Source of the DNA: Candidatus Aminicenantes bacterium
GTDB taxonomy: Bacteria > Acidobacteriota > Aminicenantia > Aminicenantales > Aminicenantaceae
Length of the DNA: 64,000 nt
NCBI GenBank assembly: GCA_014727835.1
Contig: WJMT01000129.1
Location: 2,036-66,035, forward strand
Direction of reading: 5' to 3'
In this document: piece by piece, positions 1 to 64,000 of the stretch
How positions within the stretch are numbered: position 1 is the first letter of the stretch
Layout of the letters: each line of letters starts with the position of its first letter
Translations under genes and position numbers: made by a program
Notes under the pieces: model-generated
Seen by the model: the letters and a program-made list of their open reading frames with translations, nothing else
Databases searched by the model: none
Told to the model about the DNA's origin: nothing

Positions 1-660
1 GAAGATCGAGGACTGCTTGAGGTCAAACCAGGAATCAGTGAACATGTTCTTCGGATGTATTTCAAGCTCATCTTTGATTTCAAACAGCACCGTTATAGAG
101 AAGTGATCAGGCAGAGTGTTCAGGTGGAAAACCTGTTTTTTTCTTTAACTTCAGAGTATCGAGAGGAATTGGTGAGAATGCTGCAAATTGTGGGCGATTC
201 GTATCAAAGGATTGATTTTGTCTATGATGCAGGAGAGTTTTATCAGAAAGCCCTGGAGAGAGACCCTCGAAATATCTATACCTTATTGAAGATGCGTGAA
301 AATTACGTGCGTCTCAATGATGAAGATGAGATCACAGAGATCGACAGAAAGCTCTCAGACATTGTTATGCCGGAGGAAATGATATTTGATCAGATTGAAA
401 TCCAAAAAGATAAGACTTTTCAGATCCCTCTGTTGTTCACCGAAGAGTCAACACTGTCCATTGATATTGAATTTGAGCCCCAAGCCATAGATCCTTTGGT
501 GGCGGTTTTTTTTAATGGAAAAGTGGTTGACGAGCAGTATAGTGATGAAGGATGGGTATCTGATTTGGAGCTTCCAGCCAAACGCGGCAAAAACATTCTG
601 GAGCTCAAGCCCTTGAACAGTGATGTTCGAATCACAAAAATTTTGAAAAGACAGCCCTAG
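1..660 (+). CDS. 3' part of a TPR-containing hypothetical protein (5' end lies outside the window)
   Basis: Frame is open from position 1 to TAG at 658-660; TPR-like segment (AGEFYQKALERDPRN) followed by a beta-rich C-terminal domain. Confidence 0.6.
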   Translation, partial: EDRGLLEVKPGISEHVLRMYFKLIFDFKQHRYREVIRQSVQVENLFFSLTSEYREELVRMLQIVGDSYQRIDFVYDAGEFYQKALERDPRNIYTLLKMRENYVRLNDEDEITEIDRKLSDIVMPEEMIFDQIEIQKDKTFQIPLLFTEESTLSIDIEFEPQAIDPLVAVFFNGKVVDEQYSDEGWVSDLELPAKRGKNILELKPLNSDVRITKILKRQP

Positions 661-668
661 AGATTTCC

Positions 669-702
669 AATTCCTAGTAAAATAAAATTCCTAGTAAAAT
701 AA
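669..702. repeat. Perfect 17-bp tandem duplication AATTCCTAGTAAAATAA x2
   Basis: 669-685 is identical to 686-702. Confidence 0.9.
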
Positions 703-706
703 TATA

Positions 707-763
707 CAAAACTCTATTGACAAAATAGATTTTTGAGTCTATATTTAACTATACCTAAGGAGG
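707..763 (+). promoter_or_regulatory. Sigma70-type promoter with an overlapping imperfect palindrome, plus RBS
   Basis: TTGACA 717-722, 17 bp spacer, TATATT 740-745; inverted repeat CAAAACTCTATT/AATAGATTTTTG spans the -35 box; AAGGAGG precedes ATG 768. Confidence 0.65.
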
Positions 764-767
764 AAAC

Positions 768-1571
768 ATGAACAGAGGCGCCCATAAAAAATACACATCC
801 ATTGTCCTGTGTTTTGCCCTGATAGTTTTGTACCTTCCGAATTTAGCCAAGGCGGAAGAGAACAAAACAGGGAACCTCACTGGATTTGTTTTTGGTGAAG
901 ACGGGACAATTCCGGTTGAAGGAGCGGTGGTAACTTTAAGAAATGTCTCCACCGGTCAAGTCTATAAAAGTCCGGGAACCGACAACCAGGGAACGTTCAA
1001 AGTCGAACAGATGCAGACCGGTATGTACGTGATGGGAGTGACATCTGAGAGCGGGAACTTCAATGCTGATGATTTGGTTGGAGTTCGTGAAGGAAAAACA
1101 GAAAAAATTTCCATTGCATTGAAGCAGTATGAGGAAGGAAGCGAAGACACAGAAAAGGGGAAAAACGGCCAGGATCGAAAAGGCGAAGAGCTGGTTGGAA
1201 GAGTGATTGAATACGAACCCAACTCACAAATCGCGATTGTGGAGATCATTGAAGGCGTCGAGCTGAGAAAAGAAGATGAGATCCATGCTCTCAAACCTGA
1301 CGAAGAAGAGAGTGAATCAGAGACTGATTTCTATCAGATCGTCAATGTTTTGACTCTCAATGATGAGCCCATTAAAAAAGCCAAAGAAGGGCAGATCGTA
1401 GCCATCTACATGGAAGAAGATGTGCTCCCCGGCGACCTGGTTTATCTGGTGAAAAGAAAAGGGATTGTACCGATATTCCTGATCCCCATAGGAGCTGCTT
1501 TGGTGGTCGGAGCGGTCACACTCTCTGAGCCCGATGATGAGCCGGATGATGTGACCCAAATAAAGAAATAG
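768..1571 (+). CDS. Exported protein: carboxypeptidase-regulatory-like (transthyretin-like) domain + EF-Tu-domain-2/U32-C-like beta-barrel + C-terminal TM helix
   Basis: Signal peptide ending AKA; GNLTGFV..PVEGAVVTL..TDNQGTF..GMY motif; VGRVIEY..TDFYQ..AKEGQ..PGDLVY barrel; hydrophobic C-terminus with acidic tail. Confidence 0.6.
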   Translation: MNRGAHKKYTSIVLCFALIVLYLPNLAKAEENKTGNLTGFVFGEDGTIPVEGAVVTLRNVSTGQVYKSPGTDNQGTFKVEQMQTGMYVMGVTSESGNFNADDLVGVREGKTEKISIALKQYEEGSEDTEKGKNGQDRKGEELVGRVIEYEPNSQIAIVEIIEGVELRKEDEIHALKPDEEESESETDFYQIVNVLTLNDEPIKKAKEGQIVAIYMEEDVLPGDLVYLVKRKGIVPIFLIPIGAALVVGAVTLSEPDDEPDDVTQIKK

Positions 1572-1677
1572 GTATCTGATATTCCAGCATTTCATGAATT
1601 GAGTATTATCTAGCTGTATAAGTCTGCAATTTTTTATTCTTCATTAAACCATATCAATTCTTCATTCACCCCTTTTT

Positions 1678-2856
1678 ATGATGTCTGCTGAAACAAGACT
1701 TCTGGTTTTGTGTTCAAAACTGGAAACGGATTCTGAACAGGAAGCTGAAGTCCAAAACATTTTAGACCTGGACCTGGACTGGTCTGAAGTCCTGGTCCGT
1801 GCTGATGATGAGGGAGTTACACCTCTTCTGTATAAGAAAATTAGGCTTCACTCACAAAAAGTTCCTGAGGAAGTTCTCAGCAAATTGCATTTCATCTATA
1901 TCCGGAATGCGGCCCGGAACCTCTATCTGCTCACTTCTCTCAAGCCCTTATTAGAAGCGGTGGAGGAATCAGGCCTGAGAGCGGCTTTGATTAAAGGAGC
2001 CCGTTTGGTCAACACATTGTATAAAGATATCGGAGCCCGGTTTTTTATCGATGTGGACCTTCTGGTCTATCCTCCCCACAGAAAAAGCATACTCAAATTA
2101 CTCTCTGGTTTGGGATTTGTGCAGACTTTCAGCCCGCATGTTCATCACGCATTGAGTGAGCGGGAGAAGATGTTTTGGACGTTTCGGCCGGCTTACAAAA
2201 AGGGAAACCTTGAGCTGGAACTGCATTACAACTTCCCTGGTCTTCATATGCCCTTTTCCATGACAGATGACCTCTGGCAGAACACAAAGAAAATTGACAT
2301 TGAAGACTCTCCGGCACAAGTGCTTTCTCCTGAATATGAGCTGTGTCTTCTCTGTCTCCACTCTCAGCAGCACTCTTATTCTCGGCTGGATTGGTTTACT
2401 GATATAGCGGGGATGGTCAGGAGTGAGACGCTTCATTGGAGCAAGGTGTTGTCCATATGCCGGAAAGAGAGGATCCAGGCTTCTGTGTTCTATGGACTGT
2501 ATCTGGTGAATCAATTCTGGCCAAAGACGGTTCCAGAGAAAGTGCTGGACGGATTTTATGTGTCCAGACTGGAAAAAAACCTGCTCGAGTTTTTCTGGCC
2601 TCTCCATTCAGTCAAGTCCAGAGGGCAGAGGCTTGTGTTTCCCATGCATTCTCCTACTTTTTTTTCTGTCCTGTCTCGAAAAAGGGCAGATCTTTTCCTG
2701 AAAGCAGTGTATCATTTCTTTTTACCGCCCCGCTCCTGGGTGTCTTTTTATTATGGAATTTCTCCAAATTCGTATAAAATGGTGGTTCATTATTTATGGC
2801 GTTTCTGGAGGCCCGTATATCTGGTTTTCAGAAGATTGATTGAAGCAGGACCCTGA
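1678..2856 (+). CDS. Nucleotidyltransferase family protein (NTP_transf_5-like)
   Basis: LIKG..L...Y...GAR...DVDLLV and ELELH motifs; W+TDI segment. Confidence 0.8.
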   Translation: MMSAETRLLVLCSKLETDSEQEAEVQNILDLDLDWSEVLVRADDEGVTPLLYKKIRLHSQKVPEEVLSKLHFIYIRNAARNLYLLTSLKPLLEAVEESGLRAALIKGARLVNTLYKDIGARFFIDVDLLVYPPHRKSILKLLSGLGFVQTFSPHVHHALSEREKMFWTFRPAYKKGNLELELHYNFPGLHMPFSMTDDLWQNTKKIDIEDSPAQVLSPEYELCLLCLHSQQHSYSRLDWFTDIAGMVRSETLHWSKVLSICRKERIQASVFYGLYLVNQFWPKTVPEKVLDGFYVSRLEKNLLEFFWPLHSVKSRGQRLVFPMHSPTFFSVLSRKRADLFLKAVYHFFLPPRSWVSFYYGISPNSYKMVVHYLWRFWRPVYLVFRRLIEAGP

Positions 2857-2857
2857 G

Positions 2858-3637
2858 ATGAAAGCAATCCAGATAGAAAAGCTCAAAAAAGTCTATCCCG
2901 TGGTGAAAGGATACAGGGAGCTCTTATTTCATCCTTTCCGGAGAAAAGGCATCACAGCCTTAAGAGGCATTGACTTGGAAGTGGAGCCGAGCCAGTGCTT
3001 TTGTTTGATGGGACCCAACGGAGCCGGGAAGACCACTTTGATCAAGATATTATCCACCCTGGTCCTTCCGGATGAAGGAAATGTGATCATAAACGGGCAT
3101 GACCTGAAAATAAACACAGATGAGGTCAAAAAACACATTGGATTTGCACTGAGTGAAGAGAGAAGTTTCTACTGGAGGCTGACAGGACTCCAGAATCTGG
3201 ATTTTTTTGCGGCCCTCAACGGGATCCCGTTATCCCATAGAAGGGAGAAAATTCAGGAAGTTCTGAACCTGGTGGGGCTGGAGAATGCGGCTGAGAGGAG
3301 ATTCAACACCTATTCCACAGGAATGCGCCAGATGATGGCCATAGCCAGGGCTCTCCTCACAGATCCGGACATCCTTTTTGTAGATGAACCCACCAGGAGT
3401 CTGGACCCGGTGGCAGCTCAGAATATCAGGAATTTTTTAAGAAAAGATATGGTCGAAAATCACAAAAAGACCGTGTTCTGGGCCACTCATGATTTGTCCG
3501 AAGCACAGGAATTTGCCCACACCATAGCCGTCATTGCCCAAGGGCAGATCAGGGATAAAGGCTCTGTGTCTGACCTCACAGAACAAGGAAAGATTTCTCT
3601 GCAAAAAGTCTATAAGAAAGCAGTGGAGGAGAGCTGA
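2858..3637 (+). CDS. ABC exporter ATP-binding subunit
   Basis: Walker A GPNGAGKT, signature YSTGM, Walker B LFVDEPT, H-loop ATH. Confidence 0.92.
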   Translation: MKAIQIEKLKKVYPVVKGYRELLFHPFRRKGITALRGIDLEVEPSQCFCLMGPNGAGKTTLIKILSTLVLPDEGNVIINGHDLKINTDEVKKHIGFALSEERSFYWRLTGLQNLDFFAALNGIPLSHRREKIQEVLNLVGLENAAERRFNTYSTGMRQMMAIARALLTDPDILFVDEPTRSLDPVAAQNIRNFLRKDMVENHKKTVFWATHDLSEAQEFAHTIAVIAQGQIRDKGSVSDLTEQGKISLQKVYKKAVEES

Positions 3638-3641
3638 TTTG

Positions 3642-4457
3642 ATGAACACCCTCATACAAAAACTTTTTGCTTTTTTGAAGCGCGACTTTCTGGAAGAGGC
3701 CAGTTATAAATTCTCCTTTGTCACTTCGTTTGTGGGGATTTTTCTTTCTTCTGCCACATTCTTCTTTATTTCCAAACTGATCTCACCCAACAGTGATTCG
3801 GTGCTGGATCCTTATGGCGGTGATTATTTCTCCTTTGTGATCATCGGGATCGCTTTTTCAGGACTGTTGGCTATGTTTCAGGAGCGGCTTCCTGCTGTCA
3901 TCAGACAGGCTCAGATCACAGGGACCCTGGAAGCCATTCTGGTGTCCAGAACAAGCATTCCTGTGATTTTATTCGGCTCCTCCCTTTATTATTTTCTGTT
4001 CTCTGTTGTCTCCACTGTTTTTCATCTTGTTCTGGCTGTGATTGTGTTTGGGATGCAGGTGGAACAAATCAACTGGCTCGGTGCTTTGGCTACATTCTTT
4101 TTAACTGCGGTGTGTTTTCTCAGCATTGGCATCTTATCTGCTTGTTTTATACTGGTGTACAAAAAAGGAAATCCCTTTTCCTGGATTTACGGCAGTGTCT
4201 CAGGATTGTTGGGAGGGGTGTTTTTCCCCATCAAGGTGCTCCCAGGCTGGATCAAATGGATCTCCTATCTCCTTCCCATCACTTATTCTCTTGAAGGATT
4301 GAGAAAAAGCATCATCACCTCCTCCTCGTTTTCTGAGATCCTTCCCAGTATCCTTGCTTTATCTGTTTTTGCAGGGATCTTTTTCCCTCTGAGCCTTTAC
4401 ACCTTTCGTTTGGCATTGAAGAAAGCCAAAAAAGATGGTACCCTGACGCATTACTGA
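3642..4457 (+). CDS. ABC-2 type permease
   Basis: About 6 TM helices; GTLE, GVFFP..LP.W, LPITY motifs; GGAGG upstream of ATG 3642. Confidence 0.9.
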   Translation: MNTLIQKLFAFLKRDFLEEASYKFSFVTSFVGIFLSSATFFFISKLISPNSDSVLDPYGGDYFSFVIIGIAFSGLLAMFQERLPAVIRQAQITGTLEAILVSRTSIPVILFGSSLYYFLFSVVSTVFHLVLAVIVFGMQVEQINWLGALATFFLTAVCFLSIGILSACFILVYKKGNPFSWIYGSVSGLLGGVFFPIKVLPGWIKWISYLLPITYSLEGLRKSIITSSSFSEILPSILALSVFAGIFFPLSLYTFRLALKKAKKDGTLTHY

Positions 4458-4459
4458 CT

Positions 4460-5038
4460 GTGATGATGAAACAGATTCTTATCCCCATTCTTTTTTGTTT
4501 GTGGTGGGGAATTTTTGGATTGGATACGAACTGGGCTCAAAGCCCCTATTCCTTGGAGGAAGCATTGAAAGTGCTGAAGCTCATTGAAAAAGTGAATGCT
4601 GTCAAAGATAACGATTATTCAGGCCCTCTGCGTCAGGTAAAGGTCACGGAAAGCGAACTCAATTCTTATCTGGCTTTTCGGCTGGAGCATGAGGAAGATG
4701 TGATGAAAGAGCTGAAGTTGAAATTGTTTGAGGAAAATCGGATCGAGGCCAAAGTGGTGCTTCGGTTTCAAGGGAAAGGACTTCCCTCATTGCTCATGTC
4801 CCGAATGATTTTCTACTTTGATGGTGTCATCAGAGTCAAGGATGGGATGGTCCGGCTGAGGATCCGGGAACTGTACCTCAACCAGGAGCCGGTTGATCCG
4901 CTGCTGTTGGACACAGTGATTTATTTGTCCTCACAATTCCTGGGAACAGAAAACAACAGCTTAAAGGATTGGTATGAACTTCCATACGGCATCAAAGATG
5001 TGCGCATCCAAAGATCAGCCGCCATCTTCTCTTATTAA
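4460..5038 (+). CDS. Exported hypothetical protein (possible TULIP/LmeA-like lipid-binding fold)
   Basis: Signal peptide; VTESELNSYL motif and beta-rich body; fold assignment is an inference. Confidence 0.5.
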   Translation: MMMKQILIPILFCLWWGIFGLDTNWAQSPYSLEEALKVLKLIEKVNAVKDNDYSGPLRQVKVTESELNSYLAFRLEHEEDVMKELKLKLFEENRIEAKVVLRFQGKGLPSLLMSRMIFYFDGVIRVKDGMVRLRIRELYLNQEPVDPLLLDTVIYLSSQFLGTENNSLKDWYELPYGIKDVRIQRSAAIFSY

Positions 5039-5071
5039 ATACGGGGACACAATACCTATTTACCTTATTTC
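5034..5071 (+). repeat. RAYT-associated repeat copy 1 (ATTAAATACGGGGACACAATACCTATTTACCTTATTTC)
   Basis: 38 bp identical to 14190-14227; overlaps the TAA stop of 4460..5038. Confidence 0.92.
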
Positions 5072-5237
5072 ATTTCATAATATTTGAACAGAGTTTGAAC
5101 CATGATAAATTTGTACGGTCATGCATCCACATATTATGAATAAAACAGAATGGTTGATTGAAAATCATTGGATAATCGATAGATATTGAATATAATAAAA
5201 ATTGTATGGATCCCAAGCCCCTTATAATTTGGGTGTT

Positions 5238-5266
5238 GCTGAAGCGACATTAAAGATTTTGCCTTC
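5238..5266 (-). repeat. 29-bp dispersed repeat module A
   Basis: Reverse complement matches 44823-44851 with 2 mismatches and 22757-22780 partially. Confidence 0.8.
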
Positions 5267-5398
5267 TGAGGACTGTGTTTGAGGGAACTCAGCTTAGCTG
5301 AGCTTTGAGCATGTTTGACTCACGGACGGGGGGAGTTGAGCAGAATCCGAAAATACAGTGTGAGGAATAGCGTTAAAAATTCTTTAGCAAGCACAAGC

Positions 5399-5534
5399 AA
5401 TATGTATGCATATAATTTAGAGTCGTAACAGGAAATAAAGTTAAAGTTATATTTTTTGTGAACATGAAATTGTTAAGAGCTCTGATAATCATAAATTTGT
5501 ATGTTCATGCATACATATTTTATGAATAGTCCAG
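5399..5534 (+). mobile_element. Partial modular MITE-like element (IR-bounded cassette + right end TATGAATAGTCCAG)
   Basis: 13-bp IR AATATGTATGCAT 5399-5411 / ATGCATACATATT 5507-5519; end motif identical to 45092-45105; degenerate extra end at about 5105-5150. Confidence 0.65.
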
Positions 5535-5538
5535 AAAA

Positions 5539-6120
5539 ATGATAAGAATCATAAGCGGAAAATACAAAGGCAAACGTCTCAAGCTGGTAAGGAGTCCTAA
5601 AGTCAGGCCCATGCCTCACAAACTGAGAGAGACCCTTTTCAACATCATCCAGTTTGAGGTGCCTGATATTGTGATCATGGATGGATTTGCCGGAACCGGC
5701 TCTGTAGGTCTGGAGGCCTTTAGCAGAGGGGCGAAAGAGGTCTGTTTTGTGGATGACTTTTATCCTGCCATCAAAGCCATCAAAACCAATATCAGAAGAT
5801 GCCGCGCAGAGGATTCGACCCGGGTCATTCATAAGGATTTCAACCGAGCTGTGATCAAGCTGTCCAAAGAAGAAAAAAAGTTTGACCTGATTTTTCTGGA
5901 CCCTCCGTATGTCATGCTCAAAGAAAGAGATCCTCTTAAGGTGATATACAAGAGAGAGGTCTTGAGTAGGGGAGGGATCATTGTCTTGAGACGCCATTTT
6001 AAAGTCAACTTTAAATCAAAATATTTTGAAATGAGAAGGACCGAGAGAGTGGCTGAGGATGTCATTGAATTTTATGGATATGAAGAGACCCCAGATCAAG
6101 ATCAGACAGAAGAAAAATGA
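5539..6120 (+). CDS. rsmD: 16S rRNA (guanine966-N2)-methyltransferase
   Basis: IRIISGKYKGKRL..VRP..LRETLFN; DGFAGTGSVGLEA.SRGA; FDLIFLDPPY. Confidence 0.92.
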   Translation: MIRIISGKYKGKRLKLVRSPKVRPMPHKLRETLFNIIQFEVPDIVIMDGFAGTGSVGLEAFSRGAKEVCFVDDFYPAIKAIKTNIRRCRAEDSTRVIHKDFNRAVIKLSKEEKKFDLIFLDPPYVMLKERDPLKVIYKREVLSRGGIIVLRRHFKVNFKSKYFEMRRTERVAEDVIEFYGYEETPDQDQTEEK

Positions 6121-6992
6121 AAGGAATCATTAAAGACAAAAAGAAAAAAACACCCAGCCGGTCTCCTCTGTTTGAAAAAGGGGACCTGATTCAAGACACC
6201 TCCGGTGCCAAAAGGACATCTCTGCTTCTCGGAAAGTACACCATCAAAGAAGCAGGCTCTGTGCTGAGAAAAAAGAGTTTTTACAGAGAAGCCAAAAAAA
6301 GAGGGCTCTGGCCTATTGATTTTGATCTGGATTCTTCTCAGTATCCGCCTCTGCAGAGACTGCTCATCTATTACAAACACAAGGATCCTGACACTATCAT
6401 TGTGGACTTGAAAATCAGGGAAGGTATTTTTGAATCTCAGAAAGATTTTCCCACAGAGGAGCGAATTTCTAAATTTCTAGTCCTGGAATGGCTGACTTTG
6501 CAGAATCCCCGACAGGAATTTGGAGAACAGAAAACTCCTCTTCCGGGACAGAAATATCCCGGCTTGAACCTGGGGAAAAAAGTTCTGGACCTGTTTTACT
6601 ATCTGGCTCGATTGAATAAAGATAAAGGGATCATTGCTTATCCGGCCTATTTTCACAACGCTCTTCTTTTCTCCAGATATTTTGATTTCATGTGTCCTGA
6701 AAAAAAGGCGGAAGTTGAAGCGATCAAAGACACAGTTGAGAAAATCACTTTTAAAGAATTGGCCTGGATTGTTCATCTCAACTGTTTGAGAGATCATCAA
6801 GGAAATCCATACAAGTGGGAAGCTGAAGAGATGGTTTTTCCCATAGATAAGAGGTTGAAAAACTATTTCAGTTCAAAAAAATACAAGAGAGAAGTGAAAA
6901 AGGCCAAGGAAGAATTGAAATATTTTGTGGATTGGGACTGTTTTCACAAAAAATCGGACCGTATTCGCCGTTCTCAAAGCCAGAACTCATGA
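6117..6992 (+). CDS. Conserved hypothetical protein (LEWL.LQNP..LPGQ..PGL motif; possible GNAT-like fold)
   Basis: ATGA overlap with rsmD; motif recalled from C-terminal domains of some bacterial histone-deacetylase-family proteins. Confidence 0.55.
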   Translation: MKGIIKDKKKKTPSRSPLFEKGDLIQDTSGAKRTSLLLGKYTIKEAGSVLRKKSFYREAKKRGLWPIDFDLDSSQYPPLQRLLIYYKHKDPDTIIVDLKIREGIFESQKDFPTEERISKFLVLEWLTLQNPRQEFGEQKTPLPGQKYPGLNLGKKVLDLFYYLARLNKDKGIIAYPAYFHNALLFSRYFDFMCPEKKAEVEAIKDTVEKITFKELAWIVHLNCLRDHQGNPYKWEAEEMVFPIDKRLKNYFSSKKYKREVKKAKEELKYFVDWDCFHKKSDRIRRSQSQNS

Positions 6993-7086
6993 ACTTTTGA
7001 AATCGCCCTAAGAACAGACTTCAGGACCTCTGGAATTTTTGCCTCAGGTTTGTTATAATGAACGCCTGATTTAGGAGTTAAAAATT

Positions 7087-7308
7087 ATGAAGAAGAAAAT
7101 TCACCCTGAATACAAAGAATGTGTGGTGACATGTGCTTGCGGAAATAGTTTCAAAACCCGTTCCAGCAAAGACCAAATAAGGGTTGAAATTTGTTCGCAG
7201 TGCCATCCCTTTTTCACCGGGAAACAAAAATTTGTAGACAGCGCTGGAAGAGTTGAAAAATTCCAGAAAAAGTACGGAAAGATCTCCCGGGAAAAAAAGA
7301 AAAAATAA
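7087..7308 (+). CDS. rpmE: 50S ribosomal protein L31 (Zn-binding type)
   Basis: [31 protein letters not shown]. Confidence 0.97.
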
Positions 7309-7311
7309 AAC

Positions 7312-8382
7312 ATGCTCCAAGATTTAGAATCCATACGGGAGAGGTATGACCAGCTCATATCGTCCTTGTCCGATCCTGATTTCATTTCTGATCCCCAAAA
7401 AATCAAAGAGGCATCTAAAGAAAGGGCTGAGCTGGAGCCCATTGTGAAAAAATACCAGGTTTATGAGCAGACACTTAAAGAAATCAAAGGCTCCAAAGAG
7501 ATCATTGAAAATCCGGAGGCTGAAGAGGAGCTCAAAGAGCTGGCCAGGGAAGAGCTGGATTCTTTAGAAAAAAAAGAGAAAAAACTTGAGGAGGAACTCA
7601 GAATCCTTCTTCTCCCTAAAGACCCCAACGATGAGAAAAATGTCATCCTGGAAATCAGAGCCGGAGCCGGGGGGGATGAAGCTTCTCTCTTTGCCCAGGA
7701 CTTGTTTCGTATGTATTCCCGCTATGCTGAGAAAAAGGGCTGGAAAATGGAAATCATGAGCACCAGCTCATCCACTATCAATGGATTCAAAGAGATCATA
7801 GCCAATATCAAAGGAAAACAGGTCTATTCTCAGCTCAAGTATGAAAGCGGTGTGCACAGAGTTCAGAGAGTCCCGGAGACTGAGACCAGCGGCCGGATCC
7901 ATACTTCCACTGTCACAGTTGCTGTGCTTCCAGAGGCAGATGACGTGGATGTGAAGCTGGAATCCAAAGACACCAAGATCGAAGCTTTTGGTGCCTCGGG
8001 TCCAGGAGGGCAGAATGTCAACCGAAACTATACAGCGATTCGAGTAACCCATATTCCTTCCGGTTTGGTGGTCTCCTGCCAGGATGAGAAGTCCCAGCAC
8101 CGAAACAAAGAAAAAGCGCTTAAGATATTAAGGACCCGGTTGATGGATATTGCACAGAGAGAGCAGCAGGAGAAAATCTCAAAAGATCGAAAGTCTCAAG
8201 TGGGGACCGGGGAACGGAGCGAAAAGATAAGGACCTATAATTTTCCTCAATCGCGGGTCACAGATCATAGGCTCAATATGTCGCTTCATAAACTGGAAAG
8301 CGTTCTGGACGGTGATCTGGGAGAGATCGTGAATAATTTGACTCTTTATTTTCAGACCAAGATGATGGGAGAATCCCATTAA
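7312..8382 (+). CDS. prfA: Peptide chain release factor 1
   Basis: GGQ motif; RVPETE (PxT) RF1 anticodon motif; [11 protein letters not shown]. Confidence 0.97.
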
Positions 8383-8391
8383 TTTCTCACG

Positions 8392-9240
8392 ATGATGACT
8401 CTGAGAGAGCTGTACAGGGAGGGGACCTCTCTTTTAACTTGGGTGGATGAGCCGGTTCTTGAAGCCCGAGTCATTCTTTTAAAAGCAGCGGATATTTCTG
8501 AAAAGACACTGTTTTTAGATCCAGACCTTACAGTGACAGATGAGGTCAAAGACACCTATTTTCAAATGCTCAAAAAGAGGCAGAATCACATGCCTCTGGC
8601 TTATATTACAGGAACCCAAGAATTCTGGTCCATGCTGTTTGCAGTGAGGAAAGGGGTCTTGATTCCCAGGCCAGAAACCGAAGGTCTTGTGGAAAAGGTG
8701 ACGGCTCTTTGTCCTCAAAAAAATCAGATCATCATAGATGTGGGAACCGGGTGCGGGAACATTGCTTTATCTGCAGCTAAGGAATGTGCGGATTCTCAAG
8801 TGGTGGGAATCGATATCTCTAAACAAGCGGTTGACTGTGCTCAGACAAATGCCTCCTATCATAAAATGGCCAACGTCTGTTTCATACAGGGGGACTTATT
8901 TGAACCTATGGATTCCGCCGGATTGATAAAAACATGCGGATTCATTGTATCCAATCCTCCTTATGTTTCTGAACAGGAATGGTTATCTCTGGATCCTCAG
9001 ATCAGAGATCACGAACCGAAACAGGCCCTTGTTAGCGGAGAGAGGGGATATGAATTCATCCGCCGGCTGGTGTGTGAAGCTCCAAATTATTTGAAACCAG
9101 GCGGGCATCTGCTTTTTGAAATCGGACAGGGACAGGAGGAGAGAGTGCGGACTTTTTTTGACGAGACATGGGCCCGCATTGAGATCCTCAATGACCTTGC
9201 AGGAATCCCTCGGATCTTTCTTGCCCAAAAAGCCAGTTGA
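8392..9240 (+). CDS. prmC: Release factor glutamine methyltransferase
   Basis: LIPRPETE, DVGTGCG, SNPPY motifs; follows prfA. Confidence 0.96.
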   Translation: MMTLRELYREGTSLLTWVDEPVLEARVILLKAADISEKTLFLDPDLTVTDEVKDTYFQMLKKRQNHMPLAYITGTQEFWSMLFAVRKGVLIPRPETEGLVEKVTALCPQKNQIIIDVGTGCGNIALSAAKECADSQVVGIDISKQAVDCAQTNASYHKMANVCFIQGDLFEPMDSAGLIKTCGFIVSNPPYVSEQEWLSLDPQIRDHEPKQALVSGERGYEFIRRLVCEAPNYLKPGGHLLFEIGQGQEERVRTFFDETWARIEILNDLAGIPRIFLAQKAS

Positions 9241-9312
9241 GCGTGGATTTGTGGGGTGAGTTGCGTTTTGGATTCAAATGATGTATAAAAAGCCGAGGAG
9301 AAGAAGAGGAGA

Positions 9313-10434
9313 TTGAGGATGGCCGGTTCTTTGAAAGTGATGATCATTGTTGAAAACAATAGGCGCCGAAAGTCTATCAAAGATTTTCTGTCCCAATATT
9401 CATTTTTGATAGAAGAGGCATCTGAGTTTCCCAAAGCAGCGGATCAACTGTTGAGCGCCAACAGTTTTTCCATCATTCTGGTGGATTTTGAAGACAAAGA
9501 TAAACAAAAACTCAGCACCATTCAAAGCATCAAGAAGTTCAATCCCGAACTTGGTATCATTGTCCTTTCAGACCAAATGGATGCCAAATTTGCGGTCTCT
9601 TTGTATAAAAAAGGAATCGTCAGCCATGTGGTCAAACCAGATAACAAATCAGGATTGTTTTCTGCAATAAAAAATGAGCTGTTGAGACAAGACCTGGTGA
9701 GAGACAACAAGATGTATCAGGAACAAATCCAAGACATCAGAAATCAGTACGAGAAAAACCTCAGAAGAGCTCTGGACCTTGAAGAAATCTATGATTCCAC
9801 TTTGGAAAACCTGATGACCGCATTAGACCTGAGGGATGTGGAGACATTTGGACATTCCCGGACAGTGGCAAAATACAGCCAGGTTTTGGCTAAAATCATG
9901 GGAGTTGAAGACGTTCAAACTTTGGACAACATCAAAAAAGGAGCTTTGCTTCATGATGTGGGAAAAATCGCGATCCCGGATTCCATTCTCAAAAAGCCCG
10001 GTTCCCTGTCTGCTTCGGAATGGGACAAAATCAAACTTCATCCTTCTCTGGGATACGGACTGATTAAGGAAATCAAATTGGTTCAGGAGATCGGAAATAT
10101 CATTTTGTATCATCATGAGCATTTTGATGGAAAAGGATATCCCAACAACCTGAAAAAACAGGAGATTCCTCTGGAAGCCAGGATCTTTTCAGTTGCCGAT
10201 GCTCTGGATGCCATCACATCATATCGTCCGTATCGAAAAGAGCGGGATTTTCAGTATGCCAGAGAAGAAATCCAGAGAAAATCAGAGTCTCAATTTGATC
10301 CCAAGGTGGTGGATGCCTTCTGTTCAATGGAGGTGAAAAAGTGGGAAAAGATTCGGTATGAGAGCACCAAACTGATGCCTTTCTTTGAACACATGGCAAC
10401 TGTAACCTCTAAAAAAAGCCACCCCATTCAGTAA
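9313..10434 (+). CDS. Receiver-like domain + HD-GYP c-di-GMP phosphodiesterase
   Basis: GHS.., LLHDVGK, HHEHFDGKGYP, ADALDA..SYRPY. Confidence 0.9.
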   Translation: MRMAGSLKVMIIVENNRRRKSIKDFLSQYSFLIEEASEFPKAADQLLSANSFSIILVDFEDKDKQKLSTIQSIKKFNPELGIIVLSDQMDAKFAVSLYKKGIVSHVVKPDNKSGLFSAIKNELLRQDLVRDNKMYQEQIQDIRNQYEKNLRRALDLEEIYDSTLENLMTALDLRDVETFGHSRTVAKYSQVLAKIMGVEDVQTLDNIKKGALLHDVGKIAIPDSILKKPGSLSASEWDKIKLHPSLGYGLIKEIKLVQEIGNIILYHHEHFDGKGYPNNLKKQEIPLEARIFSVADALDAITSYRPYRKERDFQYAREEIQRKSESQFDPKVVDAFCSMEVKKWEKIRYESTKLMPFFEHMATVTSKKSHPIQ

Positions 10435-10639
10435 AACCCTCCCTGTCAATCTCACCTCTAAAGGGGAGACCTTTGCTTTGAATATCCCCCCCTTCTTTAC
10501 TCCCAAAAGAGTATTGTCATAAGTGCGTGTATTGGCTATAGTTAGGCACAGATGAGATGAGTTTCAAAATGAAAGGCCTATTGACACTTAAGAAAAACAT
10601 GAGGTATTGTATGATAAAAAGGGGACAGGAGAATTGATA

Positions 10640-11995
10640 ATGGAAAAAAAAGATGCGTTTTTAAAAAATTCGACTTCTATTATAGAAGAAGTGGAAGAGC
10701 AGCTGAGTAAAGTACTGGAGCAGAGAAGGAAAAAGATTGAAGCGGAGCTGGAAGAGACCATAAACAGGCAGAAACAAGAAGCTAAGAACAAAATCAGTGA
10801 ACTCGAGAATGAAGTCAATGAAGAAAAGGAAAGTCTGAATGAATACAAAACCCTGCTCTCTAATTTTGAACAGGAAAAAAACTCTATTAAGGATGAAATC
10901 AAGTCACATCTGAACACAGTGGTGAAGCTTCAGTCAGATATCGAATCCATTACCAAAAAATCTTTGGATGAGTTGAAAACCATAGATGATTTGAATAAAA
11001 AATTGGAAAATATCAATGATGATGCACTGGGGAAATTAGCCAGTTTGAGGAAGACATTAGAAGAAAAATATGGGATCGAAGCAGAGATCCCAGAAGAGGC
11101 GGGGCCTGTAGATGAGGATTTTGACCTTGACGAAGAGCTTCAGAAACTCAATAAAATCAAAGAGCTTTTGGGAGAAAACGGAAGTCAAGTGGTTCTCTCC
11201 GATTCCCTTTCCCAGCAGTTGGAAGACAACGAGCAAGAGAATGTTGAGACAGAAGCGAAAGAAGAAGAGGAAACCGAGGTTGAAATGCAGGAAGAAGACG
11301 CTGTGCAGGGCTCAGGACTCATGACCAAAGTTGAGAGTGAGGAGGAAGAAGTCAAAACCAAAGAGGAAGGCGAAGAAAAGGCAGAAGAAGAGGCGGAAGA
11401 AGAGGAGAAAGAAGAGGCGGAAGAAGCATCTGAAATGAAAGAAGCGGTTCAGGAAGAAGAAGACACAGAAGAGGAACAAGGAGACAAGGAAAAGGAAGAA
11501 GAAGGTCAGAGTGCCTATGATCAATTGGAAAAGTTCAGACAAACCGAGGGAAAACAAGACGAAGCCAAAGTGGTGTATTTTGAAAGCCAGGGAAAAATAA
11601 CTCTGGATTGCAAACATATCATTGATTCCATTGAGCAGAGCATTGAAAGTGCGCAGGGCCATTACAAAAAGCTGGAGGACACCAATTCACCTAAAGAGCA
11701 TTTCTTCATCAAACAGGAGATCATTCAGGCGCAGGAAAACACCCGAAAACTGATCTTGAACTGCCTGAGAGTCTGTGAGATGAAAGACTGCTTTTTTCCT
11801 AGCTCCACCCGTGACATACTCAATGGGGACAAGCTGAAGAGCATTCTGGAGAGAGTGAGCATGGAAAACTGGAGCAATCAGGATGACTTCAATGCTTTTT
11901 CCGATTTTTTCAATGAATTAAAGGACGAATTTCTTTCCAAAGCCACTCCTTTTGAGGAATATACGGAATCCATATTGAAAGAATTATCAGGATAA
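10640..11995 (+). CDS. Hypothetical coiled-coil protein with a long Glu-rich linker
   Basis: AGGAG RBS before ATG 10640; heptad-rich N-terminus; E/K-rich low-complexity middle; globular C-terminus. Confidence 0.7.
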   Translation: MEKKDAFLKNSTSIIEEVEEQLSKVLEQRRKKIEAELEETINRQKQEAKNKISELENEVNEEKESLNEYKTLLSNFEQEKNSIKDEIKSHLNTVVKLQSDIESITKKSLDELKTIDDLNKKLENINDDALGKLASLRKTLEEKYGIEAEIPEEAGPVDEDFDLDEELQKLNKIKELLGENGSQVVLSDSLSQQLEDNEQENVETEAKEEEETEVEMQEEDAVQGSGLMTKVESEEEEVKTKEEGEEKAEEEAEEEEKEEAEEASEMKEAVQEEEDTEEEQGDKEKEEEGQSAYDQLEKFRQTEGKQDEAKVVYFESQGKITLDCKHIIDSIEQSIESAQGHYKKLEDTNSPKEHFFIKQEIIQAQENTRKLILNCLRVCEMKDCFFPSSTRDILNGDKLKSILERVSMENWSNQDDFNAFSDFFNELKDEFLSKATPFEEYTESILKELSG

Positions 11996-14056
11996 AGAGC
12001 TCACATATTTTTTCAGCATCTTTTTGTTCTCTAGAGACATTTTTGTGAATTCGATCCCAGCATAATAATGCGAAAGATGCCCGTTTCCCTTGTGTGAATA
12101 GATCACCTGGCCCTTGCATTCAAAGGCTTTGTTGCCCAGAACAAGAATAAGGTCTAAGTCTTTGTGGGGCTTGATCAGGAAATTGCTGGCCACCTTCACT
12201 CCTCCCTGGCTGATGTTGATGGTTTTGGTGGCTTCATGGCCTTTTTTGTTCTTATAGATGAGGGGAACAGATGAGTAATACCGGGTGTGTTTTCTTTTTT
12301 CTTCCGGGATTTGCTTTGAGTCTGGCTGTTGGGGGCTTGAATTCTGATTCTGTTTTGAAATCCGATGGTGATATATGGATATTCTGTTTTTATCCCAGGT
12401 GGTTTGATCTTTATTTTCTGAGACAGGAGTTCTTTTTCCCTTTGCTTCTGCTAAGGCCTGGTCTGCTTCATTGACTAGGTTTTTCAAGTTTTCTCTGTTG
12501 ATGGACTTCGGTGATGTGAATTTGTCTTTAAAAAAGTTGGTGATACCGAAACTCATAGTCAAGTTATCTCTGGGCTGGATTTCCTGGTTTTCAAAATAAG
12601 CCTCTTCAACATTTTTTCGGATCCTGTCTGTGAATATCAAGGCTTCGTCTTCATTTTCGAGTCCGGATAAAAAGAAGAGAAATTCTTCTCCACCATAGCG
12701 GCAGAGAAAATCTTCCTCACGTGTGGAAGCTTTGAGGATGCTCCCTAGTTTTCTTAACAGTCGATTTCCTGATTCATGTCCCAGTTTGTCGTTGTAGTTT
12801 TTGAACCAGTCCACATCTCCCATGACCAGAGCATAGGTTCCGGCTTCTCGGTGTCTTTTGTTTTCCTGTTTGATTTTTTGAATGATTTTTTCGAAAAAAG
12901 GATCAGGCCGCAGTAATCCGGTCAGAGGATCATACTGGATCAAGTTGAGCTTTGTGATGGCAATGGCAATGTGTTCACTGATGTGGACCAATATGTCCTG
13001 GTCGATCTGATCAAATCCCTGTGGGTCGAAGTGATGGTGTTTTTTTTCTTTTTGCTTGTTATAGACTTCAAGGATTCCAATCAGTTGGTTTTTATAAATG
13101 ATAGGGATGCACATGATGCTGAAGAGAGGTGAATTCAGCTGCTCCCTGTAGCGGGAGACAATGCTGTCATCTGTGTTGATCTCTGTTTTTCGAAAGATTT
13201 TGGTGAGCCGCGCTGACTTGGCTGCAAAGTCGTCATCATTGAGATGTACGATGTGTTTGGTGAAGTCCACATGAGAAAGGATGGAATCATCCCATACCAG
13301 CGGTTTTAAATATTTGCCTGAGGAGTGATTTTCTTCAAGAATGTAAATTGTGGTTCCGCTGGCATTGATGAGCTCTTTGATTTCATAGATGGTGTCGATA
13401 AGACTGGTGACATCATTAGCCATGTAAAGCTTTTTCAGAAGGATTTCGATCTTGAGTCTTTCTTTTTTGTAATGGTCATATTTGGCTTGATAGGCGACGC
13501 GCTTTTCCATCTCTTTGACAATGGACGAACGGATGAATTTTTTTATCTGTTTTATTTCCCGGAACGCTTTTTTGTAGTCAATCTCTTTTCTTTCCGAAGC
13601 TTTTCTCAATGTTTGGATCTCATGATGCAGATGGGAATGGTTGGAGGCGGTTTCCAGTGTCCGTTTGAATAACTTTTTGTTGTTCTCGGATTGAGAAAAG
13701 AGATAGGTGGCCACAAACCTATTCTGAGGCCATCCTCTGGCTGTGCTGATGATTTCATTCTGGGAATAACCGGTGATGATAAGGCTGGTGTTTTTATTAA
13801 AGATTTCCTGAAGAAGAGTGTATCCGGCTAAAGAGTTATCTGCGATCAGGACATTGAAGGATATTGTTTTCGCCAGGGAGGCTGCTTTTTCCAAATTGGG
13901 GGCATAGAGAACACGTCCTGAATCAGCACAAAGCTCGTCCAATAACAGAGCTTGGTCACCGCTTTTGTTGAGGATAAGGATGTTGTTTGGAAAGCTAGTA
14001 CGCTGATAACGGTAGCTGTTCAGAAAAGAACTGATTTGCTTTTTGCTTTTATCCAA
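11987..14056 (-). CDS. Diguanylate cyclase: degenerate REC/coiled-coil + GAF + GGDEF + PilZ
   Basis: DVDWFK.YND..GH, REED I-site, RYGGEEF; C-terminal EKRKHTR..NISQGG PilZ motif. Confidence 0.88.
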   Translation of the reverse strand: MDKSKKQISSFLNSYRYQRTSFPNNILILNKSGDQALLLDELCADSGRVLYAPNLEKAASLAKTISFNVLIADNSLAGYTLLQEIFNKNTSLIITGYSQNEIISTARGWPQNRFVATYLFSQSENNKKLFKRTLETASNHSHLHHEIQTLRKASERKEIDYKKAFREIKQIKKFIRSSIVKEMEKRVAYQAKYDHYKKERLKIEILLKKLYMANDVTSLIDTIYEIKELINASGTTIYILEENHSSGKYLKPLVWDDSILSHVDFTKHIVHLNDDDFAAKSARLTKIFRKTEINTDDSIVSRYREQLNSPLFSIMCIPIIYKNQLIGILEVYNKQKEKKHHHFDPQGFDQIDQDILVHISEHIAIAITKLNLIQYDPLTGLLRPDPFFEKIIQKIKQENKRHREAGTYALVMGDVDWFKNYNDKLGHESGNRLLRKLGSILKASTREEDFLCRYGGEEFLFFLSGLENEDEALIFTDRIRKNVEEAYFENQEIQPRDNLTMSFGITNFFKDKFTSPKSINRENLKNLVNEADQALAEAKGKRTPVSENKDQTTWDKNRISIYHHRISKQNQNSSPQQPDSKQIPEEKRKHTRYYSSVPLIYKNKKGHEATKTINISQGGVKVASNFLIKPHKDLDLILVLGNKAFECKGQVIYSHKGNGHLSHYYAGIEFTKMSLENKKMLKKYVSSLS

Positions 14057-14189
14057 AACGATTTAACCTTAGCATATATTATACTTATTCAGAAACTGAT
14101 GCCAACAATCAGATCAGTATCCTCTTTTAGCCCACTCAATTTATAGCCATTTTTTCCCCTTGAGTCAACCCTTTTCTTAAATACAGGCA

Positions 14190-14227
14190 ATTAAATACGG
14201 GGACACAATACCTATTTACCTTATTTC
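14190..14227 (+). repeat. RAYT-associated repeat copy 2 (left flank of the Y1 gene)
   Basis: Identical to 5034-5071; ends 1 nt from the RAYT stop codon. Confidence 0.92.
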
Positions 14228-14228
14228 C

Positions 14229-14894
14229 TCATGAGTTTTTTTTTGGCTGCCTTCCTGGTTTTCTTTTCATTAATCTTCTCCCTGTTATTTTTTCTGCTTT
14301 TCTTATGAATTTTTTACTTCCTAATGGTCGTCCGGATTTGGCATGTTTTCTGATTAATATTTGATCTTCTTGTGTTTCTTTTTGCTGTAAATAACTCCTC
14401 CAGTCTTTTATATCAGAGAGAAGATAAAAATCTGAAATCAGTTTGTCGTGCTCTTTATTGATATGTGCTTTGGCACTTGACCAAGAATAATCTCCGGCGT
14501 TATTAACCAATCCAGCTCTGACTGGATTGCGTTCGATGTATCGAACTGCATGATAAACATGATCGTCATCCATGGGATAAGAGAGAAATCTACCCTGCCA
14601 TAGATAACCTTTCCAATCATTTCGAATATTTATTGTAGTTGTGTATTTTCTATGAAGTTCCCCAACAGCTTTGGCAAGACTTGTGGGTTTTGGTGGAACT
14701 GCAATGAAATGTACATGATTATTCATTAAACAGTAGCACCATACTGCGACATTTTCCTTTTTTATATGGTAATTGAGAAGATGAAGATAGAACTTTTTGT
14801 CATTATCCTGAAAAAAAACAGTTTGACGACGATTTCCCCGTTGAATGATGTGATGGGGGCATCCTGGAATGACCACTCGAGCAATACGTCCCAT
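14229..14894 (-). CDS. REP-associated-type tyrosine transposase (RAYT-like Y1 HUH endonuclease)
   Basis: MGRIAR..PG.PHHIIQRGN.RQ; CLMNNHVH (HUH); LWQGRF; YIERNPVRAG (catalytic Tyr); YSWSS; likely start MGRIAR at 14894. Confidence 0.92.
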   Translation of the reverse strand: MGRIARVVIPGCPHHIIQRGNRRQTVFFQDNDKKFYLHLLNYHIKKENVAVWCYCLMNNHVHFIAVPPKPTSLAKAVGELHRKYTTTINIRNDWKGYLWQGRFLSYPMDDDHVYHAVRYIERNPVRAGLVNNAGDYSWSSAKAHINKEHDKLISDFYLLSDIKDWRSYLQQKETQEDQILIRKHAKSGRPLGSKKFIRKAEKITGRRLMKRKPGRQPKKNS

Positions 14895-15001
14895 GTAATA
14901 TTTGACGAAAAAAAAGTCTGGTATTCTCAATAATGGCAAACAATATAAATTTATTTAAAAAAAAGTGTTAACAGGTATGACTGTGCTGTGTTTATTTTAA
15001 G

Positions 15002-15034
15002 AATAAGGTAAATAGGTATTGTGTCCCCGTATTT
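15002..15034 (-). repeat. RAYT-associated repeat copy 3 (right flank, inverted relative to copy 2)
   Basis: AATAAGGTAAATAGGTATTGTGTCCCCGTATTT is the exact reverse complement of the core. Confidence 0.92.
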
Positions 15035-15114
15035 TTCTCTGCATTTTTCTGTATTCATTATATGGATTTGATAAATTGGATTGATTGATTTATATTGATA
15101 TTCTGTGAATTTGT

Positions 15115-15187
15115 GCGCCTGTAGCTCAGTGGATAGAGTGTCGGTCTCCGGAACCGAAGGTCGCGGGTTCGAATCCCGCCGGGCGTA
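15115..15187 (+). tRNA. tRNA-Arg (CCG), CCA not encoded
   Basis: Cloverleaf GCGCCTG..CGGGCGT; anticodon arm TCGGT-CTCCGGA-ACCGA; GGTTCGAATCC T-arm. Confidence 0.95.
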
Positions 15188-15214
15188 CTTTTTTTTATTC
15201 TGGCAAAAAAGTGG

Positions 15215-16036
15215 TCAAAAGAAATCAGGGCACTGTATTGATAAGGGGTGGAAATAAGGTAAATAGGTATTGTGTCCCCGTATTTGGAGTTGGGAGGGGG
15301 AGAAGAGCATGATCTGAGGCTGGCCCTTATAGTGTTCCAAAAGACCGGAGATGATGAGATTTTTTCCCTTCAGTGAATCCAAATCCGGGAACAGATGCAG
15401 ATATTTCTTATACACAGGAACAGCAAACTCTTGGTTTTCAGAGGTGAGAAGCCGCAGGTTTCCTTTATCCTCAATTCCGGTACACAAAAACTCATAGGAG
15501 ACCAGATCTCCCATATGGATTGCTGCCTCTTTCTTTGTGATCAAAGCATAGGGTCTGTGTTTCCACAAGCCGTTTCTTTGGGTTCGGGCCTCTTTCTCTG
15601 CGCTTAAAAATTTCCTTTTATACTCAGGTTTGTATGGAAACCGGGTGTAAGCTGAAGCAAATCCCTTTTGAATGATATACTCATTGAAAAAGGTTCCTTC
15701 CTCTGTCCGGATATAAGCCAGAAGCCTTCCGTATTTGTCTCTTTTTTCCCAGTCATACTCGATTCTGACCTGTTTTTTATAAAGAAATCGAAATGCAAAC
15801 CGTTTTGAATAAAGTGCTTTGAGCCGGATTTCCTCATCATTGGAGCCTGTTTCCGGTGCATCCACTCCGATCAGCCTGATTTTTTCTTTTATCCCGGACA
15901 CTAACCGAACCTGAATGGTGTCTCCGTCATAGACTGCAGTGACGGTTCCGCTGTCAGCTTGCACAAGGCAGGAAACAGAGACACACAACAGGAGAAAAAC
16001 AGCCATTCTTTTTGGTTCCAGCATGCCTGACTTCAT
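15215..16036 (-). CDS. Exported thermonuclease (SNase) with C-terminal OB-fold-like domain
   Basis: Signal peptide; YDGDT, IRLIGVDAPE, DKYGRLLAY motifs. Confidence 0.88.
   Translation of the reverse strand: MKSGMLEPKRMAVFLLLCVSVSCLVQADSGTVTAVYDGDTIQVRLVSGIKEKIRLIGVDAPETGSNDEEIRLKALYSKRFAFRFLYKKQVRIEYDWEKRDKYGRLLAYIRTEEGTFFNEYIIQKGFASAYTRFPYKPEYKRKFLSAEKEARTQRNGLWKHRPYALITKKEAAIHMGDLVSYEFLCTGIEDKGNLRLLTSENQEFAVPVYKKYLHLFPDLDSLKGKNLIISGLLEHYKGQPQIMLFSPSQLQIRGHNTYLPYFHPLSIQCPDFF
15251..15285 (-). repeat. RAYT-associated repeat copy 4 (inside the 3' end of the thermonuclease CDS)
   Basis: GAAATAAGGTAAATAGGTATTGTGTCCCCGTATTT, exact core. Confidence 0.92.
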
Positions 16037-16077
16037 AAACTTTGCCAGAAAGCAGCGAACTGCCAGCAGCCCATGGA

Positions 16078-17901
16078 CTACTGAACCTGTTCCACTGCCT
16101 TGATGATGTGTTGTGCGGAGATTCCGTATTTGTCCAGCAGCTCTTCGGGTTTTCCTGAACGGGGCAGGGACTTGACCGCTAAGTGAATGATCTTTGTTTT
16201 AACAGGAAGAGCTTGAATGACCGCACAACCCAGCCCTCCGCTGGGATAATGGTCTTCCACCACCACCACTTTTCTGCCGGCTTGTTCTGCGTGTTTGATC
16301 AAATCCACTCTGTCTATGGGTTTGACACAGTATGCATCCATGATACGGATTTCAATGCCGTTTTGCTTCAGTTCTTGGTAGGCCTTGAGAGCTTCGAACA
16401 CCGTGATTCCTGCAGCCACCACCAGGGCTTTGTCCTGAGAGCTTTGTTTGATGACTTTGGAACCTCCCACTGGAAAAGAGTCATCTTCTTTATAGATCAC
16501 TGGAGTGGCTGGACGGGTGGTCCTGATATAAACCATCCCCTGGTGTTCAGCCATGGTCTTTACACAGGCTTCTGCAGAGGGAGCATCACAGGGATAGAAA
16601 ACCACACAACCCGGAATCGGGCTGAATATGGCCAGGTCTTCCAGTCCCATCTGTGAAGGACCGTCTGCTCCGATACTGATCCCGGCATGAGATCCAGCCA
16701 GCTTGATATTGGACATGGAATATGCGGCCATCCGGATCTGATCATGAGCTCTTCCCAGAAAAGCTGAGAAGGTCGCCATGAACGGAATATAACCCTTGAT
16801 TGCCATTCCAATGCCCATGCCGATCATGTTCTGTTCAGCGATGTAGGATTGAATAGATCTTTCCGGAAAAGCTTCAAAAAAATCTTCGGCATAAGTGGAA
16901 TTCTTCACATCTCCGTCAATGCACACCACCGCTTCATTGACTTTTCCCAAACTTTTCAAAGCGTTTCCATACCCTCTCCGGGAAGCGGTGTTTTTCTGAT
17001 ACTCAGTTATCTCAAAATCAAATTCTTTTCTCCATTCAGGAGCTGTCACTTTATCCGGTTTGTTCACATATTGTTTGGACTGGATATCAGGCATGGGGCC
17101 GATTTCTTCAAGTGCTTTTTTCAAATCATCGTCTTTCAGAGGCTTGCCGTGCCATCCATTCTTATCCTCCAGAAAAGAAACTCCTTTGCCTTTGAGGGTT
17201 CTTGCCAGGATGGCGACAGGTTTTTCAGAGCTTTTTGCTTTTTTGAAAGCCCCCAGGATTTGGCTCACATCATGCCCATCGATTTCAATGGTCTCCCATC
17301 CGAAAGCTCTGAATTTTACCGAATAAGCACGGATGTCATGGCCGTGCATGGTCGGGCCGGATTGTGATAAGCGGTTGATATCCACCACGGTGCACAGGTT
17401 AGCCAGTCCCAAGTCAGCCGCACTGTTAGCGGCTTCCCAAGTGGACCCTTCAGCGCATTCTCCGTCTCCCATGACCACATACACTCTGCGGTCTATGGCC
17501 GCCATCTGGATGGCGGCTGCGATTCCCACTCCAATGGAAAGGCCCTGTCCCAAAGAACCGGTGGCAGATTTGACCCATTCCATCCGTGGTGTGGGGTGTC
17601 CTTCCAGAGGACTGGAGATTTTTCTGAGGTTCATCAGATTTTCAAAAGGAACAATGCCGGCTTCCGCATAACAAGCCCACAATAGAGGAGCAGCGTGCCC
17701 TTTGGAGAGAACAAATTCATCATTATTCCAGTCAAAAGGGTCTTGAATATTGTATCTCATCTCATCAAAAAACAAACAAGAGGCGATTTCTGCCATGGAT
17801 AGGCAGGTGGTGGGGTGACCTGAACCGGCTTCAGTGGTCATTTTTAAAGAATGGATCCTCAGTCTTTTGGCAATGAGATTTAAGGCCTGATTTTTGTCCA
17901 T
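16078..17901 (-). CDS. tkt: Transketolase (short, about 610 aa type)
   Basis: SGHP, LSKGHA, EGHP, GSLGQG, TPP motif GDGE..EG..WEA..N, IAEQ, DGPSQ. Confidence 0.93.
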   Translation of the reverse strand: MDKNQALNLIAKRLRIHSLKMTTEAGSGHPTTCLSMAEIASCLFFDEMRYNIQDPFDWNNDEFVLSKGHAAPLLWACYAEAGIVPFENLMNLRKISSPLEGHPTPRMEWVKSATGSLGQGLSIGVGIAAAIQMAAIDRRVYVVMGDGECAEGSTWEAANSAADLGLANLCTVVDINRLSQSGPTMHGHDIRAYSVKFRAFGWETIEIDGHDVSQILGAFKKAKSSEKPVAILARTLKGKGVSFLEDKNGWHGKPLKDDDLKKALEEIGPMPDIQSKQYVNKPDKVTAPEWRKEFDFEITEYQKNTASRRGYGNALKSLGKVNEAVVCIDGDVKNSTYAEDFFEAFPERSIQSYIAEQNMIGMGIGMAIKGYIPFMATFSAFLGRAHDQIRMAAYSMSNIKLAGSHAGISIGADGPSQMGLEDLAIFSPIPGCVVFYPCDAPSAEACVKTMAEHQGMVYIRTTRPATPVIYKEDDSFPVGGSKVIKQSSQDKALVVAAGITVFEALKAYQELKQNGIEIRIMDAYCVKPIDRVDLIKHAEQAGRKVVVVEDHYPSGGLGCAVIQALPVKTKIIHLAVKSLPRSGKPEELLDKYGISAQHIIKAVEQVQ

Positions 17902-18159
17902 AAATGAAGCTCCCTTTTAAAAAAATAAGATAAAATGAACATGAGGTTTCAAACAAATCATTATATTATCTTATTTCACACATCACAATATTTTTTTGCA
18001 GCAATCGAAAAAATAAATCTTTCCGATTCTCTGGGAGATGAAATCACTGCGTTGATTCGCTCCTGGTGATGATCTGAAGGGAGCTCAAACCATTTCCGAA
18101 TTTCATCTCTTTTTACAGTTTACTGTTGGGAATGATTCTGTTATATTCATTTTTACATC

Positions 18160-19575
18160 ATGATGGTTCGTGTAAGATTTGCTCCCAGCCCTACGGGTCA
18201 TCTCCATATCGGGGCTGCCCGTACAGCTCTATACAACTGGTTGTTTGCCCGTCATCATAAAGGTCAGTTCATTCTCCGGATCGAAGACACAGATGTGTCC
18301 CGGTCTTCCCAGAAAATGACAGCAGGCATCACCAAAGCTCTTCAGTGGCTGGGATTGGAATGGGATGAAGGACCCATATATCAATCCAAAAGAGTTCCTT
18401 TGTACCGGCAAAAAGCAGAGCAATTGGTCCGCCAGGGTCATGCTTATGAATGCTACTGCTCACCAGATAAGAAACAAACGTCCAAACAGTGGGAATCCCG
18501 ATGTCAGTGTTTCAATTTAACTCAGGAAGAAGCGAAAAAATATAAGGATCAAGGACGTTCCAAAGCCATTCGATTCAAAGTTCCCAAAGGAGAGCTCTGT
18601 TTTCAAGACATATTCCATGGAGAGGTGACCACAAAACTGGATAATATTGAAAATTTTGTGCTTTTGAGAGGAGATGGTCTCCCCACTTACCATCTTTCTG
18701 TGGTAGTGGATGATATAGACCAACAGATCACTCATGTGATCAGAGGCGATGACCATATATCCAACACTCCTAAACAAATTCTTGTTTACAAAGCCCTGGA
18801 AGCCCCGATTCCTTGTTTTGCGCATCAGTCTCTCATCTTGGGAAAAGATAAAAAGAAGCTGAGCAAAAGGCATGGCGAAACATCTGTTTTGGAATTTCAC
18901 GATAAAGGGTATCTGCCCTTGGCTGTGGTGAATTTTCTTGTTCAGATGAGTTGGTCACCGGGAGAGGAGCGGATCTATTCTTTAGATGAACTCAAGGATA
19001 AATTTGAACTGGATAAACGAAGCAGCGGTCATCCGGTGTTTGACCTTGATAAGCTGGACTGGTTGAACGGTCAGCTCATTTCTCAGATGAAGGCCAAAGA
19101 ACTGCTTCCTTATGTGGAAAGAGAGCTGGAAAGGGCTGATTTATGGAGGGATGAGCTTGCACAGGAGCAAAAAACATGGTTTTTAAGGGTCATTGACCTC
19201 TTAAAGCCCAGAAACAAACGCATATCCGATTTCACGCCCAGAGCACGTCCTTTTCTCTCTAGTGACTATCCTATAAAGAGAGAAGCGGCTGATAAATATC
19301 TGAACGATGAACGGCTTCCTGCTCTGCTTCCCAAATTGGCCCGTGACTTTAAACAAATGGACCGTTTCACAGAAGAACAAATCGAGGAAGTGTTGCGCAG
19401 CCGAGCTGAGAAAGAAGGTGTGAAAGCCGCCTTGTTCATTCATGCTCTCCGGGTTATTGTACTGGGGATGAAGGTCAGTCCGGGAATATTTGAAGTGTTG
19501 GAGCTGATGGGAAAAAAGAGGACCCTCAGACGCATGGAGGCTTATTTGACCAATAGACTTGCTCAGAAATGCTAA
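18160..19575 (+). CDS. gltX: Glutamate--tRNA ligase
   Basis: RFAPSPTG.LHIGA, LRIEDTD, RGDDH..NTPKQ, KLSKR, anticodon-binding SPG domain. Confidence 0.95.
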   Translation: MMVRVRFAPSPTGHLHIGAARTALYNWLFARHHKGQFILRIEDTDVSRSSQKMTAGITKALQWLGLEWDEGPIYQSKRVPLYRQKAEQLVRQGHAYECYCSPDKKQTSKQWESRCQCFNLTQEEAKKYKDQGRSKAIRFKVPKGELCFQDIFHGEVTTKLDNIENFVLLRGDGLPTYHLSVVVDDIDQQITHVIRGDDHISNTPKQILVYKALEAPIPCFAHQSLILGKDKKKLSKRHGETSVLEFHDKGYLPLAVVNFLVQMSWSPGEERIYSLDELKDKFELDKRSSGHPVFDLDKLDWLNGQLISQMKAKELLPYVERELERADLWRDELAQEQKTWFLRVIDLLKPRNKRISDFTPRARPFLSSDYPIKREAADKYLNDERLPALLPKLARDFKQMDRFTEEQIEEVLRSRAEKEGVKAALFIHALRVIVLGMKVSPGIFEVLELMGKKRTLRRMEAYLTNRLAQKC

Positions 19576-19588
19576 ATAAAAATACATT

Positions 19589-19622
19589 AAATAGGGTAAA
19601 TAGGTATTGTGTCCCTGTATTT
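19589..19622 (-). repeat. RAYT-associated repeat copy 5 (2 substitutions)
   Basis: AAATAGGGTAAATAGGTATTGTGTCCCTGTATTT between gltX and the next gene. Confidence 0.88.
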
Positions 19623-19637
19623 TAGAGAGGAGAGAGG

Positions 19638-22600
19638 ATGGAATATTTCAATTTGAAAAAGCTGTCTATTATAGGTTTTGTTTTGATTGTCGGGATGTGT
19701 GTTTTTCCTTTGATTTCCGAGGGAACTCAGGCCGGTCAAGGCGCAGAGACATTTGATTCCAGCGCATATCAGGCCATGAGATGGCGCTGCATCGGTCCGT
19801 ACAGAGGAGGAAGAGCCACTGCGGTTGCTGGAATCCCGTCTCAGCCCTACACCTATTATTTTGGTGCGTGCGGTGGGGGAGTCTGGAAGACCGAAGACGG
19901 AGGTTTGAACTGGAAACCGATTTCAGATGGATATTTCAAAACCGGTTCTGTAGGGGCAGTGGCTGTTTCTGAGTGGGATCCCAATGTGATTTATGTGGGG
20001 ATGGGTGAAGCCCCGATCCGGGGAAACGTCTCTCATGGAGACGGGATGTACAAATCAGTGGATGCGGGAAAGACATGGATTGATATCGGACTCGGCGATA
20101 CTTATCAGATCTCCAGAGTCCGGGTCCATCCCCGGAATCCGGATCTGGTGTATGTGGCTGCTCTGGGACATGTTTACGGTCCCAATATGCAGAGAGGAGT
20201 TTTCCGGTCTAAGGACGGAGGGGAGACTTGGGAAAAAGTCCTTTATGTCAGTGATAAAGCAGGGGCCATTGACCTGGTCCTGGACCCCTTTAATCCCAGA
20301 GTGATTTATGCGGCATTCTGGTCAGCTCACCGAACACCTTACAGCTTGGTGAGCGGAGGCCCTGGAAGCGGTCTTTATAAAACAACAGACAGCGGCGACA
20401 CATGGAAAGAACTGTCCCGGAATCCCGGTCTTCCCAAAGGAGTTCTGGGAAAGATCGGAGTGGCTGCATCCGGTGCTAAAAAGGACCGGGTCTGGGCGAT
20501 TGTGGAGGCTAAAGAAGGCGGAGTTTTCCGCTCTGAAGATGGAGGCGAAACCTGGAGAAGAGTCAACAAAGAAAGACGGCTTCGCCAGAGAGCCTGGTAT
20601 TATTCCCGAATCTATGCAGACCCTCAAAATCCGGAAAAGGTCTATGTTCTTAACACAGGACTGTACAGGTCCCTGGACGGAGGACGCAGTTTTTCTTACA
20701 TCAGAGTGCCTCACGGAGATAATCATGACCTGTGGATAGATCCCAACAATCCGGACCGGATGATCAACAGCAATGACGGGGGAGCCAATGTCACTTTTAA
20801 CGGAGGGATTTCCTGGACGCCTCAAGACACCCAGCCCACAGCTCAATTCTACCATGTGACCACAGATGATCAGTTTCCCTACTGGGTCTACGGAGCGCAG
20901 CAGGACAATTCCACAGTCCGCATCGCCTCCAGGACTACGGGGGCAGGAATCGGGCGTGAATACTGGCACTCTGTAGGCGGTGGAGAAAGCGGGCATATCG
21001 CACCCAGGCATGACAATCCGGATATTGTGTATGCAGGAAGTTACGGAGGATTGATCACCCGGTGGGATTATCAGACCCGGGAACGAAGAGCCATCAACCC
21101 ATGGCCGGAAAATCCCATGGGCTGGGGAGCCAAAGACCTCAGGTACCGGTTCCAGTGGACAGCGCCTATTCTGGTGTCCCGGTTTGATTCTGATGTGCTT
21201 TATCACGCGGCCCAGGTTTTGTTCAAATCCACAGACGAGGGCCACAGCTGGGAAATCATCAGCCCTGACCTCACCACCAATGACAAATCCAAACAAAAGC
21301 AGTCCGGAGGGCCGATCACAAAGGACGACACCAGTGTGGAATATTACTGCACCATATTTTCTCTTGCCGAATCAGTGTATGATCCGGATATACTCTGGGT
21401 GGGCTCAGATGATGGGCTGGTCCACATCACCAGAAACGGAGGAAAAACCTGGACCAATATCACTCCCAAGAACCTTCCGGAGTGGAGCATGATCAGCAAT
21501 ATCGAGACCTCCACGTTTAAAGCCGGTAGAGCTTTCATTGCTGTGGACAGACATAAGCTGGATGATTTTTCGCCTTATATCTATAAAACAGAAGATTTTG
21601 GGAACACATGGACCCAGATAACCAATGGACTCCCTCAAAATACTTTTGTTCGTGTGATCAGAGAGGACCCGGAAAGAAAAGGGCTTCTCTATGCCGGGAC
21701 AGAGACCGGAGTTTTTGTGTCTTTTGATGACGGCAAAAATTGGCAGTCGCTTCAGTTGAATCTGCCTGTTGTCCCAGTCAGGGATATGGTGGTCAAAGAG
21801 GATGACCTGGTGGCCGCCACTCATGGGCGGTCGTTCTGGATTCTGGATGACCTGACCCCGCTGCATCAGCTGACGAAGGATGTGCTGGAGTCAGAGTTTT
21901 TTCTGTTCAAACCCAGGGATGCTTTTCGGATGGGAGGCTATGGATTTCCGCGTTCGGATATGGGAGAGAATCCCCCCGGCGGAAGTGTGATCACCTATTA
22001 TTTCAAGAAAAAACCTGAGAAAAAAGTCACTCTTGAGTTTTTAGACGCACAGGGAAATCTGATCAAAGAATTCAACGGCCCATCTGTTTCCACAAAACAG
22101 GGAATGAACCGCTTTGTGTGGGACATGCGGTATCCAGGCGCGGAAAGAGTACCGGGCGCTGTGTACTGGGGCGCTTCTTTCAGAGGCCCTGTGGCTGTGC
22201 CGGGAAATTATACGGTGAGACTCAAAGTGGGAGAAGATCGGATGATCAAGACATGGAGATGGAAGAAAGATCCCCGTATCAGCACCACACTGCGTGATTT
22301 CCAGGAACAGTTTGATCTGCTGATCGAGATCAGAGACAAGGTCTCAGAGGTCAACACCAACATCATGAAACTGAGGGACATCAGGGACCAGATCAATGAA
22401 CTCACAGCGAAACTGGAAGAGACAAAAAAGAACCAGGAGATCATTCAAGCTGGAGAGGAGCTTATAAAAAAATTAAGCGCTGTTGAAGATGAACTCATTC
22501 AGTCCAAGTCAAAAAGCGGGCAGGACCCATTGAACTATCCCATCAAACTGGATAACAAAATCGCGGCTCTGGCTTCTTATGTGGCCAGTGCGGATTTTCG

Positions 22601-22751
22601 TCCAACTGAGCAGTCTTATCAAGTGTTTCATGATCTTTCATCCAAGGCAGATACTCAATTGGGACTGCTGGACCTTTATATAGAACGGGACCTTAAAAAT
22701 TTCAACAGAATGGTGAAAAAACATGATATCCCGGCTGTGATCGTGAAGTGA
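19638..22751 (+). CDS. Exported VPS10/BNR (Asp-box) beta-propeller protein (often annotated glycosyl hydrolase)
   Basis: Signal peptide; many S/T-x-D-G-G-x-T-W Asp boxes; WRCIGP..GGR start; C-terminal helical bundle. Confidence 0.88.
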   Translation: MEYFNLKKLSIIGFVLIVGMCVFPLISEGTQAGQGAETFDSSAYQAMRWRCIGPYRGGRATAVAGIPSQPYTYYFGACGGGVWKTEDGGLNWKPISDGYFKTGSVGAVAVSEWDPNVIYVGMGEAPIRGNVSHGDGMYKSVDAGKTWIDIGLGDTYQISRVRVHPRNPDLVYVAALGHVYGPNMQRGVFRSKDGGETWEKVLYVSDKAGAIDLVLDPFNPRVIYAAFWSAHRTPYSLVSGGPGSGLYKTTDSGDTWKELSRNPGLPKGVLGKIGVAASGAKKDRVWAIVEAKEGGVFRSEDGGETWRRVNKERRLRQRAWYYSRIYADPQNPEKVYVLNTGLYRSLDGGRSFSYIRVPHGDNHDLWIDPNNPDRMINSNDGGANVTFNGGISWTPQDTQPTAQFYHVTTDDQFPYWVYGAQQDNSTVRIASRTTGAGIGREYWHSVGGGESGHIAPRHDNPDIVYAGSYGGLITRWDYQTRERRAINPWPENPMGWGAKDLRYRFQWTAPILVSRFDSDVLYHAAQVLFKSTDEGHSWEIISPDLTTNDKSKQKQSGGPITKDDTSVEYYCTIFSLAESVYDPDILWVGSDDGLVHITRNGGKTWTNITPKNLPEWSMISNIETSTFKAGRAFIAVDRHKLDDFSPYIYKTEDFGNTWTQITNGLPQNTFVRVIREDPERKGLLYAGTETGVFVSFDDGKNWQSLQLNLPVVPVRDMVVKEDDLVAATHGRSFWILDDLTPLHQLTKDVLESEFFLFKPRDAFRMGGYGFPRSDMGENPPGGSVITYYFKKKPEKKVTLEFLDAQGNLIKEFNGPSVSTKQGMNRFVWDMRYPGAERVPGAVYWGASFRGPVAVPGNYTVRLKVGEDRMIKTWRWKKDPRISTTLRDFQEQFDLLIEIRDKVSEVNTNIMKLRDIRDQINELTAKLEETKKNQEIIQAGEELIKKLSAVEDELIQSKSKSGQDPLNYPIKLDNKIAALASYVASADFRPTEQSYQVFHDLSSKADTQLGLLDLYIERDLKNFNRMVKKHDIPAVIVK

Positions 22752-22756
22752 GATGT

Positions 22757-22780
22757 GAAGGCACAATCTTCAATGCCGCT
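22757..22780 (+). repeat. Repeat module A, partial copy
   Basis: GAAGGCACAATCTTCAATGCCGCT; 1 mismatch to 44823-44846. Confidence 0.75.
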
Positions 22781-22818
22781 CAAGTCGAATATTAATGTCA
22801 TTAAGAAAGGATCGGATT

Positions 22819-24243
22819 ATGAGTAGATATAAGAAAGTGGATGATAAGGTGATTCAGCATTTCAAAGATCTGATCGGAGAGAAAAATATCATCACAGATG
22901 AATCCAAGATGACTGACTACAGCCATGATGAGTTCACTCTTTCGGATATCGCGCGGATGCCTGAGGTGGTCGTCAAACCAGAGAACACAGAACAGGCGGC
23001 CAAAGTGATGAAATATGCGGATCACAATCAGATCCCGGTCACTCCCAGGGGAGGAGCCACAGGTCTTTGCGGAGGGTGTGTGCCGAGCCAGGGAGGAATT
23101 GTCCTGTCGCTGGAAAAAATGGACCGTATTGTGGAAGTGGATACAGACAATCAAATGGCTGTAGTGGAAGCCGGAGTCACATTGATGGACTTTTATGAAG
23201 CGGTCAATGATGCAGGCCTGTTTTTCCCGCCTCACCCCGGAGATGAGAGCGCCATGATCGGGGGATTGATTGCAGCCAATGCCGGGGGAGCCAGAGCTGT
23301 GAAATATGGGGTCATCCGCAATTACATCAAAGGTATGGAAGTGGTTCTGGCCTCGGGAAAGGTGATTAGGCCCGGAGGAAAAGTCATGAAGAGCAGCACA
23401 GGATATAATCTTCTCAACCTGTTCATCGGTTCGGAAGGCACTTTGGGTGTTGTCACATCAGCGGTGATTCAGCTCATGCCTCCTCCTGGAACCACCCGTT
23501 CTCTCATCATTCCTTATGATGACTTGAAGCAGGCGATTGAAACCGTTCCCCTTTTGATCAAAAAAAAGATCCTCCCCATGGCAGTGGAATTTATTCCCAA
23601 AGAGGTCATTGTCCGGACAGAAGAAATTCTGAAAAAAAGATGGCCCAGTCAAATGGGAAACACCTATTTATTGGTGATCCTGGATGCTTCCAGTGAGGAT
23701 GAGATCGATAAGCTTTCGGAAAAAGTGGCTGAAATCAGCCTTGAAAAAGGAGCTTTGGATGTGTTTGTGGCAGACAGCCCCAAGAAACAAAAGCAGGTTT
23801 TGGATATCCGGAGCAAGATCTATGAGTCCATCAAAGAGGACAATGTGGAGACACTTGATATTGCGGTTCCCAGGGCAGAGATCGCCAATCATGTTAAAAA
23901 AGTGTTGGACGTTCAGGAAAAATACGGGATGTGGCTTCCCACTTACGGACATGCTGCAGATGGGAATGTGCACACTCATATCATGAAAGTCCGGTATAAA
24001 GACGGACAGATCACTTCTTTACCGGAGGAGGAATGGAAAGAAAAACTCCACCTCGTTCGGGAAGAGCTGTACAAAGACTGCAGGGAAAAAGGAGGCACCA
24101 TATCCGGGGAACACGGGATCGGAGTGGTGAAAAAATCTTATCTTTCCTATGTGGTGGATGAAGAGGAGATCTCATTGATGAAAGGGATCAAAAAAGTTTT
24201 TGATCCTCATCTGATCCTGAATCCCGGAAAGATATTTGAATGA
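22819..24243 (+). CDS. FAD-linked D-2-hydroxyacid oxidoreductase (GlcD/LctD-like)
   Basis: PRGGATGL.GG, GSEGTLG, GHAADGNVH, SGEHGIG, LNPGK. Confidence 0.9.
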   Translation: MSRYKKVDDKVIQHFKDLIGEKNIITDESKMTDYSHDEFTLSDIARMPEVVVKPENTEQAAKVMKYADHNQIPVTPRGGATGLCGGCVPSQGGIVLSLEKMDRIVEVDTDNQMAVVEAGVTLMDFYEAVNDAGLFFPPHPGDESAMIGGLIAANAGGARAVKYGVIRNYIKGMEVVLASGKVIRPGGKVMKSSTGYNLLNLFIGSEGTLGVVTSAVIQLMPPPGTTRSLIIPYDDLKQAIETVPLLIKKKILPMAVEFIPKEVIVRTEEILKKRWPSQMGNTYLLVILDASSEDEIDKLSEKVAEISLEKGALDVFVADSPKKQKQVLDIRSKIYESIKEDNVETLDIAVPRAEIANHVKKVLDVQEKYGMWLPTYGHAADGNVHTHIMKVRYKDGQITSLPEEEWKEKLHLVREELYKDCREKGGTISGEHGIGVVKKSYLSYVVDEEEISLMKGIKKVFDPHLILNPGKIFE

Positions 24244-24284
24244 AAACAGAAGACAGGGTCTCTGTTGGAAGTGTGGAGGAGAAC

Positions 24285-27200
24285 ATGAAAATAGGTCGTT
24301 TGATTGGCTTGGTGTTGCTTTGTTTTTTAATGATGTATGGATTGACCCATGCTCTTGAGGCAGCAACAGTGGGAAATTCACAAACCGGAGAGGATGTGGA
24401 GTTGACTTCTGGTCTTTTTGAACATCTGTCCTGGAGAAATATCGGACCGGCTAATATGGTGGGCCGGGTCAGTGACGTAGAAGGAGTGCCCGGAGATCCC
24501 AATATTGTGTATGTGGGCTCTGCTTCTGGTGGTGTGTGGAAAACAACCAACGGAGGTATCACCTGGAAACCTCTTTTTGACCGACAGCCCATCGCGTCTA
24601 TCGGGGATATTGCACTGGAGCCTGGAAATCCGGATGTGGTTTATGTGGGAACAGGGGAGTCCAATGTGAGAAACAGCGTCTCCTTTGGAAACGGTGTCTA
24701 TAAATCCACGGACGGAGGAAGCACCTGGATCTTTCTAGGACTTCAAGACACAGAACACATTTCACGCATCGTGATCCATCCCACTGACCCGGATACGGTT
24801 TATGTGGGGGCCTTGGGTCGTGCGTTTGGGCCGAATTCAGCCAGAGGCGTTTTTGTCTCTAGGGATGGAGGGCAAAACTGGGAAAAGACTCTGTTTAAGG
24901 ATGAGTGGCATGGGATTTCAGATATGGACATCAATCCCAAAAATCCGAATATTGTTTTTGCAGGACTCTGGAAATTTCTCAGAAAACCTTGGACATTTGA
25001 GAGCGGGGATAAGGAAGGCGGAGTATTCCGTTCTATTGACGGCGGGCGAACCTGGAACAAGGTCACACGAGGACTTCCGGAGCTGGTGGGACGCATTGGG
25101 ATCAAAGTGGCTGCCAGCAATCCGGATGTGGTGTATGCCATAACAGAATCCCCGGAAGGGACTTTGTACCGTTCAGATGATGCAGGTCAGAGTTTTCAGC
25201 TGGTTTCAGATGATGTGGGAATCGTTTCCCGGGGATTTTACTACACAGACCTGAGAGTGGACCCCGCTGATGAAAACCGGGTCTATGCCGTATCCTCCAG
25301 ACTTTATGTATCCATTGACGGCGGGCAGTCCTTTGAACAGATATCCCAATCCACACATGTGGACTTTCATTCACTCTGGATAGACCCTGAGAATCCGGAA
25401 AGGATGTGGCAGGGACAGGACGGAGGGATCTGTGTTTCCTATGATAGAGGCGCTCATTGGGATTATGTCAATAATATCTGTGTGTCCCAGTTTTACCAAA
25501 TATATGCGGATAACCGAAGACCGTTTTATTATGTGGGAGGCGGACTTCAGGACAATGGGACATGGTATGGCCCCAGCCGGAATAAAGAGCGGTTCGGTAT
25601 ACTCAAAGATGATTGGAGAATGATCAGTTTTGGAGATGGATTTCATGTCACCAGCCATCCTGACAATCCAGAGCTGTTTCTCAGTGAAAGTCAGGGAGGA
25701 GGGATTGTCAGGACTGATATGAAAACCCGAGAGCAGCAGGATGTGAGCCCTCAACCCAGGAGGGCTGACGGCGCTCCTGTTTCAGAACTGGAGTACCGTT
25801 TCAACTGGAATACGCCTATTATTCCCTCTCCCCACGACCGGAAAACCATTTATGTGGGTGGGAACGTTGTTTTCAAGTCCCTGGATTTTGGTTTGACATG
25901 GGAGGTCATCAGTCCGGACTTGACCACAGATGACCCTGAAAAGCAGAAAACAGCAGGTGGTCCTGCCTGGCCGGAGAACACCACAGCAGAATATTACTGC
26001 ACCATTATCAGCCTGGCTGAATCTCCGGTTCAGCCCGGGGTGATTTGGGCAGGAACGGATGACGGCCAGCTTCATGTGACCATGAACGGAGGCAATGATT
26101 GGGAAAATGTGATCAACTCCATTCCTGACCTTCCTTCCTACACTCCGGTTTCCCACCTGGAACCCTCCATAACATCTGCAGGAATGGCGTATGCGGCTTT
26201 TGATCGGCATATGCTGGATGATTTCTCTCCCTTTGTGTACAGGACATCTGATTTTGGCAGGACTTGGGTGGATGTGACCGGAAACCTTCCGGACAATGCT
26301 TATGTCTGGGTGGTCAGGGAAGATCCGGTTCGGCCTCAGATCATATATGCGGGAACGGAAACAGGCTTGTTTGTTTCCTTTAACCGGGGAACGCGTTGGA
26401 TCCGGCTTCATATGGCAAACCTTCCCACAGTGGCTGTTCACGATATCATCGTCCATCCCAGAGAAAATGACCTGATATTGGGGACTCACGGAAGAGGGAT
26501 GTGGATTTTTGATGACATGTCATTTTTTAGAGAGATCTACAATGAGATGCTGCGGCAACCGACTTATCTTTTTCGAATGAGACCCGCTCTTCGTCACGCG
26601 GTGAAAGCCACTCGCTATGGGATCGGGGACCGGGAGTTCACGGCAAAGAATCCGCCCTATGGAGCCCTCATCACTTATTATCTGAAAGAGGAAGTCCAAG
26701 AAGACAAAGATTTCCGGATCGATATCTATGATCAGGATAAGAATTTGATAAGGAGGCTCAAAGACATTTCCACAGAAAAGGGAATGAACCGGGCTGCTTG
26801 GGACTTGAGGGGAGCACCTCCGCGCCAGAGAAGAGAAACAGAACATGAAGAGAGCTTTTTTTCAAGGGGGCCTATGGGACCTCAGGTTCTTCCCGGGACT
26901 TATACGGTCAGGCTGGTGAAAGGGGAAGAGGCCTACAAAGAGGAATTGACAGTTTCCGTGGATCCCACTGTGGAGGTGAGCAGAGATGACCTAGACCTTC
27001 AGCACACATACGCCTCTGATTTGTGTGCCATGCAGTCGTCTATCAATGATGGGCTGAGGGCATTGGATACTCTTCAGGAGCAGCTTCGTGAGAGGAAAAA
27101 CACTCTTTCCAGACAATCAGCCAGTTTTCCCGAAGAGGTCATGGAAGCTATTGAAACCCATATGCAAGAGATCTCACAGATCCAGAGTGTTCTGACCAAA

Positions 27201-27455
27201 CCGGAGGGGGCCCCGTACTGGAGTGAAGGGCCCCGTCTCATTGAGAGAGTGTCAGGACTGTTCCGGTCTATAGACAGCGTCAACCAAGCGCCCACCAGAG
27301 CTCAAATCAATTATTTTGGTGAACTGAAGCAAGAGTTTGAAGCAGGAATGAGCAGAATCAATGAGTATCTGGGAGAAAAGGCGAAACAGATCAATCGGGT
27401 TTTTTCAGAGAATCATGTGCCGACTTTGCTGATCCCCCAGATCATTGAGTATTGA
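24285..27455 (+). CDS. Second exported VPS10/BNR beta-propeller protein
   Basis: GGAGGA RBS before ATG 24285; signal peptide; repeated Asp boxes; paralog of 19638..22751. Confidence 0.88.
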   Translation: MKIGRLIGLVLLCFLMMYGLTHALEAATVGNSQTGEDVELTSGLFEHLSWRNIGPANMVGRVSDVEGVPGDPNIVYVGSASGGVWKTTNGGITWKPLFDRQPIASIGDIALEPGNPDVVYVGTGESNVRNSVSFGNGVYKSTDGGSTWIFLGLQDTEHISRIVIHPTDPDTVYVGALGRAFGPNSARGVFVSRDGGQNWEKTLFKDEWHGISDMDINPKNPNIVFAGLWKFLRKPWTFESGDKEGGVFRSIDGGRTWNKVTRGLPELVGRIGIKVAASNPDVVYAITESPEGTLYRSDDAGQSFQLVSDDVGIVSRGFYYTDLRVDPADENRVYAVSSRLYVSIDGGQSFEQISQSTHVDFHSLWIDPENPERMWQGQDGGICVSYDRGAHWDYVNNICVSQFYQIYADNRRPFYYVGGGLQDNGTWYGPSRNKERFGILKDDWRMISFGDGFHVTSHPDNPELFLSESQGGGIVRTDMKTREQQDVSPQPRRADGAPVSELEYRFNWNTPIIPSPHDRKTIYVGGNVVFKSLDFGLTWEVISPDLTTDDPEKQKTAGGPAWPENTTAEYYCTIISLAESPVQPGVIWAGTDDGQLHVTMNGGNDWENVINSIPDLPSYTPVSHLEPSITSAGMAYAAFDRHMLDDFSPFVYRTSDFGRTWVDVTGNLPDNAYVWVVREDPVRPQIIYAGTETGLFVSFNRGTRWIRLHMANLPTVAVHDIIVHPRENDLILGTHGRGMWIFDDMSFFREIYNEMLRQPTYLFRMRPALRHAVKATRYGIGDREFTAKNPPYGALITYYLKEEVQEDKDFRIDIYDQDKNLIRRLKDISTEKGMNRAAWDLRGAPPRQRRETEHEESFFSRGPMGPQVLPGTYTVRLVKGEEAYKEELTVSVDPTVEVSRDDLDLQHTYASDLCAMQSSINDGLRALDTLQEQLRERKNTLSRQSASFPEEVMEAIETHMQEISQIQSVLTKPEGAPYWSEGPRLIERVSGLFRSIDSVNQAPTRAQINYFGELKQEFEAGMSRINEYLGEKAKQINRVFSENHVPTLLIPQIIEY

Positions 27456-27552
27456 GGTGGTGCTCATTCTCTTTTTCTTTCTATTGTTTTTGAAACAAAC
27501 GAAATTATTATTTGGGATTGAATGTCTTGAAAATTGACATGGGATCATTGTT

Positions 27553-28692
27553 ATGAAAGGAGGAGAGATGAACTCGAATCGCTTGTTTGTTTTTATGTTC
27601 GGGATCCTGTGTGTTTCCACCCTCTCTCTGACCGGAGGTCAAGAGGATATCAAGGGAAACATAGAGGAGCTCTTTTTTGTTCCCTCACCCACTGGATATG
27701 AACATCAATTGGCTGAAAAAGTCATTCAGATGCTTCCGGATGAACAGAAAGTGAGTCAGGATCTACTGGGAAGTGTGTTTGTGTCCAAAGAGGGAGATCT
27801 TCCTCTTTGGTCTGTGATGTGCGGTCTGGATGAACGAGGATATATTGTGGGCGGAGTCGATCCCCAAGGATACATCACACTGGATCGGGTGGTTCCTGCT
27901 CCTCATGCCATGTTTGACTCTTTTTTTTCCGGACATCCGGTGAAAGTATGGACCGAACAAGGGCCTGTCCAGGGAGTGTTGGCCATTCCTTCTCTTCATA
28001 TTTTTCAGTGGGGAGAGAGAGAACATTTTCATGAGTATTTCTCCCTTGAAAAGATGAAGCTGGATATCGGTGCTTCCAGCAGGCAAGAAGTTTTAGAGAG
28101 AGGAATTCAAAACTGCTCTCCGGTGACTCTGGGGCAAAAAATGAGCTCTTTGTCCAAGCACAGGATTGCCGGCTATTCCATGGGAGCCAAAGCGTGTGCA
28201 GCTCTGTTGTTGACCACAGCTTCGCATGTTCTGGCTGAAGAAAGCCAGGGAAAGCTTACTTTTGGCTGGCTGGCTCAAACTCTCATGGTGTCTCGAGGTT
28301 CCAGGCCCCGAGCTTGTGTGGGAGGAGTCAGGGCACAAAAACGTTTGGATTCATCACAGACGATCATCGTTGATACTGTTCCCATCCAATCCGAAAATGA
28401 AGAAGACATTTCTTTAGGCCGGGGTCCAGTTCTTTTGGATGCAGAAAAAGAAAAAACAAAGGGATTCCGAATGATTCAGGAAAAGGCCCGGCAAAAAGGC
28501 ATCCTTGTCCAAACAACGGAAAAAGCGGATTCTCTGCTGTGGAATGCTTTTTCTGGGAAGCAAGACAATCTGATCGGATTGTTCATTCCGGTTCGATTCG
28601 CAGCCTCACCTTCAGAGACTGTGGATATCAAGGACCTCCAGGCATTGAACCAATTGCTGGAGTCTGTTTTGACTGAAAGGAGGAATCCATGA
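27553..28692 (+). CDS. M42 peptidase-like protein with degenerate metal ligands
   Basis: M42 layout (SPTGYE, LDERG, LDIGA) but the HxD, DD, EE and C-terminal His positions are substituted. Confidence 0.75.
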   Translation: MKGGEMNSNRLFVFMFGILCVSTLSLTGGQEDIKGNIEELFFVPSPTGYEHQLAEKVIQMLPDEQKVSQDLLGSVFVSKEGDLPLWSVMCGLDERGYIVGGVDPQGYITLDRVVPAPHAMFDSFFSGHPVKVWTEQGPVQGVLAIPSLHIFQWGEREHFHEYFSLEKMKLDIGASSRQEVLERGIQNCSPVTLGQKMSSLSKHRIAGYSMGAKACAALLLTTASHVLAEESQGKLTFGWLAQTLMVSRGSRPRACVGGVRAQKRLDSSQTIIVDTVPIQSENEEDISLGRGPVLLDAEKEKTKGFRMIQEKARQKGILVQTTEKADSLLWNAFSGKQDNLIGLFIPVRFAASPSETVDIKDLQALNQLLESVLTERRNP

Positions 28693-29786
28693 GAAAAGCA
28701 AATATCATTGCCGTGTTGTTGGGTTTTTGTTTGCTCTGTTTCTGCACACCAGCCCCTTCTGATTTCAAAGCGTGGGATTTGTTAAAAGAGATGCTCTTGA
28801 TCCCCGGTGTTTCCGGACACGAGACCTTGGTGGCGGATTTTGTGGCTTCTTCCATCCCTCAGTCTTTAAATCCCCAAAGAGATGAGATGGATAATGTCTG
28901 GTTTACTGTAGGAGAGGGGGATCCTCATATTGTGTTTGTGGCCCATACAGATGAAATCGGTCTGATTGTCAAGCAGATCACAGTGGATGGGATGCTGAAA
29001 GTGGAGGGCCGGGGTGGATTTTTCCCAAAAATGTACGAAGGGCACATGGTTGTGATTTATACACACAAGGGTCCGGTGCAGGGAGTTGTGGCTCCCAGAA
29101 AAGAATATTTTTCAAAAGCTCCGGATGAGTCCTTTTTTGGAATCGGCGATATAGAAATTTATGTAGGAGTGGACACCAAGGCCGAAGTCATTGAATTGGG
29201 AGTGGAGCCCAATGACCAGGTCACCATCCAGAAACACATTGCCGAGCTTTCCCCTGTTCTCTTAGCAGCCAGAGGAGTCGATGACCGGGCCGGATGCGCT
29301 GTTTTGCTGGATGCCATGGAAAGAATTGATTGGGATCAGATCACAGACAAAACAGTGACTTTTTTATGGGATGTTCAAGAAGAGATCGGATTGTACGGAG
29401 CATCCAGAATAGCTGGAACCCTGGATGCGGATTATGTGTTTCCTGTGGATACTTTTGTGTCTTCTGATGCGCCCTTTGATTCCCAAAGATTTGCCCGGCT
29501 TCCTTTAGGTCAGGGGGCAGTGATCCGCGCCATTGACAGCAGCAACATCACTCCCTGGATTTATGTGCAGAAAGTCAAGCGCATTGCAGAGTCAAAAAGC
29601 ATTCCTGTGCAGATCGGAAACACCAAGGGCGGAAACGATGGATCTGTATTTGTTCCCACAGGAACAGCGGACATTCCTCTTTCCTGGCCCGGGGTCTATT
29701 CCCATTCTTTTATCGAAAAAATCCATAAAAGGGATTTGGAAGCGCTCACTGAACTGGTGGTGGCACTTACAGAAACCTGGAAATAA
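28689..29786 (+). CDS. M42 (TET-like) aminopeptidase with signal peptide
   Basis: PGVSGHE, AHTDEIG, VDDRAG, VQEEIG, VDT, YSHS motifs intact. Confidence 0.9.
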   Translation: MRKANIIAVLLGFCLLCFCTPAPSDFKAWDLLKEMLLIPGVSGHETLVADFVASSIPQSLNPQRDEMDNVWFTVGEGDPHIVFVAHTDEIGLIVKQITVDGMLKVEGRGGFFPKMYEGHMVVIYTHKGPVQGVVAPRKEYFSKAPDESFFGIGDIEIYVGVDTKAEVIELGVEPNDQVTIQKHIAELSPVLLAARGVDDRAGCAVLLDAMERIDWDQITDKTVTFLWDVQEEIGLYGASRIAGTLDADYVFPVDTFVSSDAPFDSQRFARLPLGQGAVIRAIDSSNITPWIYVQKVKRIAESKSIPVQIGNTKGGNDGSVFVPTGTADIPLSWPGVYSHSFIEKIHKRDLEALTELVVALTETWK

Positions 29787-29984
29787 CCTGGGTATTCATC
29801 AAATCTGTATGCACAGTCATACAGATTCATGAAGATCAGTTCTCTTTACAGTGCTTATTCCTTAGACAGATGACTGTGACTTGAATTCATGTCATGAATT
29901 TGAATTATGTGCATACAGATTTGACCTTTCAGGCGAGCCGAGGTTGCTGCAGATGCGGTGAGATCGACTCATGAATTTCCCAGG
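29787..29984 (-). mobile_element. Modular MITE-like element (198 bp)
   Basis: Terminal IRs CCTGGGTATTCAT / ATGAATTTCCCAGG; internal perfect 17-bp IR 29799-29815/29908-29924; arms shared with 53162-53413. Confidence 0.75.
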
Positions 29985-29997
29985 GATTCAATTCGGG

Positions 29998-32592
29998 TTA
30001 GTTCATCTGGGGGTAGAGCAGAGCATTCAGCAGGAATTTGTAAGTTCCGTGAGACTGGGCTCTGTGCTGGCACCGGATTCCGATGAGCACAAAGCGGCCT
30101 TTTTTGTATTTCACATCCACCACCGCTGCTTTTCGGCTCAGGGTGTCTTCTCCCAGAAGCCATCCGCTGAGCAGGATATCTTTTTTAGGATAACTGGCGA
30201 CCACTGTGCGATCCCATTCCATATCCGGGATGCTGGTTCGGAAAGCTTTGCTTCGGGAAAAGACCGCTGCTTTTTCTGCCGTCATTCCATAACCGATCGG
30301 AGATCTTTTGTTCACTTCCAGTTTCAGGATTGACGTGGGGCAGAAAAACTGACTTCTGGAGACGCCTTCCAAGGAATTGGAGACAGGGGGATTGAATTCT
30401 TCAATAACCAGTTCACAGGCATCATTTAAAGTGACCAGGATCCCTCCTTTGGCCACGAAATTCTTCAATGCCTCCACTCCCTGTTTGCCGATTCCTCCTT
30501 CGTATTCAGGTGGGCCTTCTGTGTAGTATCGAGCGTATCTGGATTTGGGATCTGGTTTTCCCATTTTGATGATGTCAGGGCTTTCGCTGGCAAAGATGAT
30601 CACATCGAAAATTTCATTCAAGTCAGCGGGCTGGTCTTTTTTATCCTTGAAATCCTTGTTATGAATGGTGGTGTAGGGGACTTCCAGGTCGTCCAAAACA
30701 TAGCGGGTCCATCCTTCGTCCATGTTGGATTTCCACGATTGGTAGAGGGCAATTTTTGAGTTTTTCACAGGACTCTTTTTGATTTCAGATATATCGTTGA
30801 TGGAATGAGCTTGAACATTCCATTTTTCAAGAAGTAGCGGGAGGTCTTTTTGGACCTGGGGAGTGTTCTCCACAAGAAAACTTCCAAAACAGGCATGAAA
30901 TCCATCTCCGTTGACCGGCCCTTGGGCGCGGAAGACTTTGGGATTGCTTTTCAGCAAACCAAACACCACTGAGTAAGAGGCGTTCTTTTTAGAGTCCAGT
31001 ACAATGTATGGAACTTCTTGGCTGGGAGGCTGGATATTGGGATCAGGGATTTCATCCAGTTTGATGAGTTCGGTCTCAAAAGGAGTGTCGATCTGTTCAC
31101 TGGTCACTCCCATCTGAAGAGGGAGGGTCCATCCGGCATTGTCATAGGGGGGCTCTGGAGGTCCGCCCGGGTACTGCCGGATATTCGGATATTCCTGTTT
31201 TTCGAGGAGAGATTGAGCATACGGCCGGTAGGGTTGGGACATCAAGACCACAAAGGATCCGGCAGGAAACACTTTTCCGTCAGCCACAAAATCTTTTTTG
31301 GCCTGATGGATCTCCACTCCTCCGAAATGGAGGATTTCCAGCATCCGGAGGGTGGTGGGATAGTCTCTTTGGTCTTTGGAGATCACAAAGGCAAATGGCT
31401 GGCCTGGTTCCCTGATTTCCACAGCATCTTTGCACATCTTGTAGAAATTGAACAGCAGGTCTTGTTTGTGAAGATGGGCTGTTTTGACCAGAGATTTGGA
31501 TAAAGTCAGTTCATATTCCACCAAATCTCGCAAACGCCACCATCCTCCCATCCAGGGGTCCGGAAACTGAAGTCTTTTTTCGACATAAGAGTCCGGAAGT
31601 TCATTGGGCTCTATATAAATGGGGGTTGCCACTCGCACAGAAGCCATTTCACTGAGAAGACCGATGCAGTTGTGAAGCCAGGATGTGTCATCACAAGCCC
31701 CGATCCACCATCCGGTGAAGCTCCGTCCGTGCACCACTCCCTTGAATCCGTTTTTCTGGAGGTCATAGGCCATGTTCATGCCGCACAAGGCCACTCCTCT
31801 CCAGAGAAGGGGATGGATGGTGGGCACAGGCGGATCTTTGAACGGCGGGATAAACAGACGTGCTCCGGTGGATCCCATTTGATGTTCGTCGATATGGATC
31901 TGGGGGATCCAGTCATGATAAAGGACTTTGGTGACAGCCCGGGTCTCTTTCAGATTGAACATAAACCAGTCCCGGTTGTCATCATGACCTGCATAGTGAT
32001 GATAAAGCCAGGGCATGCGGGATCCTTCATATTTGGTGCCCACATGCTTTCTGTACCACTCGGTGACCATCTGTTCTCCGTCAGGATTGGTGGAAGGGAC
32101 CAGGAGCACGATCACATCCTGAAGCGCTTGTTCTGTGTTGAAAGGAGTGTTTCCTGTGACCAGGTCATAGGCCAATTCCATAGACATCTGAGAAGAGGCG
32201 ATTTCTGTGGAATGGATGTTGCAAGTCATCAGCAAGATGGCTTTTCCTTTTTGGGCCAGGTCTTTGGCTTGTTCCGGGCTCAATCCTCTCGTGTTTCTGA
32301 GTTTTTTGGTGATCTGAGTGTAGGTGTCCAGCTGAGCCATGTTTTCTTCCTCAGTGATGACCGCCATGATGATGGGTTTTCCGAGGGTTGATTCTCCGAT
32401 GGTCAGGACCTTGATCTTGTCAGATTCTTCATCCAGTTTTTGAAAATATTCTGTGATTTGACTGTAGTCCGCCAGCTTTCTGTCAGCGCCCACTTTGTAT
32501 CCTAAGAATTCTTCGGGGTGAGTCTGGGCTGATAACACAAAGGGAATCAGTAACAGAGCCATGCAGACAAAGATCAATCGTTTTTTATTCAT
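29998..32592 (-). CDS. Exported M14 zinc carboxypeptidase-family protein with C-terminal GATase-like domain
   Basis: Signal peptide; IHSTE (HxxE), NPDG, DNRDW, DEHQMG; MDEGWTR. Confidence 0.88.
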   Translation of the reverse strand: MNKKRLIFVCMALLLIPFVLSAQTHPEEFLGYKVGADRKLADYSQITEYFQKLDEESDKIKVLTIGESTLGKPIIMAVITEEENMAQLDTYTQITKKLRNTRGLSPEQAKDLAQKGKAILLMTCNIHSTEIASSQMSMELAYDLVTGNTPFNTEQALQDVIVLLVPSTNPDGEQMVTEWYRKHVGTKYEGSRMPWLYHHYAGHDDNRDWFMFNLKETRAVTKVLYHDWIPQIHIDEHQMGSTGARLFIPPFKDPPVPTIHPLLWRGVALCGMNMAYDLQKNGFKGVVHGRSFTGWWIGACDDTSWLHNCIGLLSEMASVRVATPIYIEPNELPDSYVEKRLQFPDPWMGGWWRLRDLVEYELTLSKSLVKTAHLHKQDLLFNFYKMCKDAVEIREPGQPFAFVISKDQRDYPTTLRMLEILHFGGVEIHQAKKDFVADGKVFPAGSFVVLMSQPYRPYAQSLLEKQEYPNIRQYPGGPPEPPYDNAGWTLPLQMGVTSEQIDTPFETELIKLDEIPDPNIQPPSQEVPYIVLDSKKNASYSVVFGLLKSNPKVFRAQGPVNGDGFHACFGSFLVENTPQVQKDLPLLLEKWNVQAHSINDISEIKKSPVKNSKIALYQSWKSNMDEGWTRYVLDDLEVPYTTIHNKDFKDKKDQPADLNEIFDVIIFASESPDIIKMGKPDPKSRYARYYTEGPPEYEGGIGKQGVEALKNFVAKGGILVTLNDACELVIEEFNPPVSNSLEGVSRSQFFCPTSILKLEVNKRSPIGYGMTAEKAAVFSRSKAFRTSIPDMEWDRTVVASYPKKDILLSGWLLGEDTLSRKAAVVDVKYKKGRFVLIGIRCQHRAQSHGTYKFLLNALLYPQMN

Positions 32593-32792
32593 AAAATGTT
32601 CCTCCTAAGATGAAATATTTTTGGCATTGATGAGGGTTGATGGTTGGTGTGAACATAGGTGACCAAGACATTTTTTCTATCACTAATCCAAGGACTTGTC
32701 AAGAATATGATGAGATGAAATTCAGGTGCGGCTGAATTTCATAGCGCTTGGGCAGTTAAAAAAAGAACTGCTCTTCATAAAGATGCATGATA

Positions 32793-32820
32793 GTGCATAC
32801 AGATTTGTTGAATGACCAGG
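32793..32820 (+). repeat. Right-end fragment of the MITE-like family
   Basis: GTGCATACAGATTTGTTGAATGACCAGG vs reverse complement of 29787-29814: 3 mismatches. Confidence 0.7.
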
Positions 32821-32825
32821 AGCGG

Positions 32826-32854
32826 TTGACAAAAGGATCGTTTGGAGTTACGAT
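32826..32854 (+). promoter_or_regulatory. Sigma70 promoter of SRP RNA
   Basis: TTGACA-17 bp-TACGAT. Confidence 0.7.
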
Positions 32855-32878
32855 TTTATGCACGCAGATTGATTCAAT

Positions 32879-33153
32879 GGACCGTGCTAGATGGGGAGTT
32901 AGCGGTGCCCTGTAACTCACAATCCGCTAAAGTGAGATCGAACACCTTGCTGAGGCAGTCAACTTTTTCTGGTCAGTGCTTGTGTAAGTGGTGTTGACGG
33001 TACGGGCCCTGTGCAAAGCACTCTTTGTGAACTCCGTCAGGACCGGGAGGTAGCAGCGGTAGCAGAGCAGTTGCTTGTGCTGCAGGTTCGCCTTGCCTGA
33101 GCTAACTGCATGAGATACGCAGGGAATGTTTTGTCGAAGCAGATGCACGGTCC
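32879..33153 (+). ncRNA. ffs: Large bacterial signal recognition particle RNA (with Alu domain)
   Basis: Terminal helix GGACCGTGC/GCACGGTCC; Alu-like GGGGAGTTAGCGGTGCCCTGTAAC..CAATCCGCT; domain IV TCAGGACC-GGGA-GGTAGCAGC; followed by a T-run. Confidence 0.9.
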
Positions 33154-33158
33154 TTTTT

Positions 33159-34382
33159 TTATGCAAGAAGCGAATCCGCGTATTGAATGCGCTGGCTCAC
33201 AGATAATCCATATGGACAGGACCGGTCACAAGTCCCGCATTCCACACAAGATTTTGCTGTTTGATCCGGAGCTAACTGGGAATACATGAGTTTGGCACGT
33301 GAAGGTTTTTCATACCCTTCAAAATAAGCAAGGTAACGGAGGATGGATGTGGTTTGGATCCCTTGGGGGCACCTATCCTGACAGGTTCCGCACATGTGGC
33401 AGTATTGGGAGCTATTTTCAGCAGCGTATTGAAACAGATTCCTACGCTCCTCTTCTGAGAGAGGGGAGTTGACCACTGAAAGGTCTTCGTCCAATTGAGT
33501 CCGGTTCATCATTTCTGTCACCACAGAGGTAATGTGGGAGTTATCCAAAGCCCATTTCAGCATGGCTTGATAGAGGGAAACGGATCCTGTATGGTATTTG
33601 TCCAGGTTCTGGCGTTTTCCGCCCACTTTCAGGGTCTTCATAGCAATGACTCCGATATCTTGATCCCAGGCTGATTTGATGAGTTTGCTTGTTCCGCTGG
33701 CTCCCAGATAATCTGAATATTTCTGGATCTGTTCTTCGGAATCATCCAGGTCAAACACATTGTATCCCAATTGGACCATATCATAAGCGCCGCATTCCAC
33801 TGCTTTTGATATGACTTGGTGATGATTGGAGTGACAGGAAATGCCGTTGAATCTGAATTTCCCTTCTTTTTTCATTCGGTCAAATGCGGACAGAACCCTC
33901 TCATCTGTAAGATTCGAGGGATTGGAAATCCCGTGAATCAATAAAACATCGATGCAGTCTGTTTGAAGCCTTTTCAAGCTACCTTCCACAGAAGAGACAA
34001 TGGTTTTCTCGCTCCAGGGTCCTCTGAGATGAAATTTGGTTCCCACATAGACCTGATCTCGTCCCGCTTCTTTGAACAGCTTTCCGATTTGGCGTTCACT
34101 GTTTCCATTCATGTAGGTGTGCGAGGTGTCGATGTAGTTCACTCCTCTGTCAATGGCCTGCCTCAGAATAGCCCAGTCCGGAAGAGGGCTTCCCCCCAGT
34201 GAGATCTCAGAGACCTCAAGTCCTGTTCTTCCCAACCTTCGATAATACATTTCTCCCTTTTTGATTCTGTGGGATGAAGTCTTGAGCAGACCTGTTTTGA
34301 GAAAAGGGACTGAAAATGAACCGAAGATCATTTTTTTCAAAAACAAACGCCGATTGTTTTTTGACATTGGTTTTCCTTTCAC
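33159..34382 (-). CDS. Aldo/keto reductase with C-terminal 4Fe-4S dicluster and a Tat-like leader
   Basis: NRRLFLK; YRRLGRTG, DTSHTY..G.SE, SLKRLQTD; CHMCGTC..CP and CVECGTC...CP. Confidence 0.88.
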   Translation of the reverse strand: MKGKPMSKNNRRLFLKKMIFGSFSVPFLKTGLLKTSSHRIKKGEMYYRRLGRTGLEVSEISLGGSPLPDWAILRQAIDRGVNYIDTSHTYMNGNSERQIGKLFKEAGRDQVYVGTKFHLRGPWSEKTIVSSVEGSLKRLQTDCIDVLLIHGISNPSNLTDERVLSAFDRMKKEGKFRFNGISCHSNHHQVISKAVECGAYDMVQLGYNVFDLDDSEEQIQKYSDYLGASGTSKLIKSAWDQDIGVIAMKTLKVGGKRQNLDKYHTGSVSLYQAMLKWALDNSHITSVVTEMMNRTQLDEDLSVVNSPLSEEERRNLFQYAAENSSQYCHMCGTCQDRCPQGIQTTSILRYLAYFEGYEKPSRAKLMYSQLAPDQTAKSCVECGTCDRSCPYGLSVSQRIQYADSLLA

Positions 34383-35266
34383 AGTTGGTTGAGTTGTTGG
34401 AGCATTTTTTTTATCTCATCTTTGGCCAAAGGTGTGAGGCTGAGAAGAGGAAGCCGGCAGGGTCCTCCATTATAGTCCAGAAGATCCAGAGCATATTTGG
34501 CTGCAGGGATGCCCCATTTTTTGGTCACAGCTTGATTCAAAGGGACCAGATCCAGCTGAAGCTTCCTGGCTTGATCCCATTGTTTTTGTTCAAAAAGTGT
34601 GTGAAGATGTGTGCACAATTTAGGGAGGACACAGGCCAGTCTCAAGATTCCGCCTGCAGCTCCCATGATCAGTCCGGGCACCATCAAATTGCCGGCACCC
34701 AAAAGAAATGATTTTGTTGAATGGATATGAGGAATCAGCTCTTCGAAAAAATTCAAGTCGCCCGAGCTGTCTTTGATGCCCTGGATGTTGGGATGTTTCA
34801 AAAGAAAGGAGACCAACTCTTGATCCACAGAGACTCCGGTGTTCTGGGGGATGTTGTAGATGATCAAAGGGATTTGAGAATTTTCTGCTACAGAAACATA
34901 GTATTTTTTAAGGGCCTCAGAAGTCATTTTGGATTTGTAATAATGAGGCGTGCAGACCAAAGCTGAATCTGCCCCCGCATCTGCGGCTTGGTTGGTCAAC
35001 TCAACGGTGTTGACAACAGATTCCCGTGCTGTTCCGGCGATGATTTTTTTGTATTCGGAGGACACCTCTTTGGCTGTCCGGATCAAAGCAATGCATTCCT
35101 CATCGGACAGATAAGCTCCTTCTCCGGTGGACCCTGCAATGACATAGCCGGAAAGCTCTGTATCATTGTATTTGCGGATATTTTGTTTGAATGCCTCCAG
35201 ATCCAGCTTTTCGTTTTCAAAAGGAGTGGTTAAAGCAGCGATGATGCCTTTGTATTCACAGTCCAT
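34379..35266 (-). CDS. Dihydrodipicolinate synthase/HOGA-family aldolase
   Basis: GSTGE, YNIP, GIKDSSG Schiff-base Lys. Confidence 0.85.
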   Translation of the reverse strand: MDCEYKGIIAALTTPFENEKLDLEAFKQNIRKYNDTELSGYVIAGSTGEGAYLSDEECIALIRTAKEVSSEYKKIIAGTARESVVNTVELTNQAADAGADSALVCTPHYYKSKMTSEALKKYYVSVAENSQIPLIIYNIPQNTGVSVDQELVSFLLKHPNIQGIKDSSGDLNFFEELIPHIHSTKSFLLGAGNLMVPGLIMGAAGGILRLACVLPKLCTHLHTLFEQKQWDQARKLQLDLVPLNQAVTKKWGIPAAKYALDLLDYNGGPCRLPLLSLTPLAKDEIKKMLQQLNQL

Positions 35267-35283
35267 TTCTCTTCATGTTCCTT

Positions 35284-35658
35284 TCAGTATTTTTCGTTTT
35301 CGATCTCTTTGAGTTCTCGATCGCTTTTGCCAAAGTAATGCCCGATCTCATGCCGGACGACCTCTCTGACCTTTTCTTTGATTTCCTTATCAGAATGACA
35401 GATCTTTTCAATGGGTTTTTGATAAATGGAGATCACATCAGGCGGAAGATTTCCGTAATAAGGGCCCCGGTTTTTTAGGGGAACGCCGTGATACAAGCCC
35501 AAAAGCAGTCCTTTTCGGCTGATTCCAAGCCGCTCATAAACATCAAGCGGCGGGTTGTCTTCCACAATCACAGTGATGTTTTTGAGGTATTTTTGAAACT
35601 CTTGACGGATTTCTGAGAGGGCCTCTTCCACCAGTTTCTCGAATTTGTTTCGGTCCAT
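35284..35658 (-). CDS. Minimal zincin-like metallopeptidase
   Basis: LLGLYHGVP, PD.I.IYQ.P, HEIGHYFG. Confidence 0.88.
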   Translation of the reverse strand: MDRNKFEKLVEEALSEIRQEFQKYLKNITVIVEDNPPLDVYERLGISRKGLLLGLYHGVPLKNRGPYYGNLPPDVISIYQKPIEKICHSDKEIKEKVREVVRHEIGHYFGKSDRELKEIENEKY

Positions 35659-35669
35659 ATGTTTGAAGA

Positions 35670-36200
35670 TTATCTTTCGATTCCATCCCGAGCCGAAACT
35701 TTTTGGGTGTAATAATGTTTGATTTCTGTCATGTCTGTTACCAGATCTGCTCTCTTTATCAAAGATTTTGGGGCATGTCTTCCGGTTAAGATCACTTCGA
35801 CGTGATCCGGTCTTTGATCCAAAAAATCATGCACATTTTCTTCCCGTATGAGATTGAAATACATGGCCACATTGATCTCATCCAGAACAATGATATCAAA
35901 CAATCCTGAGAGCATGGCTTTCAAACAGGAATCAAGACCCTCTTCTGCTTTTTGAATATCTTGAGGGTCGGGATTTTTATTCACATGAATGAATGCATTC
36001 CTGCCGAACTGCTCCACCTTTACCAGAGGCTTCAGTCTTTCTAAGGATTTGAGTTCACCGTATTTTTGTCCTTTGATGAACTGACCGATATAGGTTTTGA
36101 GTCCATGACCTGCGGCTCTCAGGGCCAGTCCCAGAGCTGCGGTTGTTTTTCCCTTTCCCTGTCCCGTGTATATCTGGACCATACCTTTGAATTTTGTCAT
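35670..36200 (-). CDS. cobO: Cob(I)alamin/cob(I)yrinate adenosyltransferase
   Basis: [40 protein letters not shown]; start MTKFKG chosen. Confidence 0.9.
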
Positions 36201-36324
36201 GCTTGATTCCGTCATTGTTATGATATTTGAATCCAAGTTTATAGTCAATGATTCTGGCTCATTCATCAAATCACTGTTCTGCTTTGATTTCACATTTCCA
36301 CCCTATTGTAATATAATCCTTCAC

Positions 36325-37596
36325 ATGCTGGATATTAGATTTGTACAAGATAACGCGGATTTTGTCAGAAAAAAAATTTTGACCCGGGGAATCGATCTGA
36401 ACCTGTCCGGATTTCTCAAACTGGCTGAAGAAAAGAAGGAATATTTGGTAAAAATTGAAAAGCTTCGGCACAAACTGAACAAAAATTCAAAATTGATCGG
36501 TGAAATGAAGCGAAAAGGAGAGGATGCCGCCTCATTGATCAAAGAGATGAAGCAGGTATCTGATGAGATCAAGCAAAATGAGGATGAATTCAAAGACATT
36601 GAAGAACAAATCAGTGATGTGCTGCTGAACATCCCCAATATCCCTCACGAAACAGTGCCTGTGGGACCAGATGAGTCTTCGAACAAAGAATTGAGAAAAT
36701 CCGGGACTAAGCCGGAATTCAGTTTCCAGCCCAAACCTCATTGGGAGATCGGAGAAAAATTGGGGATCCTTGATTTCAAAAGAGCTGCCAAGCTGACAGG
36801 AGCCCGGTTTGCTGTTTACAAAGGATTGGGAGCCCGGCTGGAAAGAGCTTTGATCAATTTTATGCTGGATATTCACATCAAAGGCAACGAGTTTGAAGAG
36901 ACGCTTCCTCCGTTTATCGCCAATAAAGAGAGCTTGCTGGGCACTGGAAACCTTCCTAAATTTGAAGAAGATCTGTTTCAGCTCAAAGGATATGACTGGT
37001 ATTTGATCCCCACAGCTGAAGTGCCTCTCACCAATCTGTACCGGGATGAAATTCTCGAGGCAGATTCGCTTCCCCGGAGATATGTGGCCTACACTCCTTG
37101 TTTTCGAAGCGAAGCCGGATCTTACGGAAAAGATGTCCGCGGTCTCATCCGGCAGCACCAATTCAATAAGGTGGAGCTCATGAGCTTCACTCTTCCTGAA
37201 AACTCATACCAAGAGCTGGAAAAAATCACAGGTTATGCAGAGAAAGTACTGGAACAATTGGGGCTTCATTTCCGCGTGGTCAGCTTATGCACCGGAGAAC
37301 TGGGATTTGCCGGAGCCAAGACCTATGACCTCGAGCTCTGGATGCCGCAGCGGAATGATTATGTAGAGATCTCATCCTGCACCAACTGCGAGGCTTTTCA
37401 AGCCAGACGGGCCAACATCCGGTTCCGGAGAGATATAGAGTCCAAACCAGAATGGGTTCACACTCTCAATGGGTCTGGTGTGGCCGTGGGGCGCACAGTC
37501 AGTTCGATTCTGGAATCGTTTCAACGGGAGGATGGAAGTGTTGAGATTCCTGAAGTGCTGCACCCCTACATGAACGATGTCACTGAGATCACCTGA
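36325..37596 (+). CDS. serS: Serine--tRNA ligase
   Basis: MLDI start; coiled arm; LIPTAEV, CFRSEAG, RQHQF.KVE, EISSC, HTLNGSG. Confidence 0.96.
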
Positions 37597-37651
37597 TTTT
37601 TTGCCAATCTGAAGTGAAAATGCTAGACTATGATGACTCATATGAGCTGAT

Positions 37652-37738
37652 GGAGGGATGGCCGAGTGGCTGAAGGCGGCGGTCTTGAAAACCGCTTCAC
37701 GAGCAATCGTGACGGGGGTTCGAATCCCTCTCCCTCCG
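37652..37738 (+). tRNA. tRNA-Ser (TGA), CCA not encoded
   Basis: GGAGGGA..TCCCTCC acceptor stem; GCGGT-CTTGAAA-ACCGC anticodon arm; long variable arm. Confidence 0.95.
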
Positions 37739-37755
37739 TTTGAAATTTTTCGGGA

Positions 37756-38388
37756 TCATTTCAAGTATTTGAAAAAATAATCTGAAACTGGACCGTGTTC
37801 TTTCCAATTTTTGAATTCTGTTTCAGTCCAGTCATGGTTGCTGTAAGTCACTTTCATCCATTGAATCCGGTCCCTTTGGTCTACTCTGAATGCAATGGAT
37901 TTGTAGGTCAGATTTGAAGTTCCCTTGGGTTCAAGCCTATACTGATCCTTGCTCTCATCATAGGTGATCTCATAGTTATTCTTGATTTCTGTTTTGGTTT
38001 CACCGAGCACCGGGATCAGAAGACGGGGCATTCCTTGCTGGGAAGTCAGGTCTTCAAAATCATAGGCCTTCACTTCTCCCAGGTCATGATCGATGATGTG
38101 TATGGTCTGGCCGTCACAATACAGCTCATAGTTTTCATCCCCTTTGAGCTTGATCCGGAAAAAGTGGGGATATTTGTAGTGAAAGGTGCCGTGCAAAGAG
38201 ACCTCATCCACAAGAAACTCTGTGCTTTTGGTCTGCTTGATATCACAGGTGATCAGATTTTGATCTTTCAGCTGTTTTTCCCATTTGGTGAGAAGCTCAT
38301 CAATGTCCTGACTTAAGGAAAAATGAACAGTGAAGACAAAAAAAACAGACAAGAACAGCAAACAGAAAAAAATGGATTTAAATCTCAT
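37756..38388 (-). CDS. LolA-like periplasmic lipid/lipoprotein carrier
   Basis: Signal peptide MRFKSIFF; F.Q.K...L....G.F.YK.P..F, CDGQ, D.TETEF pattern; ATGA overlap with the MMPL gene; AAGGAG RBS. Confidence 0.75.
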   Translation of the reverse strand: MRFKSIFFCLLFLSVFFVFTVHFSLSQDIDELLTKWEKQLKDQNLITCDIKQTKSTEFLVDEVSLHGTFHYKYPHFFRIKLKGDENYELYCDGQTIHIIDHDLGEVKAYDFEDLTSQQGMPRLLIPVLGETKTEIKNNYEITYDESKDQYRLEPKGTSNLTYKSIAFRVDQRDRIQWMKVTYSNHDWTETEFKNWKEHGPVSDYFFKYLK

Positions 38389-40898
38389 AGGTGACTCCTT
38401 TTCAGAAAAGAGGGGAGAAGAAACATAGTGAAAAGCCAGCAGGCAAAAATTCCAAAGCTCACGATTTTTCCGGTGTTGGAAACCAAAGGGGAGGAAGAGA
38501 GCAAAAGGGTGAGAAAGCAAATCATGGTGGAAGCTGTGGTGAGGGTGAGCACCGGAGCGATCTCCCTGAGGATTTCAGAGATATCTTTGTCAGGGCTGCT
38601 TATTTTTCGGTGGATGAGATGCACAGAGTCGTCAATGCCGATTCCAATGACCATTGCCACCACTCCGATCAAGGCAGGAGAGAATCGAATGGACAAGAGA
38701 GTCACCAAAGCAAGAGTCAGAGGGATGGCCCCTATTAAGGGCAGCAGAGAGACCAATAATAATCGAATTTTTTTGAAGTATAACAAAAGGATGATGGAAA
38801 TGATTCCTCCGGCCCACAGGCTGATGGAAACGAAATCCCTTTTGATGATGGTGTTGACCGATTGGTGAACCTGATAAGTCCCTGTGAGCTGCTTTTCAAT
38901 ATAGGGGGGAGATGGAAGATTTTCCAGCTTCTCAGAAACACTGAGCAGAAGATCCTGTTTGGCCAGCTCTTTTTTTGGCCACACATAGGTCTGTAAAAAG
39001 AAATGCTTTCCCTGTTTTTTTATGAAGCGGGAGAAAGAAGGATGATCGGATAATGAAACCAGATTCTCCATTTTGAAAATCTCTTCCAAAAGGTCATAGT
39101 ATTCTTTATGACGGTCCAGGACACGGAATCCGGATCGGTTCATCTGTTTGAAAAAAAAGGAACGATTCTCTTTGATCCGGGAGGAAACATCACAGATCTG
39201 AGCCAGGCGGGCCTGCACCTGATCCTCAGGAACATAGAACATAGAGGGTGAATAAAATCCGGTAATTTTCTCTTCTTGAGCCAGTGCAATGAGGTGCTGA
39301 TCCAAATTTTTTTGATACTGCATTCCTTTGGAAAGCTGGTCTGTCTTGAGAGTGACTTGAGTGCTCAATATAAAGGAAGAACCAAATTTTTGGGAAACAT
39401 GCCGGGCGTTTGTAAGTGACGGGATATTCTGGGGGAGCAGTTTGAATAAAGACATATCGAATCTCAGATTCATCATCACCAGGATTGACAGAATGATGAT
39501 GCTGAAAGCAGCGATACGGCTGAAGTCTGTTTTTTTTAGGGACAGGCGGTACAAGATGCGGGGCAAAGCTCCTAAAGAGGTCAGCTTGACCTGAGCTGAG
39601 GAACGGGGCTTCAGCCACCTCACCACCGCGGGAAACAAGACCAGGGTCACAGTTAAAGACAGGAAAAGACTGATGCTTGTGAGCAGTCCGAACTGTCTGA
39701 GAGCAGGGTAGCGGGAAAAGCTCAACACCAGAAATCCGCAGGCTGTGGTGGTGATTCCTATGAATAAAGGGGGACCGCAGTCAGTCAGAGTGATTTGGAG
39801 AGCCTTATCCAGGGATTTTAGTTTTTTATGATATTGGAAAAAACGGCTGGATAAGTGGAAAGTGATATCCACTCCCAGGCCCAATACAATTGCAGCAAAT
39901 CCAATGGAGATCATTTTCAAAGGATTGAAAAACAGGCTTGCGACCAGAAGAGAGCCATACACAGAGAAAAAGATAGGAAGAAAACACATCAGGGTAACCT
40001 TCAGGTTTCTGAAGACCAGAATGAGCAGGGTGAAAATAAGGATCGATGAGATCACATTGATCACAAAGATTTCTTTATTCAGGATGGAATGGGTTTCTGC
40101 TGTGAGGCCGTATTTTCCTGCAAATTCACAGGTTATGGATTGAGAGCCCGGAAGAGATGATTTGATATGCATGATTTTTTCACTGATCTCTGTGGTGAGT
40201 TCAATGCAGTACTGAGTATCTTCCCCTGAACCGCGTGGCTGGGCAAAGATCAGGCGGGAAGACATGTCTTGTGAGTCAAAGTAAAAACTGTGTGGTGAAA
40301 TTTTGTAATTGGCCATAAAGTTTTTGAGCCAGGATTCAAGCAGCTCCCTGAGATGGAACACATCCACAGCAATCAGTTCTCTCAATCCGGGATGACCGGT
40401 CATCACGACCTGTTTTCGGGTTCGAATGATCTCTGTTTGGATTCCTTGTTCTGTGAATTTATCTGAAAACAAGGATAGATATTTGTCAGGATCTTGAAAA
40501 ATCACTGCCCGACACATTTGTACCAATTGGTCTTGCTCAGCCAAATCAAATAGTCCGGACTGCACATAACGGATCTCCTTCATGCCCGCAAGCTCTTGGA
40601 CCAATGCTTGAGTGAACTGATCTCTCACCTGCTCATCGGTCTGAGAATGCTTCTGCAGGAGGACCAGGGGAGTGCTCTCTCCGAATCTTTTGTAATTGTC
40701 TATAAAAAGCTTGAATTCTTTTCCGCGCAGACCTTTTGCGTCTAAAAGCATGGGTTCGATTTTTAAATTTTTCAAAAGCAGCGGCCCTGAGATCAGTACC
40801 AAGACGGAGACAAGAAGAATGATCCTGTGTTTTCTGTAAGAAAAGAGGGCCAGGGCAGAGAAGAAGCCAGTTATTTTTTTATAAAATTTAGGTTTCAT
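38385..40898 (-). CDS. MMPL/RND-superfamily lipid exporter
   Basis: Two TM repeats with GLGVD and GIGIDD motifs and large periplasmic loops. Confidence 0.88.
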   Translation of the reverse strand: MKPKFYKKITGFFSALALFSYRKHRIILLVSVLVLISGPLLLKNLKIEPMLLDAKGLRGKEFKLFIDNYKRFGESTPLVLLQKHSQTDEQVRDQFTQALVQELAGMKEIRYVQSGLFDLAEQDQLVQMCRAVIFQDPDKYLSLFSDKFTEQGIQTEIIRTRKQVVMTGHPGLRELIAVDVFHLRELLESWLKNFMANYKISPHSFYFDSQDMSSRLIFAQPRGSGEDTQYCIELTTEISEKIMHIKSSLPGSQSITCEFAGKYGLTAETHSILNKEIFVINVISSILIFTLLILVFRNLKVTLMCFLPIFFSVYGSLLVASLFFNPLKMISIGFAAIVLGLGVDITFHLSSRFFQYHKKLKSLDKALQITLTDCGPPLFIGITTTACGFLVLSFSRYPALRQFGLLTSISLFLSLTVTLVLFPAVVRWLKPRSSAQVKLTSLGALPRILYRLSLKKTDFSRIAAFSIIILSILVMMNLRFDMSLFKLLPQNIPSLTNARHVSQKFGSSFILSTQVTLKTDQLSKGMQYQKNLDQHLIALAQEEKITGFYSPSMFYVPEDQVQARLAQICDVSSRIKENRSFFFKQMNRSGFRVLDRHKEYYDLLEEIFKMENLVSLSDHPSFSRFIKKQGKHFFLQTYVWPKKELAKQDLLLSVSEKLENLPSPPYIEKQLTGTYQVHQSVNTIIKRDFVSISLWAGGIISIILLLYFKKIRLLLVSLLPLIGAIPLTLALVTLLSIRFSPALIGVVAMVIGIGIDDSVHLIHRKISSPDKDISEILREIAPVLTLTTASTMICFLTLLLSSSPLVSNTGKIVSFGIFACWLFTMFLLPSFLKRSHL

Positions 40899-43077
40899 AA
40901 TTGAAATTGAGCAGACCTGTGATCATCAGTTTGATTTGAATTTTTGCCTCGGTCATAGGGATGACTCGGGAGAGTTTTTTCCATTCTTTGTCAATCATGT
41001 CTGCCGCTTCTTTTTTGCATAGGGCGAGAACTCCGGAGTTGTAAATCAAGTCTGTAGCAGCAGCCAGTTGTTCCGGTTCCTTTCTCCTTTTTTTTGAACA
41101 CAAAATCGACAACAGGATCTCTGACTCTTTGTTCTCTAAACACTGGATGGCTCTGTGAATGACATAGGTCAGTTTTCCAGAAGAAATGTCTTCTCCGGGT
41201 TTTTTGGTCCATTCCGGAGATTTACTGAAGTTGTGTATGTCATCGATAATCTGGAAAGCAGTGCCAAACGCAGCGGCCATGGCTCTGTATCTCTGTCTGA
41301 CCTGATCGCTGGATTTGGCAATCACACAGGCTGCCTCACTGCCTCCCACTACAGCAGCTCCTGTTTTTTGTGCATACATCTGTAAGATCTTATCTTCCAG
41401 AGAGTCCTCACTCCAAGTTTTATAATGGTCTTTGGTTAAGTATTTAGACCAGTAAATGTCCATGGCCTGGCCAAAATGGGCTTGGATCATGGTTTGGTTT
41501 GTGATCTCAAGCAATTTTCTTTTCTGGTCTTCATTGAGAAGTGAATTGTTCTGGATCAAAAGCGTTGGCAGAAAATACAATATGCATCCGGCATTGATGG
41601 CAACATCTTTCCCGTACTTCAGATGCAGGCATTTTTCACCTCTTCGGATAAGGGATTTGTCTTCAATATCATCGATAATCAGGGCTCCGGTGTGGTTGAG
41701 TTCCAATGTGCTGCAGATCAATGTTTCATAAGGTTTGGGGTCCACACCCAGAGATTCCAAGGCCAGAAGCCCGAATACAGGCCTCCATCTTTTTCCTTTC
41801 CTGGAAATCAGGTCCCAAACAGGTTCGGAAAGCACAGACGTCAAAGCCTCAGGGTCGTGTTTCCATAGTGGTTTTCCCGCGAACTGTTCCATATGCGAGC
41901 TTTTGATTTTTTTCGGCAGAAATGATTCGATGACCCGGTCAATTTTTTGGGAGAAGGCTTGGAGATGCTTTTTGTAATCAAACAGATAGCCATAACCGTG
42001 CAATTCCAAACGGGCTCTTCCGGAAATGTCCTGACCGTCAATGGATCCTCTCACTTCTCCAGCACCTTCCCAGATGGCACGGATAACTCCAAAAAAAGGG
42101 ATTTCCTGGTCCTGATGAAAGGGAGTAAAATGGAGCTGGGCTTTGAGTTCTGGAATGGTGATCTTCCATTGGATCGGATAGATGATGTGTGAGTGGGGGC
42201 TTTCCCAAAAGCCGGTGGGCTCCATGATGATATCATTGAGGGCTCGTGAAGGAGAACCAATGGGACGGTACAATCCTCCCTGTTTGATGAGCTTATTTGA
42301 TTCCATATCCCTGTGTGCAGTGACCACCATGTCAGAACCATCATTCAAGTTGATCCCGATCCAGTCCCATCCCAGATACCTTTTTTCGTCAAGTTTTTCA
42401 ATGAACCAGTTGTTGAAATCACCCCATTGATGGTCCATCCATGCGTTACCTTTCACCGTCAGAGAATTGATTTTCCCTGATAAATTCATTCGGGGATACG
42501 TGTTGTAGCAAGTCGTTTCCAGGTTGGGCAGGTCACGATCATGAAGATGTATGACTTTTTGCTGAGGGATTAATTTCAATTGGATGAATTTTTGACTTGA
42601 AGGAGCCTTGAATGACAAGTGGAAAGCCTGGCTCTTTTGCACCAAAGAAAAATCACCCCAGCGAATTGTGAGCGGTTTGCCTTTTAGGTCAACAGGATCT
42701 GAGATAACTTTTATGGGAGAGGGAGGTCCGTAAGTTTTGATTTCCTTCATATAAGCTTGAAAGAGAACAGGATCCAGATTTCCTGATTCCTCTTGAAGGA
42801 GAAGAAAGGTCTCATTCAAATTTTTAAGAACATCTCGGTGAATCTGGCTGATAGAGTGAGAAACATTTTTTTTCAGGTCCAGATTAGAACAAATGAGATA
42901 AAACACCTGTTTGTCTTTTTCAGGAGGATCTTTTTTGATTTTTTGGCGGAACAAAGAGAGCATAAAATAGTTCTTATCAATCTGGGATCCTTCAAAAAAT
43001 CCTTGAAAAAACCACCATTCCAGAGGAGTCTCAAAATGAGGGGACTCGTCAGCTAGCTTCACATTTTTTTCTTTCAA
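40888..43077 (-). CDS. Fusion of AttH/CrtC lipocalin-like domain and polyprenyl diphosphate synthase
   Basis: N-terminal EWWF, WMDHQWG, GWDW, YPIQW, DQE, WEG, ELHGY; C-terminal GKRWRP, IIDDIED.S..RRG, GQAMDIYW, KTG, FQIIDD, ED...GK. Confidence 0.85.
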   Translation of the reverse strand: MKEKNVKLADESPHFETPLEWWFFQGFFEGSQIDKNYFMLSLFRQKIKKDPPEKDKQVFYLICSNLDLKKNVSHSISQIHRDVLKNLNETFLLLQEESGNLDPVLFQAYMKEIKTYGPPSPIKVISDPVDLKGKPLTIRWGDFSLVQKSQAFHLSFKAPSSQKFIQLKLIPQQKVIHLHDRDLPNLETTCYNTYPRMNLSGKINSLTVKGNAWMDHQWGDFNNWFIEKLDEKRYLGWDWIGINLNDGSDMVVTAHRDMESNKLIKQGGLYRPIGSPSRALNDIIMEPTGFWESPHSHIIYPIQWKITIPELKAQLHFTPFHQDQEIPFFGVIRAIWEGAGEVRGSIDGQDISGRARLELHGYGYLFDYKKHLQAFSQKIDRVIESFLPKKIKSSHMEQFAGKPLWKHDPEALTSVLSEPVWDLISRKGKRWRPVFGLLALESLGVDPKPYETLICSTLELNHTGALIIDDIEDKSLIRRGEKCLHLKYGKDVAINAGCILYFLPTLLIQNNSLLNEDQKRKLLEITNQTMIQAHFGQAMDIYWSKYLTKDHYKTWSEDSLEDKILQMYAQKTGAAVVGGSEAACVIAKSSDQVRQRYRAMAAAFGTAFQIIDDIHNFSKSPEWTKKPGEDISSGKLTYVIHRAIQCLENKESEILLSILCSKKRRKEPEQLAAATDLIYNSGVLALCKKEAADMIDKEWKKLSRVIPMTEAKIQIKLMITGLLNFNYET

Positions 43078-43244
43078 TGATATTTGGCATTAATATACCA
43101 GCAGGGGAATATATTGCAACTTTTGTTTATCACACAAAGAAAAAAAATATTTTTTTTGAGCTCTTTTTATGGAAGAGAAGGAATCCCCAGGGGAATGATC
43201 TAACAAATCCCGCCACTTGTTTGCGAATGGTCCGGGGCCGTGAT

Positions 43245-44168
43245 TTATTCCAAAATATTCAAAGCAGAAGGAAGAATAGAGGCTTGAAAATCTCTAATCC
43301 CAGGAATGATTTGGCCGTCGTATTGAATATTGATCGGCTCTTGAGAAGAGACTGAAAAACTTTTATTTTGGAGATACCGAATTTCTTTTTTGTGCTTGTG
43401 TTTTTGCCTCCATACAGAGTAAGCAAACCGGGCTGTGTGCATGAAAGAAGTGGTGTGAATGATGCTGCAGTCCAGTTTTCCGTCAAAGGGAGAGGCCCAA
43501 GGACACACCCTCAGTCCTCCGGCATAACAAGGAACATTGGAAAAGACCACAATGGAAGATTCAATATTGTGTGTGGAGTCATCTGAGGACAATTGAATTT
43601 TCATGGGAATGTTTTGATGCTGGAAGGAATGGCGGGCTCCTAAAAAACCAGCCCAGACCTGGATGAGTTTTCCGTATTTAGCCCGCAGGGGATGTTGCTT
43701 CCAGTAATGAGCCACAAATTGATTGATGGTGGCCCCCAGGCCTAGACTGAGAGAACCCACGAAATAAATTTTTTCTGACCTTCCTTTTATTTCCAGTAAA
43801 CCAAGGTCCATCTGCCGGGTTTTGCTCTCCAGCAAAGATTGGATTGTAGAATCAACGGAATGGATTCCAAGAGACATGGCAATGTCATTGGCAGAACCCG
43901 TGGGCATGAGATACAGAGTGGGTTGATAGGGGCTTTTGTGAATCTCAGAAGCAGCGATCTGAAAGGAGGTATCCCCACCCACGACCAGAATGACTTGGAA
44001 TGACCTGGCTTTTTCTTGAGCCAGCTGTCTGAAGTGGTTTTCTGATCGGGAACAGAACCATTGGAAAGGTATGGAGTTCTGCTTTAACAGGGCTTTGATG
44101 CGGTCTTCTTTTTTTAAGGACAGCCCCCGCCCAGAGGACGGATTGAACAGAATGGCCATTTTGTCCAT
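43245..44168 (-). CDS. Diacylglycerol/lipid kinase family (DAGK_cat, YegS/DgkB-like) with variant motifs
   Basis: NPSSG, GGDTS, PTGSAND, YAGG, DGKLD, YDGQ. Confidence 0.82.
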   Translation of the reverse strand: MDKMAILFNPSSGRGLSLKKEDRIKALLKQNSIPFQWFCSRSENHFRQLAQEKARSFQVILVVGGDTSFQIAASEIHKSPYQPTLYLMPTGSANDIAMSLGIHSVDSTIQSLLESKTRQMDLGLLEIKGRSEKIYFVGSLSLGLGATINQFVAHYWKQHPLRAKYGKLIQVWAGFLGARHSFQHQNIPMKIQLSSDDSTHNIESSIVVFSNVPCYAGGLRVCPWASPFDGKLDCSIIHTTSFMHTARFAYSVWRQKHKHKKEIRYLQNKSFSVSSQEPINIQYDGQIIPGIRDFQASILPSALNILE

Positions 44169-44242
44169 GTTGGTTTTTGATTATATCACAGCAGCGGCTT
44201 TCATAAAATGCGGCCGGAAATTTTTGATGTGTGGTTTCAACA

Positions 44243-44271
44243 TTGACACATCCCTATAAATATTATAGAAT
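44243..44271 (+). promoter_or_regulatory. Sigma70 promoter of the micro-ORF
   Basis: TTGACA-17 bp-TAGAAT. Confidence 0.7.
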
Positions 44272-44298
44272 AAGTAAAAAACTGACAGAGGAGGAAAA

Positions 44299-44352
44299 AT
44301 GAAGAGATTCGTCCTACCAAGAGTGGCGCATTGTTCCGAGGGTTGTTTATAG
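44299..44352 (+). CDS. Unannotated 17-aa peptide MKRFVLPRVAHCSEGCL
   Basis: GAGGAGG RBS just upstream of ATG, promoter upstream, terminator downstream; below the ORF-track cutoff. Confidence 0.55.
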   Translation: MKRFVLPRVAHCSEGCL

Positions 44353-44398
44353 GAATCCTGAGCAGGATGTAAAACTGCTTATTCAAATCGATACTTAA

Positions 44399-44444
44399 AA
44401 AAAAGCCCTGCATCCCTTAAACCAAAAAGGGACAGGGCTTTTTT
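44399..44444. terminator. Bidirectional intrinsic terminator
   Basis: A-run-AGCCCTG..TCCCT..AGGGA-CAGGGCT-T-run between convergent genes. Confidence 0.75.
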
Positions 44445-44766
44445 AATCGATGTAGCCTAAATCTTTCAGTTTTTTTACGATGACCTCTCTGTCTTGAGGT
44501 TCCAGTTTCCGGTTGACTGGAATATCAGAGAGAGGATGGTCTTTCTTTCCGAATTTGATCTTATTCCATATTCTTTCATGCAGGTAATAAAACAGAATTT
44601 TAGCAATGACCTCCACCAATCCCACTCCTATGGACAGAAAAATTTCTTTGGTGAAGAGATAGACAATGGTCATAGTAGTGAGGGTGGCCACTACCCGCCA
44701 GCTGATGGATTTGAATACTGTTCGAGTGTGGTCTATGATGTCGATTCTGCGGTTGGGTTTGTTCAT
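44443..44766 (-). CDS. DUF2061-type small membrane protein
   Basis: R...KSISWR...T..T, K...YYLHERIW....G motif. Confidence 0.8.
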   Translation of the reverse strand: MNKPNRRIDIIDHTRTVFKSISWRVVATLTTMTIVYLFTKEIFLSIGVGLVEVIAKILFYYLHERIWNKIKFGKKDHPLSDIPVNRKLEPQDREVIVKKLKDLGYID

Positions 44767-44822
44767 ATTTCACTCCTGCATCAATTATACAGGGAAAAAT
44801 CCAAATTGCAATAAAATTCAGG

Positions 44823-44851
44823 GAAGGCACAATCTTCAATGTCGCTTCAGC
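44823..44851 (+). repeat. Repeat module A
   Basis: GAAGGCACAATCTTCAATGTCGCTTCAGC; copies at 5238 (reverse) and 22757. Confidence 0.8.
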
Positions 44852-44855
44852 CACC

Positions 44856-45106
44856 CCTGGATTTTACGAGGCTTGGAGGGTGGCTTGTGCGAGATACAGG
44901 CATGAAGGTGCAGTCCTTCACTGCGAATGCCCTGTAACGAAACATATGCAGTGAGATGGGCTGGTTTGAAAAGTAAAAAAATGGAAAATAAGATTGAAAA
45001 TATAAACAAGAAAAATGTTCAAATTATTGCTTTTGAAAAAAACTTGCAAATCGCTAAAAAGAAAATGATAATGAAAACATCGCCGTTTTTTTATGAATAG
45101 TCCAGG
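44856..45106 (+). mobile_element. Modular MITE-like element (about 251 bp)
   Basis: Collinear and similar with 53162-53413 (GGCATGAAGGTG..TCCTTCACTGCGAATG..GCAGTGAGATGGGCT..AAAAGAAAATGATAAT..CATCGCC..TATGAATAG); ends CCTGG..CCAGG. Confidence 0.8.
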
Positions 45107-45165
45107 TCAGTATTTAAATTATGTTTTGAAAAATGGTAGAATATCTTTGATTTTGAGGGATTATC

Positions 45166-45259
<94 letters not shown>

Positions 45260-45314
45260 TTTTTTTATTCACCCATCATAGACCAATGAGGGGCAAGGAA
45301 AAGGCTTTTTTTCA

Positions 45315-46451
45315 ATGAAGATTCGAACGATCACTACTGGATTCAACCTTGAAATGCCTCTATCTGAAAAACAAATCAAACAAATCACGGATTTCACCAA
45401 ACGGGTTCAATCCGAGTACACGAAACAGGGTTATGAAGTTCAGACACTCAGGATTGTTACTCAACCCTGGGAGGAATATGTCTCTTCCCCTTCTCAGATC
45501 AAAAAATGGGTCCAGGATTTTGAACAGCTTTCTCAGTCTCACGGAATCCATTATTTCAACATCGGAACCACCTGCAATGCAGAGAACATTCCTCTCATTT
45601 ATGACCTCATACAGCTGACTTCAACAGGATTCTGCACGGTCATGGTCGCAGACCAGCAAAGGACTGATTATGTCGCCGCCCGAAAAACAGCCGAATTGAT
45701 CAAAAAATTGGCTTCTGTTGATAAAGACGGGTTTACTAACTTGAGGTTTGCTGCTGTTTTCAATACAGAGGCCGGAAGTCCTTTTTTTCCTGCAGCGTTT
45801 CATCAGGGTCCGGTTTCATTTGGTATCGGAACTGAAAACAGTGACCTAGTGAGACAGGCTTTTTCAAAGGCGGAAAACATACAGGATGCCCAGCAATGGC
45901 TGGTCAGAATACTGGAGACGGAATTCAAGAAAATAGAAAACATCGCCCGGGATATCAGTGACAAAGAGGGTATTTCCTACAACGGCATTGATGTCTCCAT
46001 TGCCCCTTCTGTGGATGAGAAGCAAAGCATTGCCTATGCTTTTGAAAAATTGGGTTTGGGACGATTCGGAGAAGTGGGGACCCTGGCTGTGGCCAAATGT
46101 GTGACAGACTCTCTGAGCTGTCTGGACATAAAAAAATGCGGTTATTCAGGGCTTATGCTGCCTGTTTTAGAGGATTTTGGCCTGGCTGTGAGAAATAAAG
46201 AAAAAAAATTCAACATCACTGATATTTTGCTTTATTCTGCTGTTTGCGGGACTGGTCTGGATACCATTCCTCTTCCGGGAGACGTATCAACAGATAAATT
46301 ATTTGCTCTGCTTCTGGACATTGCATCTCTTTCCAACAAACTGGACAAACCTTTGTCAGCTCGATTGATGCCTGTTCCTCATAAGAAATCAGGTGAGATG
46401 ACTTCCTTTTCATTTGATTATTTTGCCAACACCGATATAATGGAAATTTAA
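45315..46451 (+). CDS. DUF711 family protein
   Basis: MKIRTIT; PFFPAA; GID.S.AP; GYSGLMLPVLED; YSAVCGTGLDTIPLPGD; KPLSARLMP. Confidence 0.85.
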   Translation: MKIRTITTGFNLEMPLSEKQIKQITDFTKRVQSEYTKQGYEVQTLRIVTQPWEEYVSSPSQIKKWVQDFEQLSQSHGIHYFNIGTTCNAENIPLIYDLIQLTSTGFCTVMVADQQRTDYVAARKTAELIKKLASVDKDGFTNLRFAAVFNTEAGSPFFPAAFHQGPVSFGIGTENSDLVRQAFSKAENIQDAQQWLVRILETEFKKIENIARDISDKEGISYNGIDVSIAPSVDEKQSIAYAFEKLGLGRFGEVGTLAVAKCVTDSLSCLDIKKCGYSGLMLPVLEDFGLAVRNKEKKFNITDILLYSAVCGTGLDTIPLPGDVSTDKLFALLLDIASLSNKLDKPLSARLMPVPHKKSGEMTSFSFDYFANTDIMEI

Positions 46452-46464
46452 AAGGGGAGTTTGA

Positions 46465-47493
46465 ATGATCAGAGAAAACGAATATAAAATCTTGGATGAG
46501 TACCTGGAGCTTTCCCTGTTTGCTGACGTTGAACTGGGATTGGCTGCTGCCCAAAAAATAGATGAAGCGATGGAACATGTGATGGAGAAAATCGGGGAAA
46601 TGCTCTCACCGCTCAGCTGGTCGCTCATTTTGTATGATTCGCAGAGAGATGTGCTCTTTTTCAAGAAAACAAAAGGAAAAAGTGCAAACAGATTAGAAGG
46701 AAAAGATATCCCAAAACGCAAAGGTCTGGCTAGCTGGATTTTTAAAAATGCAAAGCCCCTTTTGGTTATAGATGTCTCCAAAGAATCCAAATTTCATCCT
46801 TATATCAATAAATTGACCGGATTTAAGGCCCGCTCTGTATTAGGGATTCCCCTCAAAGTGAAGGAGAATGTGATAGGAATCATTGAACTGATTGACAAAA
46901 CCACCAAGGAGAGATTCGGAGAGAGTGATTTGAAGATCCTGCAGACGATCACTGACTATGCTGTTCTGGCCGTGGAAAAAATATATTATTTGGGGGCAAT
47001 AGAGAACATGTCAAGAATCGAGCCTTTGACCGGTCTGCTCAACCCCAGACATTTTGTCAAAGTGGCGGAAAGAGAAAGTGAAAGATGCAAGCGCTATGGA
47101 CGGCCTTTGACTCTGATGACCCTAAGCATTGAAAATTTGGAAGAAATTCATAGGAAAAACGGATCTGAGTTCAGAGATACGATGCTCAAGAATCTGGCAG
47201 ATATTCTCAAAAACAATATAAGAAAAATCGACACTCCGTGCAGATATAAGGAGAATGAATTTTTCGTCCTGATGCCAAACACAAAAAAGCATGAAGCGGA
47301 AAATGTGAGACAGAGGATCATCAAGCTCTCTAAGAAAAAATCAGACAAGAAAAAGAAAAAACAGGTCCCTTATGACTTAGACATCGAACTAAAGTCCGTG
47401 GATTCGAAAAATGTCTCAGAGCTCCAAGAGATGATTTCCAAAGAATTCAACCTTGGGGATAAAAAAAAGAAAAAACCTTTGAAAAAAAGCTGA
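46465..47493 (+). CDS. GAF + degenerate GGDEF protein
   Basis: GAF (G.GLASW..PL, TGF..RS.L..PL); PLTGLLN; RKID I-site followed by RYKENEF instead of GGDEF. Confidence 0.82.
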   Translation: MIRENEYKILDEYLELSLFADVELGLAAAQKIDEAMEHVMEKIGEMLSPLSWSLILYDSQRDVLFFKKTKGKSANRLEGKDIPKRKGLASWIFKNAKPLLVIDVSKESKFHPYINKLTGFKARSVLGIPLKVKENVIGIIELIDKTTKERFGESDLKILQTITDYAVLAVEKIYYLGAIENMSRIEPLTGLLNPRHFVKVAERESERCKRYGRPLTLMTLSIENLEEIHRKNGSEFRDTMLKNLADILKNNIRKIDTPCRYKENEFFVLMPNTKKHEAENVRQRIIKLSKKKSDKKKKKQVPYDLDIELKSVDSKNVSELQEMISKEFNLGDKKKKKPLKKS

Positions 47494-47496
47494 AAC

Positions 47497-49896
47497 TCAG
47501 ACCATATTTTTCAGCTTTCTCAGAGCACTCATAGCGTCTCCGGCATATGCATCAGCTCCGCATTTCTGTGAAAAGGCGGATGATACAGCAGCTCCTCCGA
47601 TGATAATCTGAATCTCAGGAGCCTTCTTCTTTTTGAGCTGAATCACTTCCTCAATGTATTCCAAGGAAGAGGTCATCAGTGCGGACAGGCCGATGAATTC
47701 ACAGTTTTCATTCACAGCTGTTGAAATGATTTCCTTTGAAGCCACATTTTTTCCCAAGTCTATGACTTCAAAGCCTGAATTGCTGAGCACTAAGGCTACA
47801 ATATTTTTTCCGATGTCATGAAGGTCGCCTTGGACCGTAGCCAGGACGATCTTTGATTTTGTTTGAACCGGTCCTTTTTCCGGAAAAGTTTTTTCAATGA
47901 TCTGGGAAGCACCCTCCATGGCTTCTGCTGAAAGAATCAATTGAGGGAGAAAATATTTTTTCTGTTCATAGTATTGTCCCACTAATTCCAGGGCAGGAGA
48001 CAATATTTTTTTCAGAAGTTCAAGTCCGTTCTCTCCTTGTTCAATGAGATGCGAGGTGATTTTTTGGGCATCTTTTTTTTCTCCCTCCACAATGGCATTG
48101 AACAGTTCATCCTTCTTGGATTGGAATGCTGGTTTCTGTTCTGTTTCTTCGGCCTCTTCTTGGACGTTTCCAAAAGTGCGGATAAATTGGCGGAGTCCGG
48201 GATCTTTGCCCTTGAATGTATCGCAGGCTTTTGTGGTGTCCATAAGGTCTTTGTCCAGAGGATTGAGAATAGCTGAATCCAGACCTCTGTCAATCGCCAT
48301 GGTGAGAAAGATTTGATTCAGACGTCTTCGGTTGGGGAGGCCGTGGGAGATGTTGGATAATCCCAGAACAGAAGGTGTTTTCATCTGTTTGATTTTTTTG
48401 AGTGCAGCCAGAGTCTCTGAAGCGCTTTTCGGAGAAGAGGCATGGGATAATACAATCGGATCAATGAGGATATCGGATTTTGTGAGTCCGTATTCATAGG
48501 CTTTTTGGATTAAATGTTCAATGATGTTGATTCTTTGGTCTGAATTATCAGGGATGCCCCTATCATCCATGGCTAATAGAATCACTCCAGCCCCGTATTT
48601 TTTAGCAAGGGGAAGTAATTTTTGGTATTTCTTTGTCTCCCCACTGATACTGTTGATAACAGCTTTTCCCGCATAGCACTGGAGTGCTTTTTCAAGGGAG
48701 GAAGGATTGTTGTTATCTAAAAACAAAGGAAGCTTTGAAACAGACTGGATTTCCAGAACAGCTGAAGAGAAAAAATCCGGGTTTTGGTCTCCGGATTGGC
48801 CCAGGTTGATATCCAGGGCATGAGCTCCGGCCTGTTCTTGTCTTCGGGCCAAGCTTCGGGCCAAGCTGAGTTTTTCCGATTTGAATTCTTGGTCCAATTC
48901 TTTTCTGGAAAAGGGATTGATGTTTTCGCCCACCGCCTTGAACGGCTCTGAACCTCCGATAAACAGACAGGAATTTCTGCTCGAACTGCGAAAATAAGAT
49001 GGGATCCGGGCTCTTTTTTGGGGCTTTTTCCCCTTAAGCTTCTCTGCAATGAGTTTGATGTGCCGGGAAGAAGTGCCGCAGCATCCACCAATGATGTGGG
49101 CTCCGGACCGATAAAATTCAACAGCATATTTCAGATATTCTACAGGGCCCAGGGGAAAGCGGATCCTATTTTTTCTTTTCTCAGGGATGCCGGCATTGGC
49201 ATAGACGATCAGGGGCTTATCTGTATGCATTTGGTATTGATTGAGAGCGGATTTGAAGTCCCGGGGATGTCTTCCGCAGTTGATTCCCACAATGTCTGCG
49301 GAAGTGGATGAAAGAGTGATGGCAGCGGTTTCGGGATCTGTTCCTGTGACCGTAAGGTTTTCCTCCAGAGGATAGGTGATGGATACAGCAATGGGCAGTG
49401 ATGTGGTTTCTTGAGCAGCCAGAAGAGCTGTTTTGGCCTCAAGAATATCGATTTGTGTCTCAATAAGAAGAAGGTCTGCTCCTCCTTGCTCCAGCCATTG
49501 AGACTGTTCTGCAAAAACCTCATACGCTTGTTGAAACGTGATCTCTCCGAGGGGTTTGATGAGTTCACCCATGGACCCAATCGAACCTGCGATATACACG
49601 GAATGTGGGCTTGCTGCTCTTTTCGCCAGTTCCAAAGCCGACAGATTGATATCTTTGCATCGATCTTCCAGGCCGTATTCAGCGAGCTTGATTCTGTTGG
49701 CTCCCAGGGTGTTGGTCTCTATGATATCAGCTCCTGCATCCACAAAAGCTTTATGGATCCGGATGATGACTTCAGGATCTTCCAGATTGAGCTGTTCAGG
49801 AATGTCAAATTGTTTCCCTGTTTGTTCCATGACTTCAGTACCCATCCCTCCGTCAAGGATCAGAATTCGGTCTTTAATCTCTCTGAGAATATTCAT
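47497..49896 (-). CDS. metH: Cobalamin-dependent methionine synthase core (Hcy-, folate- and B12-binding domains; no reactivation domain)
   Basis: LDGGMGT, GINC, GGCCG, GENIN, DLHDIGKN, SALM; ends right after the B12 domain. Confidence 0.88.
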   Translation of the reverse strand: MNILREIKDRILILDGGMGTEVMEQTGKQFDIPEQLNLEDPEVIIRIHKAFVDAGADIIETNTLGANRIKLAEYGLEDRCKDINLSALELAKRAASPHSVYIAGSIGSMGELIKPLGEITFQQAYEVFAEQSQWLEQGGADLLLIETQIDILEAKTALLAAQETTSLPIAVSITYPLEENLTVTGTDPETAAITLSSTSADIVGINCGRHPRDFKSALNQYQMHTDKPLIVYANAGIPEKRKNRIRFPLGPVEYLKYAVEFYRSGAHIIGGCCGTSSRHIKLIAEKLKGKKPQKRARIPSYFRSSSRNSCLFIGGSEPFKAVGENINPFSRKELDQEFKSEKLSLARSLARRQEQAGAHALDINLGQSGDQNPDFFSSAVLEIQSVSKLPLFLDNNNPSSLEKALQCYAGKAVINSISGETKKYQKLLPLAKKYGAGVILLAMDDRGIPDNSDQRINIIEHLIQKAYEYGLTKSDILIDPIVLSHASSPKSASETLAALKKIKQMKTPSVLGLSNISHGLPNRRRLNQIFLTMAIDRGLDSAILNPLDKDLMDTTKACDTFKGKDPGLRQFIRTFGNVQEEAEETEQKPAFQSKKDELFNAIVEGEKKDAQKITSHLIEQGENGLELLKKILSPALELVGQYYEQKKYFLPQLILSAEAMEGASQIIEKTFPEKGPVQTKSKIVLATVQGDLHDIGKNIVALVLSNSGFEVIDLGKNVASKEIISTAVNENCEFIGLSALMTSSLEYIEEVIQLKKKKAPEIQIIIGGAAVSSAFSQKCGADAYAGDAMSALRKLKNMV

Positions 49897-49933
49897 TTTT
49901 GTTCACTGTTTGCCATTTCCTAACCCTGTTTTC

Positions 49934-51871
49934 TTACATCTGTTTGGGTTGTGGAATGCCCATCAAATCCAATGCTTTTTGTAAAATGTTATATATATAG
50001 CCAATAATAAGAATTCTCAAATTTCTGATTTTTTCATCTTTTTCCTGGATAACAGAGTACTTGTGATAATAGGCATTGAATTTTTGGCAGAGATTAAAAG
50101 TGTATTTCGCTAAATGGAGAAACTCAAGAGTGCGGGTGGAATGAAGCACTTCTTCATCCAATTGAGAACCGTGAAGAACCAGGTCCCAATAGTCATCCTG
50201 TTCATTAGCTGGTAATGAATTCAAAGACAGGCTCTGAGACAAAATATCGGATCTGAGGGATTCTTTTTCTGCATGCTTCTTTATCCCCAGTTTGTTGAAG
50301 ATGCTGTTGATCCGCACCAAAGTGTACTGCAAGTAAGGACCGGTTTCCCCTTCAAAACTCAACACATCTTCAAAATCAAACACAATGATGGAATTTCGGG
50401 CGAATTTGAGCATAAAATATCTGAGAGCACCGCAGGCAATGTCCGTGGCTGTTTGGGCTTTCTTTGGGGCCGGCCAATCCGAATTTCTCTGTTCCACTTC
50501 ATTTAGGGCTTTTTGTTCCAGCCGGTCCATGAGGTCGTCTGCTTTGATCCCCAGACCTTTTCTTCCTGAAACTTCAAGAAAATCTTTGTCCTGTTCCTCT
50601 TCAGAGACATTATACCCCAGCTCCTGAAGGCTTTTGGGTGAGAGGGCGACCATTTCATAGGAAAAATGGACTGATTTTTCAGCCTGCTCTTTAAATTTCA
50701 AGGACTTCAATCCCTGTGTCACCACTTGTTGGGGATAAGCCTGGCGGGCATCTATGACATTATAGACCCGGCTAGCTTTTCCAAAGTCCTTTTTGTGGTG
50801 AGTTTTGTGGGAAGAAGTGATCCAAACGGTTTGAGAATTTTGCTGGATAAAGGGCTCATAAAAAAAGTCAGCATCAAGGAGACCGAATTTCCAGAGTTGA
50901 TAGGCGATATCTTTTCCCACATAGGTGACGGTATGGTTGGAACGGACCAGAATTTTTTCTTGCTCTGCCTTGCCTTCCAACTTGATAACCCAACATCCTT
51001 TGTGTTTTCCACTGTCCACAAAATAAGCGGCATTTTTGTCTTTCAGAAGATTGAACGCGCTTTCCCAGAATTTAAGGATGATGATATCACTTTCACAGGC
51101 CAGCAGATCATAACTCACTCCCAGTCTTTTCATGGTTCGGAGATGAGCTTTGAGTATCTGTCTTGACACATAGAGGGCCACATCACTTTCTGGTTTTTTG
51201 CCGAGTTCAATATTTTTCAGAATGTCTGCTTTTCTGTCTTGGGCTTCGGGATTGTCTCTGAGGAAACGGGTGGTCTGAGTGTACAGATCCCAGCAGTAAT
51301 GATCGAATCGCCCCTTGATTTTTTGAATCTCTTTGAGGTTCTTTTTTTCGATTTCTAAAAAACCAAACACCACATCTGCGACCTGGACTCCGGTATCATC
51401 AATGTAATTCTGGACTTCCACCTGTTCTCCCTTGTACTGCTGACAGCGGACCAAGGTATCCCCGAGGCATGAGTTTCTGAGGTGACCGATATGAGCTGCT
51501 TTATTGGGATTGATAGAGGTGTGTTCCACGATCACTTTTGTTTCGTCTGCAGACAGTGATGTCTCTTCTGATTTCTCAAGCTGATTCAGAAAAAAACGAT
51601 CCCGGCTGAGAAAAAGATTGATATAACCTCCGCCTGCAATCTCCACTTTGTGTATGTGTTCCAGAGAGCAGAGGAGAGGAGCCATTTGCTGGGCGATTGT
51701 GCGGGGGCTTTGTTTGAGTGTTTTCGCCAGTTTGAAGGGAAAGGAAAGGGCGAGATCTCCCATTTGAATGTCCGGGGGATAGGAGATGTCCAGGTCATGC
51801 ATAGAGATGGGATATTTGGGTCCGAGAATCTGGAGAATTCTCTCTTTTAAAATGTTTTTGAGTTCGATCAT
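49934..51871 (-). CDS. argS: Arginine--tRNA ligase
   Basis: GGYIN, EHTSINPNK.AHIGHLRN, SGRKG, FEGETGPYLQY, LMGI; start uncertain (51871 or 51892). Confidence 0.92.
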   Translation of the reverse strand: MIELKNILKERILQILGPKYPISMHDLDISYPPDIQMGDLALSFPFKLAKTLKQSPRTIAQQMAPLLCSLEHIHKVEIAGGGYINLFLSRDRFFLNQLEKSEETSLSADETKVIVEHTSINPNKAAHIGHLRNSCLGDTLVRCQQYKGEQVEVQNYIDDTGVQVADVVFGFLEIEKKNLKEIQKIKGRFDHYCWDLYTQTTRFLRDNPEAQDRKADILKNIELGKKPESDVALYVSRQILKAHLRTMKRLGVSYDLLACESDIIILKFWESAFNLLKDKNAAYFVDSGKHKGCWVIKLEGKAEQEKILVRSNHTVTYVGKDIAYQLWKFGLLDADFFYEPFIQQNSQTVWITSSHKTHHKKDFGKASRVYNVIDARQAYPQQVVTQGLKSLKFKEQAEKSVHFSYEMVALSPKSLQELGYNVSEEEQDKDFLEVSGRKGLGIKADDLMDRLEQKALNEVEQRNSDWPAPKKAQTATDIACGALRYFMLKFARNSIIVFDFEDVLSFEGETGPYLQYTLVRINSIFNKLGIKKHAEKESLRSDILSQSLSLNSLPANEQDDYWDLVLHGSQLDEEVLHSTRTLEFLHLAKYTFNLCQKFNAYYHKYSVIQEKDEKIRNLRILIIGYIYNILQKALDLMGIPQPKQM

Positions 51872-52021
51872 TGTTCTGTGTTTTCGCTCCATTATATCAT
51901 ATCTCTCAAATGAAGCTAAAAGGAGATGCTGCAGATTTGATAAATGACCCAGGATGCTTAATTTTCTTGCATATGTGAGTATTATATGATAGTAAATTGT
52001 TTTATTGAGGAAAGGATCATC

Positions 52022-53113
52022 ATGAGAAAAACCAGGCTTTATAACTGTCATATCCAATCAAATGCAAAAATGGTGGAATTTTTCAAATGGAAAATGCCTG
52101 TGGAATATTCAGGGATTGTTGAGGAACACAATGCGGTGCGAACCCGGGTCGGCTTATTTGATGTCAGCCACATGGGGGAGATCTTGATTTCCGGAACTCA
52201 GGCTTTGGATTTGGTCCAATATTTGACTCCCAATGACGCATCTCGGCTGAACCCTCAGAAAGCCCAGTATTCAGCTCTGACCACTCCAGAGGGCACGTTT
52301 GTGGATGATATGTTGGTCTATATGCGGGATGACACAAAATATCTTTTAGTGGTCAATGCAGCCAACACAGACAAGGACTTTGAATGGATTCAGAAACATC
52401 AGAGTCGGTTTGATGCGGAGGTCAAAAATGTCAGTGATGAATACACTCAGTTGGCCCTGCAGGGGCCTCGGTCTGTGGACGTGCTCACACCATTGACAGA
52501 TTTGGACCTGGAAGAGATGAAGCCGTTTCGGGTCAGACAGGGAAAAGTGGCTGGGGAAGAGGCTATGGTCTCGCGTACCGGATACACGGGTGAGGATGGA
52601 TTTGAGGTGTATACCCTTTCTTTAAACCCGGAAAAGATTTGGGATTCTCTTCTGGAAGAGGGACAAAGGTTTCAAATAAAACCTGTTGGGCTGGGAGCAA
52701 GGGATACACTCCGTCTGGAAGCATGTCTGATGCTGTACGGCAATGACATTGATGACACCACGACGGTTTTGGAGGCTGGATTGGGTTGGCTGATCAAATT
52801 CAAAAAAGGAGAGTTTCTGGGAAGAGAAAGCCTGATGCGCCAGAAGGAAGAAGGGATCAAAAAAAGAATCGCTGGATTTGAAATCAAGGGAAGGGGGATC
52901 GCCAGACATGATTACCCGGTATTCATTGAAGGAACAGAGGTTTCCAAGGTCACATCAGGGACTTTTTCTCCTTATTTCAAAAAAAGCATTGGTCTGACGT
53001 ATCTTCCTGTCGCCCATACCGAACCGGGGAAAAAAATCGAAATCGGGATCAGAGGAAAAAAAGTTGAAGCCGAAGTTGTGACGACTCCATTTTATTCCCG
53101 AAAAAAAGCATAG
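52022..53113 (+). CDS. gcvT: Glycine cleavage system T protein
   Basis: FDVSHMGE, LQGP, RTGYTGEDGFE, GLGARDTLRLEA, TPFY. Confidence 0.96.
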   Translation: MRKTRLYNCHIQSNAKMVEFFKWKMPVEYSGIVEEHNAVRTRVGLFDVSHMGEILISGTQALDLVQYLTPNDASRLNPQKAQYSALTTPEGTFVDDMLVYMRDDTKYLLVVNAANTDKDFEWIQKHQSRFDAEVKNVSDEYTQLALQGPRSVDVLTPLTDLDLEEMKPFRVRQGKVAGEEAMVSRTGYTGEDGFEVYTLSLNPEKIWDSLLEEGQRFQIKPVGLGARDTLRLEACLMLYGNDIDDTTTVLEAGLGWLIKFKKGEFLGRESLMRQKEEGIKKRIAGFEIKGRGIARHDYPVFIEGTEVSKVTSGTFSPYFKKSIGLTYLPVAHTEPGKKIEIGIRGKKVEAEVVTTPFYSRKKA

Positions 53114-53161
53114 TCCATTTGATTTCAACGTTTATCTTTAAACATAATGGTTTATAATAGA

Positions 53162-53413
53162 TCTGGGTTATTCACGAGTCAAGATTGCTGCAGATGCGAG
53201 GCGCAAGGCATGAAGGTGTGGTCCTTCACTGCGAATGTCTTGGTACGAAGCAGATGCAGTGAGATGGGCTCGCCTGTGAGGTCAAAAAATGGCGAATAAG
53301 ATTAAAATAAAAACAAGACAAATGTTCAGATAAATGTTGTTGAAAAAATCTTGCATATCGCAGAAAAGAAAATGATAATAAATACATCGCCATTTTTTTA
53401 TGAATAGGTCAGG
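53162..53413 (+). mobile_element. Modular MITE-like element (about 252 bp) inside the gcv cluster
   Basis: Ends CTGGGTTATTCAC / ATGAATAGGTCAGG; internal 12-bp IR AAAAAATGGCGA/TCGCCATTTTTT; homologous to 44856-45106. Confidence 0.8.
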
Positions 53414-53436
53414 ATAGAGAAGAAAAGGAGGTTATT

Positions 53437-53823
53437 ATGTATCCGGATGATTTTCATTACACCAAAGACCATGAATGGATCCAAGTCAAAGGTGATGAAG
53501 CAACTGTCGGAATAACGGATTTTGCTCAAAGCCAGATGGGAGATGTGGTTTATGTGGAGCTGCCCAAAGTAGGGGACGAACTGGATGCTCATCAGACTTT
53601 TGGAGTGGTGGAATCTGTCAAAGCAGTTTCTGATGTGTTTTCTCCCGTTGCAGGAAAAGTCACCCAAGTCAATGAAGGATTGAACGATGATCCTGAAGTC
53701 CTGAATAAAGATCCTCATTCAAAGGGCTGGATCATTAAATTAAAAGTCAAAGACAAGTCAGAACTGGAAGAACTGATGTCTGCCTCTGAGTATGAGAAGT
53801 ATCTGGAGGGCCTGGAAGAATAA
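53437..53823 (+). CDS. gcvH: Glycine cleavage system H protein
   Basis: YTKDHEW, GITDFAQ, VESVKA lipoyl-Lys, GWI. Confidence 0.97.
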   Translation: MYPDDFHYTKDHEWIQVKGDEATVGITDFAQSQMGDVVYVELPKVGDELDAHQTFGVVESVKAVSDVFSPVAGKVTQVNEGLNDDPEVLNKDPHSKGWIIKLKVKDKSELEELMSASEYEKYLEGLEE

Positions 53824-53856
53824 TATCAATCCATTGAGAAAGGCAAGAAAGGCAAA

Positions 53857-55206
53857 ATGAAATACAATTCCTTAAGCCAGAATGATAAGAAAGAGATGCT
53901 GAAAACCATAGGGATCTCATCTCCCGATAAGCTGTTTGATTCCATCCCCGATGACATCAAATTAAAGAAAGACCTGAACATTCCCTCAGCTCTGTCAGAG
54001 CCGGAAACATGGGACACCTTTAATGAACTGGCCAGCAAGAACAGCCCTGAAACTCCCCTTTCTTTTCTCGGAGGAGGAGCTTACCTGCACTATATTCCGG
54101 CAGCTGTTGATTATTTGAGCAGCCGGGGAGAATTTGTCAGCCCTTACACTCCTTATCAAGCAGAAGTGAGTCAGGGGACTCTGCATCTGATCTTTGAATT
54201 TCAGACAATGATCTGTCAGTTGACAGGCATGGATATATCCAATGCTTCACTCTACGACGGCGCCTCAGGAGCGGCTGAAGCGGTCTTGATGTCCCACCGG
54301 ATACAGAGGAAACCCAAAATCCTTATTCCCAAGACTTTACATCCTCACTACAGACAAGTCATTCAGACCTACACCAAGAATCTGGGTCTTGAGATCCAAG
54401 AGGTCTCCTATGATGAATCCGGCCAAATGGACACCAGCGAACTCAAGAAAAAGCTTGATAAGGAAACCTCAGCAGTGGTGTGTCAGTCTCCCAATTTTTT
54501 CGGTGTGATCGAAGACTTGGAGGTCATCTCAAAGCTGGCCCATGAAAGCGATGCGCTATCCATATCTGTGGTGGCTGAAGCCAGCTCTCTGGGCATTCTC
54601 AAGTCCCCTGGTGAGATGGGAGCTGATATTGTCACGGGAGAAGCTCAGTCATTTGGGATTCCGTTGAGTTTTGGGGGCCCTTATCTGGGTTTTATGTCCT
54701 GCCGCAAAGATTTTCTAAGGCAGTTTCCAGGAAGGATATCCGGCCAGACCAAAGATGTGGATGGAAAACGGGGATTTGTCTTAACCCTATCGACCCGGGA
54801 ACAGCATATAAGAAGGGAAAGAGCGACTTCGAATATCTGCACCAACCAGGCTTTGTGTATGCTGCGGGCGACTATATTTTTGGAACTTTTAGGCAAGAAA
54901 GGCATGAGAGAGTGGGCATGGCAGAACATCCAAAAGGCCAGCTATGCCAATAAAGTCCTGACAGATATCAAAGGAGTGGAGTCTCGATTTTCCGGACAGA
55001 TCTACAATGAATTTGTGATTAAAACCGAAAAAAAGTGGAGGCAGATCCAAGAGGAATTGAAGAAAAAAAACATCGTTCCTGGAATTTCATTAGAAAAATA
55101 TTATCCGGAATTGAAAGGGTGCGGCCTGGTGTGTGTGACTGAAACCCGAAAGAAAAAAGATATCGATACTTTGGCAGAGGCATTTGAGGACCTGTTGAAG
55201 TCATGA
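53857..55206 (+). CDS. gcvPA: Glycine dehydrogenase subunit 1
   Basis: YTPYQAEVSQG, NASLYDG, FGGP, TREQHIRRERATSNICTNQ. Confidence 0.96.
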   Translation: MKYNSLSQNDKKEMLKTIGISSPDKLFDSIPDDIKLKKDLNIPSALSEPETWDTFNELASKNSPETPLSFLGGGAYLHYIPAAVDYLSSRGEFVSPYTPYQAEVSQGTLHLIFEFQTMICQLTGMDISNASLYDGASGAAEAVLMSHRIQRKPKILIPKTLHPHYRQVIQTYTKNLGLEIQEVSYDESGQMDTSELKKKLDKETSAVVCQSPNFFGVIEDLEVISKLAHESDALSISVVAEASSLGILKSPGEMGADIVTGEAQSFGIPLSFGGPYLGFMSCRKDFLRQFPGRISGQTKDVDGKRGFVLTLSTREQHIRRERATSNICTNQALCMLRATIFLELLGKKGMREWAWQNIQKASYANKVLTDIKGVESRFSGQIYNEFVIKTEKKWRQIQEELKKKNIVPGISLEKYYPELKGCGLVCVTETRKKKDIDTLAEAFEDLLKS

Positions 55207-55231
55207 TCAAGAGAGGAGAAATGAATCAAAA

Positions 55232-56674
55232 ATGATCCGAGAACGCTTGATATTCGAGATCAGTGATGAAGGCAAAAAAGGATTTTCCTTTCCTAAACTG
55301 GATGTTCCTGAAAGCAAAACAGTCACAGAGAACTTTCCGCTTAGAGATGAAATCAAAGATTTTCCTCAAGTCTCTGAACTGGAAGTGGTGAGGCATTTTA
55401 CCCGGCTGTCCCAGACGAATTACTGCATTGATAAAGGGATCTATCCGTTGGGTTCCTGCACCATGAAATACAATCCCAAACTCAACGAAAAAATCGCTCA
55501 AATTCCCAGTTTCTTGTCTTCTCATCCTTATTCTGACCAGGAAATGATGCAGGGAAACCTCAAAGTCTTGAAAACCATGGAAGACCTGCTGGCGGAGGTT
55601 ACTGGAATGGATGCTTTTACCTCTCAACCTGCTGCCGGAGCTCAGGGTGAATTGGTAGGGATGATGCTGATCCGGGCTTATCTGGAAGCCAAAGGAGATC
55701 CCAGAAAATTTGTTTTTATTCCGGATTCAGCTCATGGAACCAATCCATCCAGTGCCCATATCTGCGGATATAAGGTCAAGGAAATCAAGTCCAACCAACA
55801 AGGAACCGTGGATTTGGATGACCTGGAAAAAAACATGAACGAAGATACGGCAGCCATTATGATCACCAACCCAAACACACTGGGAGTGTTTGAAAACCAG
55901 ATCAAGGAAGTCTCAGATTTGGTTCATTCTCAGGGAGGATTGGTCTATATGGATGGAGCCAATATGAACGCGCTGATGGGAATCTGCCGTCCAGGTGACA
56001 TGGGAGTGGATGTGATGCATTTGAATCTTCATAAAACGTTTTCCACCCCTCATGGTGGGGGAGGTCCTGGTGCAGGGCCGGTGGGAGTGAAGTCGATTTT
56101 AGAGCCCTATCTGCCCATTCCAAGAGTCATAAAACAAAACAATCACTACTTGTTTCACAGCGATTATCCCAAAAGCATTGGAAGAATCCATGGTTTTTAT
56201 GGCAATTTTTTAGTGGTGGTCAAAGCATTGGCATATGTTCTTTCTCAAGGTCCGGATGGATTGAGAGAGGTGTCAGAGACCGCTGTGCTGAATTCGAATT
56301 ACATAAGAAAAAGCCTTGAAAAAGAGTTTCACTTGGAATACAAGACTCCCACTCTTCATGAATGTGTGTTCTCAGATAAGCTTCAGAAAAAACACCAGGT
56401 CTCTAATCTTGATATTGCCAAAAGACTCATTGATTTGGGTGCTCATCCTCCCACCATGTCTTTTCCTCTGATTGTTCATGGAGCTTTGATGACAGAACCC
56501 ACTGAAACAGAAAGCAAAGCGGATTTGGATTTGTTTATTCAAGCCATGAAGCAGATCGCCAAGGAAGCTGAAGAAAATCCGGAAGTGCTGAAATCAGCGC
56601 CTCACCATTCTTATGTGCGGCGTTTGGACGAGGCCACGGCTGCCAGAAACCCAAAGCTGAGATGGGAGCCTTAA
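55232..56674 (+). CDS. gcvPB: Glycine dehydrogenase subunit 2
   Basis: YPLGSCTMKYN, SAHGTNP, HLNLHKTF..PHGGGGPG, EPTETE. Confidence 0.96.
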   Translation: MIRERLIFEISDEGKKGFSFPKLDVPESKTVTENFPLRDEIKDFPQVSELEVVRHFTRLSQTNYCIDKGIYPLGSCTMKYNPKLNEKIAQIPSFLSSHPYSDQEMMQGNLKVLKTMEDLLAEVTGMDAFTSQPAAGAQGELVGMMLIRAYLEAKGDPRKFVFIPDSAHGTNPSSAHICGYKVKEIKSNQQGTVDLDDLEKNMNEDTAAIMITNPNTLGVFENQIKEVSDLVHSQGGLVYMDGANMNALMGICRPGDMGVDVMHLNLHKTFSTPHGGGGPGAGPVGVKSILEPYLPIPRVIKQNNHYLFHSDYPKSIGRIHGFYGNFLVVVKALAYVLSQGPDGLREVSETAVLNSNYIRKSLEKEFHLEYKTPTLHECVFSDKLQKKHQVSNLDIAKRLIDLGAHPPTMSFPLIVHGALMTEPTETESKADLDLFIQAMKQIAKEAEENPEVLKSAPHHSYVRRLDEATAARNPKLRWEP

Positions 56675-56687
56675 TACAGGAAGACTG

Positions 56688-57533
56688 ATGAGCATACAAC
56701 AGTTGATTATGAAGCTCCAGGAATTCTGGGCAGACCAAGGATGTTATCTGGCGCAACCTTATGATCTGGAAGTGGGAGCCGGGACCATGACCCCGGATAC
56801 TTTTTTCCGAGTCATTGATCAAAGAGATTGGAACGCGGCCTATGTGCAGCCTTCCAGGCGTCCTTCAGATGGAAGGTTCGGAGAAAACCCGCATCGGGTC
56901 CAAAAACATTTTCAATATCAAGTCATTATGAAGCCTTCTCCTTCGGATATCCAGGAAAGATACCTTCAAAGCCTGAGATTCTTAGGCATCAAAATCAAGG
57001 AACATGATATTCGATTTGATGAGGACAACTGGGAATCTCCCACCATTGGTGCCTGGGGAGTGGGGTGGCAGGTGCTTTTGGATGGACTTGAAATCACTCA
57101 ATTCACTTATTTTCAGCAGGCTGGGGGAAAAGATATTTTTCCGGTTCCGGTGGAGATCACGTATGGGCTGGAACGACTGGAGATGTTTTTAGAAGGAAAG
57201 GATAATATTTATGACCTTAAGTGGTCTGATGATGTGACTTACAGAGACCTGAGGCTTTTAGAAGAGAAAGAGTTTTCAGAATACAATTTCAGCCAGGCGG
57301 ACATCAATGTGCTGCATAAATCTTTTTCTATGAATGTCAGGGAAGCGCGAAAACTGATTAGGAAAGGACTGCTTCTTCCTGCTTATGATATGTGTTTGAA
57401 GTGTTCGCATTTGTTTAACCTTCTTGATTCTCGAGGAGCTATCAGTGTGACAGAACGGGTCAAAATCATTTCTCAGATCAGAGCTTTGGTTGTTCAGATC
57501 ACAAAAAAATACACAGCCAGAGGGGGATCTTGA
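56688..57533 (+). CDS. glyQ: Glycine--tRNA ligase alpha subunit
   Basis: EVGAGT, YVQPSRRP.DGR.GENP, EITQFTYFQQ, EITYGLERL. Confidence 0.97.
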   Translation: MSIQQLIMKLQEFWADQGCYLAQPYDLEVGAGTMTPDTFFRVIDQRDWNAAYVQPSRRPSDGRFGENPHRVQKHFQYQVIMKPSPSDIQERYLQSLRFLGIKIKEHDIRFDEDNWESPTIGAWGVGWQVLLDGLEITQFTYFQQAGGKDIFPVPVEITYGLERLEMFLEGKDNIYDLKWSDDVTYRDLRLLEEKEFSEYNFSQADINVLHKSFSMNVREARKLIRKGLLLPAYDMCLKCSHLFNLLDSRGAISVTERVKIISQIRALVVQITKKYTARGGS

Positions 57534-59623
57534 CTTTCATGGAACTTTTCTTGGAGATCAATACCGAAGAGATGCCGGGCGCCCATGTGAAAACTGCCCT
57601 TGAGCAGATTGAAAAAGGGCTTCGAAAAAAACTCAAAGATGTGGACCTGGTCGACAAAAACAATAAACCCGGAGATATAAAGACATATGGAACATGCCGA
57701 AGATTGGTCCTCTGTGCAGAGACGCCTGCAAAACAGAGATCCAAACAGGACGTTGTCATAGGACCGCCCAAAAAAGTGGCTTTTGATAAAAACAATAATC
57801 CCACCTCAGCAGCCAAGGGTTTTGCCAGATCAAACAACGTGAAGGTCAGTGACCTTGAAGTCATAGAGAACAAAAAAGGGGAATATATCGGAATCAAAAA
57901 AGAAATCAAAGGGGAAAAAGCAGAGAAGTTACTCGAGGAAATCCTGCCCAAACTGATACTAGACCTCTCTTTTCCTAAGATGATGAGATGGGGTCAGAGT
58001 CCTCTTCGGTTCTCCAGGCCCATCAAGAACATTCTTTGCGTGTTTGATGGGAAACCGCTTGCATTCAAAGTCGGAGATAAGACAGCCAGCAGCCACACAT
58101 ATGGTCACAAACTGTTTTTTCCCAAAAAAATAAAGGTGGATTCTTTTAAAAACTATGTATCCCAATTGAAACAGAAGAAGGTTCTGATCGATGCTGAGGA
58201 AAGAAAGAACCGCATTGAAAAGCAGATCAAAGACAAGCTTTCCTCTTTGAATGCACGAATCTATCCTGATAATGAACTTCTGGAAAAGATCACCTATGAT
58301 GTGGAATATCCCTATGTGTTTCTGGGAGAGTTCCCCAAAAATTATTTAAAGCTGCCTATAGAGATCTTGAGCACAGCCATGAAAGTGGGGCAGAGTCTTT
58401 TCTCAGTGGTGGACAAAAACAACCGGCAGATCCCTTATTTTCTGGGGGTCACTGACGGCAGTCCAGATTCCAAACTTCTGGTTCAAAAAGGGAACGAGAG
58501 AGTTCTCAAAGCAAGACTGGAGGATGCCCGGTTTTTTTGGGAACATGACTTAGAAACACCTTTGGAAGACAAGAGAGCTCTGCTCCAAAAGATTGTTTTT
58601 CAGGAAAAATTGGGGACCTATGATGAAAAAACCAAACGGATTCAAAAGTTAGCCCGATTTCTTTCCAAAGCAGCGGGAACCAAAGAACAGAGTCTTGTTC
58701 AGGCTGCGGACCTGTGTAAAGTGGATCTGATCACGGAGATGGTCAGAGAGTTTCCCTCTCTTCAAGGAAAGTCAGGCGGGCTTTATGCTAAAAACCAGGG
58801 CTATCCTGTTCAGGTCTGGAAAGCCATTTATGAGCACTATCAGCCTGTGAGTCAAGATGATCCTTCTCCTTCCACCACAAACGGAGCCGTGCTTTCTATT
58901 GCGGATAAGATCGACTCTATTGTGGGTTCATTCGGGATCGGGCTCGAGGTGTCCGGCTCTAAAGATCCTTTTGGATTGAGAAGAAATGCTCAGGGCATTT
59001 GCATCACCATCCTGGACCATAAAATCAGTTTGACTCTCACAGACTTGATCCAGCAATCTGTTTCAGAATACGGGAGTGTGTTGACCAAGTCCCAACAAGA
59101 ACTCAATCATCAGTGCCAGGCCTTTTTCAAAGACCGCTTGAAATATATCTATGAAAAACAGGGCTATCGTTATGATTTGGTCAATGCAGCTTTGGAAGCC
59201 GGGTTTGATGAGATTTATCATTCTTTTCTGAGATTGAAAGCTTTGGATGAGATCAAAGATACTCCTGAGTTCAATTCACTGATTATTGTGGTGAAAAGAG
59301 TTAACAATATACTCAAAGGTCAGCCAAAACGAGTGATCAAGCCAGATCTTTTCCAAGAAAAACACGAGATCAAACTCTACACAGAATATTCCACTTTAAA
59401 GGAAAAAATATTTCCATTGATATCTGCCGGAGATTTTCGCGGAGCTCAGGAATTCATTCTTGATATTCGGTCCACGATTGATCTGTTTTTTGATCATGTG
59501 CTGGTCATGGCGGAGGATCCCCAGTTGAGAAAAAATCGGATTGCCCTGCTGAGAGCCATCAGCCGCCTTTTTTCAAAGGTTGCGGACTATTCCCAAGTGG
59601 TTGTGGATATGGATCAATTATGA
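57530..59623 (+). CDS. glyS: Glycine--tRNA ligase beta subunit
   Basis: LEI.TEEMP, FPK.MRWG, ARLEDA.FF, EFP.LQG, GSKDPF.LRR, DALR C-terminus. Confidence 0.95.
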   Translation: MTFMELFLEINTEEMPGAHVKTALEQIEKGLRKKLKDVDLVDKNNKPGDIKTYGTCRRLVLCAETPAKQRSKQDVVIGPPKKVAFDKNNNPTSAAKGFARSNNVKVSDLEVIENKKGEYIGIKKEIKGEKAEKLLEEILPKLILDLSFPKMMRWGQSPLRFSRPIKNILCVFDGKPLAFKVGDKTASSHTYGHKLFFPKKIKVDSFKNYVSQLKQKKVLIDAEERKNRIEKQIKDKLSSLNARIYPDNELLEKITYDVEYPYVFLGEFPKNYLKLPIEILSTAMKVGQSLFSVVDKNNRQIPYFLGVTDGSPDSKLLVQKGNERVLKARLEDARFFWEHDLETPLEDKRALLQKIVFQEKLGTYDEKTKRIQKLARFLSKAAGTKEQSLVQAADLCKVDLITEMVREFPSLQGKSGGLYAKNQGYPVQVWKAIYEHYQPVSQDDPSPSTTNGAVLSIADKIDSIVGSFGIGLEVSGSKDPFGLRRNAQGICITILDHKISLTLTDLIQQSVSEYGSVLTKSQQELNHQCQAFFKDRLKYIYEKQGYRYDLVNAALEAGFDEIYHSFLRLKALDEIKDTPEFNSLIIVVKRVNNILKGQPKRVIKPDLFQEKHEIKLYTEYSTLKEKIFPLISAGDFRGAQEFILDIRSTIDLFFDHVLVMAEDPQLRKNRIALLRAISRLFSKVADYSQVVVDMDQL

Positions 59624-59736
59624 AAAGAAATTTAGATTTGTGCCCATGATAAGGTTTGACTTTTGTTGGGGGTTTGTTATAAATTTAGGGTGACTGGAAG
59701 AAAGATGCTTGGCGGGAATTCAAAAAGGAGTCATCC

Positions 59737-60183
59737 ATGAAAAAAAAGGGAATAGAAAGAAGAACCTGTATCAGATTCGAAATCCCCGGAGCGACTGTCA
59801 GCTACAAAGTGTTTAAGCTCTCTCCGAAATTGAAAAGAAGTTATGGAGAAGAGTTTTGCCCTGTAATGGATCTGAGTCGAGGAGGTCTCCGGTTTGTTTG
59901 CCAGAGCAAGCTGAGCATTAATACAAAAATAAAAATGAAAGTTTCTGTTCCCGGAGAGAGGATTCCATTAGAACTGATAGGAAAAGTGAGATGGTCTGCC
60001 GCCAATCCCGGGAAAAGCTATAAATATCAAACAGGTGTCCAGTTTAATCCCTATGGAGAGAAAAAGAAACAGAATTATCCTGGAAACCTGGTCAAAATCA
60101 TTGCCTTGGAGCAAAAGTTCTCTGATGAAGAGGGGGAGTCCGCAGATTCAGACCAAGGGGGAGATTTTGAAATTGACGGATAG
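59737..60183 (+). CDS. Stand-alone PilZ-domain protein
   Basis: ERRTCIR (RxxxR) and DLSRGG (DxSxxG). Confidence 0.85.
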   Translation: MKKKGIERRTCIRFEIPGATVSYKVFKLSPKLKRSYGEEFCPVMDLSRGGLRFVCQSKLSINTKIKMKVSVPGERIPLELIGKVRWSAANPGKSYKYQTGVQFNPYGEKKKQNYPGNLVKIIALEQKFSDEEGESADSDQGGDFEIDG

Positions 60184-60205
60184 ACCTTAAGCGTTCTGGT
60201 CTGAC

Positions 60206-61873
60206 TTATCTCAGCGTTCCCTCGTAATGAGCAGTGAACTGCCGTTTTTTCACATCTTCGGGAGTGTAAGAGGGAAGGATTATGGGAGCCACTCGTTCGG
60301 TTTTTATTCCTTTGTCTTTGAGTTCTTTTTCATATTCAGATACATGTTTCAGAGACAGTTTTCCCAGTTTGGCTGATTTGATATACTCTGAAGCATAGAT
60401 TCCGGCTCTTCTTCCAAACACATTATAGTCCAGTACCGAATTTCCCATCAGGCGGTTGCGTCCATGGACTCCTCCGGAAGCTTCTCCTGCTACATAAAGA
60501 CCCGGAATGTTTGTTTCACATTTATCATTGATTTCAATCCCGCCGTTTTGATAGTGCAGAGAGGGGAAAACAAGCATGGGTTCTTTGGTGATGTCTATAT
60601 CATAACGAATGAATTGACGATGCATGGCAGGAAAGTTTTTGTTGATGTATCCTTCACCTTGGAGCATTTCAATCAGCGGAGAATCCAGCCAGATTCCGAC
60701 ACGGCCTTGCGGGGTTTTGATCCCGTTATTTCTCTCAGTGCATTCTCTGATAAAGGATGAGCTTTCCACATCTCTGGGTTCTCGGGGAAACACAAACAGT
60801 TCTCCATCTTTATTAACGGGCTGACCTCCAGCTCCTCTAATTTTTTCTGTGATGAGGAATCCGGCGATCTGTTCCGGGAATACAGATCCTGTGGGATGAT
60901 ACTGGACAGAATCCATGTACATGAGCTTGGCTCCGGCACGGTAGGCCATGACCAGGCCATCACCGGTGGCTCCATAATGATTTGTGGTGTCAAATCCTCT
61001 AATGTGAAGTCTTCCGTAGCCTCCTGTTGTTATGATGGTGGCCTTGGCTTTGACTGTGAAGTATTCTTCTGTTTCAAGGTTGTACAGGACACCTCCGGCA
61101 CAGTGGCCCTTTTCATCCATGATCAGCTCTACGGTGGGCATGAACTCAAGGATTTCAATTTGATCCGGATGGTTTCTCACTTCATCCATAAGGGTTCGCA
61201 TGATGATGGCTCCGGTGTAATCTCTGCACGAAAGCATCCTTTTTCTGGAGGTGCCTCCTCCATGGAGCACCTGCAAAGAACCTTCTTCATCTTTATCCCA
61301 GCACACTCCCAGTTCTTCCAGCCATTTCACCACTTCGGGTCCGTCTTGGGTCAAGGCTTTGGTCAGTTTGGGTTTGTTATCGAAATGTCCTCCGCCCAGT
61401 GCATCCAGATAATGCCGGGGAGGAGAGTCATCTTCCTTTACAGAAGCCTGCATGCCTCCTTGAGACATCATGGAGTTGGCATCTCCTAACCTGAGCTTGG
61501 TTGATATTTTGACATCTGCTCCAGACTGCATGGCTGTGATGGCTGCAGCACAGCCACCTCCGCCTCCGCCTATCACCAGAACATCGGTTTCTATGTCAGG
61601 TTTGGACAGGTCAAATTTTTTAGGATCGATCCTGGAATGAGATTCCAAGACATCTGCCACTTCAGTGGTCATGATTTCTTTTTTATTGGGTCCCACATTG
61701 ATTTTTCGGCGGGCATCTTTTTTATAGTCCGGATGAAACTTATTGAGAACCTGTTCCCTTTCTTCAGCACTCATGGGAGGAAAGACAGGCTTATCAGATT
61801 TAGCCAGCTCAAATCTTTTGTTTCTGGTCTTTTTGACTTTATTCAGGGATACTCTCATATATTCTGGATACAT
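60206..61873 (-). CDS. Fumarate reductase/succinate dehydrogenase/L-aspartate oxidase-family flavoprotein
   Basis: GGGGGG FAD motif, NSMMSQGG, QYHPT, TEKIRG, PRDV, HYQNGG, HGRNRLMGNS. Confidence 0.88.
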   Translation of the reverse strand: MYPEYMRVSLNKVKKTRNKRFELAKSDKPVFPPMSAEEREQVLNKFHPDYKKDARRKINVGPNKKEIMTTEVADVLESHSRIDPKKFDLSKPDIETDVLVIGGGGGGCAAAITAMQSGADVKISTKLRLGDANSMMSQGGMQASVKEDDSPPRHYLDALGGGHFDNKPKLTKALTQDGPEVVKWLEELGVCWDKDEEGSLQVLHGGGTSRKRMLSCRDYTGAIIMRTLMDEVRNHPDQIEILEFMPTVELIMDEKGHCAGGVLYNLETEEYFTVKAKATIITTGGYGRLHIRGFDTTNHYGATGDGLVMAYRAGAKLMYMDSVQYHPTGSVFPEQIAGFLITEKIRGAGGQPVNKDGELFVFPREPRDVESSSFIRECTERNNGIKTPQGRVGIWLDSPLIEMLQGEGYINKNFPAMHRQFIRYDIDITKEPMLVFPSLHYQNGGIEINDKCETNIPGLYVAGEASGGVHGRNRLMGNSVLDYNVFGRRAGIYASEYIKSAKLGKLSLKHVSEYEKELKDKGIKTERVAPIILPSYTPEDVKKRQFTAHYEGTLR

Positions 61874-61922
61874 CTGAGACTCCTTCTTAGAGTGATTTTT
61901 TTATTGTTCATCTGTTTTGTTC

Positions 61923-62630
61923 TTAATCCAAATTATAATACTTCTTCTTGAGTTCTTCTTTTTTTGCTTTCATGAGTTCTTTAAATTCGTCATCATATTT
62001 GTTTTTTTTCATCTCTTTAAGTCTTTTCTCCAAATCCTTGCTCTTCGGAGACAGATACTTCCCGTAAAGCCTTTTACAGAGGAGGCCAACATTGTACTGA
62101 ACGATTTCTGCAGGACATCTGATGGCGCAGAGGCCGCAGCAAAGACAATCAAAGGAAAGGTCCATCACAGCTTCGATATCGCCTCTTTTAGCGGCCTGAA
62201 TGTAATCCATAACTTCCAGGTCTTGAGGGCAGGCTTTGGTGCAGGTGTTGCATGCCACGCAGCGGAAAACTTCAGGATACAGTCTTTGGATGGTGTTGAC
62301 ATCCGGCTTTGTTTTATCTATGTCATATAAAGCTTTTTCCCCAGGAATGGCAGGGAGTTGGGCGAGCCACATCCCTTCTTCAACAATGGTGGTGCATGCC
62401 AATCCTGTGTAAATTTTATAATCTCCTGGGAGGCGGTAGACTGTGGCACAAGCTCCGCAAAAGCCTTCCCGGCATCCAGCTCCTCTTTTGATTTGATATC
62501 CTGCGTATTCGATAGCCCCCATGATGGTTGACTTCGCGGGAACATCATAAGCTTTTCCCATGATGTAGACGGTTACGAAATCCTTTTTTTTGGGTTGGTT
62601 TTTGGTCTTTTTCTTAGTGGCCATCTTCAT
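61923..62630 (-). CDS. FrdB/SdhB-like iron-sulfur subunit (2Fe-2S + two 4Fe-4S)
   Basis: CREGFCGAC..LAC; CVACNTCTKACP; CLCCGLCAIRCP. Confidence 0.82.
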   Translation of the reverse strand: MKMATKKKTKNQPKKKDFVTVYIMGKAYDVPAKSTIMGAIEYAGYQIKRGAGCREGFCGACATVYRLPGDYKIYTGLACTTIVEEGMWLAQLPAIPGEKALYDIDKTKPDVNTIQRLYPEVFRCVACNTCTKACPQDLEVMDYIQAAKRGDIEAVMDLSFDCLCCGLCAIRCPAEIVQYNVGLLCKRLYGKYLSPKSKDLEKRLKEMKKNKYDDEFKELMKAKKEELKKKYYNLD

Positions 62631-62638
62631 ATCTCCTT

Positions 62639-63463
62639 TTAATATTCCTGAGGCAGGGTTTTGAGTTCAGCCCAGGAGTAGACCGGGCCGTCCTTACACA
62701 CATAATGTTTGCCGATATTGCATCGTCCGCATTTGCCGATGCCGCACTTCATCTTGTTTTCCACAGTGGTGTAAATCTGTTCGTCTTTGAAACCAAGTTC
62801 TTGAAGAGCCTCGATCACAAATTTGATCATGATAGGGGGGCCGCAGGTGATGGATATGGAGTTTTTCGGAGAGGGCTTTTTGTCAGCAACATTTTGAGGC
62901 ACAAAACCAACAAACTCATTGCATCCTTCTTCTTCACAGTCAATAGACAAATGGATATCCATTTCATTTTTCAGTTCTTGGAGCTCTTCTTTAAACACCC
63001 AATCATTTGAAGTTCTGGCTCCATAGATGAGGGCGAGCTTTCCGTAGTCAGCTTTTTTGGCTCTTGCGGTCTGAAGAACCGACCAAATGGGTGCCAAGCC
63101 GATCCCGCCGCCTATGAATAAGATGTTTTTTCCTTTCCATTTTTCAATCGGGAAATGGTTTCCGTACGGACCTCTGATCCCAATGATGTCTCCCTCCTCC
63201 ATCTCATGGAGAGCTGTGGTGACCCTTCCGCTCTTAAGAATGGAGAATTGAAGATAATCTTTTTCCAGGGGAGACGAGGAGATTGAGATCATGGCTTCCC
63301 CTTTTCCCAGTACAGACAGCATGGCACACTGTCCTGAGCGGTGGGAGAAATCACTGGATTCTAAAAATTGAGTCCTGAAAGTTTTGATAGGTCTTGATCC
63401 TGAGACTTCTTGTTTGATTTTGATTATTTTTGCCAGTTTGGGGAGGTATATGTTTTCATTCAT
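62639..63463 (-). CDS. FAD/NAD(P)-binding 2Fe-2S oxidoreductase (FlxA/AsrB/HydG-like)
   Basis: RGPYGN, GGGIGLAP, YGAR, CGPPIM, CGIGKCGRC..VCKDGP. Confidence 0.9.
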   Translation of the reverse strand: MNENIYLPKLAKIIKIKQEVSGSRPIKTFRTQFLESSDFSHRSGQCAMLSVLGKGEAMISISSSPLEKDYLQFSILKSGRVTTALHEMEEGDIIGIRGPYGNHFPIEKWKGKNILFIGGGIGLAPIWSVLQTARAKKADYGKLALIYGARTSNDWVFKEELQELKNEMDIHLSIDCEEEGCNEFVGFVPQNVADKKPSPKNSISITCGPPIMIKFVIEALQELGFKDEQIYTTVENKMKCGIGKCGRCNIGKHYVCKDGPVYSWAELKTLPQEY

Positions 63464-64000
63464 AGTCTTTCACCTTTTCAAGGACTTCAATGATATCGAT
63501 ATCAACGGGGCATTTTGAGATGCATCTTCCGCATCCAGTGCATTGATAATCGTCATAGTTATCAACAAAATAGGAAAACTTATGGAGGATTCTTTGTCTG
63601 AGTCTGGAAGATTTATCCGGTCTTGGATTGTGTCCTGAGGAATGCATGGTGAAATAAGGAAATTGACAGGTATCCCATGTCCGAACCCTTTGTCCCTTTA
63701 AAGGAGACGAAGAAAGGACCTCATCAGAGATGTCAAAACAGTGACATGTGGGGCAGAGATAGGTGCAAATGCCGCATTTGAGACAGCTCATGGATTCTTC
63801 ATCCCAGAACGGAGAGTCAAACATACCCTTGAGTTTATCTGTGATTTTTGATAATTCCTTGACCTGTCTTTTTATTTTCTTTTCTGATTCTTTGTGGACC
63901 TGTTTTAAGTCTTTTTTATCCTTTTCAGAAGGATTTTTGAAAACATCTGAAGCCGCTTTCATCAGTTCCCGGCCCTTATCTGTGAAAGAGTGGACATAGT
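63456..64000 (-). CDS. 4Fe-4S dicluster protein (FlxB/AsrA/HydB-like), 5' end outside the window
   Basis: CLKCGICTYLCPTCHCF, R.WDTC, R..HKF, CTGCGRC...CP; frame open to the window edge (TDKG motif). Confidence 0.88.
   Translation of the reverse strand, partial: YVHSFTDKGRELMKAASDVFKNPSEKDKKDLKQVHKESEKKIKRQVKELSKITDKLKGMFDSPFWDEESMSCLKCGICTYLCPTCHCFDISDEVLSSSPLKGQRVRTWDTCQFPYFTMHSSGHNPRPDKSSRLRQRILHKFSYFVDNYDDYQCTGCGRCISKCPVDIDIIEVLEKVKDYE

Follow-up and report, generated by a model that had tools for sequence, protein, structure and literature searches.

The 64,000-nt stretch of Candidatus Aminicenantes DNA analysed here (the window) carries on its minus strand (14229..14894) a gene for a 221-residue HUH/Y1 nuclease-transposase, here called TIRYT, recognised from Pfam, homologue alignment and an AF2 model. 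The protein matches PF01797 (Y1_Tnp; E=1.9e-13) and scores 64.9 bits against NCBIfam NF047646, under the cut-off of 80. It displays H60-V-H62, W99, Y119, N123 and SS139-140, and H60/H62, W99, Y119, N123 and SS139-140 show no variation in 119 homologues; its C-terminus is a helical extension with a basic tail. The best fold match of the AF2 model (pLDDT 92) is 4ER8 (Foldseek E=3e-9). The gene is intact and occurs once in the genome (G000), where two further Y1 genes are only 24-25% identical. It holds an orthologous position in G000 and in the same-genus genomes G002 and G003, the three sequences being monophyletic (support 100/99), with dN/dS of about 0.13. A stably inherited single-copy gene under such constraint, with its own non-hairpin repeat, agrees with the domesticated HUH system proposed in an earlier note on this DNA. 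The gene is bracketed by a perfect 33-nt inverted pair unrelated to REPs, TIR2 on the left (14193..14225, plus strand) and TIR3 on the right (15002..15034, minus strand), and no target-site duplication is visible at the ends of the element, both as the earlier note had described. Outside TIR2 lies a partial tip fragment, or stutter (14179..14187, plus strand), with same-site stutters in G001, G002 and G003; 8 nt inside TIR3 lies a decayed old-type, GTACCGT-like repeat (14961..14993, minus strand; score 27.3 against a background 99th percentile of 6.1). Other variants occupy the TIR2 site in G001, G002 and G003 and the TIR3 site in G002 and G003.

Three solo copies complete the set in the window. 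TIR1 (5037..5069, plus strand) overlaps with its tip the natural TAA of an upstream hypothetical gene (4460-5038); its site holds another variant in G007 and is repeat-free in G002, G005 and G008. TIR4 (15253..15285, minus strand) lies in the 3' end of an SNase-family gene (15215..16036, minus strand), is translated in frame here, making that gene some 20 codons longer than its orthologues, and provides the stop in G003; a decayed old-type repeat (15208..15240, minus strand; score 19.6) lies 12 nt inside it. TIR5 (19590..19622, minus strand; 2 mismatches) sits between gltX and a BNR-repeat gene, its tip 15 nt from the ATG and against the ribosome-binding site; in G003 and G007 this site is filled by another variant. 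Between TIR3 and TIR4 is a tRNA-Arg(CCG) gene (15115..15188, plus strand), the only Rfam match; in G003, an inversion between TIR2 and TIR4 carries the tRNA together with the Y1 block. All five window sites are common with relatives, the same boundary there holding other variants. These five 33-mers (0 in 100 shuffles) are the five core copies of the earlier note, whose positions stand, with starts 0-3 nt further out that took in mostly shared flank; the remaining 44 kb of the window holds no other at up to 3 mismatches.

By its sequence the window element is a TIRtron, a Y1 gene between inverted GGGGACAC repeats, an element type itself already known and described in 2013. The link between GGGGWSAS motifs and Y1 genes that the earlier note had mentioned is indeed published, as TIRYT/TIRtron, and its call for a placement among Y1 subclasses is answered by the motifs NHVH, WQ (99-100), YIERNP and SS, which place TIRYT in TnpA-Y1 subclass 2.1 by comparison with Table 1 of Quentin et al. 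(2018; PMC6006769) rather than with those authors' HMMs. TIRYT has 221 residues against about 238 in a typical subclass 2.1 protein, and has the C-terminal extension; no C-terminal HTH (Bac_DnaA_C, HTH_23, HTH_28) was matched by Pfam, and we infer that it fits subgroup 2.1.1, with a conserved non-HTH extension, better than 2.1.2. Neither the marks of a REPtron of RAYT groups 2/3 (palindromic REP, hairpin and GT[AG]G foot beside the gene) nor those of IS200/IS605 (subterminal hairpins, Y-x3-Q, multiple gene copies) were found. None of 7 folds of the repeat gave a stable hairpin (z -1.0 to +0.5), so the earlier view of it as no classical hairpin holds. GGGGACAC, the GGGGWSAS motif, is present in TIR1-4; it is not an invariant core: the orthologous elements lack GGGGWSAS and have GTAACAC (G002) or GTACCGT (G003) instead. 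An inverted pair brackets the Y1 gene here and at most homologous loci, and the repeat sequence differs from locus to locus.

Across G000, a profile search found 62 repeat copies on 28 of 132 contigs, with no matches in a reversed-genome control, and a genome search found 58 copies at up to 7 mismatches on 26 contigs; a loose family regex (226 matches versus 150 in its control) was left out of the counts. Conservation is found in the AAWACRG tip and in the inner block TACCYRTTYACC, and the middle 8 nt vary by lineage. G000 and G002 also contain intermediate variants (GTGCCAC, GTGACAC, GTAACAC), and one copy, C110:15198, joins a new outer half to an old inner half. We considered whether solo copies are remnants of whole-element hops and rejected this, no other fragments of the gene being found by tblastn or blastn. 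A crude test of strand bias by local GC skew on unordered contigs gave 32/62, no bias being seen, and so does not point to replication-fork coupling. Neighbouring genes were oriented 16 the same way, 5 inward and 2 outward, which we do not take as a signal.

The two ends of the repeat relate differently to genes. The median distance to a gene boundary is 9.5 nt from the outer tip and 116.5 nt from the inner end (n=52, p=2e-5). Of the 62 copies, 24 have a tip that provides the TAA stop; counted among TAA-tipped copies, stop overlap is 24/45, versus 472/5008 for intergenic TAAA. A gene end lies on the outer side of 30/52 copies, many of them between convergent genes, and several copies abut ribosome-binding sites. 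That the stop-flush ORFs are antisense shadows was ruled out by a dicodon gene model and Pfam on 7 ORFs, all of which match Pfam families (one under its cut-off). Systematic C-terminal truncation could not be established from 8 genes, which differ from their orthologues by only -2 to +2 codons. In a further genome, G027, a TAA at -1 ends an ORF of at least 100 codons in 18/50 copies; these loci were chosen, with no null or coding model, and the figure is suggestive only. Asymmetry is seen also in the surrounding DNA: a decayed old-type copy lies 2-16 nt inside 6/62 copies and outside none of the 62, and short tip-spanning duplications occur at 30/160 tips, versus 2/160 inner ends and 16/5000 random intergenic AAA positions.

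Comparison with the same-genus genomes G001, G002, G003 and G007, which have other variants (all genomes compared being MAGs), shows shared sites with differing sequences. A G000 copy lies at the same boundary in 29/52 scorable relative sites, 23 of the 29 carrying G000's own variant; the genomes are related and some sites come up more than once, an automated test counting 14 distinct G000 sites, and some best hits are paralogues (C22/C110, C92/C130, C55/C52). By relative, the sites filled in G000 are 12/13 (G003), 6/10 (G007), 4/19 (G001) and 7/10 (G002), against a background occupancy of about 1.2% per gene boundary. For G003, G007 and G001 there are 17 pairs in which G000 has its own variant; their members mismatch at 8-14 of 33 nt and are no more alike than cross-genome pairs drawn at random (10.5-12.0 nt). 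Two copies within a genome mismatch at 3.8-4.8 nt, and neighbouring genes have dS of 1.5-2.5. As a positive control, 7 orthologous pairs of the sisters G003 and G007 differ at 1.4/29 nt versus 3.7 for random pairs. New sites do arise, since 15/19 scorable G001 sites are empty in G000. The repeat is associated with the enzyme: G004, G005, G006 and G008, with no Y1 above about 30% identity, have 0-1 family copies; G001, whose assembly is broken on both sides of the locus, may be an exception, with 53 old-type copies and a best Y1 only 27% identical. G007 has 17 copies and no TIRtron at the orthologous locus, and its 65%-identical Y1 has other TIRs. Close strains offering base-exact empty sites were sought in a metagenome scan, which gave one unrelated locus, and in contig searches, which gave distant relatives only; a scan of genome contigs gave 3 loci. 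Different tag versions at identical gene boundaries in relatives suggest that the enzyme likely pastes its current version over the old.

We therefore favour, with a probability of roughly 0.55, a reading in which TIRYT maintains about 60 solo copies by nicking single-stranded DNA outside an existing tip and re-joining the current repeat there, by which inherited sites would be overwritten. TIRYT would bind the repeat without a hairpin. The cut by Y119 would fall some 0-5 nt beyond the AAWAC tip, in most cases 1-4 nt, and produce a 5'-phosphotyrosine along with a 3'-OH on the flank. Extension and in-place re-ligation could then yield flank-plus-tip duplications, as in the TnpA-REP amplification model, and a repeat excised or copied from elsewhere might be joined at such a nick, so that the new variant would come to lie outermost and the older copy would decay or be deleted. 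Repeated tip cycles may erode flanking DNA until a stop codon or ribosome-binding site is reached, where selection halts them. New sites would be rarer and often near existing copies, and thus patches would form.

Other explanations have to be weighed against this. The earlier note had the tags spread only locally, deposited in cis near the gene. On the 156-kb contig all five copies do lie within 15 kb of one another, and by synteny some 7 of 55 sites (the element's own two ends excluded) fall within about 60 kb of the gene versus about 2 expected by a hand calculation, which amounts to mild regional enrichment only. The other 48 or so of the 55 are spread over more than 20 further contigs. 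G027, a single contig, has 6 sites less than 60 kb from its gene versus 1.3 expected, a distance picked after the data were seen, and no site closer than 25 kb; its 81 matches, at 50 sites, span all 4.3 Mb. As stated, action in cis only is refuted and has next to no probability left. It is also very improbable that the repeat is a host regulatory site (an RNA element or the operator of a transcription factor) which selection keeps in place as it co-evolves with its binder, the Y1 gene being simply another regulated neighbour. Persistence of sites while synonymous positions near saturation, the copies abutting ribosome-binding sites and the lack of a hairpin would suit it; gene ends outside 30/52 copies, many between convergent genes, the inverted pair with its own sequence around most homologous Y1 genes, near-absence from the four congeners without the Y1 clade and an Rfam result of nothing but the tRNA speak the other way. 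A secondary regulatory use of the repeat may exist.

A likelier rival is gene conversion: sites would be inherited, ordinary conversion between short repeats would keep them uniform, and TIRYT would account only for first insertions and occasional tandem duplication. The 56/62 copies without an old-type remnant fit this equally well, the intermediate variants of G000 and G002, including the hybrid at C110:15198, speak for it, and the G003 inversion shows that the repeats are able to recombine. However, it predicts neither the 6:0 new-outside/old-inside polarity nor duplications at tips only, and old copies right beside new ones have been left to decay; moreover, 33 nt with up to 10 mismatches would make a poor recombination substrate. 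On balance we hold it unlikely. Independent insertion of each lineage's own variant into the same hot spots, tip-like AAAAACAG at gene ends, would do without inherited sites altogether. The empty outgroup sites at TIR2 (G004, G005, G008) do show a tip-like A-run followed by ACAGG, the natural stop position at the TIR1 site is unchanged, and copies are patchy along the genome. Yet the decayed copies inside TIR3 and TIR4 are of the relatives' type exactly where G003 has that type, sister genomes have site-specific variants in common, and for 12/13 sites to be shared, insertion would have to pick its targets with extreme specificity from about 5400 gene boundaries, which makes this reading quite unlikely.

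Overwriting of inherited sites by TIRYT can, more tentatively, be taken further, to a domesticated "tag re-writer". Such an enzyme would read a non-hairpin 33-nt tag, nick a few bases outside its tip and overwrite dozens of inherited sites with the current master version; it could thereby drive enzyme-led concerted evolution, ratchet tags to stop codons and ribosome-binding sites, and leave inverted pairs that invert host DNA, such as the tRNA and Y1 block in G003. This wider reading is plausible at somewhat under even odds. If true, it would mean self-targeting, hairpin-independent HUH insertion chemistry, and would imply tagged gene boundaries kept for a host function.

TIRtrons and dispersed TIR families were described by Di Nocera, De Gregorio and Rocco (2013; PMC3733652), and TIRtron/TIRYT corresponds to TnpA-Y1 subclass 2.1 (Quentin et al. 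2018), or group 1 RAYT, the second-largest Y1 group, found in 14.9% of species. The window element resembles these TIRtrons in its RAYT-like Y1 gene, its non-REP inverted repeats with GGGGWSAS, and a moderately abundant repeat family of singles, dimers and clusters (PMC3733652), and resembles subclass 2.1 in the motifs NHVH, WQ, YIExNP and SS (PMC6006769). The available portions of PMC3733652 and PMC6006769 report no TIRYT biochemistry, giving no substrate, cut site or function, and describe no site persistence with repeat replacement, new-outside-old tandems, tip duplications or orthologous TIRtrons without GGGGWSAS, as proposed or seen here. The clade gives testable specifics: conserved versus free repeat bases, cutting predicted at 1-4 nt beyond the tip, an existing tip as the predicted preferred target, and, at a single orthologous locus, three enzymes naturally paired with different repeat variants. 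From IS200/IS605 TnpA, with which it shares the HUH/Y1 core and the lack of target duplication, the TIRtron differs in having no subterminal hairpins, Y-x3-NP rather than Y-x3-Q, a single copy at a fixed locus and no tnpB. Escherichia coli TnpA-REP/BIME (Ton-Hoang et al. 2012, PMC3333891; Corneloup et al. 2021, PMC8266576; 4ER8) is alike in fold, in its domesticated single-copy gene and in its proposed nick-extend-rejoin amplification and integration into REP-bearing targets, TnpA-REP recombining into REP-carrying targets and adding tandem units (PMC3333891). It requires, however, a hairpin and a GTAG foot, neither of which the window repeat has, and in structural alignment TIRYT is only 19% identical to it, with about 60 extra C-terminal residues. 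GTAG REP termini often supply the stop codon of a flanking ORF (PMC3733652, section 15), there as TAG from the GTAG foot, whereas here the TIR tip gives TAA and the outer and inner ends differ strongly. A related case is the RAYT/REP "orthoswitch" (Nunvar et al. 2010, PMC2817692; Nunvar et al. 2013, PMC3686654), in which orthologous syntenic Y1 genes are likewise flanked by differing repeat variants and the new variant has multiplied. We found no description of in-place repeat replacement in the open-access literature. In the orthoswitch the repeats are palindromic GTAG REPs, and old copies stay behind and decay as new variants spread; here, in contrast, the new variant sits in the old variant's own sites, and such in-place replacement bears on the long-term homogeneity of REP-like repeat populations.

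In the window, the 33-mer repeat lies at 5037 (+), 14193 (+), 15002 (-), 15253 (-), and 19590 (-, with 2 mismatches), here TIR1 to TIR5, against 0 occurrences in 100 shuffles; TIR2 and TIR3 form a perfect inverted pair enclosing the open reading frame (ORF) 14229-14894. No target duplication is visible at the copies, and in 7/7 folds the repeat is no more stable than shuffles. Judged by the names of close homologues, the host is probably a Candidatus Aminicenantes bacterium. The earlier note's description of five copies, an inverted pair around the Y1 gene, weak self-complementarity without a strong hairpin, and no obvious target-site duplication is thus borne out. The ORF product is a 221-aa Y1_Tnp protein with the motifs NHVH, WQ, YIERNP, and SS and with no Pfam HTH; H60, H62, W99, Y119, N123, S139, and S140 are invariant among 119 aligned homologues, and the AF2 model (pLDDT 92) has E. 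coli TnpA-REP as its best structural match. The motifs match subclass 2.1 as given by Quentin et al. (2018, PMC6006769), who identify that subclass with the TIRYTs described by Di Nocera et al. (2013, PMC3733652); TIR-flanked genes, TIR families of moderate abundance, and the GGGGWSAS motif are all already in the latter paper. Therefore, the element is a TIRtron, an HUH/Y1 gene between terminal inverted repeats (TIRs), and belongs to an already known kind, its activity being only predicted. The GGGGWSAS motif, which the earlier note places next to some Y1 subfamilies, is accordingly on record for TIRYTs (PMC3733652), and the proposed placement among TnpA-Y1 subclasses leads to 2.1 (PMC6006769). 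Upstream of the gene, the best promoter-like match (14942-14971, -, 10/12) has as its -35 box part of a decayed old-type (GTACCGT-like) repeat, the total of such matches being at chance level (5 vs 4.5). The genome of the window (G000) holds two further Y1 genes, 24-25% identical and with other flanking repeats. A second TIRtron lies at C123:7203-8209, its different GGGGACGG-type TIR having 7 matches genome-wide at ≤1 mismatch; the inverted repeat of the third Y1 gene, on C49, is different again.

A profile search of G000 found 62 copies on 28/132 contigs, and 0 in the reversed genome; at ≤7 mismatches there are 58 on 26 contigs. This refutes the claim of local-only spread. Sites are patchy, 26/57 having a neighbour within 5 kb (5000 simulations: mean 7.6, maximum 22), and about 7 of 55 non-terminal sites lie no more than about 60 kb from the gene, against about 2 expected by a hand estimate with contigs ordered on the related G002:C9. 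What remains of the earlier reading, once the repeat is mapped genome-wide against distance to the gene, is a mild regional enrichment. In G027, a single-contig genome with a homologous gene, 81 matches to the cognate repeat are spread over 50 sites genome-wide, 6 of these sites being <60 kb from the gene; 30/50 hold multiple copies, for the most part as inverted doublets. No strand bias is seen among G000 copies. An unrelated, GC-rich metagenome contig (L054:1501-1570) has a nearly identical repeat arranged head to head as a perfect hairpin dimer; such doublets predominate in G027, G000 repeats being mostly singles. The AAATAC tip points outward from the element and, in solo copies, abuts coding boundaries. 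Its TAA ends an ORF of at least 100 codons in 24/62 copies, where placement at random between genes would give 2.1%; of the copies with a TAA tip, 24/45 close an ORF, versus 472/5008 intergenic TAAA. With a dicodon gene model, the outer neighbour is a gene end in 30 copies, 20 of which overlap its stop. Over the 52 copies flanked by genes on both sides, a count that excludes in-gene copies and the inner members of tandems, the tip lies a median of 9.5 nt from a gene boundary and the inner end 116.5 nt. Pfam matches were obtained for 7/7 ORFs checked, one below cut-off. In two paralogous gene pairs, on contigs C22/C110 and C92/C130, a repeat ends both genes at one and the same C-terminal position, one gene having the old variant and the other the new; the small contigs could be co-binned.

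Among related genomes of the same genus, the Y1 gene occupies one GGDEF-tRNA locus in G000, G002, and G003, as a single clade (dN/dS about 0.13); it is broken in G003, with the N-terminus missing and an internal stop. The locus lacks the element in G004 to G008, and the G001 assembly breaks there. In G003 the block of tRNA and Y1 gene that lies between the positions of TIR2 and TIR4 is flipped (two inverted TIRs; C98:1183-2046, L036) relative to G000, G002, and outgroups. At the TIR2 position, the empty sites of G004, G005, and G008 show ACAGG preceded by an A-run resembling the tip, which is either the target as it first was or what is left of a lost element. The tRNA-Arg(CCG) between TIR3 and TIR4 (15115-15188) seems to serve relatives as a site of island integration; its 3' half is duplicated after about 6 kb in G006, and G002 and G004 carry 2.5-5 kb inserts ahead of the SNase gene. 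The spacer after TIR1 (5070-5538) is 500 nt here and about 50-150 nt in relatives; within it are a direct repeat of 49 nt (5102/5488) and a segment of 54 nt that matches 44823-44876 in inverted orientation at 81%. The tkt-gltX spacer (17902-18159) has no repeat in G000; in G004 and G008 it holds two inverted copies from another TIR family (GGGGAC-type), and in G002 and G001 the TIR of the respective genome. Within it, 18072-18109 resembles an element present in several copies in G001, G004, G006, and G008. The three orthologous elements carry three TIR variants, with middles GGGGACACAA, GTAACACAA, and GTACCGTCT, all keeping the tip and the TACCYRTTYACC block, and dispersed copies in each genome conform to a lineage variant: GTACCGT-type copies number 53 in G001, 23 in G003, 17 in G007, and 8 in G000, and GTAACAC-type copies 18 in G002 and none in G004, G005, G006, and G008.

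To compare sites, tandems were collapsed and the outer flank of each relative copy (G003 23/23, G007 17/17, G002 18/18, G001 40 of 53 counted) was projected onto G000; 30 sites without an outer-flank orthologue and 3 at a G000 contig end were unscorable. G000 is filled at 12/13 scorable G003 sites (10 with its own variant), 7/10 of G002 (6), 6/10 of G007 (4), and 4/19 of G001 (3), the expectation by chance being about 1.2% for each gene boundary. The compared genomes are MAGs related to one another, and some best matches are paralogues. The shared sites amount to 14 distinct G000 sites, with TIR3 and C52:12499 added by eye, and all five window copies are among them. Copies within one genome differ at about 4 nt; where G000 has its own variant, the 17 pairs formed with G003, G007, or G001 copies show 8-14 differences in 33 nt, about as many as cross-genome pairs drawn at random. 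Between the sister genomes G003 and G007, variants remain specific to their sites (7 pairs, 1.4 differences vs 3.7); therefore, the sites are inherited and the method detects inheritance. Independent insertion into hot spots seems improbable, and gene conversion between repeats, slightly the stronger of these two alternatives, doubtful. A decayed old-type copy lies 2-16 nt inside 6/62 G000 copies, TIR3 and TIR4 included, and outside 0/62; other adjoining matches (three inner, three outer) are all new-type tandems, that is, of G000's own variant. Short tandem duplications occur at 30/160 tips in five genomes, versus 2/160 inner ends and 16/5000 random positions; in each, 6-18 bases of the tip are repeated together with 0-5 bases of flank (as many as 9 in a few cases).

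Overall, we favour, at a probability of about 0.55, an enzyme-led re-writing of repeats at inherited tips, a reading drawn from sequence comparison. Counter to it, G001 and G007 hold many copies with no cognate gene detected, and most scorable G001 sites (15/19) are empty in G000. A host regulatory site appears very unlikely, and cis-only spread hardly credible given the dispersal over contigs. Under re-writing, a nick by HUH chemistry would leave a 3'-OH on the flank side; extension through the tip, then re-joining to the phosphotyrosine end, would yield exactly the flank-plus-tip duplications. A current-version repeat joined at such a nick would form a new copy outside the old, and over repeated cycles tips might creep outward, with further loss halted on reaching a stop codon or ribosome-binding site. 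The comparative evidence thus points to a specific, testable re-writing mechanism; we found no account of in-place replacement in the open-access literature.

Several of these features recall REP systems, as far as the cited passages go. Stop codons supplied by repeat ends, known for GTAG REPs (PMC3733652), are common to these and to the G000 TIR tips. The lineage-specific TIR variants at orthologous elements parallel the REP orthoswitch, in which new copies spread while old copies stay and decay (Nunvar et al. 2013). The putative nick-extend-rejoin step is as in the TnpA-REP amplification model, whose authors propose that integration is recombination into targets already carrying a REP (PMC3333891).

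What the first reader, a model, noticed from the sequence alone, without database searches (positions are those of the whole stretch)
37756..44168. Candidate undescribed isoprenoid-lipid synthesis and envelope-export system (kinase / AttH-prenyl synthase / MMPL / LolA-like)
Seen: four co-oriented genes between tRNA-Ser and the micro-ORF. The last three overlap (11 nt, and ATGA), implying translational coupling; the kinase is 167 bp upstream and may be separately transcribed. Known: MMPL/HpnN-type RND proteins export lipids such as hopanoids and mycolates, and MMPL + LolA-like pairs accompany aryl-polyene/dialkylresorcinol and sterol-transport loci. No squalene/phytoene synthase, squalene-hopene cyclase, desaturase or PKS gene is adjacent. 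Inference: a compact pathway that builds a polyprenyl chain, hydrates or cyclises it, and ships the product across the periplasm, giving an unknown terpenoid membrane lipid or signal in an anaerobe.
Basis: partly seen in the sequence, partly recalled or inferred. Interest (0 to 1): 0.82.

Follow-up and report, generated by a model that had tools for sequence, protein, structure and literature searches.

The report
Terpenoid-lipid synthesis and export cassette
Three overlapping genes in an uncultured sediment-type bacterium appear to make a C20 isoprenoid lipid, modify it with a water-adding (AttH/CrtC-like) domain, and carry it to the outer membrane; the enzyme fusion is widespread in bacteria and I found no paper describing it.

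Summary
In detail: the coordinates, gene identities, the 11-nt and ATGA overlaps and the 167-bp gap all hold.

The functional unit has three genes, not four. They are an AttH/CrtC-fold domain fused to a type-III-like GGPP synthase, an HAE3/MMPL RND pump, and an accessory LolA. Same-genus genomes that lack these three genes keep the lipid kinase at the same site.

The prenyl synthase carries the residues that limit yeast GGPP synthase to C20, so a long polyprenyl chain is unlikely. Carotenoids and squalene are unlikely substrates, because 5 of 6 fusion-bearing relatives have no phytoene/squalene synthase.

The fusion occurs in many phyla. Outside this genus it sits beside MacB-type ABC exporters plus LolA-like proteins, beside other MMPLs, or beside a lycopene-cyclase-like membrane protein. 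Chloroflexi encode MMPL::AttH single proteins. A cyanobacterium and a myxobacterium encode sulfotransferase–glycosyltransferase–AttH–prenyl-synthase giants.

A complex model docks the LolA paralogue on the pump's periplasmic head (0.61, best control 0.00).

Best reading: oxygen-independent synthesis and export of a hydroxylated C20 terpenoid lipid. The product itself is inferred. Six effective literature searches found no description.

The parts
41983..43077 (-). N-terminal AttH/CrtC-fold double-lipocalin domain of the fusion protein (residues ~1-365). No signal peptide, so it is cytoplasmic. The alternative start is the GTG at 43062.
   Evidence: Pfam CrtC_N 51.9 bits and Lipocalin_9 81.8 bits. 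Profile hit to AttH 2ich, E 4.7e-31. Foldseek hits to 2ich (E 4.7e-17) and kievitone hydratase 7a0t (E 4.6e-12). W213, W237 and W239 are kept in 120/120 family members and D215 in 119/120. The database homologue is 724 aa long.
40888..41982 (-). C-terminal trans-prenyl diphosphate synthase domain of the fusion (residues ~366-729). It is type-III-GGPPS-like and the predicted product is C20.
   Evidence: Pfam polyprenyl_synt 175 bits. Best single-sequence PDB hits are yeast GGPPS 2dh4 and the prenyltransferase domains of fungal bifunctional diterpene synthases. D469, D470, D473 and D613 are kept in 120/120, D612 in 116/120, Y501 in 119/120, F502 in 115/120 and H534 in 119/120.
38385..40898 (-). 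HAE3/MMPL-family RND transporter (837 aa). Its start overlaps the fusion gene's end by 11 nt.
   Evidence: Pfam MMPL 88.8 bits and Sterol-sensing 42.3 bits. NCBIfam HAE3 181.4 bits and HpnN 153.6 bits, both below their cut-offs. The GxGxD (D344) and GIGIDD (D756/D757) motifs are invariant in 4 of 4 orthologues.
37756..38388 (-). Accessory LolA-family periplasmic carrier (210 aa). It has a hydrophobic signal-like N-terminus and its start overlaps the MMPL stop (ATGA).
   Evidence: Pfam LolA 50.8 bits. The best NCBIfam hit is LolA2_flexi at 54.3 bits, below its cut-off. A better-scoring LolA (81.2 bits) lies elsewhere in the genome. In the complex model it docks on periplasmic loops of the MMPL: ipSAE 0.61, best control 0.00.
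43092..43119 (-). Promoter-like site (TTGCAA-16 nt-TATATT with a TG) in the gap between the kinase and the fusion gene. It is a candidate promoter for the cassette alone.
   Evidence: Consensus scan and the sequence itself. This is a consensus match only. The region holds 22 such sites against 11.9 +/- 3.5 in shuffles.
43245..44168 (-). DAGK/YegS-type lipid kinase. It is a conserved neighbour, not part of the cassette.
   Evidence: Pfam DAGK_cat and YegS_C. It is present at the same site next to tRNA-Ser(tga) in G001, G002, G003 and G008, which lack the fusion, MMPL and LolA there.
44443..44766 (-). DUF2061 membrane protein. It is a conserved neighbour of the kinase, not part of the cassette.
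   Evidence: Pfam DUF2061 66.8 bits. It is present in the cassette-less genomes G002 and G008.
37651..37739 (+). tRNA-Ser(tga). It marks one edge of the site where the cassette is present or absent.
   Evidence: ARAGORN. In cassette-less genomes the kinase stop lies roughly 70-200 bp from this tRNA.
45166..45259 (+). tRNA-Ser(gct). It marks the far boundary of the kinase/DUF2061 block.
   Evidence: ARAGORN.

Best explanation
The unit is a three-gene, probably translationally coupled cassette: fusion, MMPL, LolA.

1. The C-terminal domain of the fusion is a type-III-like geranylgeranyl diphosphate synthase. It condenses IPP onto an allylic primer and stops at C20. Residues are shown; the product is inferred.
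2. The N-terminal AttH/CrtC-fold domain lies in the cytoplasm on the same polypeptide. It takes the geranylgeranyl chain into the cavity between its two beta-barrels. There it protonates a trisubstituted double bond with Asp215, and water quenches the cation. The result is a tertiary alcohol made without O2. This step is inferred from conserved residues and from characterised relatives: CrtC, kievitone hydratase and archaeal Hgs.
3. The HAE3/MMPL pump, driven by the proton-motive force, extracts the resulting lipid from the inner membrane.
4. The pump hands the lipid to the dedicated LolA paralogue, which carries it across the periplasm to the outer membrane. This is inferred from synteny, from fusion proteins in other organisms and from a complex model.

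The adjacent DAGK-type kinase is a resident neighbour of the insertion site and is not needed for the system. How the diphosphate is removed, and what the final head group is, remain unknown.
For: Cassette boundaries
- The fusion, MMPL and LolA overlap.
- MMPL orthologues occur in G000 and G004-G007, which are the fusion-bearing genomes of the genus, and in none of G001, G002, G003 and G008.

C20 synthase
- FARM, SARM and the GQxxDxxW motif align to yeast type-III GGPPS.
- Small residues (Gly464, Ala465) occupy positions -5 and -4 before the FARM.
- The yeast chain-length stops Tyr107, Phe108 and His139 (passages of PMC9729869) align to Y501, F502 and H534. These are kept in 119, 115 and 119 of 120 family members.
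- A geranylgeranyl-reductase-family gene overlaps the start of the fusion gene in two Rhizobiaceae loci. TIGR02032 scores 167.4 against a cut-off of 158.8.

Hydratase
- The fold matches AttH and kievitone hydratase.
- The motif W213-x-D215...W237-x-W239 is kept in 119-120 of 120 members.
- A stand-alone AttH-family protein has the same Asp-to-WxW spacing (+15/+17) as the published RgCrtC D268, W283 and W285.
- AttH-type enzymes hydrate isoprenoid double bonds to tertiary alcohols, including C20 chains and GDGT lipids.
- Proteins in Tolypothrix and a Polyangiaceae MAG add a glycosyltransferase and a sulfotransferase to the same AttH-synthase module. That implies a hydroxyl acceptor.

Export
- A MacB-type permease or an MMPL lies within 3 kb of the fusion in 11 of 24 close-clade loci. 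Only 3 of 24 have one in the larger flank 3-10 kb away.
- LolA or LolA_like proteins accompany them in 5 loci.
- MMPL::AttH single proteins occur in 3 Chloroflexi loci.
- The organism has Omp85-family proteins, 6 matches, so it has an outer membrane.
- It also has a separate, better-scoring LolA.
- Complex model of MMPL with LolA: ipSAE 0.61, best of 3 controls 0.00. That mark was reached by 58 of 80 solved complexes and 2 of 110 mismatched pairs. The runs agree in at least 88% of contacts, the partner's pLDDT is at least 74, and the contacts fall on MMPL residues 89-90, 155-177 and 590-592. My own 4-row alignments were used, so the calibration holds only roughly.
Against: - No product has been observed and no RNA data were available.
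- The His of the CrtC H239-x-W241 pair is not conserved; tyrosines stand in that region (my own counting).
- CrtC Tyr266 is Trp here.
- The mapping to RgCrtC rests on motif spacing and a 7-residue insertion. It is not a direct alignment, because I held no RgCrtC sequence.
- RgCrtC converts geranylgeraniol poorly, 4%.
- No phosphatase or transferase in the cassette explains the fate of the diphosphate.
- About half of the close-clade loci (13 of 24) have no exporter within 3 kb.
- G010 has the MMPL-LolA pair without the fusion.
- The AttH family was first proposed to be a lipid binder or transport component, not an enzyme (PMC2954199).
Confidence: 0.5

Rival explanations
1. The AttH domain is not an enzyme. 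It is a lipocalin-type binding and hand-off module that receives the prenyl product from the synthase and presents it to the exporter. On this reading the exported lipid is an unmodified geranylgeranyl derivative.
For: The structural-genomics paper on AttH (2ich) proposed lipid binding or transport and noted the link with LolD-like ABC transporters. In a Burkholderia plasmid a stand-alone attH lies in an operon with an ABC ATPase and a large permease. MMPL::AttH fusions in Chloroflexi have no prenyl synthase in the locus.
Against: The Asp and Trp residues at the positions that are catalytic in CrtC are kept in 119-120 of 120 members. Every characterised member of the fold is a hydratase: CrtC, kievitone hydratase and Hgs. 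Glycosyltransferase and sulfotransferase domains fused to the module suggest that a hydroxyl is created.
Confidence: 0.2
2. The AttH domain works as a proton-initiated, class-II-like terpene cyclase on GGPP. After Asp215 protonates the terminal double bond, a neighbouring double bond captures the cation instead of water. The exported lipid is then a cyclic diterpenoid.
For: The CrtC mechanism is explicitly compared with squalene-hopene cyclase. The domain order matches that of fungal cyclase-GGPPS bifunctional enzymes, whose prenyltransferase domains are among the best sequence hits. A lycopene-cyclase-like membrane protein neighbours the fusion in L020, L023, L025 and L052, and neighbours the MMPL-LolA pair in G010. 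The fusion-specific invariant basic residues H216, R333 and R356 could hold a diphosphate.
Against: No member of the AttH fold is known to cyclise. The separate cyclase-like neighbour suggests that cyclisation, where it occurs, is done by another protein.
Confidence: 0.12
3. The lipid kinase acts in the pathway, for example by phosphorylating the isoprenoid alcohol.
For: The kinase is co-oriented and 167 bp upstream. It belongs to a lipid-kinase family. A kinase homologue lies about 6.8 kb from the fusion in L026, a MAG labelled Aminicenantes.
Against: The kinase is retained at the same site in 4 genus genomes without the cassette. A promoter-like site lies between the kinase and the fusion. 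Kinase homologues lie within 8 kb of the fusion in only 5 of 40 loci, three of them from the window's own genus.
Confidence: 0.08
4. The cassette is a carotenoid module. The fusion is CrtE plus CrtC, a GGPP synthase plus a carotenoid 1,2-hydratase, and the pump and LolA move hydroxy-carotenoids to the outer membrane.
For: The Pfam name is CrtC. G000 has a crtI-crtB-crtE-lycopene cyclase cluster on contig C44. Lycopene_cyc-like genes neighbour the fusion in four loci.
Against: SQS_PSY was found in 1 of 41 relatives, G000 only. The fusion-bearing G004-G007 and G035 (83-93% complete) lack it, and so does the isolate Desulfatitalea alkaliphila. Using G000's proteins as queries, no CrtB or CrtI homologue lies within about 10 kb of the fusion in any locus fetched. 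Antarctobacter has both a separate high-scoring PF07143 protein and the fusion.
Confidence: 0.05
5. The MMPL-LolA pair is a general lipid or lipoprotein transporter that merely sits beside the fusion, with no shared substrate.
For: G010 carries a 35%-identical MMPL with an overlapping LolA but no fusion. 13 of 24 close-clade fusion loci have no exporter within 3 kb.
Against: The pair and the fusion co-occur perfectly within the genus, 5 of 5 against 0 of 4. The reading frames overlap. Exporters are enriched next to the fusion across phyla, with two non-homologous transporter types. MMPL::AttH fusion proteins exist.
Confidence: 0.08

Closest known systems
Hopanoid export by the RND transporter HpnN with periplasmic shuttles (HpnM/HpnS, lipocalin-like HpnT)
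   Same: An HAE3/MMPL-type RND pump encoded beside isoprenoid-lipid biosynthesis genes, thought to move a terpenoid from the inner to the outer membrane through a small periplasmic carrier (PMC12324291, passages). The window's pump matches the HpnN models.
   Different: It scores far below the HpnN cut-offs (153.6 against 751.85; 86.2 against 1100). No squalene-hopene cyclase scores above its cut-off in the genome. The carrier is a LolA paralogue, not MlaC-like or DUF2147. The predicted lipid is an acyclic or simple C20 terpenoid, not a C30-C35 hopanoid.
AttH-fold isoprenoid hydratases: carotenoid 1,2-hydratase CrtC, fungal kievitone hydratase, archaeal hydroxy-GDGT synthase Hgs
   Same: The same double-lipocalin fold and Pfam families. 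The Asp and Trp residues at the CrtC catalytic positions are conserved. The chemistry is cofactor- and O2-independent addition of water to a trisubstituted isoprene double bond.
   Different: Here the domain is fused to a prenyl diphosphate synthase and lies in the cytoplasm. Tyr266 is replaced by Trp and the His of the HxW pair is absent. Carotenoid and GDGT substrates are unavailable in most carriers.
Fungal bifunctional terpene synthases (cyclase domain plus type-III GGPPS domain, e.g. PvCPS copalyl diphosphate synthase and variediene synthase)
   Same: The order is the same: an N-terminal terpene-modifying domain and a C-terminal type-III-like GGPP synthase. Their prenyltransferase domains are among the best sequence matches (8v0f, E 1.2e-19; 6v0k).
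   Different: The N-terminal domain here is an all-beta AttH fold, not an alpha-helical terpene cyclase, and the host is bacterial.
MMPL/RND plus LolA-like pairs of flexirubin and aryl-polyene loci, and the sterol transporter BstABC
   Same: A lipid-pigment or sterol biosynthesis locus carrying its own RND pump and a LolA-type periplasmic carrier. The window's LolA best matches the flexirubin LolA2 model and the pump also matches BstA.
   Different: All these scores fall below the family cut-offs (LolA2_flexi 54.3 against 125; BstA 84.2 against 1400). The cargo is isoprenoid and is made by a different enzyme. That flexirubin and aryl-polyene loci carry such pairs is recalled, apart from the NCBIfam model names.
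AttEFGH-type operons: MacB/LolCDE-like ABC transporter with a secreted AttH protein
   Same: The AttH fold is linked to an envelope exporter (Burkholderia plasmid operon; genome context in PMC2954199). Relatives of the window's fusion sit beside MacB-type permeases in 7 loci.
   Different: In those operons AttH is a separate protein. The two Rhodobacteraceae AttH-family proteins I extracted have signal-peptide-like N-termini. In the window the domain is cytoplasmic, fused to a synthase, and the exporter is an RND pump.

Membership tests
trans-Isoprenyl diphosphate synthase (PF00348), type-III GGPP synthase subtype | Pfam model above its cut-off, with FARM (DDxxD) and SARM motifs | tested here: met
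   175 bits against a cut-off of 27. The FARM is DDIED (D469, D470, D473) and the SARM is DDIHN (D612, D613). Both align to yeast GGPPS DDIED and DDYLN. They are kept in 116-120 of 120 members.
trans-Isoprenyl diphosphate synthase (PF00348), type-III GGPP synthase subtype | Small residues at positions -4 and -5 before the FARM, and the Tyr/Phe/His triad that stops elongation at C20 | tested here: met
   G464 and A465 precede the FARM. Y501, F502 and H534 align to yeast Y107, F108 and H139. They are kept in 119, 115 and 119 of 120 members.
trans-Isoprenyl diphosphate synthase (PF00348), type-III GGPP synthase subtype | The product is GGPP in an enzyme assay | not testable with these tools
   Needs an in-vitro assay or heterologous expression. 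No NCBIfam equivalog cut-off is reached; the best is 108.2 against 450.
AttH-like hydratase fold (PF07143 CrtC_N + PF17186 Lipocalin_9) | Both Pfam domains above their cut-offs, and a double-lipocalin fold | tested here: met
   51.9 against 22.5 and 81.8 against 26.2. The AF2 model has mean pLDDT 88.7 and pTM 0.88. Foldseek finds 2ich (E 4.7e-17) and 7a0t (E 4.6e-12).
AttH-like hydratase fold (PF07143 CrtC_N + PF17186 Lipocalin_9) | A catalytic Asp with flanking aromatic residues (RgCrtC Y266-x-D268, W283, W285) and the H239-x-W241 pair | tested here: inconclusive
   W213-x-D215 and W237-x-W239 are kept in 119-120 of 120 members. The mapping to RgCrtC goes through the spacing in a stand-alone AttH protein. 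Tyr is replaced by Trp, and tyrosines stand in for His/Trp. No RgCrtC sequence was available for a direct alignment.
Carotenoid 1,2-hydratase CrtC proper | Acts in a carotenoid pathway, so phytoene synthase and desaturase are present in the genome or locus | tested here: not met
   SQS_PSY was found in 1 of 41 relatives. It is absent from 5 of 6 fusion-bearing genomes and from Desulfatitalea. No crtB or crtI lies in any fusion locus fetched.
Hopanoid transporter HpnN | Equivalog score above the cut-off, and hopanoid biosynthesis (SHC) in the genome | tested here: not met
   TIGR03480 scores 153.6 against 751.85 and NF052374 scores 86.2 against 1100. The best SHC match is 18.5 bits, below the 26.1 cut-off, in a genome that is 92% complete.
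MMPL/HAE3 RND transporters | MMPL Pfam domain above its cut-off, with conserved Asp-bearing transmembrane motifs in both halves | tested here: met
   MMPL scores 88.8 against 20.5, in two stretches. D344 and D756/D757 are invariant in 4 of 4 orthologues. The HAE3 subfamily model scores 181.4, below its cut-off of 351.9.
Housekeeping lipoprotein chaperone LolA | LolA equivalog score above the cut-off, and the sole essential copy in the genome | tested here: not met
   The Pfam LolA domain is present (50.8 against 23.6). TIGR00547 scores 53.2 against 112. A better LolA (81.2 bits) lies on contig C115. In the same-genus genomes G001, G002, G003 and G008 the cassette site holds no LolA-like gene; I did not search the rest of those genomes for one.
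YegS/BmrU/DAGK lipid kinases (for the neighbouring kinase) | DAGK catalytic and YegS_C domains, with the subfamily score above its cut-off | tested here: inconclusive
   The Pfam domains are met (67.9 and 54 bits). TIGR00147 scores 95.6, below its cut-off of 118.65. The substrate is unknown.

The most novel reading that the evidence does not exclude
The AttH::GGPP-synthase fusion defines a widespread, unrecognised bacterial pathway found in many phyla, many of them anaerobes. A beta-barrel AttH domain acts directly on the nascent C20 diphosphate. It works either as an O2-independent hydratase or as a new, non-alpha-helical kind of proton-initiated terpene cyclase. The product is a dedicated envelope terpenoid lipid. 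Different lineages glycosylate and sulfate it, or cyclise it, and export it to the outer membrane with interchangeable machines: MMPL+LolA, MacB-ABC+LolA-like, or DevBCA-like.
Probability: 0.3. Interest if true: 0.8.

Novelty: new variant of a known kind. Interest (0 to 1): 0.62.

Why it matters
Bacterial envelope terpenoids such as hopanoids, carotenoids and sterols tune membranes and leave geochemical biomarkers. For each class, the question of how it reaches the outer membrane has been opened only recently.

This cassette points to a further class: a C20 alcohol-type terpenoid made without oxygen, with its own pump and periplasmic carrier.

The enzyme fusion occurs in many phyla, mostly uncultured. 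It also occurs in cultured strains, including Desulfatitalea alkaliphila, Antarctobacter jejuensis, Flavobacterium, Streptomyces and Tolypothrix. The idea is therefore directly testable by lipidomics and genetics.

If it holds, three things follow:
- a product would be assigned to the proteins of this family, which their sources label only as 'polyprenyl synthetase family protein' or GGPP synthase (348 clusters matched, the best 120 of them fusions);
- the AttH fold would gain a bacterial function;
- there would be a clean example of non-homologous exporters (RND versus MacB-ABC) serving the same lipid pathway.

Tried and rejected
- Four-gene unit including the kinase: rejected. The kinase stays at the site in four genus genomes without the cassette.
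- Carotenoid or squalene substrate: rejected.
- Long-chain polyprenyl or quinone side-chain synthase: rejected on the type-III motifs and the Y/F/H triad.
- HpnN membership: rejected on scores and the lack of SHC.
- Housekeeping LolA: rejected.
- A 51-residue tblastn match to the fusion next to tRNA-Ser in G001 overlaps the tRNA gene. I do not use it as evidence of a deletion remnant, so the direction of the event (gain or loss) is left open.
- Search for longer fused forms in the protein database: 3797 candidates, none scored. This is weak evidence. The long forms I report came from loci.
- Expression: no RNA holder listed. Only one DNA run, labelled sediment metagenome, held a small share (0.08) of the words.
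- Literature: eight searches ran. One search returned only unrelated CRTC papers. One search served only the chain-length residues. None of the other six found a paper describing an AttH/CrtC-prenyl synthase fusion or its link to MMPL/LolA. Subscription journals and supplements are not covered, and I did not ask for supplements.
- I gave the window stretch in the wrong orientation. That alignment is used only for the three cassette-less genomes.
- In one search my simple ORF picker returned shadow frames for three GC-rich loci (L119-L121). Only L122 and L123 were usable, and only L122 went into the alignment.
- In one search my distance rule dropped genes that overlap the fusion gene's ends: the lycopene-cyclase-like genes of L025 and L052 and the MacB permease of L052. 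It also placed the L036 MMPL (about 2.9-3.1 kb away) in the outer zone. The inner counts are therefore slight undercounts.
- Loci dropped before the neighbour counts: of 46 loci with a full-length fusion, 6 were removed as duplicates of the same places (L001, L003, L004, L005, L007, L017), leaving 40. L038 (Cohaesibacter) and L039 (a MAG labelled Methanoregula) have the fusion split over two frames and were not counted as full-length.

Full report
**What is there**

Four co-oriented minus-strand ORFs lie at the stated coordinates.
- A DAGK/YegS-type lipid kinase (43245-44168).
- A 729-aa protein with CrtC_N plus Lipocalin_9 domains at the N-terminus and a polyprenyl synthase at the C-terminus (40888-43077).
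- An MMPL/HAE3 RND transporter (38385-40898).
- A LolA-family protein (37756-38388).

All are above the Pfam cut-offs. The fusion and MMPL overlap by 11 nt. MMPL and LolA overlap by ATGA. The kinase lies 167 bp upstream.

The LolA-like protein starts with a hydrophobic signal-like segment. The fusion has none.

The flanks are housekeeping genes and two tRNA-Ser genes. The window lies in a 3.1-Mb, 132-contig genome bin that is 92% complete with 2.8% contamination. The bin has six Omp85-family matches, so the organism has an outer membrane.

Taxonomy is uncertain. The closest named homologue of the fusion is labelled Candidatus Aminicenantes (61% identity). A same-genus contig is labelled 'uncultured Eubacteriales'.

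**The unit has three genes, not four**

I searched 41 related genomes, G000 included.
- A full-length fusion occurs in G000, G004, G005 and G006. In G007 it is cut by two contig ends. G035 has one at 34% identity.
- G002 has only N-domain fragments with stops, on another contig.
- The other 34 genomes have only ordinary prenyl-synthase matches.

MMPL orthologues (63-65% identity) occur in exactly G000 and G004-G007.

I fetched the site in the cassette-less genus members. G001, G002, G003 and G008 all keep SerRS, tRNA-Ser(tga) and the kinase. G002 and G008 also keep DUF2061. tRNA-Ser(gct) is seen wherever the contig reaches. In each case the kinase stop lies roughly 70-200 bp from the tRNA, and there is no fusion, MMPL or LolA.

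G004 and G006 have the full arrangement of the window.

So the fusion-MMPL-LolA block, about 5.3 kb, is a presence/absence cassette next to a resident kinase. A promoter-like site in the kinase-fusion gap fits separate transcription, but it is only a consensus match.

**The synthase domain**

As single-sequence PDB matches, the C-terminal half is closest to two groups: yeast type-III GGPP synthase, and the prenyltransferase domains of fungal bifunctional diterpene synthases. The profile search puts an archaeal GGPP synthase first.
- The FARM (LIIDDIEDKSLIRRG), the GQxxDxxW motif and the SARM (DDIHN) align to the yeast motifs.
- Positions -5 and -4 before the FARM are Gly and Ala.
- The three yeast residues that stop elongation at C20 are Tyr107, Phe108 and His139 (passages of PMC9729869, which cites Chang et al. 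2006). They align to Y501, F502 and H534.
- Over 120 full-length family members, window included, these three are kept in 119, 115 and 119. The Asp and Arg residues of the motifs are kept in 116-120.

I therefore predict GGPP, not a long polyprenyl chain.

In keeping with this, a geranylgeranyl-reductase-family gene overlaps the start of the fusion gene in two Rhizobiaceae loci.

**The AttH domain**

AlphaFold2 gives a confident two-domain model (pLDDT 88.7, pTM 0.88). Its N-terminal half matches AttH (2ich) and kievitone hydratase (7a0t).

The published catalytic residues of R. gelatinosus CrtC are H239, W241, Y266 and D268 (PMC4717167, passages), together with D268, W110, W283 and W285 (PMC12402844, passages).

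I had no RgCrtC sequence, so the mapping is indirect. A stand-alone AttH-family protein from a Rhodobacteraceae genome scores 208 bits on PF07143. It shows W-x-D followed by W-x-W at +15/+17, the same spacing as D268, W283 and W285. The fusion aligns to it with a 7-residue insertion.

That makes D215 the Asp equivalent, W213 the equivalent of Tyr266, and W237/W239 the Trp pair. They are kept in 119-120 of 120 members. The His of the HxW pair is not kept.

Three basic residues are invariant in the fusion family but differ in the secreted AttH: H216, R333 and R356. They could bind a diphosphate. This is my inference.

**What the relatives do**

Characterised relatives add water to trisubstituted isoprene double bonds without cofactors or O2.
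- RgCrtC hydrates C12-C20 terpenes at the terminal prenyl unit, although geranylgeraniol is converted only to 4%.
- An archaeal AttH-like protein makes hydroxy-GDGTs (bioRxiv 10.1101/2025.10.20.683597, passages).

**Not a carotenoid enzyme**

G000 does carry a crtI-crtB-crtE-lycopene cyclase cluster on another contig. However, SQS_PSY was found in only 1 of 41 relatives. The other five fusion-bearing genomes lack it, and so does the isolate Desulfatitalea alkaliphila.

No CrtB or CrtI homologue lies in any of the fusion loci fetched. No squalene-hopene cyclase scores above its cut-off in G000.

**Distribution and neighbours**

The protein database returned 348 matches among the 8000 candidates scored. 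All 120 listed carry PF00348 plus PF17186, and 116 also carry PF07143. The source labels span many phyla.

A scan of species-representative genomes kept 80 loci. Of these and the relatives' loci, 40 non-duplicate loci hold a full-length fusion. Twenty-four of the 40 are at least 33% identical to the window's protein.

The kinase-fusion-MMPL-LolA order is found only in the window's genus. The theme of an adjacent exporter, however, recurs.
- MacB-type permease plus ABC ATPase: seven loci (L020, L024, L026, L028, L032, L033, L052), labelled as six different lineages. L026, L028 and L052 also have a LolA_like (PF17131) protein.
- L026, a MAG labelled Aminicenantes, reads LolA_like, ATPase, permease, fusion on one strand.
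- MMPL genes abut the fusion in Desulfatitalea (L029) and Cohaesibacter (L038). One lies about 3 kb away in Antarctobacter (L036). Two follow the distant Streptomyces homologue (L059).

An exporter lies within 3 kb in 11 of 24 close-clade loci (125 kb of flank examined). It lies 3-10 kb away in only 3 of 24 (216 kb examined). Three of the 11 belong to the window's genus, so they are not independent.

A lycopene-cyclase-like membrane protein neighbours the fusion in L020, L023, L025 and L052. In G010, a 35%-identical MMPL with an overlapping LolA but no fusion sits beside the only such gene of that genome.

On plasmids, a Tolypothrix homologue is flanked by DevB-like, DevC and ABC ATPase genes. 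A Streptomyces canus homologue is flanked by an ABC transporter. A stand-alone Burkholderia attH closes an operon with an ABC ATPase and a permease. This matches the genome context noted for AttH in PMC2954199.

**Fusion proteins elsewhere that link the parts**

Three Chloroflexi loci encode single proteins with an MMPL transporter followed by a C-terminal AttH domain (L087, L089, L097). This ties the fold physically to this transporter family.

The Tolypothrix protein (1509 aa) and a Polyangiaceae protein (1520 aa) carry four parts in one chain: a sulfotransferase, a GT28/EryCIII-type glycosyltransferase, the AttH domains and the prenyl synthase. That is what one expects if the AttH-synthase module supplies a hydroxylated terpenoid acceptor.

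**Pump and carrier**

The window's LolA is an accessory paralogue. A better LolA lies elsewhere in the genome, and it scores below the LolA equivalog cut-off.

A complex prediction of MMPL residues 22-835 with LolA residues 27-210 gave these results.
- ipSAE 0.61 against 0.00 for the best of three controls.
- That mark was reached by 58 of 80 solved complexes and 2 of 110 mismatched pairs.
- The runs agree in at least 88% of contacts, and the partner's pLDDT is at least 74.
- The contacts fall on MMPL residues 89-90, 155-177 and 590-592, which are periplasmic by the usual MMPL topology.

The model supports binding but does not show it. My own 4-row alignments were used, so the calibration holds only roughly.

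**Verdict**

The finding is real and the general idea is supported: isoprenoid-lipid synthesis coupled to envelope export. The details change in three ways. The unit has three genes, the chain is C20, and the kinase is a bystander.

The components belong to known families, and the logic resembles hopanoid (HpnN), sterol (BstABC) and flexirubin/aryl-polyene export. None of those family tests is met.

I found no description of the AttH::GGPP-synthase fusion or of its export partners in the searches listed under Tried and rejected. The product, the catalytic role of the AttH domain and the fate of the diphosphate are inferred, not shown.

Noticed in passing
L118 (G000 contig C44, locus coordinates 5926-11309): The same genome bin carries a compact carotenoid cluster: fatty-acid-hydroxylase-like gene, IspH, CrtI-like desaturase, phytoene/squalene synthase, a second prenyl synthase, and a two-domain lycopene cyclase. 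SQS_PSY and this cyclase were found in no other of the 40 relatives searched (G010's single Lycopene_cyc match is a different, divergent gene). The cluster is therefore either a recent acquisition or a mis-binned contig. Its GC content is 45-48%, similar to the window.
   Followed up: partly
L087:7547-11011, L089:7082-10651, L097:7070-10549: Chloroflexi MAGs encode single proteins of about 1155-1190 aa made of an MMPL transporter followed by a C-terminal AttH (CrtC_N + Lipocalin_9) domain. With my query, no prenyl synthase was found in the locus.
   Followed up: partly
L099:6097-10626 (Tolypothrix sp. PCC 7601 plasmid) and L051:7058-11617 (Polyangiaceae MAG): Giant proteins of about 1510-1520 aa combine sulfotransferase, glycosyltransferase, AttH and polyprenyl synthase domains. 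The cyanobacterial one is flanked by DevB-like, DevC and ABC ATPase genes and by IS701 transposases. This suggests an exported sulfated terpenoid glycoside.
   Followed up: partly
L128 (G010 contig C208): 4639-5304, 5301-7829, 8069-8782: A genome of another genus has an MMPL (35% identical) with an overlapping LolA gene. A lycopene-cyclase-like gene, the only one in that genome, lies divergently beside them. There is no AttH-synthase fusion.
   Followed up: partly
L018 (G002 contig C14) about 5281-6360: A same-genus genome holds only fragments of the fusion's AttH half (residues about 6-375) in three frames with stops. They lie away from the tRNA-Ser site, and no MMPL, LolA or kinase is nearby. 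It is a decayed copy.
   Followed up: partly
L122 and L123 (Rhodobacteraceae genomes G089, G061); G041 contigs C3 and C27: 23 of 61 Rhodobacteraceae genomes sampled have a PF07143 match, 21 of them at about 180-210 bits. The two proteins I extracted (L122, L123) are about 358 aa and have signal-peptide-like N-termini. Antarctobacter jejuensis has both such a high-scoring protein and the cytoplasmic fusion, so the two are not redundant.
   Followed up: partly
L039:4697-6929: A MAG labelled Methanoregula (an archaeon) carries a 45%-identical copy of the fusion, split over two overlapping frames. This could be a frameshift, a mis-binned contig or a transfer. I did not examine it.
   Followed up: no
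window 37651-37739 and 45166-45259: Two different tRNA-Ser genes (tga and gct) bracket the kinase/DUF2061/cassette block, next to the seryl-tRNA synthetase gene (36166-37596). The arrangement is conserved across the genus.
   Followed up: partly
window 46465-47493: A GAF-GGDEF diguanylate cyclase follows a DUF711 gene just beyond the block. It is conserved in position in the genus. I saw no link to the cassette.
   Followed up: no

Follow-up and report, generated by a model that had tools for sequence, protein, structure and literature searches.

A widely conserved bacterial protein joining an AttH/CrtC-type barrel to a GGPP-type synthase, encoded beside putative lipid export genes in Candidatus Aminicenantes

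The 64,000-nucleotide stretch of Candidatus Aminicenantes DNA analysed here (the window) encodes a genuine two-domain protein, in which a domain of the AttH/CrtC fold is followed by a type-III-style geranylgeranyl diphosphate (GGPP) synthase. The fusion is widely conserved and under selection. Both halves belong to well-known enzyme families, whereas no publication on the function of the fusion itself was found, the gene being unstudied. The strongest clue to its role is the export operon in which it lies, with genes for an MMPL transporter and a LolA-like carrier. Since a C20-chain synthase and a hydratase-type barrel appear to be co-transcribed with a lipid export pump, the fusion probably makes an unknown envelope lipid; the fuller reading, in which the protein combines GGPP synthase and isoprenoid hydratase activities to supply an envelope lipid for export, has in our judgement about an even chance of being right.

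A previous sequence-only reading had reported one uninterrupted ORF of 729 residues. This is borne out, on the minus strand, a point which that reading had missed (the plus-strand reading of the same interval is full of stops). The real start is probably the GTG at position 43062, five codons inside the ORF, because the database twin of the protein (724 aa) begins with MKLADES and the close homologues start likewise; this would give a protein of 724 residues. In the Pfam family test (PF07143/PF17186), CrtC is found at residues 132-219 (E 1.9e-13, 51.9 bits) and Lipocalin_9 at residues 234-362 (E 6.1e-23, 81.8 bits), both above the gathering score, and polyprenyl_synt (PF00348) covers residues 415-674 (E 2e-51, 175 bits against a cut-off of 27). 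The architecture proposed earlier as an InterPro check (CrtC, Lipocalin_9 and polyprenyl_synt) is thus recovered with all three domains above curated cut-offs. The AlphaFold model of the fusion is confident (pLDDT 89.9, pTM 0.89) and places linker helices at residues 365-386 and 393-400. Among homologues the mean pairwise identity of the linker (0.41) is higher than that of the N-domain (0.37). The promoter-like site just upstream of the gene is a consensus match, of a kind found 16 times in the region against 9.0 expected. The coordinates of these features and of the neighbouring genes are collected in Table 1.

Table 1. Features of the fusion gene and its neighbours (positions in the window)
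Feature	Positions	Strand	Basis or remark
LolA-like periplasmic carrier	37756..38388	minus	Pfam LolA E 4.2e-13; secreted, hydrophobic leader
MMPL/RND (HAE3-like) inner-membrane transporter, 837 aa	38385..40898	minus	Pfam MMPL; ATG overlaps fusion end by 11 nt
Fusion protein ORF	40888..43077	minus	729 codons from TTG, without internal stop; stop codon 40888-40890
Trans-isoprenyl diphosphate synthase domain, GGPP-synthase type (residues 411-729)	40891..41847	minus	polyprenyl_synt and structure matches
Second Asp-rich motif D612-D-I-H-N616 (DDxxN, as in yeast and human GGPP synthase)	41230..41244	minus	Yeast GGPP synthase alignment
First Asp-rich motif D469-D-I-E-D473 (DDxxD, without insertion)	41659..41673	minus	Sequence
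Helical linker, barrel to synthase (residues 365-410)	41848..41985	minus	Conserved
AttH/CrtC double beta-barrel domain (residues 6-364)	41986..43062	minus	Pfam CrtC and Lipocalin_9; structure matches; predicted cytoplasmic
Motif W213-M-D215-H216-Q-W-G219	42421..42441	minus	Alignment with CrtC from photosynthesis gene cluster
Promoter-like site TTGCAA-16-TATATT (with TG)	43092..43119	minus	Just upstream of fusion gene; consensus match only
YegS/BmrU/DAGK-family lipid kinase	43245..44168	minus	Upstream of fusion, same strand

At least 120 homologues of about 690-790 residues carry the same three Pfam domains and come from many phyla, and 491 metagenome stretches of the family were confirmed by tblastn. 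Residue conservation was scored over 119 full-length homologues, in which the key residues of both domains are kept. Of the 91 cluster representatives that best match the N-domain, 59 also have the first Asp-rich motif of the isoprenyl diphosphate synthases. Within the class, the fusion occurs in 14 of 95 genera and in 21 genomes, whose completeness ranges from 61 to 98%; a full-length copy is absent from the other 200 genomes of the same-phylum sample, a tally that includes the unpublished genomes G024, G049 and G152, which enter into none of the other results. One carrier, Streptomyces, is cultured, and the copy of Streptomyces canus NBC_01585 (WP_326658639.1) lies on a finished plasmid, beside an ABC pump. 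A search of shorter proteins for split forms gave 13 matches, at most two of them (P0125 and P0126) genuine-looking stand-alone barrels and the others fragments. Frameshifted (G322) and broken (G283) copies of the fusion also exist.

An assembly or read-through artefact, the outcome that would have undone the sequence-only reading, has found no support and its probability is practically nil. It is ruled out by independent assemblies from many phyla and by the finished Streptomyces plasmid, as well as by the conserved linker, the confident two-domain model and the retention of both sets of key residues in the 119 homologues.

Type III GGPP synthases have a DDxxD first motif without the two-residue insertion, and small, non-aromatic residues at positions -4 and -5. 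The segment G464-A465-L-I-I-D469-D-I-E-D473 of the C-terminal domain satisfies this definition. All the motifs quoted earlier are present in the translation: HTGALIIDDIEDKSLIRRG spans residues 462-480, with D469, D470 and D473 as the first Asp-rich motif (FARM), Gly464 at -5 and Ala465 at -4, and it is followed by HFGQAMDIYW (534-543) and FQIIDD (608-613). Position 464 is G in 115 homologues and A in 4, and position 465 is A in 84, S in 33 and T in 2. The Asp residues of the two Asp-rich motifs and the IPP-binding Lys, Arg and Gln residues of the trans-isoprenyl diphosphate synthases are all present, and are kept in 117-119 of the 119 homologues. Residues D469, D470, D473, R478, R479, G536, Q537, D540, K571, D613 and K635 are invariant; within the second motif D612 is kept in 117/119, D613 in 119/119 and N616 in 100/119. 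When the yeast enzyme is aligned (2dh4, allowing for a 5-residue tag offset), its residues Tyr107, Phe108 and His139 correspond to Y501 (119/119), F502 (110/119, plus 7 Tyr) and H534 (118/119). In PMC9729869, which cites Chang 2006, these three yeast residues are said to halt elongation at C20; the same text confirms small residues for type III, but prints DDXXXXD as the type III motif. With the catalytic motifs intact and the three ruler residues kept, the C-domain is likely to be an active GGPP-type synthase with a C20 product, the chain length being read from those three residues.

The resemblance to type III enzymes that had been noticed earlier holds for the motifs and the ruler residues, and from the sequences compared it is a likeness at the motif level only. 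The top PDB sequence match of the C-domain is the yeast GGPP synthase 2dh4 (E 3.6e-19), and the Pyrococcus synthase follows at E 8.2e-18; because the E-values are tied with those of archaeal and bacterial synthases, they show no special kinship to the yeast enzyme. By structure, the archaeal Geoglobus GGPP synthase ranks first (Z 35.5). Compared with the type III synthases of yeast (BTS1) and human (GGPS1), the fusion shares DDxxD, the small residues at -4 and -5, DDxxN and the ruler residues, and differs in being bacterial and in having an extra N-terminal domain.

The N-terminal domain is all-beta in the AlphaFold model, and in structure searches it matches AttH-fold proteins only. Residues 7-364 superpose on AttH (NE1406, 2ich) with Z 32.3 and an rmsd of 3.1 over 296 of 323 residues, and on kievitone hydratase (7a0q) with Z 28.2; the Foldseek match has an E value of 1.6e-17. 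The list of fold members proposed earlier stands for kievitone hydratase and for the fungal Diels-Alderases, with CghA and Fsa2 among the matches, but tocopherol cyclase appeared in no search. The motifs WMDH (213-216), WEG (336-338) and ELHG (358-361) lie in this half. Residue D215 aligns, via the Y-F-D motif of Roseobacter CrtC, with the catalytic Asp268 of Rubrivivax CrtC (residue roles in PMC4717167), and W213 with its Tyr266. Conservation is almost complete for W213 (119/119), D215 (118/119) and H216 (118/119), and the buried polar residues E20, Q324/E325, E337 and E358 are also conserved across homologues. R333 (115/119) is a conserved residue of the fusion family that AttH and kievitone hydratase lack, and R356 (115/119) is common to the fusion family and AttH only. 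On the other hand, at the aligned barrel position His239 of CrtC has no conserved counterpart: the H-x-W motif (His239, Trp241) faces T188-Y191, where there is no His, in a segment whose register is uncertain at about 20% identity. On this alignment the CrtC-proper residues Tyr266 (here Trp213), His239 and Trp241 are not found in the barrel.

The AttH/CrtC assignment of this half and its lack of a signal peptide, both claimed earlier, agree with the Pfam and structure matches and with the reading of the N-terminus: the protein opens at the conserved DESPH..EWWF block, whereas the aligned stand-alone AttH proteins are longer by 30-45 residues at this end and have a hydrophobic leader there. The residues conserved in the barrel are also kept in uncharacterised stand-alone AttH proteins, and for this reason their conservation does not prove catalysis. 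By analogy with its characterised relatives, the barrel is likely to be of the hydratase type, adding water to isoprenoid double bonds.

Among these relatives, CrtC (Rubrivivax gelatinosus, Thiocapsa roseopersicina, Roseobacter litoralis) has in common with the fusion the Pfam CrtC domain, the Asp with its neighbouring aromatic residue (D215 and W213) and the expected chemistry, in which an isoprene C=C is protonated and the tertiary carbon captures water. The differences are the low identity (about 20%), the loss of His239, the joining of the barrel to a synthase and the genomic setting, given that the fusion loci, and 20 of the 21 carrier genomes, are without carotenoid genes. AttH and kievitone hydratase (7a0q/7a0t) are the best structure matches of the barrel and share with it the motifs EWW, W-x-D-x-x-W, GWDW, DQE, WEG and G..E..G. 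However, they are stand-alone and secreted or extracytoplasmic, whereas the fusion barrel is leaderless and joined to a cytoplasmic synthase, and the residue after the Asp is His in the fusion and Arg in both of them. According to a preprint (bioRxiv 10.1101/2025.10.20.683597), heterologous expression of Hgs, a stand-alone AttH-like protein, yields hydroxy-GDGTs from unsaturated isoprenoid lipids. Compared by description, Hgs resembles the fusion as an AttH-family hydratase working on double bonds of membrane isoprenoids, but it is archaeal and stand-alone, has a radical-SAM desaturase as its partner and takes C40 tetraether chains as substrate.

The domain order is that of the fungal chimeric terpene synthases, as had been pointed out earlier, and the prenyltransferase domains of those chimeras match the C-domain by sequence and by structure (Z 23-30). 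PvCPS and the fusicoccadiene, variediene and macrophomene synthases also place a domain that modifies isoprenoids ahead of a GGPP synthase in one polypeptide. Nevertheless, their N-domains are alpha-helical class I/II terpene cyclases, whereas that of the fusion is an all-beta double barrel without a metal-binding Asp-rich motif.

Downstream of the fusion gene lie the genes for the transporter and the carrier, an arrangement that the sequence-only reading had overlooked, and the overlaps suggest that the fusion is co-transcribed with this lipid export pump. The transporter reaches 88.8 bits with Pfam MMPL (cut-off 20.5). Its best NCBIfam matches are HAE3, HpnN and BstA, all below their cut-offs (HpnN 153.6 bits against 751.85, BstA 84.2 against 1400), and in this respect it resembles the HpnN/BstA hopanoid and sterol RND pumps. 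The LolA-like gene, with a probable start at ATG 38388, would encode 210 residues (homologues, 210-227 aa) and overlap the MMPL stop by 4 nt; its best NCBIfam match, the flexirubin model LolA2_flexi, and the LolA model also score below cut-off. As these scores are far below the cut-offs, transporter and carrier are family-level relatives, and not orthologues, of HpnN, BstA and LolA2. Pairs of MMPL and LolA-like proteins are present in aryl-polyene and flexirubin gene clusters. The fusion operon contains no phosphatase, transferase or terminal synthase.

Synteny of fusion and MMPL gene is kept in loci L001-L005 and L026-L028 and in the more distant L096, L100, L103 and L105. Other lineages have a MacB-type ABC pump and a LolA-like protein, or cyclase-like genes, in place of the MMPL and LolA-like pair; the operon of genome G508, for instance, reads LolA_like, ABC, FtsX/MacB, fusion. 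Among 75 loci flanked by 2 kb or more, 34 have an MMPL, FtsX/MacB, ABC ATPase or LolA-type neighbour within 4 kb. Cyclase-like genes distinct from the fusion occur within 4 kb of it in 23 of the 75; they encode a membrane protein with a lycopene-cyclase domain (PF18916) at 15 loci and a squalene-hopene-cyclase-like protein at 8, and several of them overlap or abut the fusion gene. None of the recurrent neighbours is found in 26 of the 75. Ten unclassified adjacent genes proved by Pfam to be mostly housekeeping proteins, with one GT2 glycosyltransferase, and neighbour cluster 9 resembles the antisense ORFs of GC-rich DNA. The lipid kinase adjoins the fusion only in the close clade (L003, L004, L005, L007, L026, L027 and L062), and may or may not belong to the system. 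A parallel with the 25-hydroxysteroid kinase is loose, because the paper on that enzyme names only 'phosphotransferases' and leaves the DAGK family unmentioned.

On the preferred reading, the fusion would be a cytoplasmic bifunctional enzyme. Its architecture, conservation, fold and synteny are established by the data, and the chain length, the hydration, the nature of the cargo and the export are inferred from them. The C-domain would condense IPP with an allylic primer and stop at C20, giving geranylgeranyl diphosphate; Asp215 of the barrel would then protonate a trisubstituted C=C, either in that chain or in a near derivative of it, and the carbocation would most probably be quenched by water to a tertiary alcohol. 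For the proposed hydration the models are CrtC, kievitone hydratase and Hgs, the archaeal synthase of OH-GDGTs. The modified lipid would be extracted from the inner membrane by the MMPL/RND transporter and then carried to the outer membrane by the secreted LolA-like protein, as suggested by the overlapping genes and by the recurrent replacement of the pump with a MacB-type ABC pump and a LolA-like protein. Several points speak against this reading: a product that still bears its diphosphate would be a strange load for a lipid pump, the recurrent neighbours are missing from 26 of the 75 flanked loci, and the barrel has no conserved counterpart of CrtC His239 and a Trp in place of Tyr266.

The barrel could also be a non-catalytic lipid-binding domain, which keeps an ancestral AttH role by capturing the product of the synthase and presenting it to the pump. 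Stand-alone AttH is encoded in Burkholderia YI23 and Rhizobium by a third, overlapping gene after those for an ABC ATPase and a permease of about 800 aa, the 2ich structure paper (PMC2954199) reports an association with a LolD-type ABC transporter and proposes lipid transport, and the pump neighbours are kept in the fusion family. Nevertheless, a simple carrier would have no need of the CrtC-essential Asp (118/119) or of the buried polar residues, the fused barrel has no signal peptide and is predicted to be cytoplasmic, whereas AttH would contact a MacB-type pump on the periplasmic side, and the characterised members closely matching the fold are all enzymes; we regard this explanation as unlikely, though not strongly so. 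Rather unlikely is that the barrel is a non-canonical, proton-initiated terpene cyclase with chemistry like that of tocopherol cyclase and the whole protein a chimeric diterpene synthase, a stronger form of the sequence-only reading. Protonation of an isoprene C=C is a first step common to cyclisation and hydration, the Hiseni paper likens the chemistry to that of squalene-hopene cyclase, and the domain order is as in the fungal prenyltransferase-cyclase chimeras. Against that supposition stand the closest characterised relatives, all of which quench with water, and the separate cyclase-like genes beside the fusion in other lineages, which suggest that cyclisation, where it occurs, is the work of another protein.

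It is improbable that the barrel acts as a metal-independent (di)phosphate lyase or hydrolase, converting GGPP into a neutral hydrocarbon or tertiary alcohol for the pump. Such a role would fit the AttH-fold structure 9fzn, titled 25-phosphosteroid lyase, which matches the barrel at Z 19.1, the conservation of both R333 and R356, and the absence from the operon of any other enzyme able to take off the diphosphate. The 25-phosphosteroid lyase activity consists, according to PMC8449060 and PMC11061730, in removing phosphate from a tertiary carbon of the isoprenoid side chain, whereas GGPP is a primary allylic diphosphate, and the match to 9fzn is much weaker than those to the hydratases. Very improbable is a role in carotenoid synthesis, with CrtE and CrtC, two steps that do not follow each other in the pathway, joined in one protein (compare the fungal CrtYB) that supplies GGPP and later hydrates the psi-end of lycopene or gamma-carotene. 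The genome studied (G000) does carry a carotenoid cluster (IspH-CrtI-CrtB-IDS-lycopene cyclase) on another contig and Pfam CrtC is matched; however, that cluster has its own synthase gene. SQS_PSY, the phytoene/squalene synthase family, was found in 10 of the 339 genomes of the class and in only one of the 21 carriers, G000, and tblastn with the G000 proteins detected no CrtI, CrtB or lycopene cyclase at the 88 fusion loci. The carotenoid explanation was rejected on this class-wide comparison and on the tblastn of the loci. An archaeal-type ether lipid route was also discarded, as G000 (92% complete) has no PcrB/GGGPS, and no squalene-hopene cyclase above cut-off was found in this genome.

Two unrelated types of lipid exporter accompany the fusion, as do three types of enzyme acting by protonation of terminal isoprene units, and this company points to a whole lipid pathway, now annotated only as 'polyprenyl synthetase family protein'. 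It is possible, if somewhat doubtful, that the fusion is the committed enzyme of unrecognised bacterial envelope isoprenoid lipids, C20 compounds that are hydrated, cyclised in some lineages and pumped to the outer membrane. If so, the partner cyclases would be lycopene-cyclase-like or unusual squalene-hopene-cyclase-like proteins, and the lipids would be surrogates of hopanoids or sterols in mostly uncultured anaerobes that make neither squalene nor phytoene. In that case the AttH barrel would represent a new kind of partner for a prenyl synthase, a metal-independent 'protonase', and the products could explain orphan isoprenoid alcohols or cyclic terpenoids in sediments. Should hydration and export be shown, the family would provide a new bacterial membrane lipid and a new coupling of chain synthesis to chain modification.

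The single uninterrupted ORF of 729 codons proposed by the sequence-only reading is confirmed on the minus strand; read on the plus strand, the same interval contains many stops. The motifs quoted in that reading are all present in the translation, and the architecture that it proposed to look for (CrtC, Lipocalin_9 and polyprenyl_synt) was found as three Pfam domains, each above its curated cut-off. In NCBIfam the synthase half alone was matched, under all equivalog cut-offs. The real start is probably the GTG at 43062, because an identical database protein of 724 residues and the close homologues begin with MKLADES.

Coordinates of the fusion gene, its motifs and domains, and the neighbouring genes
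Feature	Position	Strand	Details
Fusion ORF	40888..43077	minus	
HTGALIIDDIEDKSLIRRG	fusion residues 462-480		
HFGQAMDIYW	fusion residues 534-543		
FQIIDD	fusion residues 608-613		
WMDH	fusion residues 213-216		
WEG	fusion residues 336-338		
ELHG	fusion residues 358-361		
CrtC	fusion residues 132-219		Pfam, E 1.9e-13
Lipocalin_9	fusion residues 234-362		Pfam, E 6.1e-23
polyprenyl_synt	fusion residues 415-674		Pfam, E 2e-51
MMPL/RND gene	38385..40898		837 aa; ATG overlaps fusion end by 11 nt
LolA-like gene	after MMPL; internal ATG 38388		210 aa; hydrophobic leader; 4-nt overlap with MMPL stop
YegS/BmrU/DAGK-family lipid kinase	43245-44168	minus	167 nt upstream of fusion
Methionine-synthase-like protein	47497-49896	minus	799 aa; homocysteine S-methyltransferase, pterin-binding and B12-binding domains; C-terminal reactivation domain absent from Pfam match list

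The fusion is real. At least 120 relatives with 39-68% identity were found by a word-indexed search of 5.8 billion proteins, and among the relatives listed nearly all have 690-790 residues and the same three domains; those named come from Aminicenantes, Ignavibacteriales, Omnitrophica, Nitrospirae, Planctomycetes, Verrucomicrobia, Acidobacteriota and Actinobacteria. Besides, 491 metagenome stretches carry it (metagenome scan, confirmed by tblastn). Searched exhaustively with HMMER, the barrel by itself matched 2335 cluster representatives at E<=1e-3, of which 89 reached E<=1e-30. The first Asp-rich motif of the synthase is present in 59 of the 91 best of these 2335 matches (E<=2.3e-30), 48 of them with at least 680 residues and 11 with 460-679; another 28 of the 91 are shorter than 460 residues and have no such motif, many of them probably being cut at contig ends. 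A separate search limited to shorter proteins gave only 13 matches, at most two of which are plausible stand-alone barrels. Mean pairwise identity among 119 full-length homologues is 0.37 for the barrel, 0.41 for the linker and 0.50 for the synthase, and in the AlphaFold2 model (28-sequence alignment; pLDDT 89.9, pTM 0.89) the two-domain arrangement is confidently fixed.

Within the class, 22 of 339 genomes match the fusion at E<=1e-60, in 14 of 95 genera, and 17 of them hold an uninterrupted copy. The fusion is in pieces at contig ends or frameshifted in three (G280, G244 and G322), and G329 has a related stand-alone synthase only. Decayed copies occur in G283 (locus L008), with four internal stops in the match, and in G322 (L118: 5422-7292), where the barrel and synthase ORFs lie in different frames and overlap by 175 nt. 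One genome, G236, has two full-length copies (contigs C62 and C8) that are 61% and 44% identical to the protein of the window, which makes the two clades paralogous or separately acquired.

The residues expected of an active trans-isoprenyl diphosphate synthase are each kept in 117-119 of the 119 homologues. The first Asp-rich motif reads DDxxD with no insertion, Gly464 lying at -5 and Ala465 at -4, and the second reads DDxxN. The likeness to type III GGPP synthases claimed from the sequence holds at the level of motifs, but archaeal and bacterial synthases score nearly equally by sequence and an archaeal one comes first by structure (Z 35.5). The best PDB match by sequence is yeast GGPP synthase (2dh4, E 3.6e-19), which shares its rank with the prenyltransferase domain of a fungal bifunctional copalyl diphosphate synthase. 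Once the five-residue tag of 2dh4 is allowed for, yeast Tyr107, Phe108 and His139 align with Y501, F502 and H534. According to a passage of PMC9729869 that cites Chang et al. 2006, these yeast residues halt elongation at C20, and Ala replacements lead to products up to C70. Because of this match, and from these three ruler residues by themselves, a C20 product is a reasonable prediction.

The AttH/CrtC-type fold attributed to the N-terminal half agrees with the structural comparisons (Foldseek, VIA-align), in which residues 7-364 match AttH NE1406 (2ich) with E 1.6e-17 and Z 32.3 (rmsd 3.1 over 296 aligned residues) and kievitone hydratase (7a0q) with Z 28.2. Lower scores are reached by two fungal Diels-Alderases, CghA and Fsa2 (Z about 20), and by entry 9fzn, titled 25-phosphosteroid lyase (Z 19.1). 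The blocks EWW, W-x-D-x-x-W-G, GWDW, DQE, WEG and G..E..G are common to the barrel, AttH and kievitone hydratase. The part of PMC4717167 consulted gives His239, Trp241, Tyr266 and Asp268 as essential in CrtC; these were placed by aligning a bona fide CrtC from the plasmid photosynthesis gene cluster of Roseobacter litoralis, whose H-I-W ... Y-F-D spacing agrees with the numbering in that paper. Tyr266 aligns with W213 (kept in 119/119 homologues) and, because Asp268 falls on D215 (118/119), the general acid of the hydratase fold is intact. The fine structure of the site appears to differ from CrtC: no His counterpart of the His-x-Trp pair is found at the aligned place, near T188-Y191, and His216, directly after the Asp, is almost invariant in the fusion family, whereas AttH and kievitone hydratase have Arg. 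Aligned stand-alone AttH proteins carry hydrophobic N-terminal leaders which are absent from the fused proteins, as the sequence-only reading had noticed for this one; judging from this, the fused barrel has moved into the cytoplasm. The fusion is the sole Lipocalin_9 gene of its genome (G000).

A serious rival beforehand was a carotenoid enzyme, that is, a CrtE-CrtC fusion, and G000 does have clustered carotenoid genes on a different contig (IspH, CrtI, CrtB, a synthase and a lycopene cyclase). On the other hand, SQS_PSY is present in only one of 21 fusion carriers (61-98% complete), G000 itself, and tblastn with the G000 proteins gave neither CrtI nor CrtB at any of the 88 fusion loci compared (8 from genomes, 80 from metagenomes). 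The barrel substrate is therefore not generally a carotenoid or squalene derivative, and this candidate is largely refuted. The G000 cluster is compact (contig C44, L111: 6290-11309, outside the window), its genes coding for IspH, phytoene desaturase, phytoene/squalene synthase, polyprenyl synthase and a lycopene-cyclase-domain protein. Since no more than 10 of the 339 genomes have SQS_PSY, this cluster is unusual for the class, and horizontal acquisition or mis-binning may explain it. G000 has neither a squalene-hopene cyclase above cut-off nor PcrB.

In the window, the best-scoring NCBIfam models for the MMPL/RND protein are HAE3, the hopanoid transporter HpnN and the sterol transporter BstA, each far under its cut-off; evidence for a promoter-like site directly upstream of the fusion is weak. 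In the close clade (L001-L005, L026-L028) MMPL and LolA-like genes come after the fusion, as they also do at L096, L100, L103 and L105, where the fusion is 44-48% and the MMPL protein 31-33% identical; the lipid kinase adjoins the fusion at 7 loci, all in the close clade. Elsewhere, a MacB_PCD/FtsX permease is near the fusion in 18 loci, an ABC ATPase in 15 and a LolA_like protein in 5, and in G508, of the same class, LolA_like, ABC, FtsX/MacB and fusion genes are consecutive. The cultured Streptomyces canus NBC_01585 has a 747-aa member on a plasmid, adjoining an ABC ATPase and a permease, with the synthase residues kept and W-F-E-Q-D-W-G as barrel motif. Stand-alone AttH genes are the third gene in operons of an ABC ATPase and a large permease, an association already noted in the section consulted of the 2ich paper (PMC2954199).

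Cyclase-like neighbours are of two kinds. An integral membrane protein of ~240 aa, of the lycopene-cyclase-domain family PF18916, is found in 16 loci (two members score 30.2 and 34.2 bits, the cut-off being 27, and others are weaker; Atlas score 0.95), and in G466, of the same class, it follows the fusion with a 1-nt overlap. Squalene-hopene-cyclase-like neighbours occur in 9 loci; those of L042, L053, L099, L089 and L047 have 544-678 aa and lie just downstream, and in four loci their start overlaps the fusion stop by 1-10 nt. They have no DxDD, the aligned place showing D-[A/Q/S]-T-[A/T] (D-A-T-A, D-Q-T-T, D-S-T-A), which recalls the D-C-T-A of oxidosqualene cyclases. Flanks of at least 2 kb are available at 75 loci. 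A pump or LolA-type gene lies within 4 kb of the fusion in 34 of these and a cyclase-like gene in 23; one of these kinds, or cluster 12, is present in 49 and none in 26.

Cluster 12 (L068, L069, L084, L102) comprises proteins of ~320-345 aa adjoining the fusion, with acidic motifs like REW(D/N)DL and LDDA(A/S)D(V/I)ERD and no Pfam match. Their nearest named Atlas cluster, a lead only, is tetraprenyl-beta-curcumene synthase (DUF2600; 0.90), and a role as a terpene-synthase-like partner is possible. Cluster 6 stands upstream of the fusion in divergent orientation in 9 loci (L056, L060, L067, L070, L077, L081, L082, L085, L086). Its members are membrane proteins of ~343 aa that have a leader, a TPR-like stretch and the conserved block CLIVTATFGSP...SFRDD, and no significant Pfam family; PhoU_div and PHO4 pairs also occur at three of these loci (L060, L067, L082). 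One GT2 neighbour family is found, at L097 and L099, and the gene immediately upstream of a single fusion copy codes for an LssY_C-domain protein (L039: 2331-3371).

Most likely, the synthase domain would produce GGPP, Asp215 of the barrel would protonate a trisubstituted double bond in the GGPP chain or a near derivative, and the resulting cation would be captured by water. The same chemistry is that of CrtC, kievitone hydratase and archaeal Hgs; the portion consulted of a preprint reports, by heterologous expression, that Hgs forms hydroxy-GDGTs (bioRxiv 10.1101/2025.10.20.683597). Three unrelated kinds of enzyme accompany the synthase, namely the fused AttH barrel and the lycopene-cyclase-domain and squalene-hopene-cyclase-like neighbours. 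By analogy, a substrate with a free omega-isoprene end would fit, because all three attack terminal isoprene units by protonation. Less probable readings of the barrel are a carrier or a phosphate lyase; they stay alive because the operon contains no phosphatase, transferase or terminal synthase that could remove or replace the diphosphate.

No publication on the fusion was found in the literature search, and sources call it no more than 'polyprenyl synthetase family protein' or 'geranylgeranyl pyrophosphate synthase/predicted secreted hydrolase'. That the pump types replace each other, each with a LolA-fold partner, argues that the product of the fusion is an envelope lipid.
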